A DNA stretch of 64,000 nt from a virus (Duplodnaviria; Caudoviricetes). The notes under the pieces are model-generated. The model was not told where the DNA came from and ran no database searches. It was given only the letters and a program-made list of their open reading frames with translations. Numbering within the stretch: position 1 is the first letter of the stretch; every line of letters begins with the position of its first letter. The stretch covers positions 24,862 through 88,861 of the IMG/VR virus record IMGVR_UViG_3300028797_000143; one strand, written 5' to 3'. The translations under genes and the position numbers were made by a program. This document shows positions 1 through 64,000 of the stretch, one piece after another.

Positions 1-137
1 GGCTGGAAGAAGTTTGATGAACAGACGGACGTAATCTCTACGGGTAACGTAACGTCTATGCCCATACTCAGTATAGCGGCTTTATCAGACCTTGGAACCT
101 CACGGAGTGTAACGGCTTCAAGTTTGAAGAGGGGCAT

Positions 138-404
138 TTGATGGAAGCTGATATAAAGCCATTCAAGAACCATCGCATCCCGAAGGACATAGAAGAGTAT
201 CTTACCGACAAGAACAGAAAGGATATGGTTATCCTCTATATGTTCTTTGTAAGGAATGACTTTGGTCGTGTTGAACCATTCTGTTACGTGGTGACTGACT
301 ACAACCACAAACTGATTATGTATAGGGTTCTGTCACGCGGTAATCAGAACTATGCGAAGCGGAAAAGAGCAGCAGAAGAGGCTATTAGTTACATCACTGA
401 TTGA
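138..404 (+). CDS. hypothetical phage protein
   Basis: 88-aa ORF co-oriented with neighbours; no recognisable motif. Confidence 0.55.
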   Translation: MMEADIKPFKNHRIPKDIEEYLTDKNRKDMVILYMFFVRNDFGRVEPFCYVVTDYNHKLIMYRVLSRGNQNYAKRKRAAEEAISYITD

Positions 405-551
405 CACTGAATATGATAGTGAATGGCTATGATATCGTCTATAGTAGGACGTACATGAAGTTTCAGGTATGGGATTGTGACTTATGCTTGGAAGAGTTTG
501 AGAATATAGAAGATGCAATTAAATTTGCAAATGATAATTAAATTTACGATT

Positions 552-1094
552 ATGAAGATAGTAATAATGAACGTCGGTGATGCCAGAATCGACATCGTTG
601 ATGCACCTGACCACCTGATAGGTGATGAGGATATTGAGAAGTGGCTTTCGGAGAAGGATTTCTATTATCCTGGGATTAGCTCTTGGATGGCTGTCTCCGC
701 GGATTATGTCCCCGTGAGGTTTATCACCTACAATGAGGAAGGAGAAACTGCTGTCAGCCATTCGAGGATAAACACAGTCCAAGAGATCGTGTATAATGTT
801 AAAGGCAGAGAGAAGCAGGAGCTTATCGATGCGCTTCAGAAGTATGGCGAGAAAGAGGATGGAGGGTATGAGTACCATTTCCATGGAACAATGCCTTGTA
901 TCGCTGCTTATGACTATGACGAGCCTGCAGATGTTGTCGTGTATGCTGTAAGAGTGAAAGATAATTGGCTATCCCTCATCGTCCGTGGCAAGGAGGAGTA
1001 CGACGAGGAGCACCAGATTGATGCCGGCGAGGTCTTTGCCGGGCATTTGGATTTCGTAACAAGTGAAATAATCAACAACCATGGAAAGAAATGA
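552..1094 (+). CDS. hypothetical phage protein (likely start MKIVIM at 552)
   Basis: Long acidic ORF overlapping the next gene. Confidence 0.7.
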   Translation: MKIVIMNVGDARIDIVDAPDHLIGDEDIEKWLSEKDFYYPGISSWMAVSADYVPVRFITYNEEGETAVSHSRINTVQEIVYNVKGREKQELIDALQKYGEKEDGGYEYHFHGTMPCIAAYDYDEPADVVVYAVRVKDNWLSLIVRGKEEYDEEHQIDAGEVFAGHLDFVTSEIINNHGKK

Positions 1095-1332
1095 ATTGAT
1101 AACCTTGGTTCATACTATCATGCATGAATCCGAAGGGCGCATGAAAGCTAACTTGGAGAAAGTCCTTGACAGCGGTGCCGTGGATTTGAGTTCTGGTGAT
1201 AAGAGACCCTATGTCTTGGCTGAGACGGTCTTCTGCGCGCTGCTGAAAGAGGAACAGTCCCATTATAGGCCTATGTATGGCAGGAGTAAGCAAATCTCAA
1301 ATGACATCGATAACATATACTACATGATATGA
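1081..1332 (+). CDS. hypothetical phage protein
   Basis: ORF with ATGA overlap to next gene. Confidence 0.65.
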   Translation: MERNELITLVHTIMHESEGRMKANLEKVLDSGAVDLSSGDKRPYVLAETVFCALLKEEQSHYRPMYGRSKQISNDIDNIYYMI

Positions 1333-1580
1333 CAGAAAGAGAAATAGCAGAAAATATCTGCCGTGCAATGGCACGAAACCTCGTGGATGAGAACGGAGGC
1401 TTTTCCATGGGAGGTACGACTCTCGCCGAGAAGTATTCGGAAAGACAATTCAAGGCAGGGTATGATATACAGATGATAGCCAAGCATGCAAATGCCCTCC
1501 GTCATTGGGTTGTGGCAGCAGGCTATGACTTGGATAACTCCTTTAGGGTAGTATTAAGTAATAATATATTGAACAAATGA
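1329..1580 (+). CDS. hypothetical phage protein
   Basis: ORF with overlapping start/stop on both sides. Confidence 0.65.
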   Translation: MTEREIAENICRAMARNLVDENGGFSMGGTTLAEKYSERQFKAGYDIQMIAKHANALRHWVVAAGYDLDNSFRVVLSNNILNK

Positions 1581-1963
1581 AAAAGACACTACATGTGCGT
1601 TTCGTCCATGAGATGGGTGAGATGCTGAAAGACTTCAAAACTTTAAATGAAGACCTCGGCGCTTTCATGAGAGGAGAAATAGGTCCTACACAGAAAGCGT
1701 ACATCGAGAAGATCAATTCCAATTGGAACGGGTATAACTTCATCGTGCAATTCGGTCATGTCTTTAGACTGACTGACAAGGTTCGCTATAAGGACAATGG
1801 AGCGATGTATACCCCTTGCGAGAACTGCGAGCTGAGTGGATATTGTTCCAAGGACATAGGTAGGCTATGTGATTTGCTCCAAGCAGGAGGTAACGAATGG
1901 TTTGAGGATGCAGGTGAGCTTATCCTTGATAAGAAAGGAAAGATGAAAGTAGAACCTTGGTAA
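1577..1963 (+). CDS. hypothetical protein with CxxC...C..C cluster
   Basis: PCENCELSGYC...LC motif; operon packing. Confidence 0.65.
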   Translation: MKKTLHVRFVHEMGEMLKDFKTLNEDLGAFMRGEIGPTQKAYIEKINSNWNGYNFIVQFGHVFRLTDKVRYKDNGAMYTPCENCELSGYCSKDIGRLCDLLQAGGNEWFEDAGELILDKKGKMKVEPW

Positions 1964-1974
1964 AAATAGAGATT

Positions 1975-2139
1975 ATGGCAAAGTATGTTTGTAGCGTCTG
2001 TGGCTCCGAGGATATCGAAGTCAAGGCATGGGTCCGTCCTAACAAGGATGATGAGGTGGTAGAATGGTGTGAAGATGAGATTCCAGAATGCTGGTGTAAC
2101 GACTGTCAGGAAAGAACCACATTCAAGAAAGTAGGGTAA
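1975..2139 (+). CDS. small zinc-ribbon protein
   Basis: CSVCGS ... CWCNDC motifs. Confidence 0.6.
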   Translation: MAKYVCSVCGSEDIEVKAWVRPNKDDEVVEWCEDEIPECWCNDCQERTTFKKVG

Positions 2140-2220
2140 AATCTCTCACTTCTAAAACACCTCTTTTCGGTTGTAATTTTGGACATCGGTTGCGTAAATC
2201 GGTTGCACGATGTTGCACAG

Positions 2221-2250
2221 AAAAAGGAGTTACGTTTGTAACTCCTTGAT
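2221..2250. terminator. intrinsic terminator hairpin
   Basis: AGGAGTTAC-GTTT-GTAACTCCT stem with an A-run on the left (T-run on minus strand), downstream of the tRNA fragment. Confidence 0.7.
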
Positions 2251-2257
2251 TTCCAGT

Positions 2258-2303
2258 GTAGCGGGAATCGGGATTGAACCGATGACCTCATGATTATGAA
2301 TCA
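2258..2303 (-). other. attP core: 3' half of a tRNA with CAT anticodon (Met/Ile2)
   Basis: Minus strand TGATTCATAATCATGAGGTCATCGGTTCAATCCCGATTCCCGCTAC gives anticodon loop, T-arm and 3' acceptor strand; the 5' half is absent; directly upstream of the integrase. Confidence 0.85.
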
Positions 2304-2479
2304 GTATTTTAGCGTTTCTTTGGGTTGCATGTTGTTGCATAAAATTGTGTTAAAGTTGCTCATTTTCTTGCACTTCCGAATAATGTTGCATACCTTTGCA
2401 AAAACTTAATTTATCGGTTGCATTCATCGGTTGCATAATCAAGTATGGTCAATCGGTTGCAATTATCGGTTGCAAGAAA

Positions 2480-3955
2480 ATGGTTAAGTGGGAAGAGGTT
2501 TATAGGTATGGTGGCGACAGCGTGCGAGGTGCCTTTAGCGTCCGCGTGGCTGTTGTCCTAAATCGTGCGTCAAGACCTGATGGCGATGGTAGGTATATGG
2601 TGGCTGTCAAAGTTACCCAGGGGAATGACAGGAGGTATTTCATAAATGTCCCCGGAATACGTATGCTCCCAGAGGACTTCGTTGCCATGTGCCGTGAGAG
2701 GGACGTGATGAGGGGAAGGTTCAAGAGGTTCGCGGATATAGGAGGAAAGGTAACGGGATTCTATGACAGGGTTTGCCATATGGTCGATGACCTCGTTTTC
2801 AATGGGTCCTTCGTCTTTGATGATTTCAAGTACAGGTGGAATGACATAGAGAAGACCAATCTCGTGGAGATAACACCCTATACGTTATGGGAGCAGGTTG
2901 CCAAGGAGCGGTCGGCAGGTACGGAGGAGAGTTACCTCATAGCCTTAAGGAGGTTCAAGATAGACATGGGTACGAAAATAAGGTTCTGTGACTTCTCCAA
3001 GCCTCTCGTGGCGAGGTGGAAGGAGAAGATGCTCAGTGCAGGTCTCTCGCGTACTACGGCCAATATCTATATCCGTTCCCTACGTGTTGTTCTCAACGAT
3101 GCCCGAAGGATGGGACAGCTTTCCGATACGCGGGGTGTCTTCGATGGGCTGTGTATAGGTGGAAGGAACAGCTATAATAGCCGAAAGGAGAAATATCTGT
3201 CCGTAGAACAGTGGACGCGCCTATGGCTGTTCTATGAGTCTAAAGGAGAGGGAAACGAGGTTTATCTGTCATGGAGGGAAGACCAGAAGAAGGACAGGAT
3301 GGAGGCCTTGGGTATGATGCTCTTCATGTACCTTGCTGACGGGATGAACCTGAGAGACGTCGTAAGCCTGAGATATGACGATTACTACTATCAGCATGAT
3401 CGCAGGCAATTGCATTTCCAGAGGCAGAAGGTCGCGGAGCGTTCGGGTGCCAAGGTTGTCTTCCCCGTCTTAGAGCCTATACGTATCATCCTCGAAAGAC
3501 AAGGGGAGAAGGAGGTACGCGGAGGCCTTGTGTTCGGATACCTCAAAGGGAGGGTGAAACTCGACTCACAGACGAAAGAGACCGCCAAGGAGATAAGAAG
3601 ACTTACGGCCTTGTACAACTCTACGATTGGTGACAGGGTAGCCCATATCGCCGATGCTATAGGCCTTGACGTACACCCTACCCCCACGTGGTGTAGGCAC
3701 TCTTTTGCGAGTAACCTCATACAGGCTGGTGTTCCGAAGGAGTACATCACCGCTTCCATGGCACATAGCAGCGATGATACCACGGATAACTACATAGACA
3801 TGTATTCCTATGAGCAGATGGTTGACTACAACAGCCGCCTCCTGGATGACCCTTCGAGGAAGAAGAACAGGGTTCGCGACATCTTCAAGGGCTTCTCCGA
3901 AGAGGAGTTGGAAGAGCTGAGGGCACTGATGGGGATGAAGCAGGATGAAACGTAA
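2480..3955 (+). CDS. int: tyrosine recombinase (phage integrase), Bacteroidota type with N-terminal arm-binding and SAM-like domains
   Basis: GMNLRDV (Arg), RHSFASNL (HxxR region), MAHS...TTDNY (His/Tyr); start moved to MVKW at 2480. Confidence 0.93.
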   Translation: MVKWEEVYRYGGDSVRGAFSVRVAVVLNRASRPDGDGRYMVAVKVTQGNDRRYFINVPGIRMLPEDFVAMCRERDVMRGRFKRFADIGGKVTGFYDRVCHMVDDLVFNGSFVFDDFKYRWNDIEKTNLVEITPYTLWEQVAKERSAGTEESYLIALRRFKIDMGTKIRFCDFSKPLVARWKEKMLSAGLSRTTANIYIRSLRVVLNDARRMGQLSDTRGVFDGLCIGGRNSYNSRKEKYLSVEQWTRLWLFYESKGEGNEVYLSWREDQKKDRMEALGMMLFMYLADGMNLRDVVSLRYDDYYYQHDRRQLHFQRQKVAERSGAKVVFPVLEPIRIILERQGEKEVRGGLVFGYLKGRVKLDSQTKETAKEIRRLTALYNSTIGDRVAHIADAIGLDVHPTPTWCRHSFASNLIQAGVPKEYITASMAHSSDDTTDNYIDMYSYEQMVDYNSRLLDDPSRKKNRVRDIFKGFSEEELEELRALMGMKQDET

Positions 3956-4027
3956 TTATGTGCATTTATTCGAATATATGTTAATATATTTGGAAATATC
4001 AACATAATGCACTACCTTTGCACCAAA

Positions 4028-4360
4028 ATGCAAAGGATTATGATTCACACTGACACACCCTCTGTTGCTTACTATGCCATTTCGGAGCATCAACTGCAGG
4101 AAATCATCAACGAGAGCGTTAAGGCGACCTTGAAGGAGGTGGGCTTTGACTTCGACACCATGGGGCAACACCTTGCCACGGAGCAGAAGGACGAGTACAA
4201 GCCGTTGGCCTATTGGCTGAACAAGCTTAACATCAACCGCTCTACCTTGTGGCGAAGAGCCAAGGAGAACCTTATTACCCCTTCAAGGATGGGAGGTAAG
4301 GTGTACCTTTGCCAGCGGGATATTGACCAGATGTTCCAGAAGCTTGCGGAAAAGAGGTGA
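4028..4360 (+). CDS. excisionase-like HTH DNA-binding protein
   Basis: C-terminal LNINRSTLWRRAKENLITPSRMGGKVYL pattern; own promoter TTTG 3989 / TACCTTTG 4013. Confidence 0.7.
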   Translation: MQRIMIHTDTPSVAYYAISEHQLQEIINESVKATLKEVGFDFDTMGQHLATEQKDEYKPLAYWLNKLNINRSTLWRRAKENLITPSRMGGKVYLCQRDIDQMFQKLAEKR

Positions 4361-4362
4361 TG

Positions 4363-4626
4363 TCAGCCTTTTTCCTCGAAGAAGAACCCCTCTCCGAGTA
4401 ATAGCCATTTGGCAGATACACCATACTCCTTTGCAAGTATATACAGGTACTCCGGTTTGATTATCCCCGTTCCATGGTTCTTAATCGTGCACAGATTCCC
4501 ATAGCTGATGTCGTGTTGTACGGCAAAGTCGCAGAGTCCCCTCATTCTTCTCATCCGCTTAAGAATCTCTATGGCTTCAAAGAAGCGCTCGTTGATTTCC
4601 TGTGAGGTCTTTGACTTCTTCAGCAT
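4363..4626 (-). CDS. XRE/Cro-like HTH protein
   Basis: FAVQHDISYGNL...EYGVSAKWLLLGEG. Confidence 0.75.
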   Translation of the reverse strand: MLKKSKTSQEINERFFEAIEILKRMRRMRGLCDFAVQHDISYGNLCTIKNHGTGIIKPEYLYILAKEYGVSAKWLLLGEGFFFEEKG

Positions 4627-4688
4627 TGTTGCACGATTGTATCCACTTAGAAGGATGGGTTATTATTTCAAAGAACGACTTTGCAATG

Positions 4689-5078
4689 TTATTTGATGGA
4701 CAGCTTTTCGAGAAGCGTCACGAGTGAGGTGCTGATGGCCGTCAGCTGTATTTGTATTTGGTTCTGCATATCTATCTGCTGGCAGATGGTCTCGTTCTGC
4801 TTTTTGACGACGCTTAGCAGGTCGAGAAGTGCAAGGTTTCCACCCTTAAAGGGAGGTATCTCACCCACCTTGATCTGTTCGGCGCTGTCAGTGATGTAAG
4901 CGTCCACTGTTTCCCTGCCGTATTCCTGACGCAACATATCAAGTTGCTTCTCGGTAAGGTCTATACCATTTGTCTCAACCCTTGAAAGGTTCGACTGAGA
5001 GAGACCTAAGATAGTAGCGAAGTCCCCTTGGCGAATGTCCTTGGCTCTCCGAAACTCTCTAATCTTGAAATTACCCAT
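4689..5078 (-). CDS. CI-like repressor (HTH_3/XRE)
   Basis: IREFRRAKDIRQGDFATILGLSQSNLSRVE; divergent from cro-like gene; start at MGNF. Confidence 0.8.
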   Translation of the reverse strand: MGNFKIREFRRAKDIRQGDFATILGLSQSNLSRVETNGIDLTEKQLDMLRQEYGRETVDAYITDSAEQIKVGEIPPFKGGNLALLDLLSVVKKQNETICQQIDMQNQIQIQLTAISTSLVTLLEKLSIK

Positions 5079-5123
5079 AATATTGTTAATTTTGTATAAA
5101 TGGATGAATATATTAGTGTTATA

Positions 5124-5208
5124 TTTGCATAAATGCAGATAAATTCGTATCTTTGCACAAAGAATAAAACGATGGTGCAAAAGTAATGGAAAATATTCAA
5201 TCATCAAA
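5124..5208. promoter_or_regulatory. overlapping rightward and leftward promoters of the lysis/lysogeny switch
   Basis: Plus: TTTG 5124, TATCTTTG 5148. Minus: TTTG 5205-5208, TACTTTTG 5178-5185. Confidence 0.65.
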
Positions 5209-5452
5209 GCGTTTTCAGCAGAATTTCGAAAAAATATCCCTCAGGGGATACTATAACGGCCTTCCCGAGCGCGTGTCACCTAAGCTACAGTTCCTCGAAG
5301 AGATACAGAGGAGGTGTAAGGAAGAGAGTGGCAAGCAGGTGACGATGGCCACCGTAAGGAATTGGGTACTCTATGGCATCAAGCCGATGAATCCCATTCA
5401 TGTGAAGGTTATATCCGACATTACTAACATTAAAGAAGAAGACCTATGGTAG
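5186..5452 (+). CDS. Cro-like transcriptional regulator
   Basis: First gene of rightward operon; TMATVRNWVLYGIKP helix-turn-helix-like segment. Confidence 0.65.
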   Translation: MENIQSSKRFQQNFEKISLRGYYNGLPERVSPKLQFLEEIQRRCKEESGKQVTMATVRNWVLYGIKPMNPIHVKVISDITNIKEEDLW

Positions 5453-6000
5453 GAGCAGAGTTCTATATTTTCGACAATGAGCTGTGGTGCAAGTCGGACG
5501 ATGGGAGGAACTTCATCGTTGACGAGACCTGTACGGAGGTTATCTCTTATATTATAAATAATGTACGCGCGAGATACCCAGAGGCTTACAAGGCTCTCTC
5601 CAAGCACTACCAGAAGAGTTCTATCAGTGCATCCTACTATCAGTATTTAATGGCAAGGAGGTTCTGTAAGTGCAATTTCGGTTCACTTGATGCCACTTCG
5701 GAGGATGTCCGTAATGACGGAGTGTTCAACTTTGAGAACGTCCAATGTCCCATGAGAGGGGAGTGTCCCTTGGAGGGTGTTGTATGTAATCCCGTTTTTG
5801 ATGCTCACCTCTTGAAGTCCGAGATGAGGGTGATGAAGCTGTGGTATGAAGGACGGACAAAGGAGGAGATAGCCGAGGAGCTGTTCATCTCCCCGGGGAC
5901 TGTGAAGAATCATATTAAGAGCGCCTACCTGAAGCTTGGCGTCCATTCGGAGGCTGAGTTTGTGAGGTACGCAAAAGATAATCATTTATTCACCAATTAA
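5446..6000 (+). CDS. LuxR-type HTH regulator with Cys-rich motif
   Basis: CPMRGECPLEGVVCNP followed by EIAEELFISPGTVKNHIKSAYLKLGV. Confidence 0.85.
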   Translation: MVGAEFYIFDNELWCKSDDGRNFIVDETCTEVISYIINNVRARYPEAYKALSKHYQKSSISASYYQYLMARRFCKCNFGSLDATSEDVRNDGVFNFENVQCPMRGECPLEGVVCNPVFDAHLLKSEMRVMKLWYEGRTKEEIAEELFISPGTVKNHIKSAYLKLGVHSEAEFVRYAKDNHLFTN

Positions 6001-6007
6001 ACGAGTT

Positions 6008-6736
6008 ATGGAACAATTACAATTCAGAACGCTTACGGCAGACGAGATTGAATGCCGCGTAGCACAGGCTGGCAAGAACCAGCAGGGAGGTTGGTGTTCT
6101 CTCTTACTCTACAAGGATGCCCGGTGTGACCAGAGGCTTCTTGATGAGACGGTCGGGTGTTTCCGATGGAAGAGGGAGCATGAGCTCATCAATGGTAACC
6201 TGTTCTGTACTGTCAGTATCAAGGACGGCAGTGGAGAGTGGGTGTCTAAACAAGACGTTGGTACGGAGAGCAGCACGGAGAAGGAGAAAGGCCAGGCATC
6301 GGATGCCTTCAAGCGTGCGTGCTTCAATTGGGGTCTCGGGCGTGAGCTGTATACCTCTCCCAAGATCTTTGTCAACCTCACATCGGATGAGGTTTTCGAG
6401 CAGAACGGCAAGGCCAAGGTAAACCCGAGAGTGACGTTCAAGGTGTCGAGCATCAGCTATGATGATAAGAGGAACATCAGTGCTTTGGTCATCACGGACT
6501 CCAAGGGTGCTGTCCGTTATACCTTTGGCAATGTAAAGGCAAAAGTAACACCTGTTGCAAAGCCTGAGTTGTCTTTGGAGGACGCCAAGAAGCAAATCAG
6601 TGAGGCTACCACTAATGAGCAGCTTGCCGCCATCTTCAAGGCCAATAAGCACCTGCAGAACGACGCCAGTTTCATCGACGCTCTGTCGAATCGTAAGAAC
6701 CAAATCCTGAACGACAATGGAGCTGCCGCTGCTTAA
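6008..6736 (+). CDS. Sak/Rad52-family single-strand annealing protein
   Basis: LLYKDARCDQRLLDE...KQDVG...EKGQASDAFKRACFNWGLGRELY. Confidence 0.8.
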   Translation: MEQLQFRTLTADEIECRVAQAGKNQQGGWCSLLLYKDARCDQRLLDETVGCFRWKREHELINGNLFCTVSIKDGSGEWVSKQDVGTESSTEKEKGQASDAFKRACFNWGLGRELYTSPKIFVNLTSDEVFEQNGKAKVNPRVTFKVSSISYDDKRNISALVITDSKGAVRYTFGNVKAKVTPVAKPELSLEDAKKQISEATTNEQLAAIFKANKHLQNDASFIDALSNRKNQILNDNGAAAA

Positions 6737-7649
6737 CCAATCGCCCGTAGTGTTTGATGCGGAGCATCACACCTACCAGCTTGGAGATAAGTTCCTGAAG
6801 GGTGTCACGGGGACACTCGTCAGGAGGGCTTATCCCAACACCTACCAGATTCCTGACGGCTTCACGGAAGAGCAGTGGGAAGAGAGATTACGACAGGCGG
6901 CTGCCAAGGGTACTGCCATCCACCAAGCCATTGAGTTGTATGAAGACCTTGGCGTAGAGAACGACATGCCAGAGCTTCGTAACTACATCTCCATCAAGGA
7001 TGACAACGGCTTCGTGAACCTCGCTACGGAGTATCTTGTGAGTGACGAGAAAAACTACGCTTCGGCTGTTGACCATGTGTGGTACTCTCCAGAAACGAAG
7101 GATATCATTCTCGTAGATATTAAGAGAACCTACGAGATTCACATCGACGAGGTGACGTGTCAGACGAGCATCTATAAGAAGCTCTTCTTACGGCAGAATC
7201 CCCACTTGAAGGACTACAATATCTGTACGGCTGTTTTGTGGCTGAGAGATGAGAAGAGTGACTTCCGTCTCTTGAACCCGTGGGCTGAGGAGGTCGTTGA
7301 TGAGCTTATCGAAGCCGATTTGAAGGATGAGACCTTCGACATTCAGAAGCATTATGGTGACCTTCCCGTGAGGTTTGCCGATGCCGAGAAGGTGATAGCA
7401 CAGCTTGACGCAGAGCTGAAAGAGAAGAGGGCTCAGTATGAGAAGCTGACAAAGGGCTTGTATGACTTGATGGTTGAATATGGCGTCCAGAAGTTTACGG
7501 GCTCCAGGATTCAGCTGACGATTACCAAGCCTACGAAACGTGAGGGCTTCAATAAGGATGCGTTCAAGCAGGATAATCCAGACCTATATGAGAAGTATAA
7601 GACCTATACAGACGTGAAATCAAGTTTAAGAATAACAGTAAAAAATTAA
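6717..7649 (+). CDS. PD-(D/E)XK exonuclease
   Basis: KGTAIHQAIE, ASAVD...LVDIKRT, QTSIY motifs; next to the annealase. Confidence 0.75.
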   Translation: MELPLLNQSPVVFDAEHHTYQLGDKFLKGVTGTLVRRAYPNTYQIPDGFTEEQWEERLRQAAAKGTAIHQAIELYEDLGVENDMPELRNYISIKDDNGFVNLATEYLVSDEKNYASAVDHVWYSPETKDIILVDIKRTYEIHIDEVTCQTSIYKKLFLRQNPHLKDYNICTAVLWLRDEKSDFRLLNPWAEEVVDELIEADLKDETFDIQKHYGDLPVRFADAEKVIAQLDAELKEKRAQYEKLTKGLYDLMVEYGVQKFTGSRIQLTITKPTKREGFNKDAFKQDNPDLYEKYKTYTDVKSSLRITVKN

Positions 7650-7653
7650 AATC

Positions 7654-8052
7654 ATGGCAAACAATCTGAATGTAAGCATCAACCTCCTTAAGTTGAAAGC
7701 CGCCATTTTAGGTGTCAAGGGTAAGGAGAAAATCAAGAAGTGTGTGGTCATCCCCATCGAGGACAACGACCTATTTTCTAAGGTGGATGATAACGGCAAG
7801 GTGAGTGTGTATTTGAACCTCACCTGCTGGGAGAACAGACAAGTCTCTCAGTATGGCGACACCCACATGGTCAAGCAGTCACACTCCAAGGAGTGGAATG
7901 AGGCCCACACCGATGAAGACAGGAAAGCGGAGCCTATCCTCGGCAATGCCAAACCCGTCGTTGAGCGCACTGTTGAGAGTGTCAACGTCCCCACTGCCGA
8001 AGTGGAACCCGCCGTCTTTGACGGAGAAGGCAACGATGACCTGCCCTTCTAA
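7654..8052 (+). CDS. probable single-stranded DNA-binding protein
   Basis: Acidic tail ending DDLPF; position in recombination module. Confidence 0.65.
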   Translation: MANNLNVSINLLKLKAAILGVKGKEKIKKCVVIPIEDNDLFSKVDDNGKVSVYLNLTCWENRQVSQYGDTHMVKQSHSKEWNEAHTDEDRKAEPILGNAKPVVERTVESVNVPTAEVEPAVFDGEGNDDLPF

Positions 8053-8513
8053 TGGAAAGCGGCAAAAGGACATTCGTTCTTTCCAACGAGACAGAGAGAC
8101 AGGAGTTCAGGCGCTATTGCAATGATGTTTATCTCTGGGGTTGCGAGAAGGGTGGTATCGTGGAAATCACGAAGCGATACCGCCCACGCTCGCTGTCGCA
8201 GAATAATTATCTCCATTTACTTCTGTCTTACTTCGCCTCTCAGTATGGTTGTTCGCTCGAAGATGCCAAGTATGAGTTCTTCAAGAAGAGGTACAATACA
8301 GACATGTTCGTGAAAACGAGGAAGCATAACGGCAGGGAGGTGACCTATGTAAGGAGTAGTGCATCTCTTGACAAGAACGAAATGAGGCTGGCCATTGACA
8401 GGTTCAAAAATAAGGTTCTTGAAGAGTTCGGGCTATACCTCCCCGATGCCGACAACTATGCTGCCGTAAGGGAGGCTGAAAAGGATATTGCAAGATATGC
8501 AGAATACTTATAA
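8052..8513 (+). CDS. NinB/Orf-like recombination protein
   Basis: RSLSQNNYLH and SSASLDKNEM...ID motifs. Confidence 0.65.
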   Translation: MESGKRTFVLSNETERQEFRRYCNDVYLWGCEKGGIVEITKRYRPRSLSQNNYLHLLLSYFASQYGCSLEDAKYEFFKKRYNTDMFVKTRKHNGREVTYVRSSASLDKNEMRLAIDRFKNKVLEEFGLYLPDADNYAAVREAEKDIARYAEYL

Positions 8514-8522
8514 TTATCCATT

Positions 8523-9146
8523 ATGAAAAGTGAACTATTGAACTACAAGCCGTCCGAGATTGAGTACGTGCTTGATGATGTCGTTGCGGAGACATTCCCG
8601 CAGGAACTTGACTTCATGTCCCTCGAAGGAGGCTCTTTGATGGGTGAGAAGCCCCTGAAGACCAAGCGAGACATCCTTAATTTTATCGGTAAGCATTTCA
8701 CGGCTACGTTCCCCGACGATCAGTTTGCCGTCCGTAAGCTGACACGTATCGAGGAGCAGGCCATCCGCGAGGAGTACTGCGCCCTCACCGAAGACCTCCT
8801 CCCCGTCAGAAAGGCTGAGCTGGAGGAAGCCATCGAGAAGGCCAAGAAGATGAAAGCCGATGCCGAGGCCGCCCTCGCCGCCGTGGTGCAGGACATCGCC
8901 GCCTATGCCGCGCAAGTGAAACAGGGTACCAAGGAGCTTCTGTTGAAGTCCAAGGACACCTTCTGTATCGCCCTCGCGGGTTACTATCTCGTCTATACGT
9001 GGGATGAGGCGAAGCAGACCTTCGTCCTTGCCAATGGTCATAAGGTCGTTGACTCTGGAGAGATTTTCGCCAATGACACCCGGAACAGGGAGATGATGTT
9101 GGAGCTTTTCGGCTGTGAGTTCGAGGAAACGAATGTAGAAGAGTAA
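8523..9146 (+). CDS. hypothetical coiled-coil protein
   Basis: 207-aa ORF with tight operon packing. Confidence 0.7.
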   Translation: MKSELLNYKPSEIEYVLDDVVAETFPQELDFMSLEGGSLMGEKPLKTKRDILNFIGKHFTATFPDDQFAVRKLTRIEEQAIREEYCALTEDLLPVRKAELEEAIEKAKKMKADAEAALAAVVQDIAAYAAQVKQGTKELLLKSKDTFCIALAGYYLVYTWDEAKQTFVLANGHKVVDSGEIFANDTRNREMMLELFGCEFEETNVEE

Positions 9147-10321
9147 TGCCATATATTTTACGTACATACCAAAAAGAAGCTGCCGATGCTGCCGTGGGAG
9201 CGTTTCAGAGAGGTTCTTCAAACGGGCTTCTCGTCCTCCCCACGGCCAGCGGCAAGTCGTTGGTGATAGCAGACATCGCCAGCAGGCTTGACTCCCCGCT
9301 GTTGGTGTTCCAGCCGAGTGTGGAGATTCTTAGGCAAAACTTCGAGAAGATATGTTCGTATGGTATTACCGATGTGGGTGTCTATTCAGCCTCCATGGGG
9401 GATAAGAATATCCGCAGGATTACCCTCGCTACTATTGGAAGCGTCCATAACCACATGGATGATTTCAGGCTGTTTAAATACTGCCTTATCGATGAAGCGC
9501 ATGGTGTATCCTCCAGAGGAGGAATGTACAATGAGTTCATCTTAGACAGGAAGGACAGGGTGGTGATCGGCCTTACGGCAAGTCCCTATAGGTTGGAGAG
9601 GGCTTTCGAAGGAGCTTCTATCCTCACGTTCCTCACGAGGACGCATCCGAGGGTCTTCAGCAAGGTCTTATATGTCTGCCAGACGGGTGACCTGCTGAGA
9701 AGGGGCTTCATCTCTCCTGTAGAGTATACAGACCTCACATCTAAGATTTCATTTGATATAGGAAGGGTAAAGGTCAACTCCACGGGAGCCGACTATGATG
9801 ATGAAAGTCTGAGACAGGAATACGAGAGAAGCAGATTCATGTATGACTTGGAGATGTGGACGCAGAGGATATTACAAGAAGAAAGGAATGGTATCCTCGT
9901 GTTCACAAGGTTCGTCAAGGAATCCATGTATCTTGTAGAACGCCTTAAGACTCATGGTATAAGTGCCGAGGTGGTTTCTGGGAGCACACCGAAGAATGAC
10001 AGAGCGCGTATCGTCAACGACTTCAAGAGTGGGAGGCTGAAGGTTCTCAGCAATGCCAACTGCATGACGATGGGCTTTGACTACCCTGCCTTGGATACCG
10101 TCATCCTTGCCAGCCCTACGAGGTCTCTGGCTCGTTACTATCAGCAGGTAGGACGTGTTGTAAGGGTCTTTGAGGGAAAGAGAGCCAAGGTTATAGACAT
10201 GTGCGGGAGCTATAAGAGATTCGGGGCTTTCGAGGATTTGAGGATTGAGAACCCTCTCGGAGGTAACAGGTGGGTGGTGACATCAAACGGACGACCTTTA
10301 ACAGGTGAACTAATAAAATAA
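9146..10321 (+). CDS. SF2 DEAH helicase (RadD/UvsW-like)
   Basis: PTASGKS (motif I), DEAH, GLTASP, GFDYP, QQVGRVVR. Confidence 0.9.
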   Translation: MPYILRTYQKEAADAAVGAFQRGSSNGLLVLPTASGKSLVIADIASRLDSPLLVFQPSVEILRQNFEKICSYGITDVGVYSASMGDKNIRRITLATIGSVHNHMDDFRLFKYCLIDEAHGVSSRGGMYNEFILDRKDRVVIGLTASPYRLERAFEGASILTFLTRTHPRVFSKVLYVCQTGDLLRRGFISPVEYTDLTSKISFDIGRVKVNSTGADYDDESLRQEYERSRFMYDLEMWTQRILQEERNGILVFTRFVKESMYLVERLKTHGISAEVVSGSTPKNDRARIVNDFKSGRLKVLSNANCMTMGFDYPALDTVILASPTRSLARYYQQVGRVVRVFEGKRAKVIDMCGSYKRFGAFEDLRIENPLGGNRWVVTSNGRPLTGELIK

Positions 10322-10383
10322 AAGACATGAAATACAGATTCTATCCGAGTTTGGATACTTACACTTTTCAGTGGTTTTGAAAT

Positions 10384-10632
10384 ATGGACCTATTTGAGTT
10401 TTTAAAGGGCTTCTCCTCGAAGGATAAGTCCGTCATGAAGCGTTATCATGTGCGCCCAGATAAGATAGACCTCATCTTTAAGCTGAGGTGTGTGGAGTCT
10501 ATCTCCAAGGTCTTCGAGAGGGGTGTGCGGAAGTTGCAAGTCAACCTCTCCAACGGCAAGAAAGCGTACGTGGACGATTACATTGTCAAACTACCCAACG
10601 GAGAGTGGGACGTAATAAGAGATCAGTTATGA
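10384..10632 (+). CDS. hypothetical protein (an upstream in-frame segment from 10327 is cut by TGA)
   Basis: 82-aa ORF with ATGA overlap to NinG-like gene. Confidence 0.6.
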   Translation: MDLFEFLKGFSSKDKSVMKRYHVRPDKIDLIFKLRCVESISKVFERGVRKLQVNLSNGKKAYVDDYIVKLPNGEWDVIRDQL

Positions 10633-11111
10633 TAAGAAGGACACCTTTGAAAAGGACTTCCAAGAAAAGGGAGCCCAACTATACCGCAGATATGGATAGG
10701 GTTTTCCAGTACTATATCAGGCTGAGGGACGTCATGCCGGGAGGGTATGGGAGATGTATCTCATGCGGTAAGATACGACCTTTCAACCACCTTCAGGCAG
10801 GCCATTTTTATAGTCGAAGACATATGAGTACGAGGTGGAACGAAGATAACGTCCATGCCGAGTGCGAGGGCTGTAACTGCTTTGATGGCGATCATCTCTT
10901 AAGCTACCAGCAGAACCTTGCCAAGAAGATAGGCATGGAGAGGATGCAATACCTTGCCGTGGCTCATAACCAGACGAGGAATTGGCATCCCTTCGAGATA
11001 CAGACTATGGTCAAGCACTATGGAGAGGAGGTCATACGCCTCGCCTCCGTAAAGGGTCTGCCCATTGCCGAGGATGTCATGCGTATCATCAGAAAGTACC
11101 AGAAGATGTAA
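10629..11111 (+). CDS. NinG/Rap-like endonuclease
   Basis: YIRLRD...CISCG...AGHFYSR...RWNEDNVHAECEGCN. Confidence 0.8.
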   Translation: MIRRTPLKRTSKKREPNYTADMDRVFQYYIRLRDVMPGGYGRCISCGKIRPFNHLQAGHFYSRRHMSTRWNEDNVHAECEGCNCFDGDHLLSYQQNLAKKIGMERMQYLAVAHNQTRNWHPFEIQTMVKHYGEEVIRLASVKGLPIAEDVMRIIRKYQKM

Positions 11112-11185
11112 AAATTGGAGCACGTCTCACGACGGGCTCCAAATTAACCAATTAAACAGGGAGTTATGAGAACTCGGTCTGTTCG
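11108..11185 (-). ncRNA. candidate small antisense RNA 1 (anti-leader)
   Basis: Minus-strand promoter (TATCTTTG 11189-11196, CTTG 11217-11220), 5' hairpin with CUCAU loop, terminator GGAGC...GCTCC plus T-run; no plausible ORF. Confidence 0.55.
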
Positions 11186-11227
11186 GTGCAAAGATACAAT
11201 GTTATCTTGAATCTTGCAAGTAAATCG

Positions 11228-11291
11228 GTAAAAAGCCTGCTTCCGCAGGTAGAAAAGAGAGAAAACTCTTGAGAGAAATGGAATTATTTAA
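11228..11291 (-). ncRNA. candidate small antisense RNA 2
   Basis: Minus-strand promoter (TACCTTTG 11297-11304, TTTG 11325-11328), terminator CCTGC-GGAA-GCAGG-CTTTTT; no ORF. Confidence 0.55.
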
Positions 11292-11371
11292 CGATGCAAA
11301 GGTATTGATAATTATTGATATATACAAATATATGCAACGGAATTTCGCGCCTTTCGGCCATTATTTAGTAT

Positions 11372-11418
11372 TTTTAACTATTTTCTTTTGTCTATATGCG
11401 AAAAAAGCCGTACCTTTG
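11372..11418 (+). promoter_or_regulatory. extended phage promoter, copy 1
   Basis: TTTTAACTA-N6-TTTG-N20-TACCTTTG. Confidence 0.8.
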
Positions 11419-11454
11419 CATATAGAGAGGAAGAAACTCTAAAATCACAAAGAA

Positions 11455-11751
11455 ATGGAAAAGACAACAACATCACATCTAATAGCTGACTATCACAGCT
11501 TTGTGAGAGATTTGAAGTCACAGTTCAACGCTGTTCAAGTATTGGAGAAATCCTTCTTCGAGCTTGAAGACCTGTGCGAGTGGTCAATAGTAAACGGAGT
11601 GACCTGCCTCAATGACAAGAATGAGCGGGTGAGTGTCGTGGATGAGACGCTTGGCAGGCAGCAAAACGAAATGTATGAGAAGCTTTGCAAGGCCGTGAAA
11701 GACTTGCATTGCATGCTTTCATCGGGTGTATCATGCTTTAATAAACAGTAA
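11455..11751 (+). CDS. hypothetical protein
   Basis: First ORF after extended promoter. Confidence 0.65.
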   Translation: MEKTTTSHLIADYHSFVRDLKSQFNAVQVLEKSFFELEDLCEWSIVNGVTCLNDKNERVSVVDETLGRQQNEMYEKLCKAVKDLHCMLSSGVSCFNKQ

Positions 11752-11752
11752 T

Positions 11753-12139
11753 ATGGATTTGAATCAATTCATCAAGAAAAGCCACCTCCGAGCCGTTGAG
11801 AAGTTCAACGCAGATCTGGAGGCATTCGTAAAGGAAACGGGGGACAATACCCTCTATGAGGACGTAAACACGCCGTTTACCCTTTCAAACGTGAGAGTCG
11901 AGAACGGTAAGCTCTGCTACACCTTCGATGGTGCGGAGGAGAGCGAGAACCAGGTATACTTGGATTCGGAAGATAATCAGTACTACGAGTCCGAGGGCTT
12001 GGACAGCATCCCAGAGTATATCAAGTTTTGGAGAGCGTGCCTCCGGCGTGCGAGGAGATATTGGACGATGAGCCCAGAGCAGCTTGACAGACTCTCCGAT
12101 GGAGAGGAAGAAGAGGAGGACTCCGAATTAACCGATTAA
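11753..12139 (+). CDS. hypothetical acidic protein
   Basis: ORF; start moved to MDLNQF. Confidence 0.7.
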   Translation: MDLNQFIKKSHLRAVEKFNADLEAFVKETGDNTLYEDVNTPFTLSNVRVENGKLCYTFDGAEESENQVYLDSEDNQYYESEGLDSIPEYIKFWRACLRRARRYWTMSPEQLDRLSDGEEEEEDSELTD

Positions 12140-12189
12140 ACAGTAACCCGCCCTGCGGGTAGTGTCCCGCAGGGCTTAATAATAAGAAT

Positions 12190-12393
12190 ATGAGAAAAGA
12201 CAAGAATTTCACCTTTTACAATGGCGGTATGGAGTTGTGTCATGTGACCTCATCGCCAGATCAGGCGCATCCGTTCGAGATTATGATACGGAGAATGTGC
12301 CGTTACGCAGGTAGGTTTGGGTATAGTATCTCCTACGATGTCAAGAATGTGGAACAAAAGGAAAAGACGATGACACAGGATGACCTACATTGA
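12190..12393 (+). CDS. hypothetical protein
   Basis: ORF overlapping initiator start. Confidence 0.5.
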   Translation: MRKDKNFTFYNGGMELCHVTSSPDQAHPFEIMIRRMCRYAGRFGYSISYDVKNVEQKEKTMTQDDLH

Positions 12394-13480
12394 TTTGATA
12401 AACAACTTTTGGAAGAAGAATCAGGTTTCTCCATTGTCGAGCACAGAGATAGCATTTTACTTCTATCTGCTAAAGGAATGTGACTCGTTGGAGTGGAGTA
12501 ATCCGTTCAAATTGCCTACGCGCAAAATCTGCTTTGAGCTCGATTTTCGGAAAGATACAATCACGAGCGTTAGAAATTCTTTGAAGCAAAAAGGGTTTAT
12601 CGATTTCACGAAAGGTGACAGAAGGGCATCCGACCCAGAGTACTCTATCTTAGACGAAAGTGGTATTTTGGTACAAATAACGTACCAAAAGCCGTACCAA
12701 AAAGCGTACCAAAAGCCGTACCAAAAGGCGTACCAAAACACGGACCAAAGCCCCAAAAATGGCCAAAATTCGGAAAAAATCGGACAAAACGAAAATCCCC
12801 CCATACCCCCCTATAAAGAGCTAATGGATAGTTTAAAAGAACTGTCTTCTGACGAAGACAGACAGAAAGTTAACATTGTCGGTCGGTCTTTTATGGAGAA
12901 AAAGAGGGATTTTTGCGATGAAGCGGACGCCTATATTCCCAAATACGGACAGCAGATGATTGACGAGTTTTGTGAGTATTGGACTAAGGAAGTTGAAACA
13001 GACACCCTAAGGTTCGAAAAACAGAACAAGTTTTTTATGGCGGGGCGGCTCGCGACGTGGGCTAAGAATAGCATGACAACGCAGAGGTCTGTCACTGACA
13101 TAGAGTACAAAACCCAGCTCTACAACATCAATTGGGACAAAGTGAAGGCATGGTATGTCGGCCTCGGGTTGGTGTTGGAACGTTGGACGGACAGACGGAA
13201 GCGGGCTTATATCTCGGTTTATGACTCTTACGGAAACGCGGACGCTTTCAGGGAAGCCCTGAAGCGGTTCGGACAGGAAGTGAAGAAGTCGGATTGGATA
13301 TTAGGCTTGGCGGGAAGTCCGATGCGTGATTTTGAATGGCTGTTTACGCTTGACAATTTCGCTCTGGTGGTAGACGGCAGGTATAGTAAAAACTACAATT
13401 TAGAGAAAAATGGGAAACGACAAAGAAGTGCCACAGCAGCGCCCGAGCACTCCAACGAAGAGTACTTCGCGGGGTTTTAA
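12380..13480 (+). CDS. replication initiator / replisome organiser (N-terminal wHTH)
   Basis: MTYIDLINNFW...FYFYLLKECDSLEWSNPF N-terminus; internal repeats; upstream of DnaC-like and DnaB genes. Confidence 0.75.
   Translation: MTYIDLINNFWKKNQVSPLSSTEIAFYFYLLKECDSLEWSNPFKLPTRKICFELDFRKDTITSVRNSLKQKGFIDFTKGDRRASDPEYSILDESGILVQITYQKPYQKAYQKPYQKAYQNTDQSPKNGQNSEKIGQNENPPIPPYKELMDSLKELSSDEDRQKVNIVGRSFMEKKRDFCDEADAYIPKYGQQMIDEFCEYWTKEVETDTLRFEKQNKFFMAGRLATWAKNSMTTQRSVTDIEYKTQLYNINWDKVKAWYVGLGLVLERWTDRRKRAYISVYDSYGNADAFREALKRFGQEVKKSDWILGLAGSPMRDFEWLFTLDNFALVVDGRYSKNYNLEKNGKRQRSATAAPEHSNEEYFAGF
12681..12740 (+). repeat. five 12-bp tandem repeats (probable origin iterons)
   Basis: CGTACCAAAA-NN x5 inside the initiator gene, encoding YQKP/YQKA. 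Confidence 0.8.
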
Positions 13481-14075
13481 GCTCCCTATAGCCCCCGATG
13501 AGCTGCTAAAGAGGATAGGCATAGAATATCTCCGCGATGTACGGAAGAGAGGACGTGAGTTCAAGAACACGGACTACCTTAAGCGGCAGGCGAAGGAGAT
13601 AGCAGATTTCCTCGTTGAGGAGCGAGACAAGTACGGCCTTATGATATGCGGTAAGGTCGGGAACGGCAAGTCCACGATGGGACGCGCTATCTGTAAGGTT
13701 GTGAACAGCCTTATTGAGGAAGTAAAGAAGGGAGAACGATTCCCGTGGGACTACATGTCGATGGTCGATGCACGGGATATGGTAAGAACCTTCATCAGGG
13801 ACTATGACGAGGGATTCCGAATGATAAAGAGCAGGAAATACCTCATCATAGACGATTTAGGGACAGACCAGAAGGACGTCTCTTTGTATGGGACTATCTT
13901 TAATCCCTTCATGGAGCTGTTGGACTATCGCTACGAGCACCTTCTCCCGACGATAATCATCTCAAACCTCAATGCGCGGGACATCGCTGAGAAGTATGAA
14001 GACGAACGTCTGCCGGATAGGATGAGAGAGATGTTTAAGATTCTTGTTTTCGAAGATAAGTCGTTTAGGGTATGA
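13410..14075 (+). CDS. DnaC/IstB-like AAA+ helicase loader
   Basis: GKVGNGKST Walker A; LIIDDLG Walker B; IIISNL; DRMRE. Confidence 0.85.
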   Translation: MGNDKEVPQQRPSTPTKSTSRGFKLPIAPDELLKRIGIEYLRDVRKRGREFKNTDYLKRQAKEIADFLVEERDKYGLMICGKVGNGKSTMGRAICKVVNSLIEEVKKGERFPWDYMSMVDARDMVRTFIRDYDEGFRMIKSRKYLIIDDLGTDQKDVSLYGTIFNPFMELLDYRYEHLLPTIIISNLNARDIAEKYEDERLPDRMREMFKILVFEDKSFRV

Positions 14076-15442
14076 GTGAGGTATTGGTGAAAGACATACC
14101 CTGCGAGGAACTTGTCTTAGGAACGATTCTTGATTCTGGTAAGATCTACGACCACGTTCTCGAAACTTTGGATGATGACTGCTTCTATGACGGCATGCAT
14201 CTCGGGGTGTGGCAGGCGATGGCAGAGGTCAAGAAGAAGGGGGAGAATATAGACATCATCACTGTCACGGCAGAGCTGGCGCGTGAAGGCTCCACGATAC
14301 AGCCCCATGAAGTGATGGGGCTCGCATCCAAGAATCTTGTAAGCACTGTTTATATCGACAACTACACCTCACGTCTTAAAGACCTCAGCCTTCGCAGGAG
14401 GTTATGGCGGCTCGGGCAGAAACTCGTGAATGCAGGCCTTGCCGAGACGGAAGAGGTGGAGGATATCCAGCAGCTTGCCACCGAGGAGTTGAACGGGTTG
14501 TTCGACAAGGCAGAGGGGACGTTTACACTCACGGATGCTCTTGTAAAGCTCTTGAACATCATCAGTAATAACATGACCAAAGGAGCTATCACAGGTACTC
14601 CGACAGGATTCAGGAAACTCGATGAAAAGGGCGGTTTGCATGGCTCAGATTTGATAATCATCGCAGGTGAGACCAGCCAGGGCAAGTCGTCTATGGCGCT
14701 TTCGATAGCAAACAACGTCATTCAAAGCGGTGAGAAATGTGCGTTTTTATCCTTGGAAATGACGAAAGAGCAGTTGGCAGCACGTCTTGTGGCAATAAGG
14801 TCAGGTGTCCCAGCGAACACGATTATGTACGATGGGAACATGAACACCAGCCAACTTTTTGCTATAGACAGTGCCAAGGGCTCTCTCCCCGGTGAGAACC
14901 TGTATTTCGATGAGAGAGGTACGATAAGCCTTGAAACGATACTTCTCTCAATAAGAATGATGGTTATGAAGTATGGTATCAAAGGTGCTTTCGTAGATTA
15001 TCTGCAGATTCTCAATGTCAACAGCAGGAACAACGGATACACGAGAGAGCAGGCCATGGGAGATGCGTCCAGAAGGCTTAAGAACCTCGCCAAGGAGTTG
15101 AACATTTGGATTGTCGCGCTGAGTCAGTTGAGCAGGAACCAGCAAGACCCCGTACCTTCTTTGGCTCGTTTGAGGGACAGCGGACAGATCGCGGAGGCGG
15201 CAGACGTGGTGATGTTAGTCTACAGGCCAGAATATTACAATAGAACCTTCCCCCACCCCTTCGAGTATTTGACGGATGAGGAGGTGAAAGGCAAGGCGAT
15301 GATAGACGTGGCCAAGGGTAGAAACATCGGAGTGTTCAAGTTTCTCGTAGAGTTTAATGCAGAGACAACGCACTTCCATGATATAGACAACGGGGAGTCC
15401 GTCTTTGAGCAGATGCCTGTTGAAGAAGATGCCCCATTTTAA
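14072..15442 (+). CDS. dnaB: replicative DNA helicase
   Basis: GETSQGKS, FLSLEM, FVDYLQIL, VALSQLSR, LRDSGQIAEAADVV. Confidence 0.93.
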   Translation: MSEVLVKDIPCEELVLGTILDSGKIYDHVLETLDDDCFYDGMHLGVWQAMAEVKKKGENIDIITVTAELAREGSTIQPHEVMGLASKNLVSTVYIDNYTSRLKDLSLRRRLWRLGQKLVNAGLAETEEVEDIQQLATEELNGLFDKAEGTFTLTDALVKLLNIISNNMTKGAITGTPTGFRKLDEKGGLHGSDLIIIAGETSQGKSSMALSIANNVIQSGEKCAFLSLEMTKEQLAARLVAIRSGVPANTIMYDGNMNTSQLFAIDSAKGSLPGENLYFDERGTISLETILLSIRMMVMKYGIKGAFVDYLQILNVNSRNNGYTREQAMGDASRRLKNLAKELNIWIVALSQLSRNQQDPVPSLARLRDSGQIAEAADVVMLVYRPEYYNRTFPHPFEYLTDEEVKGKAMIDVAKGRNIGVFKFLVEFNAETTHFHDIDNGESVFEQMPVEEDAPF

Positions 15443-15468
15443 ACAATAACCAATTAAACAAAGCAGTT

Positions 15469-15786
15469 ATGATTACAAACGAAAAACAGAGAGACCTTTT
15501 GAACAAGGAGTTCAAGGTCAATGAACACTTCAAAATTACCAGAGGGTACTACGAAGACATGCCAGACCCCATGTTGGCATGGACGTGGAGTAATAAGCAA
15601 ATGGAAGAGCTTGCGAAGAACATTAGCAAGAATCTTGCTCCATATGAAGAGGAGAACCCCGAATATTCGGATGAGGACTTTTGGGCTACGATGGAAAACG
15701 AAGCCGTAAAGATGGGAATGGAATACTATGAAGACTTTGAGGAGGACTATCTCGCAGAGTTGGAGTATAAGTGGAGGAATTTGTAA
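15469..15786 (+). CDS. hypothetical acidic protein
   Basis: ORF preceded by AACCAATTAAACA leader. Confidence 0.7.
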   Translation: MITNEKQRDLLNKEFKVNEHFKITRGYYEDMPDPMLAWTWSNKQMEELAKNISKNLAPYEEENPEYSDEDFWATMENEAVKMGMEYYEDFEEDYLAELEYKWRNL

Positions 15787-16037
15787 TGGTACACATCATC
15801 TATTCACGCTATCAGCAGAGACCTCCACTCCCGCACTATCTGCGTGTGATGACAGACTTTAGGAATTTGTCTGCTCGGGAGTCCTTGGAGTATTATCTCA
15901 TTTGGTTGGAGGGTGGCTGCTCATATTCCATCGGAAAGATACGAGGCACCCATGTGAACTATCCTATCATGGAAACGAAACGGCACTACTATTTCAAGCG
16001 TAACAATGTGCTGACATTCGTGAGAAAAGACGGCTAA
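15786..16037 (+). CDS. hypothetical protein
   Basis: TAATG overlap with previous gene. Confidence 0.5.
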   Translation: MVHIIYSRYQQRPPLPHYLRVMTDFRNLSARESLEYYLIWLEGGCSYSIGKIRGTHVNYPIMETKRHYYFKRNNVLTFVRKDG

Positions 16038-16065
16038 TCGATTGAATCTCAAAAGATTTTAGTTT

Positions 16066-16112
16066 TTTTAACTATAATAATTTGCAAATATCGCATAAAA
16101 CCCGTATCTTTG
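16066..16112 (+). promoter_or_regulatory. extended phage promoter, copy 2
   Basis: TTTTAACTA-N6-TTTG-N20-TATCTTTG. Confidence 0.8.
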
Positions 16113-16161
16113 CATAAAGAAAGATAAGAAGAGTACACTAAACCAATTAAACAGAAAAGTC

Positions 16162-16599
16162 ATGAAAAAGGAAATCAGAAAAGATGTCAGAGAGTACATC
16201 CTAAGCAGAGTAAACGAGACGCTGGCACGCCTCGGAGTGAGCGAGAAGGTCGTAGAGACGAACGAGTGGGAAGATAAGTACCGCGACAAGCTTCACTATA
16301 ATTTCGAGAGTGCACCCATCAAGCAGATGCCGATGATGTTCAAGAGACTTGTGGTAAGCGGCCACCTCGTAAGCGTCGAGACGAAAGAAGATGACAGGTT
16401 CTTCAAAGTCTCTCAGCAGAACGACATCGTTGTAGCGGTCTTCGGCTACGAATACAACCACTTCGGAGGAGGCTCCAACGGCTGTGACATAGGCCGCATG
16501 GTCTTCGCAGTAAGCAAAGATCTCCCCAAGAGTTTCGAGAGTGAGATGGGTGATGTGGCAGACGTATATATCCGCAAGTTGGAAGGAGTAACGATATGA
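16162..16599 (+). CDS. hypothetical protein
   Basis: First ORF after promoter and leader motif. Confidence 0.7.
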   Translation: MKKEIRKDVREYILSRVNETLARLGVSEKVVETNEWEDKYRDKLHYNFESAPIKQMPMMFKRLVVSGHLVSVETKEDDRFFKVSQQNDIVVAVFGYEYNHFGGGSNGCDIGRMVFAVSKDLPKSFESEMGDVADVYIRKLEGVTI

Positions 16600-17273
16600 G
16601 ACAGGAAAATGTATATTGGGCTGCGGAGGATATTCCATCCAACAAGCTCGAAAGCATGGGTGTAAGAAACCTTACTGACGTGGAGTTGGTATCAATCGTC
16701 ATAGGAAACGGTGACGCGGAAGCGTCTCTGGAGAAAGCCCGTGAATTTCTTTCCAAATTCGGTTATAGACTTGACAGTATCAGTATGCGCACTCCATCTC
16801 AGATGTGGAGAGACCAAGGAATCGAAGAGAAGGATTCGCTTAGAATGTTGGCTTCTCTGGAACTTGGCAGAAGGATGATAATGGATGCTGAGAAAGTGGA
16901 GAAGATAGATTGCTCTGTTAAGGCTTATATGTATTCAAGAAAATACCTCTCGGGTCTTGACCATGAAGAGTTCTGGCTTTTCTCCCTTAAGGCAAACAAA
17001 GATATTATTTCCTTCAAACAAATCTCCAAGGGAGGTATAGATGCCACACTTGTTGATTTAAGGGTTTTGTTCAAGGAGGCCATCGTCAATAGCGCTTCAA
17101 TCATTGTCGCTGTCCACAACCATCCGAGCGGAAGTGTTCGTCCCAGCAGGGATGATGATATGCTTACGGATAGGATACAAAGAGCGGCAAAGATGCTTGA
17201 CTTTAAGTTCTTAGACCATATCATTGTCGCTGATGGTCAGTATTACTCATACAAAGAAGAAGGAAAACTATGA
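16596..17273 (+). CDS. radC: RadC-family JAB-domain protein
   Basis: HEEFW...HNHPSGSVRPSRDD...LDHIIV. Confidence 0.9.
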   Translation: MRQENVYWAAEDIPSNKLESMGVRNLTDVELVSIVIGNGDAEASLEKAREFLSKFGYRLDSISMRTPSQMWRDQGIEEKDSLRMLASLELGRRMIMDAEKVEKIDCSVKAYMYSRKYLSGLDHEEFWLFSLKANKDIISFKQISKGGIDATLVDLRVLFKEAIVNSASIIVAVHNHPSGSVRPSRDDDMLTDRIQRAAKMLDFKFLDHIIVADGQYYSYKEEGKL

Positions 17274-17539
17274 AAGCAATGCTTATAAAGACAGACGGGA
17301 CCTTAAAGTATGTCGAGCCGAGGAATGGCGAGCACTTCGAGTTGGACGAGTTACGGTCGTTCGTAGAAGGGTATATCGAATTACTGAACCTCGGCGACAG
17401 GTTCATGGTGGTAAACGAGGAAGGTAAACTCCTTGGGAAGCCCGTCAATGACTTCGCGACATTGGAAGCCCAAAACGCAGGAATCAACGACATCATCGTA
17501 GGTGATGTGCTCATTTGTAAAATGGATAAAATAAGATAG
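17270..17539 (+). CDS. DUF3846-like protein
   Basis: LDELRSFVEGYIE...VVNEEGKL...N..AT...IVGDVLI. Confidence 0.7.
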   Translation: MKAMLIKTDGTLKYVEPRNGEHFELDELRSFVEGYIELLNLGDRFMVVNEEGKLLGKPVNDFATLEAQNAGINDIIVGDVLICKMDKIR

Positions 17540-17540
17540 T

Positions 17541-17735
17541 ATGTATAACGGACAGCCTTTTGTACCTATCAACCATCCCGTCACGGCGCTTACGTTAAAG
17601 GCGCAGGCGGTGCCATATACGGAGTGGGACACCATCTACTCTTTGATGGAGGAGACCAACGACCCAGCCGAGAAGGAGGCGTTGAGAGTTATTCTAATCG
17701 AAAAATATCACCAAGAAGAAGGATGGGATATATAA
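17541..17735 (+). CDS. hypothetical protein
   Basis: Operon packing. Confidence 0.6.
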   Translation: MYNGQPFVPINHPVTALTLKAQAVPYTEWDTIYSLMEETNDPAEKEALRVILIEKYHQEEGWDI

Positions 17736-17781
17736 TTGTTCTACTATTGATACTGATTGTACTGATAAACGACGATAGACT

Positions 17782-18069
17782 ATGAAGTATGTAACCAGCA
17801 TAATGGCTCAGAAGATGAGTGGTACGTCTTTTGACAAGGCTTTGCAAGGAAGCTTCCCGTTTGATAGATGGAGAGCCTACGTCGTATTCAGACGAGGTGT
17901 CATCTATTACATTGACATATGGAGGGATGATGAGAAAGCCGGGCGTATCGTCAACGAGGGGAATAAATCATGGCGGTTAGAGTTTAGAGGCTGGCCTTCG
18001 TCATTTACAGACTTCGGTCATGCTGTAAAAGTTTTAGAAGATATGATACACAACTATGAAAAGATTTAG
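17782..18069 (+). CDS. hypothetical protein
   Basis: ORF. Confidence 0.6.
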   Translation: MKYVTSIMAQKMSGTSFDKALQGSFPFDRWRAYVVFRRGVIYYIDIWRDDEKAGRIVNEGNKSWRLEFRGWPSSFTDFGHAVKVLEDMIHNYEKI

Positions 18070-18309
18070 ACATCATTGGTCAAACGACCCAAATAACGCC
18101 CACAAGGTATGTACTATTTGTGGTGCGCGAATTGATAGATTCGTAACAGAAAACGAAGAATATGATTATGTCAAAATTGAGATTTGCGCATAAGAAGTAA
18201 ACAGCGATGTAACTGGAGGCTGACGACTACGTGATTAGCGTCCTACGCAATCAACTGAAAGTAAGATTCAACGTAATGTATTGATAATTCAAATTAAAGA
18301 GTAACAATC

Positions 18310-18609
18310 ATGGATAAGTTAGGAAAAGATAAATCCATAAACGAAGATTTAAGCAAGGAAATTGAATACCTAAATAAGCGTTACCCAGAAGTGTCGTTTG
18401 CTAAGTTAAGCCGTATAGTCGTACACGTTGCAAGATGGCAGAAAGAAATGATGATGAAAGAAGCCAAGAGCGGCGTGGGTAATAACGGCTACTTTATCGA
18501 ATTTGACGATGGGACATTTATTGATATTGACCCCGCGATGCAATTAAAGCCAGCTTTTCATGTTGAGGAAGGTGAAAAAGTAAGGATTGCAATTATTAAG
18601 GAGGATTAA
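18310..18609 (+). CDS. hypothetical protein
   Basis: ORF ending KED with GGAGGA-stop-ATG junction. Confidence 0.65.
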   Translation: MDKLGKDKSINEDLSKEIEYLNKRYPEVSFAKLSRIVVHVARWQKEMMMKEAKSGVGNNGYFIEFDDGTFIDIDPAMQLKPAFHVEEGEKVRIAIIKED

Positions 18610-18612
18610 ATC

Positions 18613-18927
18613 ATGGAACAAGAAGATAGTCACATTATCGGAGATTACCCACTTCAATTCAAGGATGAACTTGACAAGTGGCTTTTTGACGAATTTGGTA
18701 TCATGGCGGGTTGTTGTTCTTCTATCAAAAGCATGGAATACCACGTAGCAAGAGAAGTTGCGGAGAAAGCCATTGAGGTAACAAGGCAAGAAACAAAGAA
18801 GCAGACTATAGAAAAGGCTGTAGAGTGGATGAAGGAGAACTTAACGTTTATGCACCCGCGAAAAGAACGGATGGAATGTTTGGTTAATATCGGTGTCTTT
18901 AAAGACGCTATGAATGAGGAGGATTGA
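18613..18927 (+). CDS. hypothetical protein (EKAVEWMKENL motif)
   Basis: ORF with coupled junctions. Confidence 0.65.
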   Translation: MEQEDSHIIGDYPLQFKDELDKWLFDEFGIMAGCCSSIKSMEYHVAREVAEKAIEVTRQETKKQTIEKAVEWMKENLTFMHPRKERMECLVNIGVFKDAMNEED

Positions 18928-18929
18928 CT

Positions 18930-19220
18930 ATGACCATAACAATTACAGCAAAAGAGTATGATGCCATTAACGAGGTACTGGACCAAGTTCGTACCGACTA
19001 CGAGGCGGCTACAAATGAAGAGTATCTGGAGTCAATGGGCGAAACCATGAGCCTTGTGAGAAACGTGCTCGAAAAGTATAGAAAGGCGCGGCAGAAAGCT
19101 GCAGACTTCCAGATGGCGAGGGCTTACGTCGCGGAGCGCAACCGCAACAAGGGTTTGCGTCCGAGGGATATTGACAAGCTGACAAGGCAATTATTGAGAA
19201 ATATTAAAACGGAGGACTGA
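18930..19220 (+). CDS. hypothetical protein
   Basis: ORF with coupled junctions. Confidence 0.65.
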   Translation: MTITITAKEYDAINEVLDQVRTDYEAATNEEYLESMGETMSLVRNVLEKYRKARQKAADFQMARAYVAERNRNKGLRPRDIDKLTRQLLRNIKTED

Positions 19221-19249
19221 CGGATGAATAATATAAAGGCTTGAAAGAT

Positions 19250-19654
19250 ATGGCACAAGACGAATTGATGGTTGGTAATTGGGTGCTATACCAAGGGCAC
19301 GCTTACCAGATTGAAGAGATTAGCCGACCCTCGCAGAAGGTGACGCTGGGCACTACGCGGGCGGTGCGGTTCGTAGAGATTAAGGACTTGGAGCCGTTGC
19401 CGCTGACGAAGGAGATTCTGCTGCGGAATGACTTCGAGGTGGATGAAGAGGACGAGAACAACCTCTACATGGAGTATGACGGGATGTGGTGGGTGCGATG
19501 GCATCCGAAGGAGACGAACTACACTCGTGGCTCGTACTCTTACGTTGACATTGACCACGGCTGCGTGACGCTCACCGAATTGCCGTGCGATAGTGTGCAT
19601 GAGTTACAGAACGCGATGGCTCTGTGCCATTGCCATTGGACGATACATTTATAA
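19250..19654 (+). CDS. hypothetical protein (ELMVGNWV...VHELQNA family)
   Basis: ORF. Confidence 0.65.
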   Translation: MAQDELMVGNWVLYQGHAYQIEEISRPSQKVTLGTTRAVRFVEIKDLEPLPLTKEILLRNDFEVDEEDENNLYMEYDGMWWVRWHPKETNYTRGSYSYVDIDHGCVTLTELPCDSVHELQNAMALCHCHWTIHL

Positions 19655-19665
19655 GGGGTAAGAAT

Positions 19666-19860
19666 ATGGAAACATTAAGCGACATGGCATTCGACTACGC
19701 AATGCAACGAGGACACGGCAAGAAGGCGCACGAGAACTTCGTGGCTGGAGCAAAGGCCGTACTGCGAGAGATTAAGGAGGCATACGACATCAGCGGCATT
19801 GACACGATGGTTGACCGCCTCAATAGTTTTTACGAAGAATTAAGGGAGAGAAGACTATGA
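19666..19860 (+). CDS. hypothetical protein
   Basis: ATGA overlap to next gene. Confidence 0.55.
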   Translation: METLSDMAFDYAMQRGHGKKAHENFVAGAKAVLREIKEAYDISGIDTMVDRLNSFYEELRERRL

Positions 19861-20168
19861 TACGAAACCTTTGCTATAAGACCAGCCGCGACATGAAGCG
19901 GTTGAAGGAATTGCTTGATGCGGGCTATGAGGTTGTATGCTTTTACACATACGATTTTGCAAGAGGCAAAGACCCAATGCCGTTAATGACGACTGATGTC
20001 TGCACCGCGCGTTACAATGAGGCTGGAGAATACAGTAGCTATACGCTTTCTTGCCGTGGTACGGTTTTTCTTCAATATTGGACACATGGGATAGAATGCG
20101 GGTGCTCATTTATAGAATTGTTAGAGGCGTGCGATATTCAATTCATAGAACCAACGATAACGAAATAA
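19857..20168 (+). CDS. hypothetical protein
   Basis: ORF. Confidence 0.6.
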   Translation: MIRNLCYKTSRDMKRLKELLDAGYEVVCFYTYDFARGKDPMPLMTTDVCTARYNEAGEYSSYTLSCRGTVFLQYWTHGIECGCSFIELLEACDIQFIEPTITK

Positions 20169-20170
20169 CT

Positions 20171-20362
20171 ATGCCTTATTACCAGAACGATATGATGCAC
20201 TGCAATCAAAGCAGATGTTCACGCAAAGAGTGTTGTTATCGCTTTTGGCTTGCGATGCACATCAAGGGTAGTGGCTTTAGATACGCTTCGTTCTACATGC
20301 CCGCACCAAGCGAACAACTTGGCGACAAATGCCAATATTTCATCAACATCAAAGATTACTAA
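20171..20362 (+). CDS. small Cys-rich protein
   Basis: CNQSRCSRKECCYR...C. Confidence 0.55.
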   Translation: MPYYQNDMMHCNQSRCSRKECCYRFWLAMHIKGSGFRYASFYMPAPSEQLGDKCQYFINIKDY

Positions 20363-20364
20363 CT

Positions 20365-20691
20365 ATGAAAGAACTTCACCTGCCACTGAAAGCAAAGTGG
20401 TTCCGCATGATTGAAAGCGGAGAAAAGAAAGAGGAATATCGAGAGCTTACGCCGTTTTGGTGTAAGCGGCTACTTGGCTTTGAAATGGCTCTATTCTCAT
20501 ACAGAAATAACTATCAGTCATGCAACAGGAATGGTTACACTCACGCTCACTTCACGCTCGGCTACCCTTCAAAAGATGACATCTCCCGCCACATGGTGAA
20601 GCGAATCAAGGAAATTGTCATCGGCACAGGCAGACCAGAGTGGGGAGCAGAGCCAGGGAAAGAATATTTCGTAATCAAATTGGAGGACTAA
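20365..20691 (+). CDS. ASCH/PUA-like domain protein
   Basis: LHLPLKAKWFRMIESGEKKEEYRE. Confidence 0.75.
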   Translation: MKELHLPLKAKWFRMIESGEKKEEYRELTPFWCKRLLGFEMALFSYRNNYQSCNRNGYTHAHFTLGYPSKDDISRHMVKRIKEIVIGTGRPEWGAEPGKEYFVIKLED

Positions 20692-20693
20692 CT

Positions 20694-21188
20694 ATGAAAG
20701 AAAAACATAAACCCATATTCAAAGTAGGTGATAGAGTGAGATTCCGCAACGAAGTGTTCGAAATCGTATCCAACGCCGATATTTACATCTTGAAAAGCGA
20801 GAGAGCGAATAGCTCAACACCCGTAATTCATGTGGACTTCGGCAATGAAGACTATGAGCTTAGTCTTGTGAAAAGGGAAGAAGACCCAGATTTGAATGAG
20901 TTTGAGGCTGAACTATTCACCACTTTCAGCGATATATGGCAAAGCTATTTGGTAGGAGAAGAGGTAAATGTTGCAGAGGTGGTAAAAGAGCATTCACCCG
21001 AATTGCTTGAAAGAGCGAAGAAGGTGTTAGCGAAAGACATGCCGAAGTGGAAACCTGCGTCGCAGTCTTATTTAAGTGATAGACTTCCGAGATTTGACTA
21101 CATTCTCAAACGGGTTGTAGCAAGAGATGAAAATGGCGCATACTACCTGACTATGGACGATTTGTACAAATTACCAAAGGAGGATTAA
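20694..21188 (+). CDS. hypothetical protein
   Basis: ORF with coupled junctions. Confidence 0.65.
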   Translation: MKEKHKPIFKVGDRVRFRNEVFEIVSNADIYILKSERANSSTPVIHVDFGNEDYELSLVKREEDPDLNEFEAELFTTFSDIWQSYLVGEEVNVAEVVKEHSPELLERAKKVLAKDMPKWKPASQSYLSDRLPRFDYILKRVVARDENGAYYLTMDDLYKLPKED

Positions 21189-21190
21189 CC

Positions 21191-21739
21191 ATGATAGACA
21201 AGAATTGCAAATACTACAAGAATGGCCATTGCACAAAAGGCCTACCAGGGACCAAATGTGAACTCAAAGGCTGTGTAGCACATACAAAGAAGAATGCAGG
21301 CCAACACATCTATAACCTTCAGCTCACCGAACGTCAGGCCAAACTTCTCTCCTACGCCTGCGACCAATTCTCACGTCTCATCTGCGGGCAGGATCGGTCT
21401 TTCCAAGAGCTCATGGAATCAGCATGGGAGAAACGCTGCAAGGAAGCCACAGGCAAGATGATGGACGATTCATGGGACGGTGGCTGGCAAAATATGCGCC
21501 ATGAAGCCGAAGCCCTCTGCAAGCAAATCAAGAAACGCTTTTGGGGCTGCGATTGGAACGCCATGTACGGCGTACACTACGACGATACCGCCGATATTCT
21601 CTTCGATTTGCATCAAACCATCCGTCATCAACTCTGGCTCGACCGCCCCGCTGACAAGAAATCCTCTATCACCGTCGATGCCTCAGAAGCGATGGCCTTC
21701 AGCAACGAACCCTTGGCAATCATCAAACGAATCAAGTAA
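21191..21739 (+). CDS. hypothetical protein, Cys-rich N-terminus
   Basis: ORF. Confidence 0.65.
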   Translation: MIDKNCKYYKNGHCTKGLPGTKCELKGCVAHTKKNAGQHIYNLQLTERQAKLLSYACDQFSRLICGQDRSFQELMESAWEKRCKEATGKMMDDSWDGGWQNMRHEAEALCKQIKKRFWGCDWNAMYGVHYDDTADILFDLHQTIRHQLWLDRPADKKSSITVDASEAMAFSNEPLAIIKRIK

Positions 21740-21740
21740 T

Positions 21741-21977
21741 ATGAATTACTTCATAATCCTTTACATCATTCCGACTGTCATCTGCCTGATGATAGTGTGT
21801 CGAAGTTTCCGCAGGCTTGAAATGTACGGCGAGAAGGTACGTCCTCCTTATAGGCTGATAGCATACTGTTTCATTCCATTTGTGAATCTCTTGGCAGTTC
21901 TCTTCTTCATCGCCGTACTAATAGAGATCATAGAAGAGCATCTATACGGAAACAAACCTAACAATAAACAATCATGA
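21741..21977 (+). CDS. small membrane protein
   Basis: Two hydrophobic segments (YFIILYIIPTVICLMIV; LIAYCFIPFVNLLAVLFFIAVLI). Confidence 0.6.
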   Translation: MNYFIILYIIPTVICLMIVCRSFRRLEMYGEKVRPPYRLIAYCFIPFVNLLAVLFFIAVLIEIIEEHLYGNKPNNKQS

Positions 21978-22528
21978 AAGAAATCAAATTTAAGGTGCTA
22001 AGGAAGAACAAGTATGGGCACCGCTTCATCTTGGAGCCAAAAGAACGTATTAAATTCCGTGAGAAGTGCAAGTACAATGAGGGTTATAGTTCATGTAAGA
22101 AGAACTACAAATGCTATGTCGATCACGGAGTCCTCTTAGGCTGCACGTCCAACGTAGACTGCCCGCGGTGCCATAATTGGGACAAACGTCATGGCCTGGA
22201 ACTTCCATACACCATGGTAGAAAACGAATACCCCTACTTGAAACAAACTACCTTTACATGGCATCCTGCCACAGAGAGCCCGGGCATGCGCCGAATAATA
22301 ATCGCTTTCCGCGTGAAAGGTCACGAGAACGACCATCTAATCTTCAATGTGGTAAGATTCCTTGAAAGAGGTGCGCAACCAGCCACGGTCAAATTCACGG
22401 CAGACGATGGTACTAAGCAGCTTCCGGTAGCATGGGCTTACTATGATGAGTTCGTAAAAGGTATTGAGGAATGGATGATAAAACGAGCCACCTACGCAGC
22501 ATGGGGATGGTGGCCAGACGATAAGTAG
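21974..22528 (+). CDS. hypothetical protein
   Basis: ORF. Confidence 0.65.
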   Translation: MKEIKFKVLRKNKYGHRFILEPKERIKFREKCKYNEGYSSCKKNYKCYVDHGVLLGCTSNVDCPRCHNWDKRHGLELPYTMVENEYPYLKQTTFTWHPATESPGMRRIIIAFRVKGHENDHLIFNVVRFLERGAQPATVKFTADDGTKQLPVAWAYYDEFVKGIEEWMIKRATYAAWGWWPDDK

Positions 22529-22529
22529 T

Positions 22530-22919
22530 ATGAGAGAAATAAAGTTCAGAGGCTTCGATGCCGTAGGTAACAAAGGCTGGGTCTATGGCGACCTCGTCCA
22601 CAACAAGAAAGTCAACAAAGAAGAGCCGTTCCTCACAGACCGCATCATGGTCGGTGGCTATGAGGTCTTCCCTGAATCCGTCGGGCAGTTCATAGGACTG
22701 AGAGACAAGGAGAGGAATGAAATCTATAAAGGCGATATCGTTCAATGCGGCGATTTCGTTTATGAGGTTGTTTATTGTGAATATTATGCGTCCTTTGGTC
22801 TTCGACGCTCTCAGGATATGTATATGCACTATTTTGGTGAGGCGATGAAAGCCAACGAATGCCAAGTAATCGGCAACATCTACGAGAACAAAGAACTACC
22901 AACCAACATAGCAAAGTAA
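22530..22919 (+). CDS. yopX: YopX-family protein
   Basis: MREIKFRG...GQFIGLRDK...EIYKGDIV...VIGNIYEN. Confidence 0.85.
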   Translation: MREIKFRGFDAVGNKGWVYGDLVHNKKVNKEEPFLTDRIMVGGYEVFPESVGQFIGLRDKERNEIYKGDIVQCGDFVYEVVYCEYYASFGLRRSQDMYMHYFGEAMKANECQVIGNIYENKELPTNIAK

Positions 22920-22921
22920 TC

Positions 22922-23350
22922 ATGGAACAGCAAGACAGAAACCAAGAGCTAAAGCGAAGGATAAAACAGCAATCGTGGCTAATAAATATATGGCTAATAG
23001 TTACAGTGACTATTGCAGTGCTCTTCGTGGTATTCCTCATCCTTGGTGATTGGCTGAGAGCGTTTGACAACGCGCTTTGGCTCTTCGTTGCTTGGATGTA
23101 TTGGAAACAAATGTGCGCGTCATCCGTTTTGATGAAACTCTTCATAGACCTGCAGACCTATTGCAAGCGTCTAACCGAAATCAACGAAATCCTAATCGAT
23201 AAACTTGAAGGCAATGGAAAAGAAAAACTGAATGAATCCTTCGATAGATGTGTCACTCATCTTGCAAGGCTCCACGGCATGAAGGTATACGAAGTTCGCG
23301 AGGAGCTGAGAGAATGGCTCAGCAGCATCAATTGTTGCAATGGCTCCTAA
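22922..23350 (+). CDS. membrane protein with two TM segments
   Basis: WLINIWLIVTVTIAVLFVVFLIL and ALWLFVAWMYW. Confidence 0.6.
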   Translation: MEQQDRNQELKRRIKQQSWLINIWLIVTVTIAVLFVVFLILGDWLRAFDNALWLFVAWMYWKQMCASSVLMKLFIDLQTYCKRLTEINEILIDKLEGNGKEKLNESFDRCVTHLARLHGMKVYEVREELREWLSSINCCNGS

Positions 23351-23385
23351 CCGAATGTTGCATGTCGGTGCAATTTGTTTCGTTC

Positions 23386-23432
23386 TTTTAACTATAATTA
23401 TTTGCATATTTCGCGGAAAATTTGTATCTTTG
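23386..23432 (+). promoter_or_regulatory. extended phage promoter, copy 3 (heads the modification cluster)
   Basis: TTTTAACTA-N6-TTTG-N20-TATCTTTG. Confidence 0.8.
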
Positions 23433-23532
23433 CATGAAATCAATGGATATTATGCTTAATAATAGTTAAATTAAAGGCATTTTGATGATAAAAAGTTCGA
23501 TAAATCAATTAAACATGTAATTTTGCAAACAG

Positions 23533-24384
23533 ATGGAAAACGAAGGTTATGACATCGACGTTCTTAGAGAGTTTATTGCCCGATGTGAATGGAAGTGGGC
23601 GAGGACAATGGAAGAGGTTCCTCATGAATACATCTATCGCGGAAGGTGTGCTCTCACGGACAAAGAGTTCTATTACTTTTTGAATGCTCAGGTGTATCAT
23701 GGAATCGAAGAGTGGTGGGGAAAAGGCAAGCGCCCGTACCTGCACATCGACGGATACAAGTATTGGACGATGGGAGGCTATGGCCCCGAGAACAGGACGA
23801 TGAATCGGCAGAAAGAGTTCGATGAGTTCAATGTTTTTGAGTGGCCGATACCGTGTAACTATTCTCAGCAGGAGATGGAAATCATGGCGCTGACAATCGT
23901 CAAGACGTTTGGGAAGAGTGTCTTCGAGGCGGGTATTGCCAATGGCGACTTCGTGAAGATGTCGGGTATAAAGCCCGAAAACTATTATGGAGTAGACCCG
24001 GCCAAGAAAGCGGTAGCCCATTTTAGGATAGGGGCGGCTAAGTTCTACCAACGATGCTCATGCAAGTCCTTTGAAGAGGCGATAGCCAAATGGAAGAATG
24101 GCGAGAGTGTAGTGATAGCGTTATTCGGAACGGCGTCATACTTGATGCATCAATACCTTGAAAGGTTGAACGAGATAGGTGGTGACTATTGCCTGATGTT
24201 CTATCGCGAGGGGTATACTCCAGACGAGTATAAGGAGATGCATCACATGGGCTATACAAAGAGTGACCTTCATAGAATGTTTCCAAGGGCCAATTTCTAT
24301 AATCATCAAAAATACATCACAGTATCAAGTCAGAAGTTAATATGGCAGCAGCCGATAACGGTTCCAGATTTATTCTCACAATGA
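23533..24384 (+). CDS. two-domain protein: PHEY/YKYWTMG domain plus degenerate methyltransferase-like domain
   Basis: C-terminal half aligns by eye with the next gene (GVDP, ALFG.ASYL, LMFY...Y.P). Confidence 0.65.
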   Translation: MENEGYDIDVLREFIARCEWKWARTMEEVPHEYIYRGRCALTDKEFYYFLNAQVYHGIEEWWGKGKRPYLHIDGYKYWTMGGYGPENRTMNRQKEFDEFNVFEWPIPCNYSQQEMEIMALTIVKTFGKSVFEAGIANGDFVKMSGIKPENYYGVDPAKKAVAHFRIGAAKFYQRCSCKSFEEAIAKWKNGESVVIALFGTASYLMHQYLERLNEIGGDYCLMFYREGYTPDEYKEMHHMGYTKSDLHRMFPRANFYNHQKYITVSSQKLIWQQPITVPDLFSQ

Positions 24385-24402
24385 TGTGATGGCAATGAAA
24401 GA

Positions 24403-24942
24403 ATGAATAATTCGAAATCCCAATACGACGAGATAGCTGAATGCTACGACACCCTGTTTACAGACGAGTCGAGTATCGCAGAGAACGCAGAGGTAGGAGA
24501 AATGCTCCTACCTCTTAGTGGTTCTGTACTTGACATAGGCTGTGGAACGGGGCTTCTAACCGAGATTGTTGACATTAACCCTGATAAGTATTGTGGCGTA
24601 GATCCAAGTGCCAAGATGTTGGGGAAGTTCAAGATGAAGCACCCGACGTACACCAATTTGGTGTGCGCCCCATATGACGGCTATTGTGTGGATTGTAACA
24701 AGTTCGACAATATCATCGCTCTCTTCGGTTCGGCTTCGTATTTGGAGAATAAGGCTCTCATCAAGCTTGCCATAACCGATAAGCGCAAGTTTCTTATGTT
24801 CTACAAGGATAGCTATCATCCTGTGACCTATGAGATGTGTGGAGTCGAATTTGAACACAGCAGGCTCTCAAAGAAGATACTGTCTGCTATATTCAACAAG
24901 AATAAAGTAGAGGAGTTTAGGAACTATTTAATAGTAAGATGA
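24403..24942 (+). CDS. class I SAM-dependent methyltransferase
   Basis: VLDIGCGTGLL, GVDPSAKML. Confidence 0.85.
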   Translation: MNNSKSQYDEIAECYDTLFTDESSIAENAEVGEMLLPLSGSVLDIGCGTGLLTEIVDINPDKYCGVDPSAKMLGKFKMKHPTYTNLVCAPYDGYCVDCNKFDNIIALFGSASYLENKALIKLAITDKRKFLMFYKDSYHPVTYEMCGVEFEHSRLSKKILSAIFNKNKVEEFRNYLIVR

Positions 24943-24943
24943 T

Positions 24944-25498
24944 ATGGACATACAGTTTATCGTAATGACCACGAGCTTTGGAGGCCGTGACATCTCTCAC
25001 CTCCATGAAGCCATTCCGAATCTTATAGTTTGCAAGGACTATAACCATGATGCAATGGGCAACTTCCTTAATTCCATGAATCTTACGGAAGACCCAGCCA
25101 TCCACTTGGAGGACGATATAATCCTCTGCGACAACTTCTACGAGAAGGTGATGGATGCTGTGAATCAGTACCCGGACTATATCATTAACTTCTTCTCGCT
25201 GCGAAAGAAGGACTACGAGCTGCGCAAGCCATATTTCGAGGCGGGGGCTAAGTTCATGATGAACCAATGCTTCTATATTCCTGCGGGTGTAGGCCCTCAG
25301 ATTGCGGAGTTCTGGAAGACGTGGCCGCGGAAGGTGGAGCATCCTACAGGCTATGATATACTGATGGCTGATTGGATGAAGTCCAAGAAGATGAAGTACG
25401 TCCAGTGGTTCCCGCATCTTGTGAATCATGTGGAGTGTAAGTCACTCATCAACCCCAAGCGCAGCAGCAAGCGTTCCGACAAGTTTTTCACGAAATAA
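24944..25498 (+). CDS. GT-A-fold glycosyltransferase-like protein
   Basis: IHLEDDIIL, YDILMADW, PHLVNH...S. Confidence 0.6.
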   Translation: MDIQFIVMTTSFGGRDISHLHEAIPNLIVCKDYNHDAMGNFLNSMNLTEDPAIHLEDDIILCDNFYEKVMDAVNQYPDYIINFFSLRKKDYELRKPYFEAGAKFMMNQCFYIPAGVGPQIAEFWKTWPRKVEHPTGYDILMADWMKSKKMKYVQWFPHLVNHVECKSLINPKRSSKRSDKFFTK

Positions 25499-25505
25499 TA
25501 TAAAT

Positions 25506-26249
25506 ATGGAGAATTACCTATCACAGATTGTAGTGATGAACGTCTATCGGCGAGAGAGGGAAGGTAAGTACCTGAAGAAGCTCATAGACATCAGCGCAAA
25601 GCCCTATGGCATCCCCGTACAGATCTCGATGGACGACGGGAGCCTGGGCGTATGGAAGAACTTCTGTCAGACGTTGACCATGGACGGCGGCTTGGAGGAT
25701 AAGCCCTTCCGAATGGTGGTACAGGATGATGTGTCTTTCGACCGTAACATCCTGCCGAAGATACAGCATATCTTGAAATATGCTCCGAAAGACAAGATTA
25801 TCGTGCTCTACAACCCCACGAACACCGATTATCTCGAATGTCACAAGCAGGGCAAGCACGTATTGGCCACCGACATCAACTTCTGGCTACAGGCCGCCAT
25901 TTATCCAAACAGCTTCACGAAGGAGTTTGTCGAGACGATGGACGTACAGGCCAAGGAGGAGCGTAACGATGATGACCGCCTCTCTGCCTACCTGCAGGTT
26001 CGCAAGGAGAAGCTGTTCGCCATTGTGCCGTCGCTCATCCAGCATTATGGTGCTTTCCGCAGCAACTTCAAGGTTTCTGGAGCCGTCGGCGGTGTCATTC
26101 GTAACAGCTCTACCTACGACAATCAGTTCGACGTGGAGAGTGTCGATTGGGAGGCTGAGTTTAATAATCCTTTTATCGCCAAGCTGCGCAAGGACTATGC
26201 TAAAGTGGTGATGAAGGAGGAGTTCCTTAAAGAATGGGGGAAGTTCTGA
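25506..26249 (+). CDS. GT-A-fold glycosyltransferase-like protein
   Basis: VVQDDVSF, DDDRLSAY, PSLIQH...S. Confidence 0.6.
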   Translation: MENYLSQIVVMNVYRREREGKYLKKLIDISAKPYGIPVQISMDDGSLGVWKNFCQTLTMDGGLEDKPFRMVVQDDVSFDRNILPKIQHILKYAPKDKIIVLYNPTNTDYLECHKQGKHVLATDINFWLQAAIYPNSFTKEFVETMDVQAKEERNDDDRLSAYLQVRKEKLFAIVPSLIQHYGAFRSNFKVSGAVGGVIRNSSTYDNQFDVESVDWEAEFNNPFIAKLRKDYAKVVMKEEFLKEWGKF

Positions 26250-26250
26250 T

Positions 26251-26709
26251 ATGGCTAACGAGAATCTTGCATTGAAGCTTGCCAAGGACGGCATTGAGGT
26301 TGAAATGATGAAGCCTCTAAAGATTGACTATGTGAGTGTGGACGACATCATGCCCAACGATTACAACCCTAACACTCATACAGCAGACTCATTCGACCTA
26401 CTCATCAAGTCGCTGTTGTATTTTGGTTTCACACAGCCTATCGTGGTACACCGCCCGACGATGAAGATTGTGGACGGCGAGAACCGCTATCGTGCGGCAT
26501 GTGTCATTGGATATAATCTCGTCCCCGTCTGCTTCGTGGACTTCGACGATGAGAAACTGAAGTACGCCACCATCATGCACAACATGGCGCGAGGCCATAA
26601 CAATGACGAGATGATGAAGCGCCTGACAGACTACCTTGATACCCATTTCGATTCGAAGACCGACAAGGTGCTGCTTACAGACCGCGACAAATACCGCAAA
26701 CAGGAATGA
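26251..26709 (+). CDS. ParB/Srx (IbrB-like) domain protein
   Basis: PNDYNPN...GFTQPIVV...IVDGENRY...HNMARG. Confidence 0.8.
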   Translation: MANENLALKLAKDGIEVEMMKPLKIDYVSVDDIMPNDYNPNTHTADSFDLLIKSLLYFGFTQPIVVHRPTMKIVDGENRYRAACVIGYNLVPVCFVDFDDEKLKYATIMHNMARGHNNDEMMKRLTDYLDTHFDSKTDKVLLTDRDKYRKQE

Positions 26710-27404
26710 AGTACAAGTGTGACATCAAGTTTATGGCAGTGCCGAGCAGAATGCAAAACGTGGTGACGCTTTGCAATCAACTTGGCTTGTCTTATAACGA
26801 TGTCGCTGTTGACCACGATATGCGCGGTCTGCCATTGCTTACGAGTCAGAAGGCTTTTTCTTTGCCACGTAAAGATGGAGTCACACATCGCCTCGTGCTA
26901 CAGGATGACTTGATACTCAATCCCTATCTCATGGAGAGTATACAAGCATTGGTCAATCGTTTTCCAGACAATCCAATAGCCCTCTATACTTACAAGCGTG
27001 AAGAGCACGACGCGGATTTGAAGCAGGGTGTTTACAAGCTTCATTTCATCCCCGGCCTCGCTATTATCATGCCGCTAAAGGTTATGGATGGTATTATTGA
27101 GGTTTATAAGGACTACCCACTATTTCGTGATGACGATTGGTTCTACAGCTGGTATTGCAAGCGCAATGACATCAAGTGTTATGGCGTGATACCAAATCTT
27201 GTGACCTTAAATTGGGACTTTGAATCCACGTTAGGTAATAATGTCCTTAAACGCTATAAGAACAAAATATATACAGACCAGCGCGTAGATATAGCTTCTT
27301 TGAAATTGAACGCCGATACTTACGGCGACAAATATATCAATCTTACAGACCGAGAATTTAATAGAATAAACGATGATTGTTGTAGACGTAGTAATTCCAA
27401 CTAA
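26706..27404 (+). CDS. GT-A-fold glycosyltransferase-like protein
   Basis: LVLQDDLIL, RDDDWFYSWY, PNLV...S. Confidence 0.6.
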   Translation: MKYKCDIKFMAVPSRMQNVVTLCNQLGLSYNDVAVDHDMRGLPLLTSQKAFSLPRKDGVTHRLVLQDDLILNPYLMESIQALVNRFPDNPIALYTYKREEHDADLKQGVYKLHFIPGLAIIMPLKVMDGIIEVYKDYPLFRDDDWFYSWYCKRNDIKCYGVIPNLVTLNWDFESTLGNNVLKRYKNKIYTDQRVDIASLKLNADTYGDKYINLTDREFNRINDDCCRRSNSN

Positions 27405-28038
27405 CACGTTGGATGAACAGATTAGAGCCATCACTCAGAACTCGATTTACAGCCTGAAAAACAGTGAGACGAGTAATGTGAAGTTCAATGTTGTGGTGTG
27501 CGAGCAGAATAAGGATGCAGAGGATTACGACCAAGTAGACCTTATGCTTCATTACGATTTCCCCTTCTGCTTCAATAAGGTGCTTAACTATGGTGCCAAG
27601 CATTGCTCGAACAAGTATATCATGTTCGTCAATAATGACATCATGTACTGCCGTGGCTTTATTATGCCACTATTGAGCGCCGCCATGATGGGCTATCAGT
27701 CACTCTCTCCTACAGATCCGCACAAAGATAAGCCGTGCAACGAGCCTTTTGTGGAAGGGTATGGAATCGACCTCGAACTGAAAGGGTGGTTCATAGTCTG
27801 CGACCGTCAGATGTTCGACTCTATCGGCGGGTTCGATGAGAGCGTTGACTTCTATTGGAGCGACAACCTCTACAAGGAGCAGTTGAAGAAAGCACACATC
27901 AAACACGTCCGCGTCACCAACTCCTTCGCTGTACACTTTGGACGCTCTACGCTCCGCAAGCATGACAAGGAGAAACGTATTGAGCTTGCCGATGGACAAG
28001 GTGAGAAATTCTTGGAACTGACAGGACACAAAAGATAA
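27373..28038 (+). CDS. GT2-family glycosyltransferase
   Basis: VDVVIPT, FNKVLNYG, YIMFVNNDI, GGFDES, VHFGRST. Confidence 0.8.
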   Translation: MIVVDVVIPTNTLDEQIRAITQNSIYSLKNSETSNVKFNVVVCEQNKDAEDYDQVDLMLHYDFPFCFNKVLNYGAKHCSNKYIMFVNNDIMYCRGFIMPLLSAAMMGYQSLSPTDPHKDKPCNEPFVEGYGIDLELKGWFIVCDRQMFDSIGGFDESVDFYWSDNLYKEQLKKAHIKHVRVTNSFAVHFGRSTLRKHDKEKRIELADGQGEKFLELTGHKR

Positions 28039-28042
28039 AGAT

Positions 28043-29215
28043 ATGATATTTTACGGAGAAAAGAATGTTTACGAAGCCGCACTCGACCGAATCCGATATA
28101 TTTTCGACGAGTTCTACGGTAAACGTCCTATCATCGTCACCATTTCTGGCGGCAAGGACTCTACGGTGACACTTTACCTTGTTCATGAGGTTATGATGGA
28201 GCGTGGTATCGAGAAGATACCTGTTCTCTTTCTCGACCAAGAGGCCGAAGCTCCACAAACCACAGACTACATCAGGGAGATTATGCACCTTCCATGGGTA
28301 GAACCATATTGGGTGCAGACCTATTTTAAGGAGTGGAACGCCTCGAAGGGTGAATGGTTTAACGTATGGGGGCCTGGCGAGCAGTGGTGTCGTGAGAAAG
28401 AACCTAATAACCCCTATGCTGATATGGAACTGAGCACCAACGTCTATTTCACAAAGACGCTCAGCTGTGTGCAGTATTCTCTCTTTGGCAAGAGTTTCGT
28501 ATCCCTTGGCGGTGTGCGCATTGAGGAGTCTCCAGCACGTCTCTCAGGCCTTACCAACTGCGAGGTCATCGAAGGGACGGGTATCACATGGGGTAAGGGT
28601 GGTGGCTACTACAAGAATGGTGAGCCAAAGGCTATGGTACTCTATCCGATATGGGATTGGAAGTGTTACGATGTTTGGTATTACATCTTCAGCAACCGAA
28701 TCCCTTATTGCAAGCTTTACGACTATCTTTTCTCCGAGCAGCCATTACGTGACTGCCGTGTGAGTTCTCTTATCCACGAGCAAGCTATCAAGAATCTCGA
28801 AATCATCCGTCGTATTTCTCCTGAATTTTATGAGCGTTTACAACGCCGTGTAAAGAATGTTAATTCGACAGTGCAGGTCTATGCCGAGTTGATACACTAT
28901 ATCAATTGGACTTTCCTTCCTAAGTACTTCAATTCATGGGAAGAGTACGTGGAATATCTTGCCGACAACCTTGTAGGCGACAAGACAAAGGTGCCAGGCA
29001 TCAAACGCATGTACCATAATGCCCTTGATAGAGGGCTTGAAGGTGTAGGAAAGTGGGAGGAAGGCCGCGTCTTTGTGACGCGTCGCATCTCTCAGACAGC
29101 TGCCATCTGTATTCTTTCAGAAGATTTTGAGATGAAGCGCATACAGAATATTCAGCGCACCCTTCACGCTTATTACAACGAGAATTACGAAGCAATTAAA
29201 AACGCAAACAAATGA
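28043..29215 (+). CDS. PAPS-reductase-family protein, IbrA-like
   Basis: VYEAALDRIRYIF...SGGKDS PP-loop, FLDQEAE, GVRIEES..R, YPIWDW, RVSSLIHE. Confidence 0.85.
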   Translation: MIFYGEKNVYEAALDRIRYIFDEFYGKRPIIVTISGGKDSTVTLYLVHEVMMERGIEKIPVLFLDQEAEAPQTTDYIREIMHLPWVEPYWVQTYFKEWNASKGEWFNVWGPGEQWCREKEPNNPYADMELSTNVYFTKTLSCVQYSLFGKSFVSLGGVRIEESPARLSGLTNCEVIEGTGITWGKGGGYYKNGEPKAMVLYPIWDWKCYDVWYYIFSNRIPYCKLYDYLFSEQPLRDCRVSSLIHEQAIKNLEIIRRISPEFYERLQRRVKNVNSTVQVYAELIHYINWTFLPKYFNSWEEYVEYLADNLVGDKTKVPGIKRMYHNALDRGLEGVGKWEEGRVFVTRRISQTAAICILSEDFEMKRIQNIQRTLHAYYNENYEAIKNANK

Positions 29216-29871
29216 ATATAAGAGAAGAAATCAAGAAGGAGTTCGATGCCGCACAAGACAAGCTGGCATACCTGAACGACCTGAGAAAGTACATCAGTAC
29301 GCTTTCTCCCGAGAATGTGAATCCCGTTGACTGCGTGCTTTGGGTTCCCAAGGAGCAGGTTGTGGCCAACAACTACAACCCCAACCATGTTGCCGACAAG
29401 GAGATGAAGCTGCTGTACACGTCCGTCAGAGAGGATGGCTATACCATGCCTATTGTGACTATCTGGGATGACAACCTGAAGAAGTACGTCATCATCGACG
29501 GATTCCACCGCAACCTCGTCATCCGTAAGTTCCCCGACATCGATGCCCGCTGTAAGGGTATGTTACCTATCGTAGTACTCGACAAGGACATCGACCAGCG
29601 CATGGCCAGTACCATTCGTCACAACCGCGCCCGTGGCTCACACTCCATTGACGGCACGGCGAATATCGTCTTCCAGATGTTGAAGGACGGCAAGAGTGAG
29701 CGCGAGATCTGCGAGAACCTTGGCATGGAGCAACGCGAGTTTGGCAAGCTGATGTTTGTGACGGGCTTTGCCAAAATCTTCAAGAACTATCATTACTCTG
29801 CCTGTGTGGAGAAGGTGGTAGACGAGAAACGAGTAGCACGCGAAACGAAACAAAAAGAAGCGAAGAAATGA
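29212..29871 (+). CDS. IbrB-like ParB-domain protein
   Basis: ANNYNPNHVA..EM.LL..S..EDGYTMPIV, IDGFHR, ASTIRHNRARGSH. Confidence 0.85.
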   Translation: MNIREEIKKEFDAAQDKLAYLNDLRKYISTLSPENVNPVDCVLWVPKEQVVANNYNPNHVADKEMKLLYTSVREDGYTMPIVTIWDDNLKKYVIIDGFHRNLVIRKFPDIDARCKGMLPIVVLDKDIDQRMASTIRHNRARGSHSIDGTANIVFQMLKDGKSEREICENLGMEQREFGKLMFVTGFAKIFKNYHYSACVEKVVDEKRVARETKQKEAKK

Positions 29872-30542
29872 ATATTCAGACAGTAAAGATTGGGGAGATT
29901 TACCCCTACTACAACAACCCTCGAAACAACGCCGACGCGGTACAGCCCGTTATTGAGAGTTTCAAGAAGTTCGGCTTCATCAAGCCTATCATGGTCGACA
30001 AGGACCATATCATCATCTGCGGTCATACACGTTACATCGCGGCCTTCCAGTGCGGCTGTGAGTATGTGCCTATCATCGTCAGCGATATGCCAGAGGAGCA
30101 GGCTAAGCGCTTCCGCATCCTCGACAATAAGATTGCTGAGAAGTCAGGCTTCGATGAGAACGAGCTGATAGAGGAGCTGAAGAAGATGGAGGCTCCCGAG
30201 GAGATGCAAGCATTCTTCTTCGAGGACATCAACCGCATGATTAACTTCGACTTCAACCAGTTCCAGAACAACTTCAACGCTGCGGGTGGCGGTTTGCACG
30301 ACATCACCGATTTCCAATATGAGGAAGGAGGCGGTGAGGACTACCAGCCAGCACCGCAAGATACGACTGAATATGAGCCGTCCGAGGAATCTGAGGAAGA
30401 AGAGTTCAACACATTTAGTGAAGAAGACCCCGCCAAGGACCTCTTCGTGGTACAGATGCGCCCCGATGCCACCAGATTCATGAAGGTGGTATGCCCCTAT
30501 TGCGGAAACATTGAGGAAATCGACTTAGACATGGAGGACTAA
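29868..30542 (+). CDS. ParB-like nuclease-domain protein with C-terminal zinc ribbon
   Basis: PYYNNPRNN...FGFIKPI...IICGHTRY...RILDNK; CPYCG. Confidence 0.8.
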   Translation: MNIQTVKIGEIYPYYNNPRNNADAVQPVIESFKKFGFIKPIMVDKDHIIICGHTRYIAAFQCGCEYVPIIVSDMPEEQAKRFRILDNKIAEKSGFDENELIEELKKMEAPEEMQAFFFEDINRMINFDFNQFQNNFNAAGGGLHDITDFQYEEGGGEDYQPAPQDTTEYEPSEESEEEEFNTFSEEDPAKDLFVVQMRPDATRFMKVVCPYCGNIEEIDLDMED

Positions 30543-30545
30543 ACT

Positions 30546-31157
30546 ATGGCACAAGACATCAAATTAAAGAAGGAAATCGTAGAGGTTGACATCAACCAGA
30601 TTACCCCCTACGAAGGTTCGCATAAGACAGACGCGAGTATCAACCTGCTCATCGAGAGTATCAAGGACTTCGGCGTGAACCAGCCTATCACCGTAGATAA
30701 GAACTACGTTGTGGTGACGGGAAATGGCGTTTATAAGGCCGCAAAGGAGGCGGGGCTGACCAAACTCCCGTGTATCATCCTTGATGACCTCACAGACGAG
30801 GAAATCAAGCAATATCGTATTGCGGACGATAAGACACAGGAGTTCGCCACATGGAACGAGAAGAAACTCCGTCAGGAGCTCTCTTACCTCCAAGACCCGA
30901 CGTCGATGCAGATGTACTTCGATGAGAGTATCGTCGGTATGCTCGGCCTCGATGCGAAGGTGAAGCAGAATCCTATCGTCTCGACACAGCAGACAGAGAC
31001 AGCCGGTATTGTCAATGCAATGACAAAGGCCGAGAAGGACAAGAAGTTCAAGGAGGAACTGAACAACGTCAATGCAAGTATGAACATACAGCCCGCCGAG
31101 TACTTTGAGTACCATTGCTCGAAGTGTGGCCGTCTGGTAAAAGTAAAGGTAAACTGA
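30546..31157 (+). CDS. ParB-like nuclease-domain protein with C-terminal zinc ribbon
   Basis: FGVNQPITVD...VVTGNG...YRIADDK; CSKCG. Confidence 0.8.
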   Translation: MAQDIKLKKEIVEVDINQITPYEGSHKTDASINLLIESIKDFGVNQPITVDKNYVVVTGNGVYKAAKEAGLTKLPCIILDDLTDEEIKQYRIADDKTQEFATWNEKKLRQELSYLQDPTSMQMYFDESIVGMLGLDAKVKQNPIVSTQQTETAGIVNAMTKAEKDKKFKEELNNVNASMNIQPAEYFEYHCSKCGRLVKVKVN

Positions 31158-31158
31158 T

Positions 31159-31698
31159 ATGGCAAACGACAACAAAATGGCAGGATTGGTACACTCCATG
31201 CCATCTCCTGTAGGTCACCCTCCACGCTTTAAGACGCCGAAAGCACTATGGGATAAGTTCGTGGAATACTGCGATTGGATTGATGGTAATCCGTGGCAGG
31301 AGAAGACCGCATCTAACGTCCTTGACTCTATTGGCGCTGGCGAAGAACAGAAACAGAAGAACGCTCTTCGTCAGAATGTGGTAGTAACCCAGAGGGCCTA
31401 TACTCTATATGGCTTCTGCGCCTATGCAGGCATCCATTACAAATGGGCCGACTTCCGTAAGAACTATATCGATAAGACGGGGTTTCCACCTGTCATTGAG
31501 CAGATTGAGAATGTCATCTGCGCCCAACAGGTGGATGGAGCTATGATCAATAAGTTCAACTCTAACCTCGTGGCACGCCTTAACGGATTCGCCGATAAGC
31601 AATGGATGGAGCTGACAGGTCGCGGTGGCGATGACTTCAAGTGGCCTAAACTCACAGATGCGGACATAAAGTATCTTAAAGATGTAAACGGTTTATAA
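31159..31698 (+). CDS. terminase small subunit (putative)
   Basis: GHPPRFKTP..LW..F.EY, directly upstream of terL with TAATG overlap. Confidence 0.7.
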   Translation: MANDNKMAGLVHSMPSPVGHPPRFKTPKALWDKFVEYCDWIDGNPWQEKTASNVLDSIGAGEEQKQKNALRQNVVVTQRAYTLYGFCAYAGIHYKWADFRKNYIDKTGFPPVIEQIENVICAQQVDGAMINKFNSNLVARLNGFADKQWMELTGRGGDDFKWPKLTDADIKYLKDVNGL

Positions 31699-33176
31699 TG
31701 GATTTTCAGCAACAGAAACTTATCCATAAGCAACTGTTACTGTCATCAACCCTCCGTTTCACGCAAGGGTTCTTCCAGTACATGAATGGTGCTCCTTACA
31801 TCGTAGGTGAGCACCATATTAAGATATGCCAATATCTTGACAAGGTTGTGAAGGGTGAGATTCAAAAGCTGATAATCAACATAGCTCCGCGCTATGGAAA
31901 AACGGAGCTTGTATCCAGAATGTTCCCCGCCTACGGGTTTGCGCTTAATCCAAGGTCGCTTTTCTTACATCTCAGTTATAGCGGTAGCTTGACACTTGAT
32001 AATTCCGTTGCAACAAAAGACATTATCAAATCGAAGTACTTCCAGAATGTGTTTAATGTAGAGTTTGACCGCCGTATAAATTCAGGCTCGAAATGGAATA
32101 CAACAGTAGGTGGTGGTGAGTATGCTACCTCTATGCTCGGACAGATTACAGGTTTCGGTGCAGGTCGTGTAGAGCTTGACTACGATAAGGATGAAGATAA
32201 GCTGTTTGATGATTTCACCGCACGTTATAACCCGAATGGCTTCTCAGGGGCGATTATCATCGATGACCCCATCAAACCAGACGAAGCTTTGAGTGACAAG
32301 ATACGTGAAAAGGTGAACCTCCGCTTCGAGACAACCATCCGAAACCGTGTCAACTCCCGCAAGACACCTATCATCATCATCATGCAGCGGCTCCATGAGC
32401 ATGACCTCTGCGGATACCTTCAGGAGATAGAACCTGACGAGTGGACTGTCCTCTCACTTCCTGCTATCATGACTGATGGACATGGGAATCAGAGACCGCT
32501 ATGGCCGTTCAAGTTCACCATCCCCGAGTTGATGAAGATTAAGAACGCCAACTCCTATGTCTTCGAGACGCAATACATGCAGAACCCCACCCCGCTCGAA
32601 GGACTTATGTACCGCCCGTTCAAGACCTACGAGATACTACCTCCGCGTCGCTCTGCGAAGTTTATTGGCAATGTTACCGACCCAGCTGATACGGGAGCGG
32701 ATTGGCTGTGTTCCATCTGCTTCGATGTACACCCGGAAGGTTACTATGTCACCGATGTCCTCTATACGAAGAAGCCTGCAGAATACACCGAGCAAGCAAT
32801 GGCGCAGATGTTATGCAAGAACGAGACGGGTGTTTGCTTCATAGAGTCCAACAATGGAGGACGATTGTTCATGCGTAACGTGGAGAGGATAACCCGTGAG
32901 TACGAAAATAGGCAGACGCAGTTCGTGACCTATACTACCCACATGAACAAACAGGTGAGAATCTTCTCCCGATCCAATGAGGTGTCTAATATGCTCATCT
33001 TCCCACAAGGATGGGAACATAGGTGGCCAGAGTTCTATCGTGACTTGACATCATACCGAAAAGAGGGCGCGATGGCTCATGACGATGCACCTGACTGCGC
33101 AACGGCGGTAATTGAGAGATGTGAGAATTGGGGAGGTACGGCTACTGATTCGGAGATACTAAGTGATTTCTTATAA
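31698..33176 (+). CDS. terL: terminase large subunit
   Basis: APRYGKT Walker A, IIIDDPIK, IMQRLHEHDL, QYMQNP, HDDAPDC nuclease motif. Confidence 0.92.
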   Translation: MDFQQQKLIHKQLLLSSTLRFTQGFFQYMNGAPYIVGEHHIKICQYLDKVVKGEIQKLIINIAPRYGKTELVSRMFPAYGFALNPRSLFLHLSYSGSLTLDNSVATKDIIKSKYFQNVFNVEFDRRINSGSKWNTTVGGGEYATSMLGQITGFGAGRVELDYDKDEDKLFDDFTARYNPNGFSGAIIIDDPIKPDEALSDKIREKVNLRFETTIRNRVNSRKTPIIIIMQRLHEHDLCGYLQEIEPDEWTVLSLPAIMTDGHGNQRPLWPFKFTIPELMKIKNANSYVFETQYMQNPTPLEGLMYRPFKTYEILPPRRSAKFIGNVTDPADTGADWLCSICFDVHPEGYYVTDVLYTKKPAEYTEQAMAQMLCKNETGVCFIESNNGGRLFMRNVERITREYENRQTQFVTYTTHMNKQVRIFSRSNEVSNMLIFPQGWEHRWPEFYRDLTSYRKEGAMAHDDAPDCATAVIERCENWGGTATDSEILSDFL

Positions 33177-33177
33177 T

Positions 33178-33816
33178 ATGGAAAAGCTGTCAGTTATTAC
33201 TATAAACCTCAACAACAAGGAAGGACTTAAGAAGACTATAGATAGCGTCATCAAACAGACTTGTTTCAGTCTTCTGGAGTTTATTGTAATCGATGGAGAG
33301 AGCACAGATGGAAGCGTAGACGTTATCCGAGAAAACGAAAGATACTTGAAGTATTGGGTGTCAGAGAAGGATGGTGGAATCTACGATGCCATGAATAAAG
33401 GTATACGCATGGCCAACGGGGAATTCTGCCTATTTCTTAACAGCGGAGACACATTCCATTCAGAATGCTCCTTTGGCCTATCTATACCATACCTCAACAA
33501 AGACATCGTTTATGGCAATATGATAATAGATGGAAAGGTTGCTACATACCCAGATAGATTAACTAACGGCTATTTCAGATATAACACTCTTCCACACCAA
33601 GCTTCGTTTATTCGTACTGCCCTATTGAAGAAGAGAGGATATGACACTTCTTATAGAGTTATATCTGATTGGATAAGGTTCAGAGAACTGATAATGGTAG
33701 GATGCTCATATAGGCACATAGATGTTCTTGTCAGCGACTTCGAGCCAGGAGGTATTAGCGCCGATTACAACAAGATAAAGACGGAGCGAAAGAGATATTT
33801 GGAATCTATTCAATGA
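33178..33816 (+). CDS. GT2-family glycosyltransferase (WcaE-like)
   Basis: LSVITINLNN, IDGESTDGS, EKDGGIYDAMNKGI, FLNSGD, HQASF. Confidence 0.88.
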   Translation: MEKLSVITINLNNKEGLKKTIDSVIKQTCFSLLEFIVIDGESTDGSVDVIRENERYLKYWVSEKDGGIYDAMNKGIRMANGEFCLFLNSGDTFHSECSFGLSIPYLNKDIVYGNMIIDGKVATYPDRLTNGYFRYNTLPHQASFIRTALLKKRGYDTSYRVISDWIRFRELIMVGCSYRHIDVLVSDFEPGGISADYNKIKTERKRYLESIQ

Positions 33817-33825
33817 TTTTAGTAT

Positions 33826-33872
33826 TTTTAACTATAAATATTTGCACAATTCATCAAAAACCCGTACCTTTG
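33826..33872 (+). promoter_or_regulatory. extended phage promoter, copy 4
   Basis: TTTTAACTA-N6-TTTG-N20-TACCTTTG. Confidence 0.8.
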
Positions 33873-33930
33873 TATATAAGAAAGAAAGGAAAGCCCTTTC
33901 AAACAGAAACCAATTAAACAGAGTACAGCT

Positions 33931-34395
33931 ATGGGAATGTTCAGCTTTTTCACACAGGACACCGACGAGAGAATCGTTAATGGCAAGCCAATGCACGTTG
34001 TCATGGTAGACAACAAAGGTAATCAGTATGTCGAAGAGTGCTACGAAGGCTACGGAGTATTTGGAGGCAAGGACTACTACGAACTCCTCGCAGAGATGAA
34101 TGGTCACGAGGTGGTCAAACTTCTGCACGGCATGGGATACGCAGTAGAAGACAAGGATGGTAAGAACCATCACTTCGACTCCGAAGAGCAGGCAAAAGAC
34201 AAGCTTCGCTCTATAGGCATTGAACTCGCTTTCGACGGACACCCTCACGGAGACAATCCGAACGTGTTGCACCCGTCACTCACAGCGAATGGCGAGTATT
34301 TCAACGGAGAACCACCCGCCGCAGACCCAGACCAAGGGTTCACGGATGAGGAGATTTGGGGCGATTACTATGACTTTAACGAGGAGGAAGACTAA
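33931..34395 (+). CDS. hypothetical acidic protein (YEGYGVFGGKDYY)
   Basis: First ORF after promoter and leader. Confidence 0.75.
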   Translation: MGMFSFFTQDTDERIVNGKPMHVVMVDNKGNQYVEECYEGYGVFGGKDYYELLAEMNGHEVVKLLHGMGYAVEDKDGKNHHFDSEEQAKDKLRSIGIELAFDGHPHGDNPNVLHPSLTANGEYFNGEPPAADPDQGFTDEEIWGDYYDFNEEED

Positions 34396-34586
34396 TGACA
34401 CGGCTATTGAAACGCGAAATATGGAGGAACGGAACCTGCATTTATTTCATTGAGAAGTATTACGAGAAGTTCGCCTCTGTGCCTCATTGGAGATACGGCG
34501 AGTACACAAGCCAAGGTAAGGTTGTCCAGAGTGACGGATTACTTAAGAAACCGAGTAAGAAACTAAACTACTTCCAGCTATCATGA
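34395..34586 (+). CDS. hypothetical protein
   Basis: Overlaps on both sides. Confidence 0.55.
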   Translation: MTRLLKREIWRNGTCIYFIEKYYEKFASVPHWRYGEYTSQGKVVQSDGLLKKPSKKLNYFQLS

Positions 34587-35425
34587 CACAGCTTACAAAG
34601 CCCATGTTGGCTACAGGATATGATAAGACCCGTGTGAAGTTCCCATGCATCGTCCAGACTAAATTGGACGGCGTGAGAGCGCTTCTCTGTTTGATTGGTA
34701 ATGAGGTACACATCCTTTCACGCACGGGGAAAGAGTATTATGTACCACACCTGAGAGAGTGGGCAGAGGGTCACAGAGACCTTCTCCCCCTCGACGGTGA
34801 AATCTACGCCTACAAGGATTTGACGTTCCAGCAGATCTGCTCGGCAGTGAAATGCAAATCGGATTGGACGGATAAGCTTAAGTTCGTGGCGTATGATAGA
34901 CCAATAACAGAAGAGACAAACATCAAAAGGTGGTCAAACCTTCTATCTGACTTGGAAAAGGTACAAGACCCCGTTAATCTCTGCCAGACGATAATATGCC
35001 ACTCTTTTGAGGAGATAGAACGATGGCATGACTTCTTCGTACAGCAAGGCTACGAGGGTGCTATCATCCGTAATATGGATGGTATGTATATCGAAGGAAG
35101 AAGCGGGAATCTTATGAAGCTGAAGAAATTCGACACTGACGAATACGAGATAGCTGATGTGATAGAGGCCAGCGGACAGGACAAGGGCACGGCAATATTC
35201 AAGCTGGTGGTGGCCGACTTCCTGTGGACGGAAGAGGCTCACCCAGCGGGCAAGCCATTTACGTTCTTTGCCCGCCCGACTGGGAGCAAGGTGCTCCGTG
35301 CAAGCTATCTGCGAGACCGTGAGAAGCTGATAGGCAAGCAGTGTACCATCCGGCATTTCGGATTCACGGACGGCGGTGTCATCCCCCGCTTCCCTGTGGC
35401 GTTAGGAATTAGAGACTATGAGTAA
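34583..35425 (+). CDS. ATP-dependent DNA ligase
   Basis: KLDGVRA (motif I), LDGEIY, YEGAIIR, LMKLK, RFPV. Confidence 0.9.
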   Translation: MTQLTKPMLATGYDKTRVKFPCIVQTKLDGVRALLCLIGNEVHILSRTGKEYYVPHLREWAEGHRDLLPLDGEIYAYKDLTFQQICSAVKCKSDWTDKLKFVAYDRPITEETNIKRWSNLLSDLEKVQDPVNLCQTIICHSFEEIERWHDFFVQQGYEGAIIRNMDGMYIEGRSGNLMKLKKFDTDEYEIADVIEASGQDKGTAIFKLVVADFLWTEEAHPAGKPFTFFARPTGSKVLRASYLRDREKLIGKQCTIRHFGFTDGGVIPRFPVALGIRDYE

Positions 35426-35604
35426 CCAATTAAACAGTATGAGTTATGAAGATAGTAACATTGACATTCGTTGTCAGCGACAAGGTGGCTGATGACATTC
35501 AGAACGATTTGGCGTGGGGTGATATAGGCAATGCTGTTGAAACGTTGAATGCGAACTGTGACGAGAGTGACTATGACATAGAAATTATAGACTTATGATG
35601 GATA

Positions 35605-35635
35605 GAGGGAGACTAAGCACTCCCTCTACCTTTTT
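35605..35635 (+). terminator. intrinsic terminator
   Basis: TAGAGGGA...TCCCTCTA stem followed by T-run. Confidence 0.65.
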
Positions 35636-35640
35636 AGTTA

Positions 35641-35687
35641 TTTTAACTATTATTCTTTGCGTATCTCACTGAACTTCAGTATCTTTG
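35641..35687 (+). promoter_or_regulatory. extended phage promoter, copy 5
   Basis: TTTTAACTA-N6-TTTG-N20-TATCTTTG. Confidence 0.8.
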
Positions 35688-35743
35688 CATATAGAAAGGA
35701 AGGGAGAGCCCTTCGAGTTAAAAACCAATTAAACAAGAAAGTT

Positions 35744-36415
35744 ATGGAACTAAAAGAAATTCTATTTGGCACCCTGGAGCCGCAAGAGAAGTTGGAGCGC
35801 ATCAACACCATTTCAGGGAAGACGTTGTTGAAGCCGTATGTGATGTTACCCGTCATAAGGCGCATCGTAAAAGAGTGCGGAAAAGAGGGTAACTTCCGTG
35901 TTAAGCACGACAGGCAGCTTGGAAATCGATGGAACTCTATTGTGAAGGGAATATATAACTACAAAGGAGAAATCTTCGTCGATGTATATATCCAGAGCGA
36001 TAAGACCGACACCAACATACCAGTCCTCTATGACAACCTCCTTGGCGGCGGTGTCAGTCGTGTAGAGAGCCACATCGGGAACGCCACGTACCGAGAGGAT
36101 GAGAAGGAGGCTGTAGTACGAGGGCTTCTTTCAGAGTATGTCTATTACAAGTATATCGAGAAGGAGGCGAGAGAAGCGCAGGAGAAGATTGACAACCTAC
36201 TCCACTACTCGATTACCAATCCCGTTTTTGATTACTACTATAAGAGATGGGACGGATGGCATCGTATGGACTTCGACAAAGACCTCAGAAATCGTTATTA
36301 TGGCGGTAAGGAAGCCGTAGAGGAGTATGCAAAGGCTCATGTGGACGAGCTGACAGGCAAGAGCGTCAGTGAGCTTCAAGAGATCTACAAGCAGGTATTC
36401 ATCGGTAAAATCTAA
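35744..36415 (+). CDS. hypothetical protein
   Basis: Start moved to MELKEIL after leader motif. Confidence 0.7.
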   Translation: MELKEILFGTLEPQEKLERINTISGKTLLKPYVMLPVIRRIVKECGKEGNFRVKHDRQLGNRWNSIVKGIYNYKGEIFVDVYIQSDKTDTNIPVLYDNLLGGGVSRVESHIGNATYREDEKEAVVRGLLSEYVYYKYIEKEAREAQEKIDNLLHYSITNPVFDYYYKRWDGWHRMDFDKDLRNRYYGGKEAVEEYAKAHVDELTGKSVSELQEIYKQVFIGKI

Positions 36416-36420
36416 CAGCT

Positions 36421-36612
36421 ATGAAAGGTCAGTTCACGAAGCCCATAGGCTATATAGAGGAAATCGGCGGTTATGTCATCAAGAAGATATACGACCGCGG
36501 AAAGAAGTACATCGTATGGAAGGGCGCTATCTATTGGAGGTTCGCCAACATACAGCAGGCGCGAAAGTTCGCAACGGAAAGAATACAAAACCAACAACTG
36601 AAATTCCTATGA
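36421..36612 (+). CDS. hypothetical protein
   Basis: ATGA overlap to next gene. Confidence 0.55.
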   Translation: MKGQFTKPIGYIEEIGGYVIKKIYDRGKKYIVWKGAIYWRFANIQQARKFATERIQNQQLKFL

Positions 36613-37109
36613 AACAGATAAGTATTGAAGAGGTAAGAAACAGCCTCGTAGAGCAGATAAAGGTCAAGCTGAACAAATGCGATGGCAAGTATTATTATTT
36701 CGAGGAGTATTTAAATGAGTGCTTCCTCGTCTCTGGCCAATGGGTTCCATGCGCTGGCGTTAAGTTGAAGGAAAATGGAGTCCTTGTGTTTGATGTTACC
36801 ATCATTAACGTGCATGATATTGAAGTGGGGTATAACGACCTGATGGTAGAGTCACTTCAAAACATCTTGGATGCAATTCCTTTCGAGGTGCACAAGTTGG
36901 AGATAAAGGCTTGTCAAATATCGTCAGCAGAAGTGATGACCGTCTTGGAGAAGGAACTATCATATCTCCCATCAGGCGACGAATGCTATTCTATTCTTGA
37001 CGACTTCCTCGGTGCCGGGTGGGTGCGCGAAGAGGATGACCCATATCAGTATTATAAGTACCCGAATACGGAAGACGATAAACATTGGCTCAGTGCCTAT
37101 TTCAGCTGA
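36609..37109 (+). CDS. hypothetical protein
   Basis: Start moved to MKQISIE. Confidence 0.65.
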   Translation: MKQISIEEVRNSLVEQIKVKLNKCDGKYYYFEEYLNECFLVSGQWVPCAGVKLKENGVLVFDVTIINVHDIEVGYNDLMVESLQNILDAIPFEVHKLEIKACQISSAEVMTVLEKELSYLPSGDECYSILDDFLGAGWVREEDDPYQYYKYPNTEDDKHWLSAYFS

Positions 37110-37330
37110 TGGAACAGAGTATAGATACAAGAACAGCCTTCATGGAGCTGCAGGCCGCAAGGGACAGGTACAGGAGATTCATGAAGACGTATTGGGACAA
37201 AGAGCGCAATCAAGTCATGACCTCCCAACTGAAGACGTTTGCCATCATCTTCAAGGCAGGCATCATCGCGAGGATGCGGTATGACAAGAGCCTGCTCCAA
37301 GCAAAGCGGAAGCTTACTTTAAGTCTTTGA
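37109..37330 (+). CDS. hypothetical protein
   Basis: TGATG overlap. Confidence 0.55.
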   Translation: MEQSIDTRTAFMELQAARDRYRRFMKTYWDKERNQVMTSQLKTFAIIFKAGIIARMRYDKSLLQAKRKLTLSL

Positions 37331-37340
37331 TTTTCAGTAT

Positions 37341-37387
37341 TTTTAACTAAAATAGTTTGCGCGTATGCGCAAAAATGCGTACCTTTG
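37341..37387 (+). promoter_or_regulatory. extended phage promoter, copy 6
   Basis: TTTTAACTA-N6-TTTG-N20-TACCTTTG. Confidence 0.8.
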
Positions 37388-37445
37388 CATATAAGGAAGA
37401 AGGAGGAGTGCTCCTTTAATCAAGAACCAATTAAACAGAAAAGTT

Positions 37446-37913
37446 ATGTTACAGACAGAGTTTTACGAAAGGACAAAGGACAACCTCACAGGTGAGGAGT
37501 ACGCAAAGGTAGAACATCTCTACAATTCAGTCCAGATGGATAAGGATGAGTTCTGCAGAGAGTGGATGCGTCACGAGAGGGACGATAAGATGATAGCAGA
37601 GCTGATGGTCACCATCAACAACTTGGAACGCAAGAGCCAGGAGTTGGAGTTAGACAACAAGCGCCTCATGAATGACTTCAAGAAGGCCATGAGGCAGCAC
37701 GAGGAAGAAGTTAAAAGTGATGCCGCTGCCTATAAGAGAAGCATGGAGGACTTCGGGCGCAAGATCATCGTGAACGCAAGCGACGATTCCTGCCTTTACA
37801 GCATCATCGAGGAGGAGTTCGGAATAGACTTCATCATCATGGTAAAGCTTGAAGAGGACATCGACTTGGAGAAGTCCGAGAGAGAGTATCTTGCCAACAA
37901 ACTAAAGCGCTAA
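37446..37913 (+). CDS. hypothetical coiled-coil protein
   Basis: First ORF after promoter and leader. Confidence 0.7.
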   Translation: MLQTEFYERTKDNLTGEEYAKVEHLYNSVQMDKDEFCREWMRHERDDKMIAELMVTINNLERKSQELELDNKRLMNDFKKAMRQHEEEVKSDAAAYKRSMEDFGRKIIVNASDDSCLYSIIEEEFGIDFIIMVKLEEDIDLEKSEREYLANKLKR

Positions 37914-37917
37914 GAAG

Positions 37918-38433
37918 ATGTTACGGTTTGCCTTATTGAACTACACTCCCAAGCGGTATATGAGACGTGCCAGCTTCGAGGCGCAGGAGTCAAATCGTTA
38001 CATCATTGACTTCAAGAACGGACGCAAGTATGCCATCCGAATCATAACGGATATGGTTTGTGAGACGCTATCGAAGACGAACATGGATAACACCATTATC
38101 GTGAACATCCCTGCAAGCTGTGAGAGGACAACAGAGCGGAGGTACAGGACGTTCATGAATGATGTGTGTGACAGGTGCGGGGCTGTGAATGGCTTCGGGC
38201 ATGTCCATGTCTTTGGGAAGAGGGAGAAGTCACATATCATACGTCACCACAGCCACCTTGACAATGTGAGGATAGACAATGACTTCTTCCGTGGTCGCAG
38301 GGTGATAGTGGTTGATGACATCTGTACCACAGGACAGACATCAAATAGTTTCATAGAACGCCTGAAGATGGCAGGTGCCGATGTTCGGATGGCGTTATTC
38401 ATAGCAAAGACAAAGAAATTCAAAACCAATTAA
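37918..38433 (+). CDS. phosphoribosyltransferase-fold (ComF-like) protein
   Basis: VIVVDDICTTGQT PRPP-binding loop. Confidence 0.8.
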   Translation: MLRFALLNYTPKRYMRRASFEAQESNRYIIDFKNGRKYAIRIITDMVCETLSKTNMDNTIIVNIPASCERTTERRYRTFMNDVCDRCGAVNGFGHVHVFGKREKSHIIRHHSHLDNVRIDNDFFRGRRVIVVDDICTTGQTSNSFIERLKMAGADVRMALFIAKTKKFKTN

Positions 38434-38440
38434 ACAGATT

Positions 38441-39340
38441 ATGGAAAAATCAAAACGGCTCTGTTGGGCACCAACAAAACATTTTACTGAAAATGGGATT
38501 GACTATCGCATCAGCATAGAGGTAAGCCTCCATGATGATTGTAAGAACGGACATTGTGATTTCCACCTCACAGGAAGCGTGTATAAGTACGGACATCGAA
38601 ACCCAGAGGTTTGTGGCTGTATTCACGAAGAGATAGAGAAGTACTTCCCTGAGTTGCGAAAGTTTATCCCGCTGCACTTATGCAACTATCTCGGTCATCC
38701 GAGTTACCCAGAGGCAAATGGCCAGTATTTCATCAAGCACGAAGGGAAAGAAGTGGCTATGCGTTATTTGCGCATCACTTCGGATGAGTTCTCGAAGTTG
38801 TCGGCTGTAGGAGATAAAGAAGAGCGTCCTTACTTCAAGTACCTCCTATACAAACTTGGAATAGTAGACCGCTGGAAGACGGAGGCTGATGAGTTCATCG
38901 CTTTCCTCGAAGAAAAGACAGGGATGAAGTGGGAAAACCCTTACGCTGAAAGCGGTGAACGTAACGTGATGCATCTAACAGATGAAGAACGTGAATCTAT
39001 AGAGAAAGCAGTTGCCTTGGGTTATTACACGCCACAGGCCATCGAAGAGCGTGTAAGAGTGCGTCATCAGGCCATACAACAGGCGAAACGTGATGAGGTT
39101 ATCAAACGCTATGAGGAAGAGACCCGCAAAGCCCGTGAGGAGCGCGACGTTAAGCTGTATATCTTTGACAGCGGATTGCCGATTGATAACGTCATCTACT
39201 ACGACCATACGAAGAAGGTCGTGTTTAATTGGCTTGACTTTAAGCCACAGATCAGCCAAGAGGACTTTGTGGACTTTCTCAACAGTGTGGATTATTCTAA
39301 ATTGCCAAAAGGCGTAACATTTGAGATTAAACAGAAATGA
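38441..39340 (+). CDS. hypothetical protein
   Basis: 299-aa ORF preceded by leader motif. Confidence 0.75.
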   Translation: MEKSKRLCWAPTKHFTENGIDYRISIEVSLHDDCKNGHCDFHLTGSVYKYGHRNPEVCGCIHEEIEKYFPELRKFIPLHLCNYLGHPSYPEANGQYFIKHEGKEVAMRYLRITSDEFSKLSAVGDKEERPYFKYLLYKLGIVDRWKTEADEFIAFLEEKTGMKWENPYAESGERNVMHLTDEERESIEKAVALGYYTPQAIEERVRVRHQAIQQAKRDEVIKRYEEETRKAREERDVKLYIFDSGLPIDNVIYYDHTKKVVFNWLDFKPQISQEDFVDFLNSVDYSKLPKGVTFEIKQK

Positions 39341-39594
39341 AAAAGATAAGTATACCGCGTGAGTGGAAGGAGATAAAGAAAAAGCATACAGATGCTATCA
39401 TTCTCTTTCGGATAGGAGACTTCTATAACATCTACGAAGATGACGCCGAAAAGGCATCGTATATTCTTGGTATAACATTGTCCGAAGAGGGAGGACGAAT
39501 GAAATCTTCATTTCCAAAACATGCGTTGGACGCCTTCCTCCCAAAGCTTGTGAGAGCGGGCAATAGAGTGGCTATATGCGAAAACTTATCCTAA
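39337..39594 (+). CDS. stand-alone MutS domain I protein
   Basis: DAIILFRIGDFY..Y.DDAEKAS.ILGITL...FP.HALD.FLPKLV.AG.RVAICE. Confidence 0.88.
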   Translation: MKKISIPREWKEIKKKHTDAIILFRIGDFYNIYEDDAEKASYILGITLSEEGGRMKSSFPKHALDAFLPKLVRAGNRVAICENLS

Positions 39595-39606
39595 AACTGA
39601 ATCGTT

Positions 39607-40050
39607 GTGGTAGTAGATTTTACCTTACAGCAGAAAACCGAGATACTGAAACAAGTAATTGGTAAGGTCTTCGAGTGGAACGGAGATAGTCTCTATGACC
39701 ACGGTAAGATGCTGCAGTCGGAGGTTACAGGTGTAGAGTATGACGATGAGAACCACTTCATCAAGCTCAGGCATCGTATCACCTTCGAGGATGGTGCACA
39801 TCACGACTACAGGACAGATGGCTCGTGGTACTTTGACCACTATCAAAAGGACATCGAGCGTATCTTGAACGTAGAGGTGTATTGGGAGGTACGGAAAGAG
39901 GGCGTCTCTCCAATTATGCTCAATACGGAAGACCTGAAGAATAGTCATTCGTGGATGATGTTCCATGACTACAATGGTCGGATTATATTTGAGAACTTCT
40001 CTCGTGCTAAGTTGTGTTGGTATGAGAAATATGATAATAATAGCTGGTAG
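39607..40050 (+). CDS. hypothetical protein
   Basis: GTG-start ORF in operon. Confidence 0.55.
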   Translation: MVVDFTLQQKTEILKQVIGKVFEWNGDSLYDHGKMLQSEVTGVEYDDENHFIKLRHRITFEDGAHHDYRTDGSWYFDHYQKDIERILNVEVYWEVRKEGVSPIMLNTEDLKNSHSWMMFHDYNGRIIFENFSRAKLCWYEKYDNNSW

Positions 40051-40059
40051 AATTAGATT

Positions 40060-40842
40060 ATGAACAATCAGATAGCAAATCTTAATAAGGCATTCCGAAA
40101 TCAGCCGATTGACATTGATGCCATGAAGCAGATGCAGAGAAACAATAAGCGTACTGTGATAGACATAGATAGGCTTGACATGACGAGGGTGCTGGAGCTG
40201 ACAAGGCTGATAAGTCGCGAAGACAGGATTCTCGGCACGATAATTAATCCTATACCTTTCAAGGAAATAGAAAATGATACTGATGCGACGCTTAATATGG
40301 TTATGCAAGCGCTTGGGATATATACCTTCCCGACGCAGGAACTTATAGATTTTCTTCGTGGTGAGATTGATGATGACCCAGAGTATGAGCCGCATAAGGC
40401 GTTAGAGATTTGCTGTGGTACAGGTTGGATAGGACGCACGTTAGGCATACCTATTACAGATAGCAGGCTACAGGAGCGTGCTGATATACGAGAGTCGTAT
40501 CTCGCACTTGGCGCGATGCCTATCAGCTATCCAATGGATGTAGAACCGCTTGATGCATTGTCTGCTATCAAGAAGTATGAGCCAGAGTTTGTAATAGCCT
40601 CCTATTGTACACACCTTTACGGCACAGGAAATCTGAAGAGCGGTAATGCATTTGGAGTAGATACGAGATGGGTGCGCAGTCATTGCCGCCGTTTCTATCA
40701 TATCGGGAACGACAATATTCACAGTCGTGACCCAATTATGAAGATGCCGCATAAGCGTTTGTCTTTTGATTGGCTTGTAACTCGCGGTGATTCATCAAAA
40801 GCAAGAATATATGTCTGGGAAAATATGAATTTTAAAATTTAA
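40060..40842 (+). CDS. SAM-binding methyltransferase-like protein
   Basis: ALEICCGTGWIG, DALSAIKKY. Confidence 0.55.
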   Translation: MNNQIANLNKAFRNQPIDIDAMKQMQRNNKRTVIDIDRLDMTRVLELTRLISREDRILGTIINPIPFKEIENDTDATLNMVMQALGIYTFPTQELIDFLRGEIDDDPEYEPHKALEICCGTGWIGRTLGIPITDSRLQERADIRESYLALGAMPISYPMDVEPLDALSAIKKYEPEFVIASYCTHLYGTGNLKSGNAFGVDTRWVRSHCRRFYHIGNDNIHSRDPIMKMPHKRLSFDWLVTRGDSSKARIYVWENMNFKI

Positions 40843-40845
40843 CTT

Positions 40846-41022
40846 ATGAGAAAGTATGATTCAATAACCAAGTATCGCGACAAGGTGTTCAATTGCAATG
40901 CCAAGTTCAAAGCCAATGACTGCGAGAGAGCTTTATTCACGGAGGAGTTTGAACGCATGATAGACGAATTTGAGGAGGAACTTGGCGAGATAGAGAGTAT
41001 CACTATAGTGTTCAAGAGATAG
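40846..41022 (+). CDS. small hypothetical protein (58 aa, below ORF-track cutoff)
   Basis: MRKYDSITKY...SITIVFKR read by hand. Confidence 0.5.
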   Translation: MRKYDSITKYRDKVFNCNAKFKANDCERALFTEEFERMIDEFEEELGEIESITIVFKR

Positions 41023-41123
41023 GAATTTCATCAAAAATGCCTCATTTTTATATATTTCCTTACCTGTAATAGTAGAAATTTGTACCTTTGCACATCACTA
41101 CCTAAGAATCAATCTAACAAGAC

Positions 41124-41711
41124 ATGAAACAGATAGAATTTTACAGCTACGATGATGAGGTTTGGTACAGGAATACCGATGGCCATACCGAGGTTCTTAG
41201 TGAGAACAGCAGAGAAATCATCGACTTGATGTATGACACTCTTAAAAGGGATTTCAAAGAAAGCTTTGCAGCCCTTAGAAGCATCTACGGGATCAGTGAG
41301 ACAAATCTACCATACTATAAGTATGTTATGGTAAAGCGGTTCATCAAGTGTAACTTTTCAAGGGTTGACACCACGTATATAGACTTGGAATCGCTCGGCG
41401 ATGTCAATGTCATAAACCTTGAAAAGGTTGACTGCCCACTTCGTGGTGAATGTCCGTATGAAGGTCTTATCTGCCAGCCGCGTATATCCTCAAACCTCAC
41501 GGAAAGAGAGCTGACGGTGGCGACGTATCTGTATGATGGTAAACGTAAAGATGAGATAGCGAAGCTGATGTTTCTTTCGGTAGATACAATAAACAACCAT
41601 ATCCGAAGAATCTACAGGAAACTTAACGTTCACTCGGAAGTCGAGTTCGCAAAGTATTTCGGTTCAATGAGAAACATAAAGACGCAGAAATATAACCGAA
41701 AAGAATCTTGA
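41124..41711 (+). CDS. LuxR-type HTH regulator with Cys-rich motif (paralog of 5446-6000)
   Basis: CPLRGECPYEGLICQP...EIAKLMFLSVDTINNHIRRIYRKLNV; promoter TACCTTTG at 41083. Confidence 0.85.
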   Translation: MKQIEFYSYDDEVWYRNTDGHTEVLSENSREIIDLMYDTLKRDFKESFAALRSIYGISETNLPYYKYVMVKRFIKCNFSRVDTTYIDLESLGDVNVINLEKVDCPLRGECPYEGLICQPRISSNLTERELTVATYLYDGKRKDEIAKLMFLSVDTINNHIRRIYRKLNVHSEVEFAKYFGSMRNIKTQKYNRKES

Positions 41712-41732
41712 ATTTCTTTCTGTTTAATTGGG

Positions 41733-41776
41733 CCCTACCCTCTCACTGCCAAAAGCATGATTGGGTAGGGTTTTTT
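41733..41776 (+). terminator. intrinsic terminator
   Basis: CCCTACCC...GGGTAGGG followed by TTTTTT. Confidence 0.7.
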
Positions 41777-41796
41777 GATGTCGAAAAGTTTAGTAT

Positions 41797-41843
41797 TTTT
41801 AACTAAATATATTTGTGTATATCACTGAAAATCAGTACTTTTG
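41797..41843 (+). promoter_or_regulatory. extended phage promoter, copy 7
   Basis: TTTTAACTA-N6-TTTG-N20-TACTTTTG. Confidence 0.8.
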
Positions 41844-41881
41844 CATATAGAGAAGAAAGGAACACATTAAACAGAAAGAAA

Positions 41882-42616
41882 ATGGAAAGAACATTAAATC
41901 AAACAAGAACATCAACCAAACCATTTGATAAAGGTTGGTATGAGAAAGTATCGAAATCCGTCAAGGAAGACAAGAGCGTTATCGAAGAGCTGGCAGACCG
42001 CATCTCCACAAAGATGAGTAAGGTGAAACCCGTAAAAGAGCAGGTAGACGACCTGATAGAAGATGCCAACTATGCCCGTGACGTATTGAAGTATACAACC
42101 GAGTGGTCGAATACGACGTTGGCCAAAGACCTCGGAATGCGGTCAGCACAAGAGTTGTTGCAAGAGCTGCAATCTCTTGGGATAGTCTATCAAGACAAGC
42201 GTAAGCAATGGGTGTTGAGGGCTCGCTTTTCTGGCCAAGGCTTGGAAGTCTACCACACGAACAAAAAAGGTACTTATCTCCGTTGGACGCAGAAAGGCCG
42301 TCAGTGGTTACACGCCCTCGTGAAGAGAGGCATCCTACAAATAAGTCCAAAGCCTATTCAGACAACACAGGAACACAAACCGAAGATGGTTGTAATGCCA
42401 AAGCCAAAGCGGAATACGGCTAATCTGGTGGATCTTATCGAGCAGATGAAAGCGTGCTTCGACTGCATCATCAACCTCGCTATAGAATGCCTCGATGAGA
42501 ATGATGAGAATTGGCGCAAGGTCCTTCGAGACGACATCAGAAGCATCAACGACAGCACACCGCTGATGATGCGCAAGTTCGAGGACGAGTGTTACAAGGT
42601 TCTCGCAGTATCATAG
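41882..42616 (+). CDS. antirepressor with KilAC (ANT) domain
   Basis: TTLAKDLGMRSAQEL...LGIVYQ...QWVL...YLRWTQKGRQWL. Confidence 0.75.
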   Translation: MERTLNQTRTSTKPFDKGWYEKVSKSVKEDKSVIEELADRISTKMSKVKPVKEQVDDLIEDANYARDVLKYTTEWSNTTLAKDLGMRSAQELLQELQSLGIVYQDKRKQWVLRARFSGQGLEVYHTNKKGTYLRWTQKGRQWLHALVKRGILQISPKPIQTTQEHKPKMVVMPKPKRNTANLVDLIEQMKACFDCIINLAIECLDENDENWRKVLRDDIRSINDSTPLMMRKFEDECYKVLAVS

Positions 42617-42725
42617 GGCTCCAAATTAACCAATTATACAGGGTAATATGTACTTTATAGCGTCAATTGAAAGAAAAGCAATGAAATATTTTGAAGATTT
42701 GGAATAAATACTTACCTTTGCAAAC

Positions 42726-42830
42726 AGAATAAACCTTCTTGTTAGAGGCTTAAAGAAGCGAGCAGCAATGTTCGTGGAGGGGCCGGGGGATTCCCAAGTG
42801 GATAGCGCGGCTGCCAGACAAGGAGGGTTA
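42726..42830 (+). ncRNA. candidate structured ncRNA convergent with the MuF toxin gene
   Basis: Promoter TACCTTTG 42713-42720; closing stem CCTTCTTGT/ACAAGGAGG; inner GCAGC/GCTGC; no ORF. Confidence 0.4.
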
Positions 42831-44489
42831 TTCTATTTTTATAAGTCTTGTTGTTCCGTCTCTAAATACGCATAATATCTCGTCTATAGGAAGTCGTTCA
42901 AGTCCCAAATATCTCTTAGCTTTTTCTACACCTTCAAAGATCTTTGTTTCAGAAAAATAAGATGGTTCGTAAAAGAACATACACATAGAGTGAGCCTTTG
43001 TTGTGGTTTCTTCTAAAGCGTTATATTTGAACAATTGTTTACATTTATCTTTTATTGCACCACCAAAGTTTTTTGAATCAGAGGTTATGCTTCTTATATC
43101 CATAACCTTTTCATCGATGATTGCATCAAGACAGGATACGTAATTGCCATCTTTTGTAAGATTCTCTGGGAGTAAAATACAGCTATGTCCTGTTTTGTAA
43201 AGAACATCTTGACACATCACTTCTAATTCTTTACCAGTTAATCCTTCAAAGAACTTCTCTTCTTTAGGATTTGATTTATTGTGGCTTGTATGTGTCGCTC
43301 TTAAGCCAAGTGTGTCTGGATCAAATTCAACATCTGTATATTCACTATTTTCGAGAAGCCTGTAATATTCACGGCGTCGTTTGTTTGCGAGGACTATCTT
43401 TTCTTCAAAATCAGACGAAGTGCTATCAATGTGTTCTTGAATGTCTATATGTATCTCTTGTGGCTTTGTAAACTCATAACCGACTTGTTCTATAAGACCC
43501 TTTTTATTGTCTCTTATCCAATATGGATTTGTACCACGTTCTTCAGCTGCAGCTATACGTTCTTGGTTTTCGTCAATCCAATCTAATAAACTGTTAGGAA
43601 CATCTTTTATTTCCTCACCTTTCCCGCTATACCACTCATCATCTGTCATTACAATAGGAATACAAATGCAGAAACAATTGGGATGCCATCCCGGCCATTT
43701 GAACCACTTCGGATAAACACCAATAAGATCGTCGCAGATATCGCGTTTTGGATGGCTGTGGGATAGCTTTATCTCATATCCTTTGATGAAGTCCATTTGT
43801 TCCCAGCGCGTCTGCTCGGCAGTGCGATATGCCATATTTATTTCCGAGCGTGCAAGGCGTATGGAGCGGTATTCACAGCTTTGACACTCTACAGCCTTTC
43901 CATAACGCTCTCCATAATCCTTTTGTAGGGAAGGGAAGTCGTGGAGATACTTGCTAATCCTCTTAGAGAGCGTGACGGCACTCTGCCCCTTCTCTATGGC
44001 AGATGATATAGCGTATTCAAGTTCCCGCTTGAAGTTGTAGGATTGGTTCCATACCTTCTGCGAGACGGTCATCCCCTTGTCTTTTCTCTGTTGGAATGCC
44101 TTTAATGCGTCGTTATTCGGCTCGTAGTAGCGTTTTACCTTCTCTCCGTTACGTCGTATACCATAGACCTTCAAAACGTCGTTAGCGAGCAAATCTTGGA
44201 CTAAATTAGACCGCTTCCATTCATCTGTCGTTCCTGAGTAGATTAGAGCCTGTATGTCATGAGAGAAGTGGCGCATCAACTCATCGACGCGCCCTTTCGT
44301 TGCAGGATAGTCTTTGAATCTAAACGGGACGCCATCTTCCCCCGTGTATCCCGTTCCCGTAGTGACGATACTCGCCGCCTCCGAAGCAAGGGTGTCATAG
44401 ATAGACTGAACAAGGGCTACATATCTTCCGAGTCGCTTGTTCAACGATGCGTATCTCTTCTTTTGATTCGGTGTGCGCGGTTTAGCCAT
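42828..44489 (-). CDS. MuF/SPP1 gp7-like minor head protein with C-terminal toxin-like nuclease extension
   Basis: RLARSEINMAY, CDDLIGVYPK, WHPNCFC (MuF); AT-rich C-terminal domain with LDAIIDEKVMDIRS; start moved to MAKPRTP. Confidence 0.8.
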   Translation of the reverse strand: MAKPRTPNQKKRYASLNKRLGRYVALVQSIYDTLASEAASIVTTGTGYTGEDGVPFRFKDYPATKGRVDELMRHFSHDIQALIYSGTTDEWKRSNLVQDLLANDVLKVYGIRRNGEKVKRYYEPNNDALKAFQQRKDKGMTVSQKVWNQSYNFKRELEYAISSAIEKGQSAVTLSKRISKYLHDFPSLQKDYGERYGKAVECQSCEYRSIRLARSEINMAYRTAEQTRWEQMDFIKGYEIKLSHSHPKRDICDDLIGVYPKWFKWPGWHPNCFCICIPIVMTDDEWYSGKGEEIKDVPNSLLDWIDENQERIAAAEERGTNPYWIRDNKKGLIEQVGYEFTKPQEIHIDIQEHIDSTSSDFEEKIVLANKRRREYYRLLENSEYTDVEFDPDTLGLRATHTSHNKSNPKEEKFFEGLTGKELEVMCQDVLYKTGHSCILLPENLTKDGNYVSCLDAIIDEKVMDIRSITSDSKNFGGAIKDKCKQLFKYNALEETTTKAHSMCMFFYEPSYFSETKIFEGVEKAKRYLGLERLPIDEILCVFRDGTTRLIKIE

Positions 44490-44862
44490 TTTTGGTAATA
44501 TCAGATTCGGGCATGGCGAGTAGTCGGTATGCCATGATGGTAGGCTTTCCTTCAAGGATGGCACGGCAGAGGCTATGAATACCATCTGCTACCATACCGT
44601 GGTCATCAAGGATGATAGGCTTCTTGTAATCTGCCTCCAAGGTTTTCTTCATGTTACCGATGAAGTCTGTTGTGCTGTCGATACTGAAATGCAGCTTCGA
44701 CACATCAAACAAGGCCACAGGAAAGGAGAACGGCTTAAGGCCTGCGTCCTTCACCGTCTTCCGTAGCGTAGAGGCGTACCAGCAGTGTTCACCTCTCCAG
44801 TAGCACTCTTCAGTAACATGCTTACTCTTCCGCACTTTCTTCCACCTTGGGAGTGTAGACAT
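44482..44862 (-). CDS. ParB-like domain protein
   Basis: ADYKKPIILDDHGMVADGIHSLCRAILEG. Confidence 0.6.
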   Translation of the reverse strand: MSTLPRWKKVRKSKHVTEECYWRGEHCWYASTLRKTVKDAGLKPFSFPVALFDVSKLHFSIDSTTDFIGNMKKTLEADYKKPIILDDHGMVADGIHSLCRAILEGKPTIMAYRLLAMPESDITKNG

Positions 44863-45172
44863 AGAGTCTGCCCGTCACATCGGCAACCCACAGTGTCTTC
44901 TTTACGTTGTAGTCGATGAGGTCGTTCTTGTAGATGGCAGCGAAGATGTTGGTGCCAATCTCCTTCTTCTGGTCTTCGATGAGCCTCTTAAGCCCTTCAC
45001 GATGGGACTTGATTTCAGGATTGTGCTTACGATATTCGCGCACATCGTTCTTGGTGATGTGGTAGCCGATTCCAAGAGCCTTGGGCTCGTATTGGTCGGC
45101 GAGGATGAACTCTTTTTGCGGGTCGAGCCGCTTGGCGAGTCTCAGAAGCCATTGAGCAATTTTCTTTTTCAT
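44822..45172 (-). CDS. hypothetical protein
   Basis: ORF in portal operon. Confidence 0.6.
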   Translation of the reverse strand: MKKKIAQWLLRLAKRLDPQKEFILADQYEPKALGIGYHITKNDVREYRKHNPEIKSHREGLKRLIEDQKKEIGTNIFAAIYKNDLIDYNVKKTLWVADVTGRLYVYTPKVEESAEE

Positions 45173-45180
45173 AATAGTAT

Positions 45181-46608
45181 TTATTCTGCACTGAACATTC
45201 CTTCCATGGCGGCAGTAGAAGCAGCGGCCTGCCTTATGGCCTCCTGCGCCGCTTCCTCGTTGATCTGTTTGATGGTCTCATCGACATTCTGCGACTTGCC
45301 GATGCGCTGTATACTCTCACGCTGGCTCTCGACGGGCCTGCCTCCGTTGGCCTTCATGTGCATGTCTATCTGTGCCTGCTCGTCTTCGATGATGAACGGA
45401 GTGATGATATGTTCGACAACCACGTTGTCAATCTCGTCCCTCCAAGATACGTTGAGTTCCTTAAGGAAAGCCTTGATGACGTTACACTCGCGTTGTAAGA
45501 ACTCAATCCACGGGCCACTCTCTTCGCCAATCTTAAGATGCGCATCGGTAAGGAGCGTACGGCGTGAGTCGTAACCGATATTACCGAGAGACTTCATATT
45601 CTCAAAGGAGATGTCGGGCATCTGTGCCTGCATCCAATAGAACTTAAGGAGGTTGTCGATATGGTACTTCAAGGCTGCGTCGGACTGAGCCCATGAGACA
45701 TACCCCACATCACCGCCCTCCATGACGCGGTAGACCCTTCGAGACTCACCCTTATTCTCGGAGCCTTTTATCTCACCCTTCACCTTAAGGATAGGAGCGG
45801 AGTTATAGGCCACGACATCGGAGTTACGTGATAGGGTGTACTCCAAGTCTTCGCGTAGCGGTTGCAATCCGTCAAATACAGGCTGTGGGCGCATCAGGTA
45901 AGCACCAGGAATCTTATTGATGCTGATGGTCTCCTCTTGGCCGACCTCTTCCCACACTCCATTGGCTCCGTCGTGCTTCCACTTCTTATGTTTCTCTGCG
46001 GTAAAGGTCTCGAAGAAAACGACGGTATTCTCATTGCTCGTCTTCTTATCGTACTCAAAGGACATGGCAATCAGATCACCCTTCTCGTCAAAGAGGGGGT
46101 AGAGCTTGCATCCGTCCATGGGTGAGAAGGTCTGGCATTTCAACTTCCTCCGGCTTTCGAATCCATAGAGAGTGTTGGGGCTATCGGTTGTGTACCACAT
46201 GGTGAATATCTCACAGGAGGCGTAGTAGGCCGTTCCACGCTTGATGTTCTCGGCGTCAATGTGCGCCTTATTGTATATCTCCTCAATGGCATTGGCGATG
46301 GCCTTTCGTTTCTCATTGCCCTCTATGTTGGAGTATACACGCTTCACGGGGATGGCAAAGGTGAACTCTGTCATTCGCTTCGTGAGCAGCTTCTCCAGAC
46401 CAACTGTAAGACGTGCGGCCTTGTCAACGGAGCCGTCGGAGTGTACTTTATCCCTTCGGTTCTTCTTATCGGTTACGATAGTGTGGAACTTGGGCTCGTA
46501 GGACTTAAGAAGTTCACTCCATTCAGGTACGCTATAAGAGCGGTTCTTCAGCTCGGAAATGATTTTACTGATGTCGCTCTCTGCAAGAATTTCATTGATG
46601 TCTCTCAT
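45181..46608 (-). CDS. portal protein (SPP1 Gp6-like)
   Basis: 475 aa, upstream of MuF; portal-like pattern (LYPLFD, SRNSDVVAYNSAPIL, PDISFENM); promoter TAACTTTG on minus strand at 46632-46639. Confidence 0.8.
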   Translation of the reverse strand: MRDINEILAESDISKIISELKNRSYSVPEWSELLKSYEPKFHTIVTDKKNRRDKVHSDGSVDKAARLTVGLEKLLTKRMTEFTFAIPVKRVYSNIEGNEKRKAIANAIEEIYNKAHIDAENIKRGTAYYASCEIFTMWYTTDSPNTLYGFESRRKLKCQTFSPMDGCKLYPLFDEKGDLIAMSFEYDKKTSNENTVVFFETFTAEKHKKWKHDGANGVWEEVGQEETISINKIPGAYLMRPQPVFDGLQPLREDLEYTLSRNSDVVAYNSAPILKVKGEIKGSENKGESRRVYRVMEGGDVGYVSWAQSDAALKYHIDNLLKFYWMQAQMPDISFENMKSLGNIGYDSRRTLLTDAHLKIGEESGPWIEFLQRECNVIKAFLKELNVSWRDEIDNVVVEHIITPFIIEDEQAQIDMHMKANGGRPVESQRESIQRIGKSQNVDETIKQINEEAAQEAIRQAAASTAAMEGMFSAE

Positions 46609-46686
46609 GACGGAAATAGTATATAACTGCGCAAAGTTACATATAATTAGGCATACATATGCGCATATATCTTTATATTTCAGTAT

Positions 46687-46733
46687 TTTTAACTATATTT
46701 ATTTGCATAATTGAATAGAAACTCGTACCTTTG
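46687..46733 (+). promoter_or_regulatory. extended phage promoter, copy 8
   Basis: TTTTAACTA-N6-TTTG-N20-TACCTTTG. Confidence 0.8.
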
Positions 46734-46775
46734 CATAAAGAATCAATAGAATAGGACTGATTAAACAAAGAAGTT

Positions 46776-47144
46776 ATGAAAAAGGTGTTCAAACAGCAAG
46801 TGTTACAAGTGAGGTTGATAGGCCTTATTGTTTACTGCGAGACGGAGGTCGGCCAGTACGAAAAGAAGTGTAAGGAAATAGACGAAGTATCATATGAGGG
46901 ATACACCTCTTGTATTGAAGAAGACGGATGGGCAATCTTTCCGTTGGGAAAGAATGACAATATAAGGCAGAATTATGTGGTAAAGCTTCCATATGCGGAA
47001 GATAAGAACAGCGTTGTAAACTTCTGTGCCTCTATCGCTGCCGATGTCGTACCTTATGTGCTTAATGGAAAGACAAACCCCGCCATGGTTGGTCGGGTTG
47101 CCGAAGAGATATACAAAAACCTACAATACGAAGAAGTAGAATAA
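46776..47144 (+). CDS. hypothetical protein
   Basis: TAATG overlap with metK. Confidence 0.65.
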
Positions 47145-48337
47145 TGGAAAGACTATTTACAAGTGAGAGTGTGTCCGAGGGGCACCCTGACAAAGTTGCC
47201 GACCAGATCAGCGACGCAATCCTTGATGCGTGCCTTGAACAGGATAGGGATTCCCATGTTGCCGTAGAGACTATGGTCACCACAGGGCAGGTCATTGTGG
47301 CAGGCGAGGTGATGTCAAAGTCCTATGTGGATATACCCTCAGTGGTAAGGAAGACGATAAGGAGAATCGGGTACACGAAGCCTGAGTACGGTTTTGAGGC
47401 TGATTCCTGCGGAGTACTCACTGCCATTCATGAGCAGTCCCCGGATATAGACATGGGTGTAAGCAGGGAAGAGGAGCGCATGCAAGGTGCAGGCGACCAA
47501 GGCATCATGTTCGGATATGCCACCAATGAAACAGAAACCTTCATGCCCGTAGAGCACTTTCTATCCACACTCATTATGAAGACTCTCTCGGATATCCGTA
47601 AGGAGGGAGTCGTGATGAAATACCTACGACCCGATGCCAAGAGTCAGGTGACTGTGGAATACCAAAATGGGAAGCCCTATAGAATCAGAACCATTGTCGT
47701 ATCAACCCAGCATGACGAGTTCGCATCGGATAAGACTATGCAGCAGATCGTCGAGAAGGACGTCAAGGATATTCTCATTCCTACTGTTATTGGCCGCATC
47801 AATAAAGATTCTGTTAAAAGAATGTTTGTAGATGGTATCAAGTATCATGTCAACCCTACGGGTAAGTTCGTCATCGGAGGCCCTGCAGGTGATACAGGTC
47901 TCACGGGAAGAAAGATTATCGTGGACTCCTATGGAGGCCGTGCCGCTCATGGCGGGGGTGCATACTCGGGCAAGGACAGCTCCAAGGTAGATCGCTCCGC
48001 AGCCTATGCCGCACGCCATATCGCAAAGAACCTTGTGGCCAGAGGCTATGCTGACAAGATGCAAATACAACTGTCCTATGCTATCGGCGTTGCGGAGCCT
48101 GTAAGCATCTGTGTTGACACCTATGGAACGCTGCATAAAGGTTATAAGGGCGAGACCAGCGATGAAGCCATTGCAGAGTTTATCCGTGATAGGTTTGACC
48201 TCTCGCCTTATGGCATAGAGCAGTTGTTACACCTAAAGAATCCTATCTACGAGCCGACGGCTGCTTATGGACACTTCGGACGAGAGCCTTATGTGGAGAA
48301 CGGCATTGAGTTCTTCCCGTGGGAAAGAATATTATAA
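47144..48337 (+). CDS. metK: S-adenosylmethionine synthetase
   Basis: [42 protein letters not shown]. Confidence 0.97.
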
Positions 48338-48366
48338 TACATATATAGTTACCAAAAAGAAATGTT

Positions 48367-48801
48367 ATGAGTAGAGGAAAACGATTCACAGAACAGGAGC
48401 TTGCGTACATCAAGGTTCACTCTCAGGATATGTCTATCAAGGAGATGGCGACGGCTCTTGGACGTAATTATTGGTCAATCCAAAGGGTCATGCAAGCCAA
48501 GACCGCCGAGGATTTGACCGATAAGCAGAAGCGCCAGATTGATGAGATGAAGGAAGAGAAGAACATCTTCCAGATTGCAAAGGCGATAGGTGTCAGCTAT
48601 GCCGCCGTGAACGGGTATCTCAGCAAGCGTATCAACGTAAGGCAGAACCACATGTTCACTGCTGATGAAGATTTCATCATTCGGCAGATGTATCCCACCT
48701 TTAGGATAAGCCTTATCGCCACGAAGCTTGGCGTTACGGAAGAGCAGGTCTACAACAGGGCCAAGAAGCTCGGACTAAGAAAGAATCGTAGGAGTGTTTA
48801 A
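48367..48801 (+). CDS. protein with three tandem HTH-like repeats (possible late regulator)
   Basis: FTEQE...IKEMATALGRNYWSI; IFQIAKAIGVSYAAV; FTADED...IATKLGVTEEQV. Confidence 0.65.
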   Translation: MSRGKRFTEQELAYIKVHSQDMSIKEMATALGRNYWSIQRVMQAKTAEDLTDKQKRQIDEMKEEKNIFQIAKAIGVSYAAVNGYLSKRINVRQNHMFTADEDFIIRQMYPTFRISLIATKLGVTEEQVYNRAKKLGLRKNRRSV

Positions 48802-48832
48802 GTAAAGGCCGTGAGGTCTGTTGCCATGTGAT

Positions 48833-48864
48833 GAGGGGCGGCTGCATGTTGCGGTCGCCCTTTT
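48833..48864 (+). terminator. intrinsic terminator
   Basis: GGGCGGC...GTCGCCC stem followed by TTTT. Confidence 0.65.
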
Positions 48865-49013
48865 ATTGTTAAATATGTTTAATCATTTGAATATTTTGCT
48901 TTTGCTTATTCGATGATTGAATAATAATCTTACTTTTGCCCTGTCTTTCAGCGATTCATCGTATTGGGAACTTGCACACGATTGTTTCACTACATAATCA
49001 AAAACAAGAATCG

Positions 49014-49763
49014 ATGAAAATTGAAATGACAAAGGTACTGGAGTACCTGAAACCCAAAGTGAAGGCGTTGGGGTTCAAGAAAGAAATCTTAGAGGGTATT
49101 GCTGCAGACATCGCCGATAACCTCGAAGAAGTCGACGATGAAGCCTCCGATGAGGACGTTAACGCAAAGATCAAACCAGCGGTTGATGCGGTAATCCCCT
49201 CTCTCAAACTTGCCCAGCGGTTGACGAATCAAGGTATTGAGGAGTTCCGCAAGAAGCAGGAAAAGGCTAATGAGCAGAAACCTGAGCAGAAGCCCGAGGA
49301 GAAACCCGAGCAGAAGCCAGAAGAGAAGCCCAGTAGCGACCCTCCCCAGAAGAAAGACCCGGAAGAGCAGCCTGCGTGGTTGAAGCAGTTCATCGAGGCC
49401 AGCAATGCCCAGATGAAAAAGCAGACAGAGCTCATTGAGTCACTTCAGTCCGAGATTACGGGCATGAAGACCAAGAGCACCACGGAGAAGCGTCGGGCTC
49501 TCCTTGAAGACCTTTTGAAGGATACGGGTACCTTTGGTAAGCGTACCTTGAAGAGCTTCGAGAAGATGTCTTTCGAGACCGATGCCGACTTCGACGAGTT
49601 CGTTTCCGATGTCAAGGAGGATTTGGAGCAGCTGAACCAGGAGCGCGCAGATGAAGGTCTTGCCAAGTTCGGTGCGCCGCAGGTGGAGCCCAAGAAGGAA
49701 GAGCCTGCCAAGCCGAAGACTCTCACCGACGCGGAGCTGGAAGAGCTGGCCGCAAACCTGTAA
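49014..49763 (+). CDS. head scaffolding protein
   Basis: Charged, with KPEQ/KPEE repeats, upstream of capsid genes. Confidence 0.7.
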   Translation: MKIEMTKVLEYLKPKVKALGFKKEILEGIAADIADNLEEVDDEASDEDVNAKIKPAVDAVIPSLKLAQRLTNQGIEEFRKKQEKANEQKPEQKPEEKPEQKPEEKPSSDPPQKKDPEEQPAWLKQFIEASNAQMKKQTELIESLQSEITGMKTKSTTEKRRALLEDLLKDTGTFGKRTLKSFEKMSFETDADFDEFVSDVKEDLEQLNQERADEGLAKFGAPQVEPKKEEPAKPKTLTDAELEELAANL

Positions 49764-49784
49764 CAAACAAAACAAGTCACAACT

Positions 49785-50177
49785 ATGAGTCAGATTGACC
49801 TTGGTTACACGAAAGAGATTCTTTCTGGACCTGAATCCATCGTCATCCGTAACCACGAGGATGGCATCAAGGGTGGCAAGGTGCTTGACATGACAGGTTT
49901 CACTCCTGAGGTTTTGAAGACAGGTCATGTCATCATCAAGAGCGACACCGAAGTGTATAAGCCCATGCCCGTGAATGGCGACGTTTACGATTCGCTGCCT
50001 GCAAACCACAGCTATGTGGGTATCTGTATCACCACTACGGAGTGGAAGAAGGAGGGCTCGCTGGTCGGCATCATGACCGCAGGTGAGTTCAACGATGTCG
50101 CCGCTCCCTACGACTTCTCTACCATCGCGTCCGCTTTCAAGGCCGCTGTTCCCACCATCCGTTTTGACCACGATTAA
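49785..50177 (+). CDS. head decoration protein (putative)
   Basis: 130 aa between scaffold and major capsid gene. Confidence 0.6.
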   Translation: MSQIDLGYTKEILSGPESIVIRNHEDGIKGGKVLDMTGFTPEVLKTGHVIIKSDTEVYKPMPVNGDVYDSLPANHSYVGICITTTEWKKEGSLVGIMTAGEFNDVAAPYDFSTIASAFKAAVPTIRFDHD

Positions 50178-50190
50178 ACTTTAAGACATT

Positions 50191-51756
50191 ATGAACCAGT
50201 CATTATTTATCCAGTATGTACTCTCGTTCTTCCCGGTCTTGAAGACCTTGATCGAGAAAATCAACGGTAAGCGTGCGAACCAGCTGACTTACCTGCACAA
50301 GGACACGAGTATCCTTCGTCGCGTGTACTCTCCCGACAACAAGTGGGAGGCTGACACCCTGAACCTGACGTATGTCGCTGCAGACTACGTGTCTCTCGAC
50401 TCCCCGCTGCCCCTTAAGGCCCGCGACACTATCTCCCAGAGTGGTGGTAAGCTGCCCAAGGTTGGTATCAAGCGTTTCCTGAAGGAGTCCGAGATTAACG
50501 CCCTCAACGTCATGGAGGCACAGGGTGGACAGGAAGCAGAGATTCGCCGTCGTCTCGTACAGGACCCCGTGTTCTGTTCTACGGGTATCGACGAGCAGAA
50601 TGAGTTTGCCTTCCTCTTCGGTTTCTCCAATGGTTACGTAGCCGTCAAGGATGAGGACACCCCCGACGCTCTCCTGCGTATCAAGTTCAACTATCCTGAG
50701 CGCAACCAGTTCGGTATCGCCGATGCCGCCGCTGGTCTCACCGTAGAGGACTTGAAGTATATGAAGGAGAAGGCTGACGACCACGGCGACACCATCATCA
50801 CCTTCTGGATTGCCAAGAGCACATATGACAAGCTTCGCAAGACAGACAGCGCCAAGATTCTCGTTGCCAACTACAACGGTCAGTCCTACACCAGCGTTTC
50901 CAACCTCCCCGTTCCTACGGCCAGCCGATTCAACGAGGCCTTCCAGGACGAGACAGGTGCGAACTTCCAGGTCATCGACCGCTCCGTTATCAAGGAGAAG
51001 AATGGTGTCCGCAACAGCGTGAAGCCTTGGAATGCCAATATGGTCATCGGTGTTTGCTCTACCATGGTGGGTGCTCTCGTCTACGGACGTCTCGCCGAGC
51101 AGTCCAACCCCGTCCCCGGTGTGCAGTATCAGACCATCGACACCTACAAGCTCATCGCCAAGTTCTCGAAGACCGATCCTCTTCTGGAGGCTACCACGGG
51201 TCAGGCATACGTACTACCCGTCATCGAGAATGTCGACCAAGTCTATCAGCTTGACGTCACCAAGGTACAGGTCGTCGATGAGGATGCCGAGGAAGCTGAC
51301 ACTACCGACGCCTACGTAACTGTATGGGGTCATAAGTATGTGAAGAGCGAGTTCGTCACCGCCCTCAATAGCATCGCAGGCACCAACCTGCCCGCTAACA
51401 CCTCTGACGCCAATATCATCAAGGCCGTCAACAAGCTCAGCGTCGCAAAGACGAACGCTTTGAAGGAGGCTGTGGTGTATATGCCCGAGGTTGACCCCGT
51501 AGAGCTGAACTTCGCCAAGACCGCCGACACTACGGGTAAGACCTCCACAGTTGACACCAACGATGCGACGAACGTTCCGAGCGTAGCTTCCGAGCAGGCG
51601 TGGATTACCCCCACCTACTCCTCGACGACGAAGAAGGTCACTGTGAAGGTTGCCGCCAATGATGGCGTGAGTGCTCCTGCACGTACAGGTAGCGTCACCG
51701 TCACCGTGGGCACCAAGACCGCTACCATCACTGTGAAACAGGCCGCTAACGAGTAA
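50191..51756 (+). CDS. major capsid protein with C-terminal BACON-like domain
   Basis: Position; ends AWITP...VKVAAN...ARTGSVTVTVG...TITVKQ. Confidence 0.75.
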   Translation: MNQSLFIQYVLSFFPVLKTLIEKINGKRANQLTYLHKDTSILRRVYSPDNKWEADTLNLTYVAADYVSLDSPLPLKARDTISQSGGKLPKVGIKRFLKESEINALNVMEAQGGQEAEIRRRLVQDPVFCSTGIDEQNEFAFLFGFSNGYVAVKDEDTPDALLRIKFNYPERNQFGIADAAAGLTVEDLKYMKEKADDHGDTIITFWIAKSTYDKLRKTDSAKILVANYNGQSYTSVSNLPVPTASRFNEAFQDETGANFQVIDRSVIKEKNGVRNSVKPWNANMVIGVCSTMVGALVYGRLAEQSNPVPGVQYQTIDTYKLIAKFSKTDPLLEATTGQAYVLPVIENVDQVYQLDVTKVQVVDEDAEEADTTDAYVTVWGHKYVKSEFVTALNSIAGTNLPANTSDANIIKAVNKLSVAKTNALKEAVVYMPEVDPVELNFAKTADTTGKTSTVDTNDATNVPSVASEQAWITPTYSSTTKKVTVKVAANDGVSAPARTGSVTVTVGTKTATITVKQAANE

Positions 51757-51761
51757 TCACT

Positions 51762-52091
51762 ATGAAGACAGTCATCCAAGCACTCCTCGATGAGGTATTC
51801 TACCCCATACCACGGGGTAAGGCAGAGAACATCTGCATAAGGCGCGGTTTGAACGGCGAAGAGCCCTTCAACGCTGAAAGAGCATCTTCTAATGCCTATA
51901 AGGGAGCCTTGGCTGACTGTCTTTACTCTCTCATTCAGGCTATCACCTTCTCGGAGGCGGGAATGTCGGTAGGAGCGCTTACCGATGCCCAGAGGAAGGC
52001 GATTCTGAAACAGATGAACGGATTATATGACGAGATTGGTGAGGAACCGAAAGACGATGGTGCCACGCCGACCGTTTACATCAACTGCTGA
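51762..52091 (+). CDS. head-tail adaptor (putative)
   Basis: Size and position after capsid gene. Confidence 0.55.
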   Translation: MKTVIQALLDEVFYPIPRGKAENICIRRGLNGEEPFNAERASSNAYKGALADCLYSLIQAITFSEAGMSVGALTDAQRKAILKQMNGLYDEIGEEPKDDGATPTVYINC

Positions 52092-52093
52092 GT

Positions 52094-52426
52094 ATGGGAG
52101 TATTGGACTTCACCGCGTATGAGCTGCACCGCCTCAAAGAGGCAGAGGGCTACTATGACGATGATGGTATCTACCATGACGCGGAAGACAAATGGATTTG
52201 CATGGGCAAATGTAACGCCCAGCAGTCAGGAGGCTACCGCGTCATAGGACTCCCCGACGGCAGTACAGAGACGTATTCGTTCACTATTATCGTCCATAAC
52301 CCGCACTGCCGCGAGTTCAAGTACGGAGAGAGGATAAAGCTCACCACCATGCGTGGAAGGGAAGAAGTCCCCTTGACCGTGAAGGGCTTTTCAAGACATT
52401 ACAACTTCTGTAAGATTTATGCGTGA
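52094..52426 (+). CDS. head closure protein (putative)
   Basis: Size and position. Confidence 0.5.
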   Translation: MGVLDFTAYELHRLKEAEGYYDDDGIYHDAEDKWICMGKCNAQQSGGYRVIGLPDGSTETYSFTIIVHNPHCREFKYGERIKLTTMRGREEVPLTVKGFSRHYNFCKIYA

Positions 52427-52908
52427 TGGGCATAGAGTGCAAGACACCGAAAGGTGCTATTGACGATTTCTTGAAGAGGGCTGCAAGCCTTATAGAGAGA
52501 TATATGCTCACGGCGCTAACGAAGCTTGGGGAGGAGTGTGTCGTGAGAGTCCGAAATCGCAGCGCTTCGGAGAGTTGGATAGACCACACGGGAAACCTCA
52601 GAAGCTCCATAGGATACTCCGTATACCTGTATGGCTTGAAGTACATGGAATCTTCATTCGGTACGGTCTTGGGAGGTACGAAGGGAAGCAATGAGGGTCG
52701 GCGCATGGTCAATGACCTCGCAAAGGAATACTCAAATGTATTCGCGCTGGTTGTTGTAGCAGGCATGGACTACGCCGACAAGGTGGAGGCGCTATCGAGC
52801 AAGGACGTTTTGGAATCGACGAGAATCTGGGCTCAGTCTGTCGTTGACGAGAGGCTGAACCGCGCCAAGGAGGAGGCGATAAAGGTCATCAACAGTTGGA
52901 AGATATGA
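52426..52908 (+). CDS. neck / tail completion protein (HK97 gp10-like)
   Basis: WIDHTGNLRSSIGY, GMDYADKVE. Confidence 0.7.
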   Translation: MGIECKTPKGAIDDFLKRAASLIERYMLTALTKLGEECVVRVRNRSASESWIDHTGNLRSSIGYSVYLYGLKYMESSFGTVLGGTKGSNEGRRMVNDLAKEYSNVFALVVVAGMDYADKVEALSSKDVLESTRIWAQSVVDERLNRAKEEAIKVINSWKI

Positions 52909-53303
52909 AGAGCGATATTGAAATAAAGATGGATGTCTTCGACCACATCAAGGGGTCGGAACTCGCAAGCGAGGTCACGGGTGTTGTCCGTCATACGGGC
53001 AAGCGTCCCAAGGGCTCCAAGAAGGAGGACATCATGATTTCGATGCTCGCCAACCAGAACGGCCAGATACAGACGGCAAGCGTGAATGTCAACATCTACG
53101 TAGCTGCAAATATCGTGGACGGGCAGGCTGAGGAGCAGACGCTCAGACTGAAGACGCTGTGTAACCTTGCATCAACCCTGTTTGAGGTATTCAGAGGCAA
53201 TGACTTCAGGGCGACGCTCTTGGAACAGCGCGTCTTAGAGGTTCCAGAAGCCGACGAGTACGTTATCAACAATAAAATAGAGTACAAACAAGTAAACGAA
53301 TAA
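52905..53303 (+). CDS. tail terminator protein (putative)
   Basis: Position before major tail gene; VNVNIYV. Confidence 0.55.
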   Translation: MKSDIEIKMDVFDHIKGSELASEVTGVVRHTGKRPKGSKKEDIMISMLANQNGQIQTASVNVNIYVAANIVDGQAEEQTLRLKTLCNLASTLFEVFRGNDFRATLLEQRVLEVPEADEYVINNKIEYKQVNE

Positions 53304-53307
53304 GACA

Positions 53308-54024
53308 ATGGCTAAAATTCCTTGGGGTAAACCCCGTCTGTTTGCGTTCAACGCCGACGTTATAGGCTCCAATGCCTATGAGCTTCCCACCCCCGTAGAG
53401 GACAGCACCGAACTGACACCCACCAAGGGTGACAAGCTGGAGGCCAAGATCGAGGGCGGTGAGAACGAGGACGTGAAGTACAAGCGTTCCACCTATGCCC
53501 TTGCTTTCAATATCCGCAAGGCCAAGGGCCGCAAGCCTCCCTTCCCCTCCCGCGATGGTGTCGTCAACGACCACTATGGTATCCTCCTGATGCCCGAAGA
53601 CCCCTCCACCGAGGGCTTCCTCATCGAGAGCAACACCGTAGGCATCGACGATACCTTCACCGCCGCCGATGGTGCCATCTGGGCATGCCAGGCCGACGCC
53701 GTAGCAGCTGAGGAGGGTGACACCGTGAAGTGGGGTACCGTGGCGCTGAGTGACGGCAACCTGACGTTCACGGAGCGTTCCTCGTCAGGTCTCACTCCTT
53801 ACACACGCACATGGACTCTCGACAACACCGCACAGGAAGGTGTCGCTGCAGGTGCTCCCGCCGCCGTGGATACGTACACGGAGGTCAAGCATCCGACAGG
53901 TAACCCGGCACTGAAGAACTACTACGAGCGTAGTGGTGCTGGCACAACGGAGAGCCCGTACGTCTATACCCTGTCAACGGATACCACCGTAAACAATTCG
54001 AAGACGTACTACGTGAAGGATTAA
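53308..54024 (+). CDS. major tail (tube) protein with C-terminal extension
   Basis: Position; Thr-rich extension (YYE...Y.LSTDTTV...KTYY). Confidence 0.65.
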   Translation: MAKIPWGKPRLFAFNADVIGSNAYELPTPVEDSTELTPTKGDKLEAKIEGGENEDVKYKRSTYALAFNIRKAKGRKPPFPSRDGVVNDHYGILLMPEDPSTEGFLIESNTVGIDDTFTAADGAIWACQADAVAAEEGDTVKWGTVALSDGNLTFTERSSSGLTPYTRTWTLDNTAQEGVAAGAPAAVDTYTEVKHPTGNPALKNYYERSGAGTTESPYVYTLSTDTTVNNSKTYYVKD

Positions 54025-54035
54025 ACGTACGCGCT

Positions 54036-54119
54036 GGGTGCGGTATGGCCGCTAAGGAGTCCTTATCCGAGGGTTCGCATAGCAAAGGATTCCGAAGAGT
54101 CTGGTAGCGCAGACCGCCC
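54036..54119 (+). ncRNA. candidate multi-stem structured RNA upstream of the tRNA-like element
   Basis: GGGTGCGG/CCGCCC, GGAGTCCT/AGGATTCC and TCTG/CAGA pairings in a non-coding gap. Confidence 0.4.
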
Positions 54120-54126
54120 AAACCAT

Positions 54127-54208
54127 GCTTCTGTAGCTTAGTGGCAGAGCATCCGATGTTCCTGACAGATCTGTCGGAAGGTTGCAGGTTCGATTCCTGC
54201 CAGAAGCA
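54127..54208 (+). tRNA. tRNA-like RNA with a 17-nt anticodon loop (no assignable anticodon)
   Basis: Acceptor GCTTCTG/CAGAAGC, D-arm GCTT/GAGC, stem TCCGA/TCGGA, T-arm GCAGG-TTCGATT-CCTGC; no encoded CCA. Confidence 0.75.
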
Positions 54209-54229
54209 CACACACTAAAAACATCTATT

Positions 54230-54669
54230 ATGAGAAGTATCATCGGTTTAACAGGGTTGCCATCCTCGCGCTGCTGTGCGTGTTTATGGAGAGCTGCACG
54301 CAGTGTACGAACAACGGTTACGTAGATTCCATTCAGTACTCTCTCACAGCTGACGGCCATGCCGACGGGCAGCTCGGAGTAGAGTTCCCTAACGGGAAGT
54401 TTCAGTCCAACGGCGACGTAGACCTGCTGTTTGAGATTGAAAATGACACCACAAAGCTATTATCCTCTGGCCTCACATTGGAGAAAGGCCTCGCCGCTAA
54501 TGACCTCAAAGAACGCGAGGCGGCAGAGAAGGTGTCCGACGAACTCGGTAAGATAACCATCACAAGCCTTGACGGACATTATCTCGTACACCTCAAAGGC
54601 TATGCCAAGGAGCCCGTCACGGGATTGGTGTTCATGATTGACAAGACATATACAAACCTGCCTCAGTAA
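54230..54669 (+). CDS. probable lipoprotein; ATG at 54230 is out of frame with the signal peptide (in-frame GTG at 54280)
   Basis: Frame of 54280 extends upstream as KYHRFNRVAILALLCVFMESC. Confidence 0.55.
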
Positions 54670-55385
54670 TGGACAATACATCTGCCATAGAACAAGGCCT
54701 TGCTGATGCCGTTATGGGGCGACCATACGGCTTCTCAGTAGGAGGAAAGCATTTCTTCCTCTATCCTATCACGATGGGGAAGATGTTCCTCCTACAGAGG
54801 CAGGTGGATGCCCTCGGTGTGAAAGCCGAGAACATTCAGGTAGATGTCTCCATAGAGGCCCTGCGTCTCGCGAAAGAGAAACAGGATGAATGCCTCACCA
54901 TCATAGCCTATCATACCTGTAAAACACCAGAGGAAATCTTCGACAATGCTCTAATAGTAGAGAAAAAGAACCTCTTCCGAAACGAGATGTCACAGGAGGA
55001 TATAGCAGCCCTCATGATCCTCGTACTCACCATGGACAAGACATCGACCTTCATGACACACCTGAAAATAGACCAGGAGCATGATAAGATGGCAAGAGCC
55101 ATGAAGATTAAGGAGTCCAAGAACAGCCTCGTATTCGGAGGAAAGAGTGTATATGGTACACTTATAGATGCCGCCTGCGAGAGATACGGGTGGACGAAAG
55201 AGTACGTGGTATGGGGCATAGACTACACCTCACTGAGACTGATGCTGGCAGATAAGGTAAACTCGGTGTACTTCACGGATGATGAGCTGAAGAAACTGCC
55301 TGCATCGGTACGGAACAACAACGAAGACATTATACGACCAACAAAGGAGAATATGGAGAGGATTCTATCTATGAATTGGAAATAA
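54669..55385 (+). CDS. tail assembly chaperone-like protein
   Basis: Position after tube gene; ACERYGWTKEYVVWGI motif. Confidence 0.55.
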   Translation: MDNTSAIEQGLADAVMGRPYGFSVGGKHFFLYPITMGKMFLLQRQVDALGVKAENIQVDVSIEALRLAKEKQDECLTIIAYHTCKTPEEIFDNALIVEKKNLFRNEMSQEDIAALMILVLTMDKTSTFMTHLKIDQEHDKMARAMKIKESKNSLVFGGKSVYGTLIDAACERYGWTKEYVVWGIDYTSLRLMLADKVNSVYFTDDELKKLPASVRNNNEDIIRPTKENMERILSMNWK

Positions 55386-55420
55386 GGCGAACAATAGCGA
55401 ATGCTTTTTTTGGATGAATT

Positions 55421-55458
55421 GAGAGAAGAGCTTCTGCGTGAGCAGCGGCTCTTTTCAT
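55421..55458 (+). terminator. intrinsic terminator
   Basis: GAGAAGAGC-TTCTGC-GTGA-GCAG-CG-GCTCTTTTC. Confidence 0.6.
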
Positions 55459-55580
55459 AATTCTTCGACCTCTAACGCACGCGGGAATATAAAAGCGTTA
55501 AATAGATGAAAATATTTGCATATTATTTGCATATTTCTTGATATATCAATACCTTTGTGGCGAACAAAACAATTTATCCA

Positions 55581-56321
55581 ATGGCAAGCGAATTGATAGA
55601 AGTATTCGGCTCGGGGACGTCCTTGACGAAGGACTGCCCAGCAGAGACGCTGAGAGCGTATTTCCAACATGTATTGATACTCTATAAGGGAGGGGAGGCA
55701 TACCCCGTGAACCTCGATGATGTGTGGATGCTCGTGTACTCTGCCAAGAACAAGGCCACGCGGGCTTTGAGAAGGGACTTTATAGAAGGAGAAGACTTCA
55801 TCACCGTGACCATTCCGGGTCAGGGTGGTCAATTCGGAAGAACGGACTATAAGCTTTCTACGGCTTGCTTCGAGTACTTCATTGCCCGTAAGGTAAGAGA
55901 GGTCTTCGAGGTCTATAGGACGGTCTTCAAGAAGGTTGCCACGGGAGAGGTGAGGGTAGCCCCTAAGACGCAGGCAGAGATGCTTCTCATGTACGCCCAG
56001 CAGCTTGTGGAGAACGAGCAGAGGGTAGCGGCCTTGGAGAATAAGCAACAGGAGATAGAGGAGAAGGTCGGCGAGATCGCCAAGAGAACGAAGACGGAGG
56101 TGCAATACTCTACCATCGTAGGCTTCGCCAAGAGATTCGGAATTGACCTCCCACTGCAGAAAGCTGCTACGTTGGGAACTGTCTCCAAGAATCTGTGTCG
56201 GCAGTATCAGTTGGAGATGGGCACCTTCCCCGACCCGCGCTTCGGAAGCGTAAGGACATACCCAGACAGCGTGCTCTATGATACCTTCGAGAAGTATTAC
56301 CCTAACGTGAGGTTCAGATGA
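55581..56321 (+). CDS. AntA/AntB-like antirepressor
   Basis: YPVNLDDVW, RDFIEGEDF, DYKLSTACFEYFIARK, APKTQAEMLL; promoter TTTG 55526 / TACCTTTG 55550. Confidence 0.75.
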   Translation: MASELIEVFGSGTSLTKDCPAETLRAYFQHVLILYKGGEAYPVNLDDVWMLVYSAKNKATRALRRDFIEGEDFITVTIPGQGGQFGRTDYKLSTACFEYFIARKVREVFEVYRTVFKKVATGEVRVAPKTQAEMLLMYAQQLVENEQRVAALENKQQEIEEKVGEIAKRTKTEVQYSTIVGFAKRFGIDLPLQKAATLGTVSKNLCRQYQLEMGTFPDPRFGSVRTYPDSVLYDTFEKYYPNVRFR

Positions 56322-56485
56322 GACGGAAGAAGGTCTATATCGATGAGTTGCCCGAGTGTTGCTACACATGCAGGCACTACTCACCGAGGCATGGCAAGAA
56401 AGCCATGGGATATTGTATGAAATGGTATAAGGAGAGAAAAGCATCCGATAAATGCGGCTCATTCAAATCAAAGATGAATAGTTAG
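56318..56485 (+). CDS. small Cys-rich protein (55 aa, below cutoff)
   Basis: MRRKKVY...CCYTCRHY...C...C; ATGA overlap. Confidence 0.5.
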   Translation: MRRKKVYIDELPECCYTCRHYSPRHGKKAMGYCMKWYKERKASDKCGSFKSKMNS

Positions 56486-56503
56486 TAGTTAGGTTAGTTT
56501 CGA

Positions 56504-56535
56504 AGACCCGCCGTCGTGAGATGTTGGGTCTTTTT
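56504..56535 (+). terminator. intrinsic terminator with CGTCGTGAGA loop
   Basis: AAGACCC...GGGTCTT followed by T-run. Confidence 0.65.
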
Positions 56536-56540
56536 AATAT

Positions 56541-56587
56541 TTTTAACTATAAATATTTGTGTGAATCAAAAATAAGTAGTACCTTTG
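56541..56587 (+). promoter_or_regulatory. extended phage promoter, copy 9
   Basis: TTTTAACTA-N6-TTTG-N20-TACCTTTG. Confidence 0.8.
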
Positions 56588-56638
56588 CATATAGGGAAGA
56601 AAGAACCCTTAGTAATAACCAATTAAACAGTAAGAACA

Positions 56639-57037
56639 ATGAATTGCAAGAAACTAATCCTCTTCTACGGGCTGACAGCCCCGATGATTGGAATCAGAGA
56701 ACATCACTACGATTGGAAGGAAGGCGACGAGCTTGACTTCAGACGCGCCAAGACAGAGGTCTACGCAGTGTTCGACGTGACACATGAGAACATGCTTAAG
56801 ATGTACGATATGTTCAAGGAGCTGAATACTCCGACAAGCATGAAGGGTTTGAGATGCTACCTTGATTGCGAAGGTATCCTGGATATGCCGGAAGAATGTT
56901 CACTAAAGGATTGGCCAGAGCTTCAAGATGTACTTCCCTACATGATGTGCAACAAGGATACCAGAAAGAAGCGTCAGTGGAAGGACTACGACAGGATGCT
57001 TGACTTCATGGAAGAATGTGCAACCGAAATAGCTTAA
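56639..57037 (+). CDS. hypothetical protein
   Basis: First ORF after promoter and leader. Confidence 0.7.
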   Translation: MNCKKLILFYGLTAPMIGIREHHYDWKEGDELDFRRAKTEVYAVFDVTHENMLKMYDMFKELNTPTSMKGLRCYLDCEGILDMPEECSLKDWPELQDVLPYMMCNKDTRKKRQWKDYDRMLDFMEECATEIA

Positions 57038-57192
57038 GGATATGTTCAAGATAGAGTTCAAGAATAACGCTACAGACATCATGGAAGTCGTAGAAGTAGA
57101 GAAGAACCCCTATGCATGGGTCAATGAGAATATAGGTCGTTTCTCTCACGGGATCAGTCATGTGACAGTGAAGAGAGTAAATTAGAAAGGTT

Positions 57193-57390
57193 ATGAAACT
57201 GATAAGACTTGTAAAGACCCTCGCCAAAAGCCTTGCCGAATGCGAGCTATTCGGAAGCTATGAGGACTACCAGAAGCTCTGCGAGAGCATGAAGGAAGAG
57301 TACCAGATGCTCTTTGAAGCCGTCGAACGCGAAGCTAAGTCCATCGTGGAAGAGCGAATGAGGGAACAGGTAATAAAGTATCTACAATGA
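57193..57390 (+). CDS. hypothetical protein
   Basis: ATGA overlap. Confidence 0.55.
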   Translation: MKLIRLVKTLAKSLAECELFGSYEDYQKLCESMKEEYQMLFEAVEREAKSIVEERMREQVIKYLQ

Positions 57391-57674
57391 CAATCATCCT
57401 CAAACAAAACACCGAAGCCATCCGCGACCGCATAGAAGAGGCGGGAATCCCTCTTTGCCTTTGCGCAAAGTACAAAGACGCCTGTTGGCTTGACTACCAC
57501 GTAGGCATTACACCCTTAGTACACGGCGTAGGCTACTACGATGAAGACTTAGATGGCGTTAAGTCACAAGAAGAAGAACTTGCCCGCTATGTAAGAGAAG
57601 TCAAAGACCCCTACTACTGCAAGGACGTTGAAGAGTTTATAGAAAAAATTTTAGAAACTAAAACAAATGAATAA
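57387..57674 (+). CDS. hypothetical protein
   Basis: Operon packing. Confidence 0.65.
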   Translation: MTIILKQNTEAIRDRIEEAGIPLCLCAKYKDACWLDYHVGITPLVHGVGYYDEDLDGVKSQEEELARYVREVKDPYYCKDVEEFIEKILETKTNE

Positions 57675-57948
57675 GAAGATGAATAATGAATTAAAAGAGG
57701 CAATGCACAAAGTCACTGATGATATTTGGCAAACAGCACAAAAGTACAACGTCCAATTAGACCGCACCAATCTTGATGACTGCTTTTTGTTAGGTGTGGA
57801 ATGGCATAAGAACAACTACAAACCAAGAAAGATACAGATGGAGAATCTAAAATATATTTGTACTCATCCAGACCTTATTGACAAACAAAATATACAAATT
57901 CTTCAATCCCTCTATGACGACCTCCAAAGAAACTTTATAATGACTTAA
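57667..57948 (+). CDS. hypothetical protein
   Basis: Operon packing. Confidence 0.55.
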   Translation: MNKKMNNELKEAMHKVTDDIWQTAQKYNVQLDRTNLDDCFLLGVEWHKNNYKPRKIQMENLKYICTHPDLIDKQNIQILQSLYDDLQRNFIMT

Positions 57949-57969
57949 AGAAACTAAAAGAATAAAATT

Positions 57970-58148
57970 ATGGAAGCACCAGAGAAACTATATCTTTCAC
58001 CAACTTCTTTTAAGCCTTTGCAAAATCTATCACAACAAAAGAAGATGGTGACATTGAGTACATCCGCGCAGATGCCTTTGTCGAGAAAGCGTGTGAGTGG
58101 TTGAGAGAACACATTCAAAGGCAAAGTGGTATTAACGGCAAAGGTTAA
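57970..58148 (+). pseudogene. frameshifted remnant of a MEAPEK...DIEYIRADAFVEKACEWL-type small gene
   Basis: N-terminus MEAPEKLYL and C-terminal EKACEWLREH lie in different frames; similar motif in 18613-18927. Confidence 0.45.
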
Positions 58149-58159
58149 GGAGGACTAAG

Positions 58160-58345
58160 ATGAGATACGATTTGGTACAGTATGGCTGTGATGAATGCGG
58201 GAAACTTTCTCCAGTCATGGATTGTGATGAAAGATTACCTAAAGGATGGGTAATTAGAGAAGATAGACACAACGGACACTACTGCCCTGAATGTGCAAAG
58301 AGACATTTAAACGATTTACAAAATGATAATATTAAGGAGGACTGA
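58160..58345 (+). CDS. small zinc-finger protein
   Basis: CDECG...LPKGW...HYCPEC. Confidence 0.65.
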   Translation: MRYDLVQYGCDECGKLSPVMDCDERLPKGWVIREDRHNGHYCPECAKRHLNDLQNDNIKED

Positions 58346-58348
58346 CGT

Positions 58349-58909
58349 ATGAAAGAAATTGAAATTTTCATCCAGGAATGGAACATCAAGGACTACGACG
58401 GACGCAGAGAAAAGTCGATGATGTCCGAGGGTACTATCAACGGCGAGCACGTCTATGCTTGCAAACGGCTGACGACGTGGTTCCGATTGGGCAAGTACCT
58501 CATTAAGCACGACGTGGCAAACTATCTGCTTGGGCTAACCGAGTTGATGAGCCGCCATGAGTTTCATGACAACGTGAAGTGGTGGGACTGGAAAAAGGAA
58601 ACCAACACGAGCAAGAACGTCAACTGTGTTGATGAGATTGTCAAGTACGTCAATATGTTCTACGAAGGCGATGAATACGTCAAGACGCTGCTCGACCTAC
58701 AAGACAAGCTGATAGGCTACGAGAAGTGCCTATATATCAGCCAATGCTACCGCCTGCGTTTTGATTATCGGTTGTTCTTGAATGACCGCGACGCTTATCA
58801 GAAGCGGCTGATGGACTACGTTCAGGCAGAGCATGAGCGGGAACTGAAAAGCAAGTACCCCGCGGTTTTCACTAATCCGCAAGTAATATCAAAACCAATA
58901 GACAATTAA
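58349..58909 (+). CDS. hypothetical protein
   Basis: ORF with coupled junction. Confidence 0.7.
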   Translation: MKEIEIFIQEWNIKDYDGRREKSMMSEGTINGEHVYACKRLTTWFRLGKYLIKHDVANYLLGLTELMSRHEFHDNVKWWDWKKETNTSKNVNCVDEIVKYVNMFYEGDEYVKTLLDLQDKLIGYEKCLYISQCYRLRFDYRLFLNDRDAYQKRLMDYVQAEHERELKSKYPAVFTNPQVISKPIDN

Positions 58910-58925
58910 AACGGAGGAATAGACG

Positions 58926-59126
58926 ATGAAAGCGAAACATCGAGCAAAGCGAATTTCTGCAGGACATTACATCTACCGAGGTTTTGAGATACAAAGCGTT
59001 GGGTATTACCACCCAGAGCATTGTACATGTTGGGAAGCTGTAGATAGTGACGGCTGTGGGTTTGCTCATGGATTCTCATTGGCAATGACGAAAAGGTTGA
59101 TAGATTACGAATTAGATAAGGACTGA
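58926..59126 (+). CDS. hypothetical protein
   Basis: ORF. Confidence 0.6.
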   Translation: MKAKHRAKRISAGHYIYRGFEIQSVGYYHPEHCTCWEAVDSDGCGFAHGFSLAMTKRLIDYELDKD

Positions 59127-59272
59127 CTGACGATGACAGACCAAGAATTTACAGTACGCAAGCGGATATGCACGGCGGCGGATGGCTATCAGTTCATCAC
59201 GTTTGAGCGTTCCCGACAAACGGGAAGCGGCGTAAGCCAAAGGGCATGATATAAATAAAAGGTTTGAAAGAT

Positions 59273-59938
59273 ATGGCAAGAACAGAAATTTACGTCATCA
59301 ATAAGGACAAGAAGTTCGATGACAAGTATTACGAGGTAAGTGGCGCAATGAGAGGCGCATGGCACATTTGGTCGGAGATAGAAAAGAAGTATCTGCCGTC
59401 GGTGCCAATCACGGAAGATAATAAATATTTCTTCCACAGTTACGAACCAGGAAGGTATCGCAGCCGATTGGGACTGGCGATGCTGTCGTTCCTGCATCCC
59501 GAGAAGAAGGAAGACCCATGCAAGGAGATATGGGCTTTGGCATGGGCGAAGGGTACGGAATGGAATGACCGCATACTCTTGGAGATGAACAACGACAAGG
59601 CATACATCGCCTACGACGATTTGCACGAGGTGGCAGAGGCATTACGCAACAGCGAGTTTGTCAACGACAATATGAAGGGACAGGCTGACGTGCTCGACAA
59701 GATTCACGACGAAAATGTGAATGGCGAGGTGTTCGGTGTATGGATTAACGCTACGAGCGTCAACTGCGCCGAGGACTTTATGGATTGCGTCCGCGACGAG
59801 AATGGCGAGACCATAGAGCGTCGCTTGCATCCAGAGGCTTATGACATTATGGAGTTCCTGCGCAAGATGAAGGAACTCGATTGGGATTTTGAAGCGTATA
59901 AGGAGTGGGCTAATTCGCAGAACGACGATGCCGCATAA
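59273..59938 (+). CDS. hypothetical protein
   Basis: Long ORF. Confidence 0.7.
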   Translation: MARTEIYVINKDKKFDDKYYEVSGAMRGAWHIWSEIEKKYLPSVPITEDNKYFFHSYEPGRYRSRLGLAMLSFLHPEKKEDPCKEIWALAWAKGTEWNDRILLEMNNDKAYIAYDDLHEVAEALRNSEFVNDNMKGQADVLDKIHDENVNGEVFGVWINATSVNCAEDFMDCVRDENGETIERRLHPEAYDIMEFLRKMKELDWDFEAYKEWANSQNDDAA

Positions 59939-60110
59939 GATTGCACTTAACGGATTCGGAAGGCTGGGTAGGCTTGCGCTGATTGCGGTGATCAGGAACG
60001 GTTCGGTGTATATCGAGCAGTGGCAGGACCGCGACCACTTCCCGGACATCGCGGAGGGGTCGGTGTTCCCCGTGTGGGTTCGAGTAGAGAAAATTAACGA
60101 AAGGGTTTGA
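59928..60110 (+). CDS. small hypothetical protein
   Basis: MPHKIALNGFGRLGRL start; overlap with previous gene. Confidence 0.4.
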   Translation: MPHKIALNGFGRLGRLALIAVIRNGSVYIEQWQDRDHFPDIAEGSVFPVWVRVEKINERV

Positions 60111-60150
60111 AAGATATGAAGGAAAAGGAACTTAATTTGGAGGACTTAAT

Positions 60151-60717
60151 ATGAATGATTCAGCAACAGCAGTCATCAACGATGGCACAATGATTGAGAA
60201 GTTTGATCCATCGAAACTGATGGACGGAGTGAAGGACAGAATCAAATCGACGTTTGTCAGTTTGATACCCGACGATGCTTGGGAGAAGATGGTGGAGAAA
60301 GAAATCTACGTCTTCACGACGGGCAGAATCAATGTCGTTCAAGAGACTGATTGGAGCAAGACCGACGAGAACGGAAACCACCCGATTATCATCAAGGAGG
60401 TGCGCACACCGTATTCGCAGCGACCGCTCAAAGACCAATGGAACCGCGAGACTGGCGAGGATGATATTTCGCCATTGCAGAAGATGATGCGCACGGCACT
60501 GCGTGAGAAATTCCAAAAGGACGTGTCCGCTTTCCTCGACAGCGAGGAGTACAAGACTTTCTTCGATGAGAACGGCCACGAGCGCATCAAGCAGACGTTG
60601 GAAGACATTCTCGTGAAGAATGCCGACACCATCTTTGTGAACATCATCGCTGGCATGATGCAAAGGGGTATCGAACAGATGCGGTACAATATCCAAAGTC
60701 AAGGCGTGAACTATTAA
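60151..60717 (+). CDS. hypothetical protein
   Basis: ORF. Confidence 0.7.
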   Translation: MNDSATAVINDGTMIEKFDPSKLMDGVKDRIKSTFVSLIPDDAWEKMVEKEIYVFTTGRINVVQETDWSKTDENGNHPIIIKEVRTPYSQRPLKDQWNRETGEDDISPLQKMMRTALREKFQKDVSAFLDSEEYKTFFDENGHERIKQTLEDILVKNADTIFVNIIAGMMQRGIEQMRYNIQSQGVNY

Positions 60718-60727
60718 TCGAGCGAAT

Positions 60728-60988
60728 ATGATACCACCGATTAACTGCCCGTATAAGGGACTGACTGCGCCGCCGTGCTGGTCGTGTACGCATCACATGC
60801 CTGACACCGACCAATGCGCTTTGGCTTGTATTACCGTGCAAACGGCTGGGCATACTGGATTGAATGCTAATGCTGCTCAGACTTACGAGGAGCGAATGCG
60901 TGACTATGAAAAGCGTCGGCAGGAACTTCTGCAACTATCGAAGGAAGCGTTGGTGGACTTGATTATCCATCGGCCAACGTATTACTAA
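60728..60988 (+). CDS. small Cys-rich protein
   Basis: NCPY...CWSC...QC. Confidence 0.55.
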   Translation: MIPPINCPYKGLTAPPCWSCTHHMPDTDQCALACITVQTAGHTGLNANAAQTYEERMRDYEKRRQELLQLSKEALVDLIIHRPTYY

Positions 60989-60993
60989 CAATC

Positions 60994-61028
60994 AAAAAGA
61001 GGAGCCGTAAATGACTCCTCTTTCTTTT
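60994..61028. terminator. bidirectional terminator between convergent operons
   Basis: AAAAAGAGGAG...CTCCTCTTTCTTTT. Confidence 0.75.
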
Positions 61029-61166
61029 GCACTAAGGCGAAACGGGTCGTGGTCTTACTCCAGCCCGCCATTTCCACCACCTTGACCTTCGGTCGAGCCT
61101 GCTTTCGCTCGGCATCGCTCAAACGAGTTTGGCGTGCTCTCGCTTAATCGCAGCCTTCTGTGCCTC

Positions 61167-61334
61167 TCAGACCGCCACGGCTCGCCACTGGCTGAGCTCG
61201 CGCTGGGTGTTCCTTACCCCGTCGGCCTCGCTGTAGAGGTTGGGGCAGACGCCGCGCTGGAGCATGTGGCCGGATTCCGGCTTCAGGTGACACTTCCTGC
61301 CGTCTGCGGAAACTGTGATTGTGATGTGTTCCAT
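61167..61334 (-). CDS. small hypothetical protein (55 aa, below cutoff)
   Basis: MEHITITVSADG...QWRAVAV read by hand. Confidence 0.45.
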   Translation of the reverse strand: MEHITITVSADGRKCHLKPESGHMLQRGVCPNLYSEADGVRNTQRELSQWRAVAV

Positions 61335-61339
61335 AATTG

Positions 61340-61594
61340 TTACTTTATTTCTTGTTTACAAGTTGTTGTGAATTTCATCCATTCAATATCCGATGGCTCA
61401 TTTTTGTATGTAATCCAAGGATATGTCAAAGGGTGAGGAGTATCGACAGGCCAAGGTGCGTATTGGATTGTCGGAGTGTTCTCAGTAAGTGCTTCGATTA
61501 CTGTCAGCACTTGCTCATCGTTCATCTTGCTCTCTCTGTGGAGTTCAAGAACTGCTTTGAGTGCTTCTTTCTGTTTGTCAGTCATAATTCTCAA
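61340..61594 (-). CDS. hypothetical protein
   Basis: ORF in minus-strand operon. Confidence 0.55.
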   Translation of the reverse strand: MRIMTDKQKEALKAVLELHRESKMNDEQVLTVIEALTENTPTIQYAPWPVDTPHPLTYPWITYKNEPSDIEWMKFTTTCKQEIK

Positions 61595-61666
61595 ATTCTA
61601 AAATTCTTGATAACTTTAAACTTGTAGGTTGGTAGAAGTTAACTTGAACCAACCTTTGTGTTCAGA

Positions 61667-61927
61667 CTACTCTTCCGCTGTGGGCGTTTCGTCCTCGGGT
61701 TCCATAGCCTCTAATTCGGCTATCTCGTCCTCGATGGCGTTGATGCGGTCGCGCCATGCCTGGTGCTTGGCGTGCAGCGCGTCGGGGTCGTAGGGCAGGG
61801 GCTTGCCTGCTGCCTGTGCCTCGGCATTCTTGATGGTTTTGTAATCGTCGCTGCTAAGCTGCGATTCCAGCGTGTTGCGCTCGCTGTACAGAGCATTCTT
61901 CTGCTCGATGATTTCTGATTGTGTCAT
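61667..61927 (-). CDS. small DGR-adjacent protein (L..DDYK.IK..E...WRDRIN..E)
   Basis: Coiled-coil ORF directly downstream of RT. Confidence 0.65.
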   Translation of the reverse strand: MTQSEIIEQKNALYSERNTLESQLSSDDYKTIKNAEAQAAGKPLPYDPDALHAKHQAWRDRINAIEDEIAELEAMEPEDETPTAEE

Positions 61928-63152
61928 AATGTTTTAATTTTAAGTGATACTTTATGTTTAATCTCTCGTTGATGCTGTATTGTGGCAAATAGACCAGACA
62001 CCTGCGCTGCTCGTCGTAGGACAGCCACTGCCACCATTCGGGCGACAACCTATCCTTCAGTTTCAGCAGACGCTTGTAGTCTGTGCGGCCTTTCAGCAGG
62101 CCCGAATAGGAATTGAACGACGATAGCAGGTTGTCGATGTGTGCGAATTTGTCCTCCTGCGTGTTCAGTTCTGCGATGCGCCCAATGGCGCGGTCGTAGG
62201 TTTTGTTGTTCAGGTGCAGACGATAGGTCTTGACGTGCGTACCCAGGAACTCAAAGCCGTGCTGATAGGGTTGGTCATAGAACTTCTTCTCGTTCATCCT
62301 TACACCTTTCTTCGCCAACCGCTTCCGCAGTTCGGGAAATAATGACAGCGCATAGCCGTGCAGACACTCAGGGACTATCATCGTGCCATCGTCCATAAAC
62401 AGTGTTGTGCGTATGCCGCAGTCTTCGTTCAGCCAGCGCACCTCGTCATTCAGATACAGTCCCATACCGATTTGTGAGGGCAGTCTGCCAATAGGCGTAC
62501 CGATGCCTGCAGGCTTGCCGAACAGCGATTTCTCTGGCTCGATATGCTCTGCCCAGAAGTGCTTAGGTGTGCGCAGTTCGCAATGTGCGGCTGGATTGCA
62601 GTGTACGCAAATCATGGCGAGCCATTTCAGGAACGACGGCATATCCTCGTCGAAGCGACTGATGATGTCGTCGGCGTTGTCGTCAATCACCTTGGCGAAG
62701 CAACGGTATATCTCGTCGCACAGCGCATTGGGGAAGAATCCCTTCAGGTCCCACTTGATGATGCGACAGGACTTGGTGTAACATTCAGTCACCTCGCAGA
62801 TGTCGTCTATCACCTGGTTGATGGCGGCCTGGCCGCCCATACCCTTGCGGTTGTTGAAGGTGCGTGGATGCAGGATGTCGGCGATGTATGGTGCCAGCGT
62901 GTCGCACAGCAGGTGGTCTGCTATGCGTCCGCTAAAGGATGTGGCGAATATTTCCCGCCACTTGGGTACGGAGGTAAGGAAGGCATAGTTGTGGTCAACG
63001 CGGAAGGTTTTCTCCTGCAACTCTCGCATCATGCGCACCAGCAGCGGTGCCCAGTTGCGTTCAAAGTCGGCACAGTCGCGCCCATAGCGTTTGTTGCGCC
63101 GGGCTTCGACCATCGTGTCGTATAGCAAAGAGAAAATCCTTTCTTCAGTCAT
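61854..63152 (-). CDS. DGR reverse transcriptase
   Basis: REIFAT..GRIADH, NNRKGMG, DLKGFFP, GTPIGRLPSQ, FMDD, FLG; start moved to MTEERIF because the upstream poly-Asn stretch is the TR. Confidence 0.92.
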   Translation of the reverse strand: MTEERIFSLLYDTMVEARRNKRYGRDCADFERNWAPLLVRMMRELQEKTFRVDHNYAFLTSVPKWREIFATSFSGRIADHLLCDTLAPYIADILHPRTFNNRKGMGGQAAINQVIDDICEVTECYTKSCRIIKWDLKGFFPNALCDEIYRCFAKVIDDNADDIISRFDEDMPSFLKWLAMICVHCNPAAHCELRTPKHFWAEHIEPEKSLFGKPAGIGTPIGRLPSQIGMGLYLNDEVRWLNEDCGIRTTLFMDDGTMIVPECLHGYALSLFPELRKRLAKKGVRMNEKKFYDQPYQHGFEFLGTHVKTYRLHLNNKTYDRAIGRIAELNTQEDKFAHIDNLLSSFNSYSGLLKGRTDYKRLLKLKDRLSPEWWQWLSYDEQRRCLVYLPQYSINERLNIKYHLKLKHYDTIRNHRAEECSVQRAQHAGIAA

Positions 63153-63174
63153 ATAAGCGTATTTTCTTCGTTTC

Positions 63175-63305
63175 AGTAATTTCGAGACCGCCCCCACCTG
63201 ATTCGCGTTGTTCACGTTGTTGTTGTTGAGGTTACGGTTCGTACCGTTGAAATTCCAAGCGTTGTTCACGTTGTACCTCTCGGCAAACCATCGGTTCGAG
63301 GCAGT
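63175..63305 (-). ncRNA. DGR template repeat (TR)
   Basis: AAC-rich repeat between avd and RT; 63244-63183 aligns with VR 64000-63939; 5' boundary approximate. Confidence 0.9.
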
Positions 63306-63355
63306 TAGGACGTGTTAGTGGAAATACTATGAATGATAGTAACGTCCCCTTTTAC

Positions 63356-63793
63356 TTATTCGTTGCTGACGGCAGACTCTTCGGGCGTTGCGTCCGCGAC
63401 CTCCTGCCGCTCCTGACTCCTAAGCGACCGCGTGGCGTTGCGCCACTTCCTGATACCTTCCTCTATCCGTTCCAGTTGCGTAGCGATGCGCAGTTTTTCC
63501 GCGTCGGTGAACAGTCCGAACTGGATGCAAAGCTCGAAGGATGCAAGCAGTGTGCCAAATTCGCCGAACATCTGGTGGATATTAGCGAGTCGCACCTCCT
63601 GACATTCTATTGCCACCGTGAAGTGACGTATCAGGTCGTAGCACGCTCGCTTCATCTCCGCCGGCGCACCCTCTATGCGCTCTATTTTCGGCATGTGCTG
63701 AATGGCTGGGTGAAGAACGTATAGCAGATTCTTTACGTCGGCCAGTATACTGCCTTTGTCCCTCTTCGCTTTATTGCCTCTTGTTCTTGACAT
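63356..63793 (-). CDS. avd: Avd accessory variability determinant (four-helix bundle)
   Basis: Basic helical protein between VR and TR; MPKIERIEG, QLERIEEGIRKWR. Confidence 0.8.
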   Translation of the reverse strand: MSRTRGNKAKRDKGSILADVKNLLYVLHPAIQHMPKIERIEGAPAEMKRACYDLIRHFTVAIECQEVRLANIHQMFGEFGTLLASFELCIQFGLFTDAEKLRIATQLERIEEGIRKWRNATRSLRSQERQEVADATPEESAVSNE

Positions 63794-63882
63794 ATTCTTT
63801 TCGGTATTCGTCTGCCTGCTGCTCGTAGGCTGCTTGCAGGTATTCGTCGTAACTGTTGTATTTTTGCATCGCTCGTTTTCAA

Positions 63883-63916
63883 GGCTCTGTGCGGTCTTGC
63901 GACACGCACAGAGACC
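63883..63916 (-). promoter_or_regulatory. DGR target-recognition hairpin/cruciform
   Basis: CTCTGTGCG-TGTC-GCAA-GAC-CGCACAGAG just downstream of the VR stop, GCAA loop. Confidence 0.75.
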
Positions 63917-63929
63917 TATTAATTATTAA

Positions 63930-64000
63930 TTACAAAAGCGAGACCGCCCCCACCTGAAACGCGCTGCTCACGTAGCTGACGTAGAGGTAAAGGGACGTAC
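63930..64000 (-). CDS. 3' end of DGR target gene containing the variable repeat (VR) and IMH; gene continues beyond the window
   Basis: ...TSLYLYVSYVSSAFQVGAVSLL-stop; 12 substitutions at TR adenines in 62 aligned nt. Confidence 0.9.
   Translation of the reverse strand, partial: TSLYLYVSYVSSAFQVGAVSLL

Follow-up and report, generated by a model that had tools for sequence, protein, structure and literature searches.

The known phage antisense RNAs Sar, OOP and C4 each control one gene or one operon and were all described in phages of Proteobacteria. The phage sRNAs compiled in a 2025 review include none from Bacteroidota (PMC12197685). C4 of the temperate phages P1 and P7 is a 77-nt RNA that acts in trans: it does not overlap the phage mRNA that it controls, blocks synthesis by annealing to the ribosome-binding region, and is tied to the control of an antirepressor; it is cut from the transcript of its own target and concerns a single operon, icd-ant (PMC12197685). 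P22 Sar and lambda OOP (~70-77 nt) have their own promoter and an intrinsic terminator and are transcribed in the direction opposite to the neighbouring operon, OOP being located at the 3′ end of the upstream gene, by the replication genes. Both are cis-encoded and overlap a single target, the start region of ant for Sar and the 3′ end of cII for OOP (PMC12197685). In phage T4, one factor, RegA, competes with the ribosome at the start regions of ~30 early mRNAs, which have in common an A/U-rich element located at the AUG or immediately before it; this factor is a protein of 122 aa and its targets follow a loose consensus (PMC3014915). On the host side, GibS and other trans-acting sRNAs of Bacteroides thetaiotaomicron are transcribed from promoters with the Bacteroides consensus TAnnTTTG, end in an intrinsic terminator, carry a conserved single-stranded seed directed to start regions and act without Hfq or ProQ. 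GibS itself is chromosomal and represses two metabolic mRNAs by pairing across their start regions, without Hfq (PMC7366714).

The present work concerns a locus, sRNA1, located at the 3′ end of a ninG gene in a temperate phage. It revealed a conserved, structured, non-coding unit and, at many start sites of the phage, a complementary tag that is conserved as well. Like RegA, the proposed RNA would superimpose a dispersed post-transcriptional regulon on transcriptional control. Unlike RegA, it would be an RNA that recognizes an exact motif of 11-14 nt; it encodes no protein and therefore has neither the fold nor the RNA-binding groove of RegA, so that the resemblance is functional only and implies no homology. 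Like C4, it would act in trans in a temperate phage, and the leader of the KilAC antirepressor gene of this phage carries a degenerate copy of the motif. However, in contrast to C4, a separate promoter and terminator delimit the predicted RNA, which is encoded opposite to the operons of its targets and far from at least a dozen matching leaders. It resembles Sar and OOP by its size, promoter and terminator, and OOP also by its location, but only its U-tract overlaps ninG whereas its conserved part matches distant genes. It shares with the B. thetaiotaomicron sRNAs the host group, the promoter type, the intrinsic terminator and a single-stranded seed for start regions; unlike the longer GibS, with which it has no sequence similarity, it is phage-borne and aimed at phage genes. 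More generally, sRNA1 has the features expected of a trans-acting sRNA: a transcription unit of its own, the lack of coding capacity and a conserved, accessible seed matching multiple sites. Overall, the sequence comparisons suggest that sRNA1 is a phage-borne base-pairing sRNA with a tagged multi-gene regulon, and it is a member of none of the compared systems. It most likely works as a single switch for many phage genes, and no such RNA switch has been described for phages of the Bacteroidales group. The leader motif itself was not found in the literature in this sense.

The window, i.e. the whole stretch of DNA that was analyzed, is the right-hand 64 kb of a virus record of 88,861 bp from IMG/VR. 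Nearly all genes of this phage are carried by the plus strand and its promoters follow the Bacteroidota scheme (TTTG, 20 nt, TAnnTTTG). The phage is temperate; it has an HTH_3 repressor gene (4689-5207, minus strand), two GerE/LuxR regulators and one KilAC antirepressor, and its relative L138 is a prophage that adjoins host ExbD/MotA genes. The gene located just upstream of the sRNA1 locus (10629-11111) encodes a NinG homologue (PF05766) whose named relatives come from Prevotella. A megablast search of positions 9000-13500 against the phage collection gave no match, and an exact 25-mer taken from the sRNA1 locus is absent from IMG/VR. The sRNA1 unit comprises the following parts:

11217..11220, minus strand: -33-like element CTTG of the sRNA1 promoter, 20 nt upstream of the -7 box, read from the sequence
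11189..11196, minus strand: -7 box TATCTTTG (consensus TAnnTTTG), reverse complement of these positions
11110..11184, minus strand: predicted sRNA1 transcript of ~72-75 nt, from the fold and the covariance model
11154..11184, minus strand: predicted 5′ hairpin with a two-part stem and the loop CUCAU
11146..11157, minus strand: putative seed GUUUAAUUGGUU, located between the two hairpins and largely unpaired; it complements the leader motif AACCAATTAAAC exactly
11115..11142, minus strand: predicted terminator hairpin with a GUGA (GNRA-type) tetraloop at 11127-11130, from the fold and the alignment
11110..11114, minus strand: terminator U-tract, read from the sequence, overlapping the ninG stop codon (TAA, 11109-11111)

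The start of the transcript is placed to within a few nucleotides and its 3′ end in the U-tract. The preliminary description, made from the sequence of the window alone, had proposed a minus-strand Bacteroidota promoter at 11189-11196 that drives a folded non-coding RNA ending in an intrinsic terminator. The promoter was found at this position, and the RNA and its fold were reproduced: an outer stem AACAG/CUGUU, an inner stem GAGUU/AACUC and a CUCAU loop, followed by a second hairpin and UUUUU. The 3′ arm of the first hairpin includes the first bases of the seed (CUGUU). This RNA carries the complement of AACCAATTAAACAG (11146-11159) and that of GGAGTTATGAG, and contains no AUG. Its predicted free energy is -26.8 kcal/mol (z = -4.5) and none of 200 shuffled sequences folds as well; the covariance model R1 recognizes it with a score of 87.7 bits (E = 1.5e-16). 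At gathering thresholds, Rfam cmscan detected only a tRNA in the window, and a permissive scan of 10900-11500 gave nothing relevant; no Rfam family, C4 included, matches sRNA1. The U-tract is the only part of the unit that overlaps ninG, and none of the motif-bearing genes overlaps the unit. It should be emphasized that the minus strand of the genome contains 28 occurrences of TAnnTTTG, so that a lone -7 match is weak evidence, and that the -33 element of the window lineage (CTTG) differs from TTTG. The promoter match of sRNA1 counts because it is conserved in relatives.

The preliminary description had also considered that the segment could be translated on the plus strand as a gene of 14 aa. 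An open reading frame of 14 codons is indeed present there in the window, but its counterparts have 20 codons in L138, five in L137, nine in L161, seven in L294 and 13 in L150, with unrelated sequences, and its ATG is replaced by ATA and ACA in L301 and L302. Since its length and sequence vary and its ATG is missing in two relatives, this frame is not a gene, which favours the RNA. No conserved ORF was found on either strand of the sRNA1 unit.

Homologues were sought on contigs encoding NinG homologues, by pattern scans of IMG/VR and of JGI metagenomes, and with the covariance model R1. This search revealed 13 distinct members of the unit in related and more distant phages or prophages, and their comparison supports the earlier proposal of a promoter-to-terminator, non-coding, minus-strand RNA gene. 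The sequence data suggest that this family belongs to temperate phages of Bacteroidales. Some of the patterns required the seed and the loop, so that the invariance of both is partly built in for the members found in this way. However, four members (L138, L301, L302 and L304) were found by NinG synteny, without recourse to the RNA sequence, and they share these invariants. The identity of NinG with that of the window goes down to about 50% among the relatives, and the lineage of G003, G004 and G006 has a different neighbourhood and a GC content of 40%. The scans also gave negative results: the 14-mer alone retrieved from IMG/VR only single, mostly chance matches, and a pattern including the -7 box had no match. 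A loose pattern applied to genome contigs gave 120 listed matches, almost all of them due to chance; the only real one, L257, corresponds to the same prophage as L161. On the contigs of two NinG homologues, P0019 and P0020, the genes are ordered differently and the sRNA1 unit is missing. A weak match of the covariance model, L305, was rejected because the seed is absent.

Among the nine aligned NinG-linked variants, the only invariant columns are those of (i) the -7 box TA..TTTG, (ii) the seed G(U/C)UUAAUUGGUU and (iii) the GUGA tetraloop of the terminator. In the -7 box, T1, A2 and T5-G8 are found in all nine variants, whereas the two n positions are TC, AC, CC, AT, TA or CT. The only exception in the seed is one C in L137, which differs from the targets of L137 at one base. 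A -33 element is located 19-20 nt upstream of the -7 box in eight of the nine variants (TTTG in L138, L137, L150 and L294, CTTG in the window, L301 and L302, GTTG in L304); none was found at this spacing in L161. On the seed strand, a U-rich tail follows the terminator stem in all nine variants; on the plus strand, an A-rich motif follows the hairpin instead of a U-tract. The CUCAU loop, in which an anti-AUG had been noticed, does not keep this feature: L301 and L302 have no CAU, and in others this triplet lies outside any loop.

Covariation in related phages, which had been suggested as a check of the RNA, was found. In the alignment of the 13 members, which was fitted to the model so that the figures somewhat favour the structure, 83% of the cells of the whole structure are paired compared to 64% in shuffled alignments, and the covariation score is 0.53 compared to 0.21 in shuffles (none of 500 reaches the observed value) and to 0.10-0.15 in controls with slid partners. 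For the terminator helix, the same alignment gives 93.7% of paired cells, with compensatory changes in 9 of 11 pairs; a separate RNAalifold analysis of the terminator stem, whose sequence varies freely while it stays paired, gave such changes in 9 of 10 pairs. In the 5′ hairpin, 6 of 11 pairs show changes on both sides. This hairpin directly precedes the seed in all nine NinG-linked variants although its sequences are largely unrelated, and the seed is unpaired or mostly unpaired in every minimum-energy fold of these variants. The first four or five bases of the seed are paired within the 5′ hairpin, which counts against the reading favoured below.

The RNA can be assigned to the strand that bears the seed. 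The folds contain 25 G-U pairs on this strand compared to six on the opposite one, the fold of the seed strand is the more stable in eight of the nine variants, and only this strand shows a U-tract after the hairpin and a GNRA loop. Furthermore, the unit is antisense to its neighbours in the window and in G005 but co-directional with them in G003, and the order promoter-hairpin-seed-terminator stays with the strand of GUUUAAUUGGUU in both G003 and G005. In G003, the unit is located 28 nt upstream of a gene devoid of its own promoter, for which it may serve in cis as leader or attenuator.

The sequence complementary to the seed is widespread at the gene starts of this phage. The 14-mer occurs seven times exactly in the window, once at the sRNA1 locus and six times in gene leaders, in agreement with the six genes initially reported to carry a perfect 14-nt target. 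With at most one mismatch, 11 copies were found in the window, all on the plus strand, compared to 0.01 expected. The whole 88.9-kb genome contains nine exact 14-mers and 13 exact copies of the 11-nt core ACCAATTAAAC, the latter all on the plus strand. Twelve of the core copies are followed, 5-11 nt further on, by the start ATG of an ORF of 40-299 codons; the remaining copy belongs to the sRNA1 locus, whose ATG starts a frame of only 14 codons. The following leaders were retained as predicted targets, along with the degenerate leader of the antirepressor gene:

5992..6002, plus strand: predicted target, core ACCAATTAAAC, 5 nt before the ATG of the Erf-like ssDNA-annealing gene (6008-6736); duplex of -22.9 kcal/mol
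15448..15461, plus strand: predicted target, 14-mer with one mismatch and an exact core, before ORF 15469-15786; duplex of -25.5 kcal/mol
16141..16154, plus strand: predicted target, exact 14-mer, promoter 16105, ORF 16162-16599
33908..33921, plus strand: predicted target, exact 14-mer, promoter 33865, ORF 33931-34395; duplex of -25.5 kcal/mol
35424..35437, plus strand: predicted target, exact 14-mer, ORF of 50 codons from 35446; -31.4 kcal/mol, the best duplex besides the locus itself
35723..35736, plus strand: predicted target, one mismatch, promoter 35680, ORF 35744-36415
37425..37438, plus strand: predicted target, exact 14-mer, promoter 37380, ORF 37446-37913
38424..38437, plus strand: predicted target, exact 14-mer, ORF 38441-39340
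41861..41874, plus strand: degenerate leader AACACATTAAACAG with two mismatches, promoter 41836, KilAC/ANT antirepressor gene 41882-42616
56617..56630, plus strand: predicted target, exact 14-mer, promoter 56580, ORF 56639-57037

Eleven promoters of the plus strand carry an upstream TTTTTAACTA element, and 10 of them are followed by the leader motif (with at most two mismatches), compared to none of the six promoters devoid of this element. Other copies of the motif are located at gene junctions inside operons. Most of the target products belong to no known family; those that could be assigned are the Erf-like annealing protein and, with two mismatches in its leader, the KilAC antirepressor. 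The targets had initially been described as accessory genes. This description is too simple: they correspond to the transcripts of one promoter class and to internal operon junctions, and include the Erf-like recombinase.

The motif is also found before ORF starts in every relative for which enough sequence is available (L138, L137, L308, G003 and G005). L138 carries four exact and three near copies in 20 kb and the L308 prophage five exact copies and one near copy on the gene strand, the copy of the unit itself being included in both cases; L137 has two exact copies besides its unit. In G003, six sites (with up to two mismatches) precede ORF starts between 46 and 51 kb, and in G005 three sites are located at 59.5-61.2 kb; in both, the target sites lie on the same strand as the sRNA gene, in the sense that is complementary to the sRNA. 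The short loci L301 and L302 each contain one further copy. The 5.1-Mb genome of the host that carries L308 contains six exact 12-mers, all on the prophage contig C25 and five of them within ~9 kb on one strand. Since the copies in this host genome are confined to the prophage contig, the motif is a phage tag rather than a host translation signal. Two other roles of the motif were considered. A DNA operator was rejected since the motif is not palindromic, is strictly strand-specific and is positioned relative to ATG codons and not to promoters. A pairing of the leaders with 16S rRNA was set aside, the rRNA region concerned being probably inaccessible to mRNA; what we take to be a universal rRNA stretch, GUUUAAUU, has 8 nt in common with the sRNA1 seed.

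Duplexes were predicted with the 5′ part and the seed of sRNA1 as the query, the full-length RNA being uninformative because its GC-rich terminator dominated the results. About two thirds of the best 26 sites of the plus strand are motif-bearing leaders, with predicted duplexes of -20 to -31 kcal/mol compared to a background of -9.1 ± 3.4 kcal/mol. These duplexes usually cover the motif and, beyond a small internal loop, also the (A/G)UUAUG of the start codon. In four of six lineages, the sRNA paired best with the targets of its own lineage (binomial probability ~0.009, from small samples that are not fully independent). For example, the sRNA locus and its targets share ...AAACAG in the window phage and ...AAACATC in L308.

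Other elements of this phage are complementary to leaders and associated with a terminator:

11230..11328, minus strand: second tandem unit, sRNA2, with a predicted RNA of ~60 nt, directly upstream of sRNA1 on the same strand
11325-11328, minus strand: -33 element TTTG of sRNA2
11297-11304, minus strand: -7 box TACCTTTG of sRNA2
11236-11249, minus strand: terminator of sRNA2, with its U-tract at 11230-11234
41713..41778, plus strand: anti-leader element UUUCUUUCUGUUUAAUUGG with an intrinsic terminator after it (z = -3.7), located in the 3′ UTR of the GerE/LuxR-family gene 41124-41711

sRNA2 is antisense to the leader and start codon of gene 11455, whose promoter is the only one of the TTTTTAACTA class without the leader motif. 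This second unit is kept in L138, L301 and L302. Its longest match to the start of the downstream gene is 10 nt in the window, a length reached in 32 of 2000 shuffles, and 12 nt in L301 (three of 2000 shuffles). In the 3′ UTR of the GerE gene, CUGUUUAAUUGG is included in a 16-nt exact complement of the antirepressor leader (41866-41881). Anti-leader seeds next to terminators are thus present three times in this phage.

The reading that we favour, with a probability of about 0.65, is that the unit would be the gene of a trans-acting base-pairing sRNA that represses many early phage leaders by blocking initiation of translation. Transcription would start at a promoter of the host type (TTTG-like element, 20 nt, TAnnTTTG) and end at the ninG stop codon through the GNRA-looped terminator. 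The exposed seed GUUUAAUUGGUU would then pair with AACCAAUUAAAC, 5-11 nt upstream of the start codons of at least 12 genes, and the duplex, covering about -25 to +3, would keep the 30S subunit off and repress the translation of the whole set. Bacteroides mRNAs have no Shine-Dalgarno sequence (PMC7366714). Since the mRNAs of Bacteroidota, devoid of this sequence, need an open A-rich leader, a duplex over the start region should repress. A single RNA would thus fix the threshold of the early regulon: it would either silence leaky early mRNAs in the lysogen or shut down the early genes later. The sRNA promoters are devoid of the upstream element of the target promoters and are therefore probably regulated differently. 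This fits a lysogenic threshold against leaky transcripts, but a shut-off of the early genes at a late stage is just as possible. That the RNA is made, pairs with the leaders, blocks initiation and represses is what we infer from the features of Bacteroides mRNAs given above and from the repression exerted there by GibS across start regions (PMC7366714). Stoichiometry may limit the effect, since one sRNA gene would face more than a dozen strongly promoted targets.

Other explanations of the locus agree with part of these data. The minus-strand RNA could be real but have a mainly local function in cis, as an antisense RNA against read-through transcripts of the ninG operon, by analogy with the action of lambda OOP on cII. 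With sRNA2 it would build, at the boundary of two plus-strand operons, a barrier of convergent transcription and RNA duplexes or an RNase III processing site, the match to the other leaders being secondary. Two tandem minus-strand promoter-terminator units are located exactly at this boundary in the window lineage, L138, L301 and L302, the U-tract abuts or overlaps the ninG stop codon, and read-through from the ninG operon is expected, as the hairpins of the unit are not followed by a U-tract on the plus strand. However, an RNA that is antisense in cis matches its partner with any sequence, so that such a role imposes no sequence constraint. It leaves unexplained (i) that the 12-nt seed alone stays constant in a unit that otherwise drifts, (ii) that this seed corresponds to the motif of at least a dozen distant start sites, and this in every lineage, and (iii) that the form of the unit is kept in G003, where it is co-directional with its neighbours. 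We consider a mainly local function to be unlikely, but a local role in cis may coexist with the trans role. The seed could also be kept for a partner from the host, either an mRNA or an RNA-binding protein, while the phage leaders would share their sequence for a reason of their own, such as the enhancement of translation. A constraint from outside the phage would explain more easily the stability of a seed that is frozen across phages whose proteins are ~50% identical and whose GC content ranges from 40 to 50%, but freezing is also expected when many targets depend on a single regulator. The single host genome that was examined has exact complements of the seed only on the contig that bears the prophage, and a limited search found no host candidate; this explanation seems very improbable.

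Attention must also be paid to the plus strand, since the sRNA1 locus itself reproduces a leader with its start codon. It shows all the hallmarks of a leader (a hairpin, the motif, then GGAGTTATG 6 nt further on), and partial duplicates of the locus are present on the plus strand at 12118-12143 and 42616-42645. The functional product could then be carried by the plus strand, as a leader copy in a 3′ UTR acting as a decoy for a factor that binds AACCAAUUAAAC (a protein or the ribosome) or as a short regulatory ORF, the minus-strand promoter being incidental. Because the locus copies a leader, its complementarity to the leaders and the lineage-specific extension of this complementarity would also be expected if this plus-strand copy were the functional one. 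A regulatory ORF hardly agrees with frames of 5 to 20 codons that have unrelated sequences and no ATG in L301 and L302, and the features that are conserved (TAnnTTTG with a -33 element at 19-20 nt, the GNRA loop, the U-tract and the more numerous G-U pairs) all belong to the other strand. Furthermore, in G003 and G005 the motif copy of the locus is on the strand opposite to the target genes, and in G003 it is opposite to the neighbouring genes too, so that no plus-sense operon transcript would carry it. We give this possibility scarcely any weight.

If the proposed trans-acting sRNA is real, phages of the dominant gut phylum would have their first described sRNA, and a phage would for the first time be seen to control a dispersed regulon by means of a single RNA and a leader tag common to the targets. 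It would give a handle on the control of translation in hosts that do not use Shine-Dalgarno pairing, and the pair formed by the seed and the tag could serve as a portable knock-down tool for the genetics of Bacteroides and Prevotella. A wider view is that the motif and the sRNA form an RNA language shared by a whole group of Bacteroidales phages: the sRNA of a prophage would silence its own early genes and those of incoming relatives with the same leaders, the motif would be kept as the A-rich, translation-enhancing leader required in a host without Shine-Dalgarno pairing, and, with sRNA2 and the anti-leader of the 3′ UTR added, early expression would be largely governed by RNA-RNA interactions. 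This view is speculative and rather doubtful; if it holds, the resulting cross-immunity would be much broader than the heteroimmunity due to C4 of P1 and P7. Taken as a whole, a confirmed sRNA1 family would also give a handle on how lysogeny is stabilized in gut prophages and, possibly, on a cross-immunity of related phages that is based on RNA.

The antisense potential directed at the leader motif, the short A-rich tag upstream of at least 12 phage start codons, extends beyond sRNA1, the predicted minus-strand RNA whose seed is complementary to it. Features noted in the window besides sRNA1 are:

11230-11328, minus strand: second small transcription unit, in tandem with sRNA1, with promoter and terminator
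41713-41778, plus strand: anti-leader element (complement of the leader motif) in the 3′ UTR of a GerE/LuxR gene, UUUCUUUCUGUUUAAUUGG and then an intrinsic terminator
12118-12143 and 42616-42645, plus strand: two partial duplicates of the sRNA1 locus, GG(G/A)CTCC(A/G)AATTAACC(A/G)ATTA(A/T)ACAG
56475-56541, plus strand: lone terminator whose CGUC-GUGA-GAUG top is identical to that of the sRNA1 terminator
11368-11383, 16062-16077 and nine other places: element (T)AGTATTTTTAACTA, upstream of plus-strand promoters

The tandem unit has a perfect promoter (TTTG-20-TACCTTTG), and its predicted RNA (~60 nt) corresponds, in shortened antisense form, to the leader and start codon of gene 11455, which comes next. 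This unit is conserved in the relatives L138, L301 and L302, which carry the NinG-linked sRNA1 unit. As a separate observation, the DnaB helicase gene of L302 (8696-10606) includes a LAGLIDADG domain and therefore probably contains an intein.

The element in the GerE/LuxR 3′ UTR shares the anti-leader core of sRNA1 and shows an exact 16-nt complementarity to the KilAC antirepressor leader; the antirepressor gene is located ~150 nt downstream. As for the partial duplicates, the stop codon of ORF 11726-12139 falls within the one at 12118-12143, and hairpins lie downstream of this duplicate; a 19-codon ORF comes after the other. The lone terminator, preceded by AGUUAG-type repeats and located just upstream of a promoter (56580), is devoid of the seed and matches the covariance model of the sRNA1 family weakly (28 bits).

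The element (T)AGTATTTTTAACTA is common to 11 promoters, where it sits 5-7 nt before the -33 TTTG, and the leader motif is present almost without exception in this promoter class. Possible roles for it are those of an UP element or a regulator site; genes for two GerE regulators lie nearby.

Outside the window, the following sRNA1-type or candidate sequences were noted:

L315 (G003, from a distant lineage) 9839-9945 and 14499-14612: two copies of an sRNA1-type unit, co-directional with their neighbours
L171 (Bacteroidales MAG contig) 1375-1457: candidate, GGUUUAAUUGGUU and then a GAGA-loop terminator

The L171 candidate, scored by the covariance model at 28.9 bits (E = 0.003), is a possible further member of the family. 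Some 28 nt downstream of each G003 copy comes a gene with a degenerate AACCAA(T/A)AAA leader but lacking its own promoter; these units may double as leader or attenuator.

Follow-up and report, generated by a model that had tools for sequence, protein, structure and literature searches.

Introduction

We know of no biochemistry for the IbrA/IbrB-type gene pairs of Escherichia coli, to which the core of the locus described here is likened by domain architecture. In these two-gene units, as in the phage pairs of "PAPS reductase" phrog_2302 with ParB phrog_2159, a PAPS_reduct plus DUF3440 protein is followed by a ParB/Srx protein; in the K-12 paralogs, the chromosomal pair ybdNM, YbdN is a PAPS reductase/DUF3440 protein and YbdM is ParB-like (PMC9068703), and the subsystem name given to the E. 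coli pairs is "co-activators of prophage gene expression" (PMC5874904). A role on DNA has been described for phage ParB homologs in the 5mYOX176/ParB176 system, where they activate a DNA base-modifying enzyme on double-stranded DNA (O'Toole et al., PNAS 2026; PMC13229309). Thymine-dioxygenase pathways co-occur with glycosyltransferases (31%), ParBs (27%) and terminases (19%) (PMC13229309), and the 5mYOX176/ParB176 neighbourhoods hold many glycosyltransferases, O- and N-methyltransferases, GNATs and terminases. In phages, fusion of ParB folds to methyltransferases is common (PMC12704722); ParB-methyltransferase fusions occur in phages and plasmids, and the ssDNA methyltransferases of PMC7736820 are counted among them. 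A PP-loop enzyme of the PAPS-reductase family also adjoins a ParB-superfamily protein in the DndB/DndC (SspD, BrxP) systems, in which DndC requires a three-cysteine 4Fe-4S centre and a cysteine dyad (PMC10853773). Finally, the lytic Microbacterium phage Hendrix (NC_047977) has a circularly permuted genome, so that its genes gp158 and gp1 are adjacent (PMC7302621); the module spanning this junction is not discussed in that paper.

The window analysed here is a stretch of 64,000 nucleotides from a cattle-gut phage, in which 14 co-directional, tightly packed genes (g1 to g14) lie between two Bacteroidetes-type promoters. The region is an expanded form of a widespread, mobile phage cassette. Its fixed core consists of an IbrA-type PP-loop ATP pyrophosphatase, IbrB as the ParB/Srx partner of that enzyme, and a ParB-N pair; its variable arm contains methyl-, sugar-, acyl- or amine-handling enzymes. 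Judged from its sequence, the best reading, which we hold with moderate confidence, is a ParB-assisted, post-replicative DNA-modification cassette, which most likely decorates phage DNA before packaging. Compared with the E. coli pairs, it adds three ParBs, two methyltransferases and five glycosyltransferases, and it sits inside a terminase operon. It resembles 5mYOX176/ParB176 in that orphan phage ParBs without an obvious DNA-binding domain would serve a DNA-modifying enzyme, but the genome lacks a Tet_JBP dioxygenase, has a PP-loop ATPase in the position of the priming enzyme and encodes four ParBs rather than one.

Results

The operon promoter (TTTG, 20 nt, TATCTTTG) lies at 23401–23432 on the + strand and matches the consensus exactly. 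Exact matches occur at 18 sites in the window, against 0.9 expected by chance; none was found between 23432 and 33841, and the next occupies 33841–33872. Motif counting placed in the leader, at 23503–23515 (+ strand), the 13-mer AATCAATTAAACA, which is common to other operons of the same phage (10 matches in the window, 0.02 expected). Intergenic distances in the run range from -32 to +18 nt, and no strong + strand terminator was found for the operon upstream of 35603. The original prediction of a single promoter followed by an uninterrupted, tight run of co-directional genes was borne out, and on the evidence of the sequence the 14 genes, including terS and terL, constitute a single predicted transcription unit. 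Its expected gene types were all in place: two class I SAM methyltransferases, five GT-A-fold genes (three GT-A-like paralogs and the GT2s), four ParB-N genes, an IbrA-like PP-loop enzyme, terS and terL. A membrane helix was predicted in none of the 14 products (maximum KD19 <1.6), all of which are soluble as judged from sequence.

The small terminase gene (31159–31698; GP3_package, Pfam 2e-16; phrog_606) is followed by terL (31698–33176; phrog_38, 3e-91), and the next operon encodes an ATP-dependent DNA ligase (34583–35425; phrog_114, 9e-62). A ligase gene is also found near terL in relatives and in Hendrix, which makes for a possible association at most. A metK gene for SAM synthetase, said to lie elsewhere in the window, was confirmed at 47144–48337, and it could possibly supply cofactor to the cassette; one relative (L060) carries a MetK-N fragment within the cassette itself. 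The ligase, metK and all cassette genes are on the + strand. A distance of 12 to 17 kb separates the cassette from the portal and capsid genes, the portal gene being on the opposite strand, and an integrase gene at 2396–3955 indicates that the phage is temperate. The proposal that the pathway is timed with packaging agrees with the predicted operon shared with terS and terL, but the promoter type and the 13-mer leader are the same as those of non-packaging operons; the argument for timing is the operon structure itself, and the claim is unproven.

The first gene, g1 (23533–24384), encodes an N-terminal domain of ~95 aa without a Pfam model, joined to a class I SAM methyltransferase. The AF2 model (pLDDT 92) and fold search placed the methyltransferase fold at residues 92–268 (VIA Z up to 14.6), and the motif I glycines are invariant. 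Its paralog g2 (24403–24942; blastp 2e-14) is a class I SAM methyltransferase of the Methyltransf_25/11/12 type (Pfam 1.4e-8). The closest fold neighbours of both are small-molecule and NDP-sugar methyltransferases, and those of g1 include NDP-sugar C-methyltransferases. The N-domain family of g1 comprises 2,653 representative clusters, and its fusion partners elsewhere are PDDEXK_4 nucleases, a GmrSD_N restriction protein and HTH domains; in L088, L097 and L098 the N-domain is free-standing and adjoins the cassette. A third methyltransferase-like gene, claimed to lie elsewhere in the window, was not recovered by similarity, by a DPPY-motif scan or by Pfam scans of ~30 other ORFs.

Three of the sugar genes, g3, g4 and g6, are weak but significant paralogs (blastp 5e-5 and 2e-3). 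The core gene among them is g4 (25506–26249), whose product has an invariant DD and an AF2 model (pLDDT 89) with the GT-A fold. Foldseek found matches to g4 in PDB and BFVD; the best PDB neighbours were GnT-I, POMGnT1, COLGALT1 and Mimivirus R655/R699, and the second-best viral match was gp87 of Mycobacterium phage Ardmore, located at the right genome end. The start of g4 is most likely at 25506, and the 71-nt overlap with g3 is a longest-ORF artefact. The small GT-A-like g3 (24944–25498; EDD motif; phrog_854, 2e-7) is accessory in this lineage; a search of 50,697 phage records gave a single homolog, gp154 of Hendrix, which is separated by three genes from an IbrA gene, and locus L091 carries a copy that is 72% identical. 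Both g6 (26706–27404; blastp; QDD motif; low GC3 of 0.48) and the GT2-like g7 (27373–28038; phrog_22332, 1.2e-19) are accessory insertions. The lineage-specific g14 (33163–33816) encodes a soluble, WcaE-like GT2 (Glycos_transf_2, Pfam 3e-17) that matches NCBIfam wcaE at 1e-39, under the cut-off; its GC is 0.39 with low GC3, and it may start at ATG 33178. Together with perhaps g7, g14 may be a later addition with a different acceptor.

The IbrA-like PP-loop ATP pyrophosphatase g8 (28043–29215; SGGKDS motif; Pfam PAPS_reduct and DUF3440; phrog_2302, 7.5e-66) overlaps the IbrB-like ParB/Srx gene g9 (29212–29871; DGFHR motif; phrog_2159, 1e-64), and in L097 and L098, which represent one lineage, IbrA and IbrB are fused in a single 535-aa ORF beside terS/terL. 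The PAPS_reduct family of IbrA includes adenylyl-transferases with small-molecule substrates, such as CysD, and there was a local match to FAD synthase. Against the DndC, BrxP and SspD models, g8 gave weak N-terminal matches confined to the PP-loop region and far under the cut-offs, and no cysteine desulfurase, DndD or DndE was matched by Pfam or PADLOC among the cassette products. Since the IbrA family alignment contains zero conserved cysteines, the phosphorothioate (Dnd/Ssp) analogy that had been drawn for this locus fails. The remaining ParB_N genes are the core gene g5 (26251–26709; GENRYRA motif; Pfam 4.7e-12), which always adjoins g4; g10 (29868–30542; profile matches; PYxNPR and GHTRY motifs); and g11 (30546–31157), a degenerate paralog of g10 that has lost both motifs (blastp 2e-24). 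Across five lineages, each member of the g10/g11 pair keeps exactly one C-terminal CxxC. For g5, g10 and g11, the ParB domain is nearest to the N-terminal ParB part of ParB-DNA-methyltransferase fusions (best E-values 1e-28 for phrog_498 and 7e-17 for PADLOC MTase_II), but here ParB and methyltransferase are separate genes, and neither g1 nor g2 is an N6_N4_Mtase enzyme, both being of class I (Methyltransf_25-type).

Comparison with 80 related IMG/VR phage loci defined a core of g1, g2, g4, g5, IbrA, IbrB, two ParBs, terS and terL. The synteny of g9–g12 upstream of terL is kept in 79 of the 80, and thus the arrangement is not due to chance; g1, g2, g4, g5 and g8 keep the same order in 71 to 78, and g4 itself is found in 76. 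The genes g3, g7 and g14 occur in none of these relatives and g6 in two. The idea of a multi-step modification pathway therefore stands as a real, conserved multi-enzyme cassette joined to terS/terL, but the 14 genes are not one fixed conserved pathway. In relatives, the position of g3 is filled by a small beta-class amino-methyltransferase, with a DPPW motif in L088, a locus with reordered cassette parts and a different portal type. The cassette was absent from 17 of 19 prophage loci with a 35–60% identical terL, counting only loci with a full 10-kb upstream flank, which indicates that it is accessory rather than packaging machinery.

The module of GT-A enzyme, methyltransferase, IbrA, IbrB, two ParBs and terminase, with a ligase nearby, recurs by sequence in cultured phage Hendrix. 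There, gp154–158 and gp1–5 hold homologs of g3/g4, g2, g8, g9 and g10/g11, with the gene order conserved and terL at the end (gp154, g3/g4-like, 1.6e-14; gp156 to g2, 31%, 4e-7; gp158 to g8, 35%; gp1 to g9, 45%; gp2/gp3, g10-like, 43–45%), and a DNA ligase follows a few genes downstream. However, Hendrix has an actinobacterial host, its terL is just 25% identical to that of our phage, it has a GNAT N-acyltransferase and another "glucosyltransferase", and it lacks the g1-type N-domain methyltransferase, g5, g6, g7 and g14. The module recurs in part in Arthrobacter and Mycobacterium phages, and Kovu and Obutu keep ParB-IbrA-IbrB-terminase. In Streptococcus thermophilus phage D4276, the IbrA/IbrB pair is far from the terminase and adjoins the anti-CRISPR gene AcrIIA5.

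Discussion

DNA is the best-supported target of the cassette, given the ParB partners, the IbrA-IbrB fusion, the nuclease fusions of the g1 N-domain, the DPPW amino-methyltransferase in the slot of relatives and the precedent of a ParB-activated enzyme (PMC13229309). Several observations count against this reading. No Tet_JBP (TET/JBP), TAGT or thymidylate-synthase-like gene was found in the genome, so there is no recognised route to a glycosylatable base, and any attachment of sugars to DNA would have to begin with a novel priming reaction. The fold neighbours of g1 and g2, the position of the pair far from the terminase in D4276 and its chromosomal location in E. coli K-12 weigh on the same side, as does the ParB/Srx fold, which also serves non-DNA enzymes (Srx, SerK).

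To our knowledge, five GT-A genes exceed the need of any DNA glycosylation; such a number suits the assembly of a glycan on a protein or lipid. For the sugar arm, the main competing reading, which we consider unlikely, is glycosylation of virion or other proteins, in which the GT-A enzymes and the two methyltransferases would make a methylated glycan on capsid or tail, and IbrA/IbrB and the ParBs would be a separate neighbouring function. In the PDB, the structures closest to g4 are glycosyltransferases of proteins or glycans, and its second-best viral match is Ardmore gp87, all of which count against DNA as target; virions of cluster F1 relatives, such as Che8, are glycosylated by phage glycosyltransferases. 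The WcaE-like g14, the NDP-sugar C-methyltransferase neighbours of g1 and predicted co-transcription with a morphogenesis gene pair point the same way. However, it is IbrA/IbrB and the ParBs, not capsid genes, that g3/g4-type glycosyltransferases and g2-type methyltransferases accompany across phyla, in reordered form, and the distant portal and capsid genes, the restriction-type nuclease fusions and the DNA-type amino-methyltransferases in relatives also argue against virion glycosylation.

The patchy occurrence of g3, g6, g7 and g14, the low GC3 of g6 and g14, the likeness of g14 to capsule/EPS GT2 enzymes and the integrase would all suit a mosaic, in which IbrA/IbrB-ParB is one unit and the glycosyltransferases and methyltransferases are unrelated morons altering host surface polysaccharide (lysogenic conversion). 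We regard this as more doubtful, because the 14 proteins lack predicted membrane helices, a flippase or Gtr-type partner was not found, the genes lie inside the terminase operon without a promoter of their own, and 71 to 76 of the 80 relatives, as well as L091, L088 and Hendrix (the last without the g1-type enzyme), retain the core genes g1, g2 and g4 alongside IbrA/IbrB.

Slightly less credible again is chemistry on small molecules or the nucleotide pool, in which IbrA would adenylate a metabolite or nucleotide, and ParB-fold NTPases, glycosyltransferases and methyltransferases would synthesise or break down a nucleotide-derived compound, with dampened host immune signalling or a supply of modified dNTPs for replication as possible benefits. 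The adenylyl-transferases of the PAPS_reduct family, the proposal that ParB/Srx proteins are nucleotide-degrading effectors (PMC10853773), the proximity of AcrIIA5 in D4276 and the small-molecule neighbours of g1 and g2 favour it; it does not account for the constant placement of the cassette just ahead of terS/terL in phages of four host phyla, for the nuclease and HTH fusions or for the DPPW enzyme, and no nucleotide kinase or polymerase is linked. Very unlikely is a packaging accessory, in which the ParB-like proteins and IbrA would be nucleases or site-recognition factors aiding concatemer cutting by terminase, like the HNH proteins of HK97-like phages: in Bacteroidales, Microbacterium, Arthrobacter and Mycobacterium phages, terS/terL directly follow the cassette, and ParB-fold proteins are able to nick DNA (PMC12839542, citing Maindola 2014), but 17 of the 19 prophages with a related terL do without the cassette, the pair occurs without a terminase in D4276 and as E. 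coli ybdNM (PMC9068703), and cutting has no role for methyl- and glycosyltransferases.

Under the DNA-modification reading, IbrA and IbrB would act together as a single enzyme, working post-replicatively on double-stranded phage DNA, and ParB-fold proteins would tether the catalytic partners to DNA or activate them there, in the manner of ParB176 with a phage thymine dioxygenase; g10 and g11 may pair as a heterodimer, held closed by a zinc site to which each contributes one CxxC. At the expense of ATP, IbrA would adenylate an oxygen of a canonical nucleotide, and the adenylated site would then be glycosylated by GT-A enzymes, namely g4 and, in this phage, g3, g6 and g7. The class I methyltransferases g1, with its putatively DNA-associated N-domain, and g2 would then cap the glycosylated site. 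The terminase encoded on this same message would package the modified DNA, which would be shielded from host restriction at the next infection.

Results

Organization and control of the operon

The original prediction that methyltransferase, glycosyltransferase, ParB, PAPS-reductase and packaging genes form a single run was confirmed, the run comprising fourteen plus-strand genes (g1-g14, 23533-33816) separated by gaps of -32 to +18 nt; the long overlap between g3 and g4 vanishes when the g4 start is placed at 25506. Its gene assignments also stood: class I SAM methyltransferases are encoded by g1 and g2; g3, g4 and g6, the three GT-A-like genes, are related to one another as distant paralogs (5e-5, 2e-3); the GT2 genes are the GT2-like g7 (phrog_22332, 1e-19) and g14, a Glycos_transf_2 protein nearest WcaE; the four ParB-domain genes (g5, g9, g10 and g11) carry ParB_N; and terS and terL correspond to g12 and g13. 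The metK gene expected elsewhere in the window was located at 47144-48337, and a search of the window for the further methyltransferase-like gene predicted there did not find any.

The Bacteroidetes promoter consensus TTTG-N17-22-TAnnTTTG occurs at 18 sites in the window against 0.9 expected. Because no such site lies between the two that flank the run (23401-23432 and 33841-33872), and no convincing plus-strand terminator was found before 35603, the simplest reading is that g1-g14 form one operon, in which weaker internal promoters would be possible. A sigma-70 promoter scan, which is uninformative for Bacteroidetes, returned 28 promoters against 20 expected. Both flanking promoters are followed by the AAYCAATTAAACA leader of the phage, and AACCAATTAAACA recurs about 70 nt downstream of consensus Bacteroidetes promoters (10 copies against 0.02 expected), forming promoter-leader units at 33841-33920, 35656-35735, 37356-37437 and other positions. 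The terminase operon thus shares its promoter type and leader with other, non-packaging operons, so that late timing does not follow from operon structure on its own. The 13-mer leader is also present in an operon encoding a small phosphoribosyltransferase-domain protein (Pribosyltran 2.6e-7; 37918-38433).

The source IMG/VR virus record, of which the window covers bases 24862-88861, is 88,861 bp long and rated complete, and the sequencing runs containing the stretch are solely DNA runs from bovine gut metagenomes, none of those listed being RNA. The phage is temperate and of Bacteroidales type. Its genes include those for an integrase (2396-3955), two types of helicase (SF2 and DnaB), a portal of SPP1 type (45181-46608, minus strand) and a Phage_cap_E major capsid protein (50191-51756). 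The capsid protein has a BACON domain at its C-terminus, a putative module for binding glycans or mucin on the capsid surface. A RadC-like JAB domain protein lies in the early region (16596-17273). Bacteroides fragilis phages BF503P1 and BF486P2 share 49% terL identity with the window phage, and the Segatella copri N016-9 prophage shares 64%; the 10.4-kb region had no megablast match among 50,697 phage records.

A conserved core with lineage-specific additions

We compared 80 IMG/VR loci from relatives with terL at about 64% identity. Gene order is identical throughout; g9-g12 are present in 79 of the 80, g8 and g5 in 78, g4 in 76, and g1 and g2 in 71, the remainder being incomplete contigs. 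Because g3, g7 and g14 occur in none of these relatives and g6 in two, the window contains a conserved cassette to which four lineage-specific glycosyltransferases have been added. The lowest GC3 values in the operon are those of g6 and g14.

In the relatives, a 218-220-aa gene missing from the window phage lies between g2 and g4. It has the layout of a beta-class amino-methyltransferase (motif IV before motif I), with the motif DPAG in the relatives and DPPW in the homolog at locus L088. Other genes filling the slots are a Methyltransf_23-like gene (L006, L016) and a MetK N-terminal fragment (L060). The latter, a 262-aa gene (L060:3761-4549), matches the SAM synthetase N-terminal domain only (4e-9); the full metK of the window phage lies 14 kb downstream. 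Six related phages (L076-L081, ~8843-11275 of each locus) have an 810-aa terL with an intein after approximately residue 67 (gp41-1 and DnaB intein matches, 1.8e-11).

Recurrence of the cassette outside the family

The cassette recurs at L088, whose portal belongs to a different family from that of the window phage and whose g4 homolog is 38% identical. The order there is arginine decarboxylase, IbrA, IbrB, the DPPW methyltransferase, a GT2-like gene, a g4-like gene, two ParBs, the g1 N-domain, terS and terL. The decarboxylase gene (L088:1826-2494), directly upstream of IbrA, is pyruvoyl-dependent and hints at a possible amine (agmatine) arm. Another locus, L091, carries g1, g2, g3 (72%), IbrA, IbrB, two ParBs, terS and terL.

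Among cultured phages, the best hit of g8 was gp158 of Hendrix, a lytic Microbacterium phage with a circularly permuted genome (PMC7302621). The Hendrix counterpart runs through gp154 (g3/g4-like, 1.6e-14), gp155 (annotated 'glucosyltransferase'), gp156 (a g2-like methyltransferase), gp157 (GNAT) and gp158 (IbrA), and continues with gp1 (IbrB, 45%), gp2 and gp3 (g10-like, 43-45%), gp4, gp5 (terL, 25%) and a ligase at gp10. Across the 50,697 phage records, gp154 was the only homolog of g3; a BFVD search with the g4 model placed a Hendrix glycosyltransferase among its top structural matches. ParB, IbrA, IbrB and the terminase are also kept in Arthrobacter phage Kovu (gp5-gp10), which has an acetyltransferase as well, and in Mycobacterium phage Obutu (gp1-gp6). 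Homologs of the cassette sequences are thus common to phages of Bacteroidales and Actinobacteria. At two loci one ORF of 535 aa, immediately before terS/terL, encodes IbrA and IbrB together (L097:4299-5906, L098:2655-4262). Conservation across host phyla under changed gene order, together with this gene fusion, argues for the cassette being one functional unit.

The IbrA/IbrB pair

The g8 product has a PAPS_reduct domain (PF01507, 2e-16) followed by DUF3440 (PF11922, 27.9-28.8 bits; cut-off 25); the E. coli genome, used as a control, was also matched by the same Pfam model. Its co-oriented ParB/Srx-fold partner g9 (phrog_2159, 1e-64) overlaps the g8 stop by 4 nt. Membership of g8/g9 with E. 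coli IbrA/IbrB (YbdN/YbdM) was judged by domain architecture and PHROG families. Such pairs are annotated in 218 of the 50,697 phage records and are likewise annotated for gut prophages and E. coli K-12, where ybdNM is a chromosomal pair (PMC9068703). In Streptococcus thermophilus phage D4276, the pair adjoins AcrIIA5 and is distant from the terminase. The papers found on IbrA/IbrB, DUF3440 and PAPS-reductase with ParB in phages were annotations and comparative surveys, none of which assigned the pair a reaction.

The original prediction had drawn an analogy with phosphorothioate (Dnd/Ssp) systems. DndC depends on a cysteine dyad and on a 4Fe-4S centre with three cysteines (PMC10853773). When nine IbrA-type proteins, drawn from five host groups, were aligned, SGGKDS was kept, as were a number of positions of acidic, basic or aromatic character, and no Cys was invariant. 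The analogy fails because DndC requires cysteines that IbrA-type proteins do not conserve, and the phosphorothioate reading was rejected on this ground. Neither a DndA/IscS-like desulfurase nor DndD/DndE gave a Pfam or PADLOC hit among the 14 cassette products and flanks, and TIGR03183 matched g8 at 30.5 bits (cut-off 290) over the PP-loop alone. Other PP-loop enzymes act by adenylation, after which an oxygen or nitrogen nucleophile attacks, and by analogy this is the more likely chemistry for IbrA.

Probable DNA-associated features of g1 and the ParB_N proteins

The genes g1 and g2 are paralogs (blastp 2e-14), and in a g1 model of pLDDT 92, residues 92-268 match many methyltransferases (Z 12-14.6). 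Preceding this methyltransferase domain is a compact, strongly conserved N-domain of 95 aa (residues 1-96, 23533-23820) without a Pfam model, with conserved positions W, PHxY, G-KYWTM and NR. A profile search recovered 2,653 representative clusters, mostly stand-alone proteins of 90-130 aa, and a separate profile of the domain found no relative of solved structure; in the fold searches with g1, the methyltransferase domain filled the match lists. Other copies lie at L088:8295-8771 (stand-alone) and L097:2912-3151. Among 74 members scanned, the partners were class I methyltransferases (14), PDDEXK_4 nucleases (4), a GmrSD_N restriction protein (1) and HTH domains, and these partners point to a function on or near DNA.

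The ParB motifs are GENRYRA (g5), DGFHR (g9), GHTRY (g10) and TGNGVY (g11), the PYxNPR and GHxR motifs having been lost from g11 in the window lineage and retained in L088 and Hendrix. TIGR00180 scored 44 bits (cut-off 58), and no HTH or ParA hits were obtained. With motifs that deviate from the GERRxRA arginine patch and without HTH or ParA hits, these proteins do not fit a canonical chromosome-segregation ParB. Each member of the g10/g11 pair (29868-31157) ends with exactly one CxxC, as do the pairs in L010, L091, L088 and Hendrix (gp2/gp3), which suggests a zinc site ('hook') common to the two chains that would close a heterodimer.

The glycosyltransferases

The g4 model (pLDDT 89) has a GT-A fold, with Foldseek probability 1.0 to GnT-I, R655 and COLGALT1 at a TM of about 0.5. 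In its DxD-type acidic motif D74 and D75 are invariant; the corresponding motifs are EDD in g3 and QDD in g6. On this model, g4 is a GT-A glycosyltransferase by predicted activity. No match to g4 was found by tblastn in the phage records. In PDB sequence searches with g1, g4 and g8, a local FAD-synthase PP-loop-family match was the only useful result, and an ESM Atlas search gave phage clusters and a weak GT25 lead, nothing else.

Discussion

A known parallel is the 5mYOX pathway, in which orphan phage ParB homologs activate a thymine dioxygenase on dsDNA (O'Toole et al., PMC13229309); thymine-dioxygenase pathways co-occur with glycosyltransferases, ParBs and terminases (PMC13229309), and in a survey of the ParB-CTPase fold, methyltransferases and acetyltransferases appear as fusion partners of phage ParB folds (PMC12704722). 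The window phage matches the pathway of PMC13229309 in having ParB and GT/MTase genes near the terminase, with four ParB_N, five GT-A and two MTase genes in the terS/terL operon; however, the Tet_JBP dioxygenase was not found. The TET/JBP profile (PF12851) gave nothing at E<=1 in the whole 88.9-kb genome, where a divergent 5mYOX could escape the Pfam model, and a thymidylate-synthase-like profile had no match in the genome. The TAGT profile (PF20691) likewise found nothing genome-wide at E<=1, in a search that could miss distant kin within the GT-A fold, and g3, g4, g6 and g7 gave no Pfam hit to TAGT at E<=0.01. Since Tet_JBP, a thymidylate-synthase-like gene and TAGT are all missing, any GT-A enzyme acting on DNA would need an acceptor from another reaction. 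If these enzymes do act on DNA, IbrA is the obvious candidate to supply that acceptor.

We consider the chances about even that the cassette carries out ParB-assisted, post-replicative DNA modification, in which an ATP-dependent enzyme does the priming and the decoration arms vary, being unusually GT-rich in this phage. A more specific scheme, which is speculative and rather improbable, is that IbrA/IbrB represent a new class of DNA 'priming' enzymes, in which a PP-loop ATPase held on dsDNA by ParB-fold partners would adenylate a canonical base or the backbone. This would enable the addition of sugars (here), amines (arginine-decarboxylase cassettes such as L088) or acyl groups without a hydroxymethyl-pyrimidine intermediate, and would amount to a third, ATP-driven hypermodification route with swappable arms.

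The main rival to DNA modification is that the GT/MTase arm glycosylates the virion or another protein. The number and type of the glycosyltransferases, together with fold neighbours, support protein glycosylation, which has to be weighed against the ParB partners and the company kept by the g1 N-domain. Host-surface conversion is less likely: g14 matched a GtrB-like PHROG (1.5e-10) over the soluble GT2 domain alone, no hydrophobic stretch reached the membrane-helix threshold in any of the 14 cassette products, no flippase was found, and the genes do not make up a Gtr-type O-antigen conversion module. Also less likely is a role for these ParB-accompanied enzymes in small-molecule chemistry. 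An accessory role in packaging, suggested by the place of the cassette upstream of the terminase, is again less likely and was rejected because related terminases do without the cassette. Of 19 bacterial-genome loci whose terL is related (35-60%) and whose upstream flank is complete over 10 kb, 17 lack the cassette and two have IbrA/IbrB. In S. copri N016-9 the core is complete, and a Bacteroidaceae MAG carries just IbrA, IbrB, two ParBs and terS.

The cassette is modular and centred on the IbrA/IbrB pair, its arms differ by lineage (sugar, methyl, acyl, amine), and it is without any known means of readying DNA for glycosylation. Two culturable test systems have been identified, the lytic Microbacterium phage Hendrix and the S. 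copri N016-9 prophage (NZ_JAPDUQ010000001.1, about 517.6-539.0 kb). If the cassette does modify DNA, it would represent new DNA chemistry relevant to restriction evasion, could provide enzyme tools for DNA labelling, and would bear on phage therapy and host-range prediction in gut Bacteroidales.
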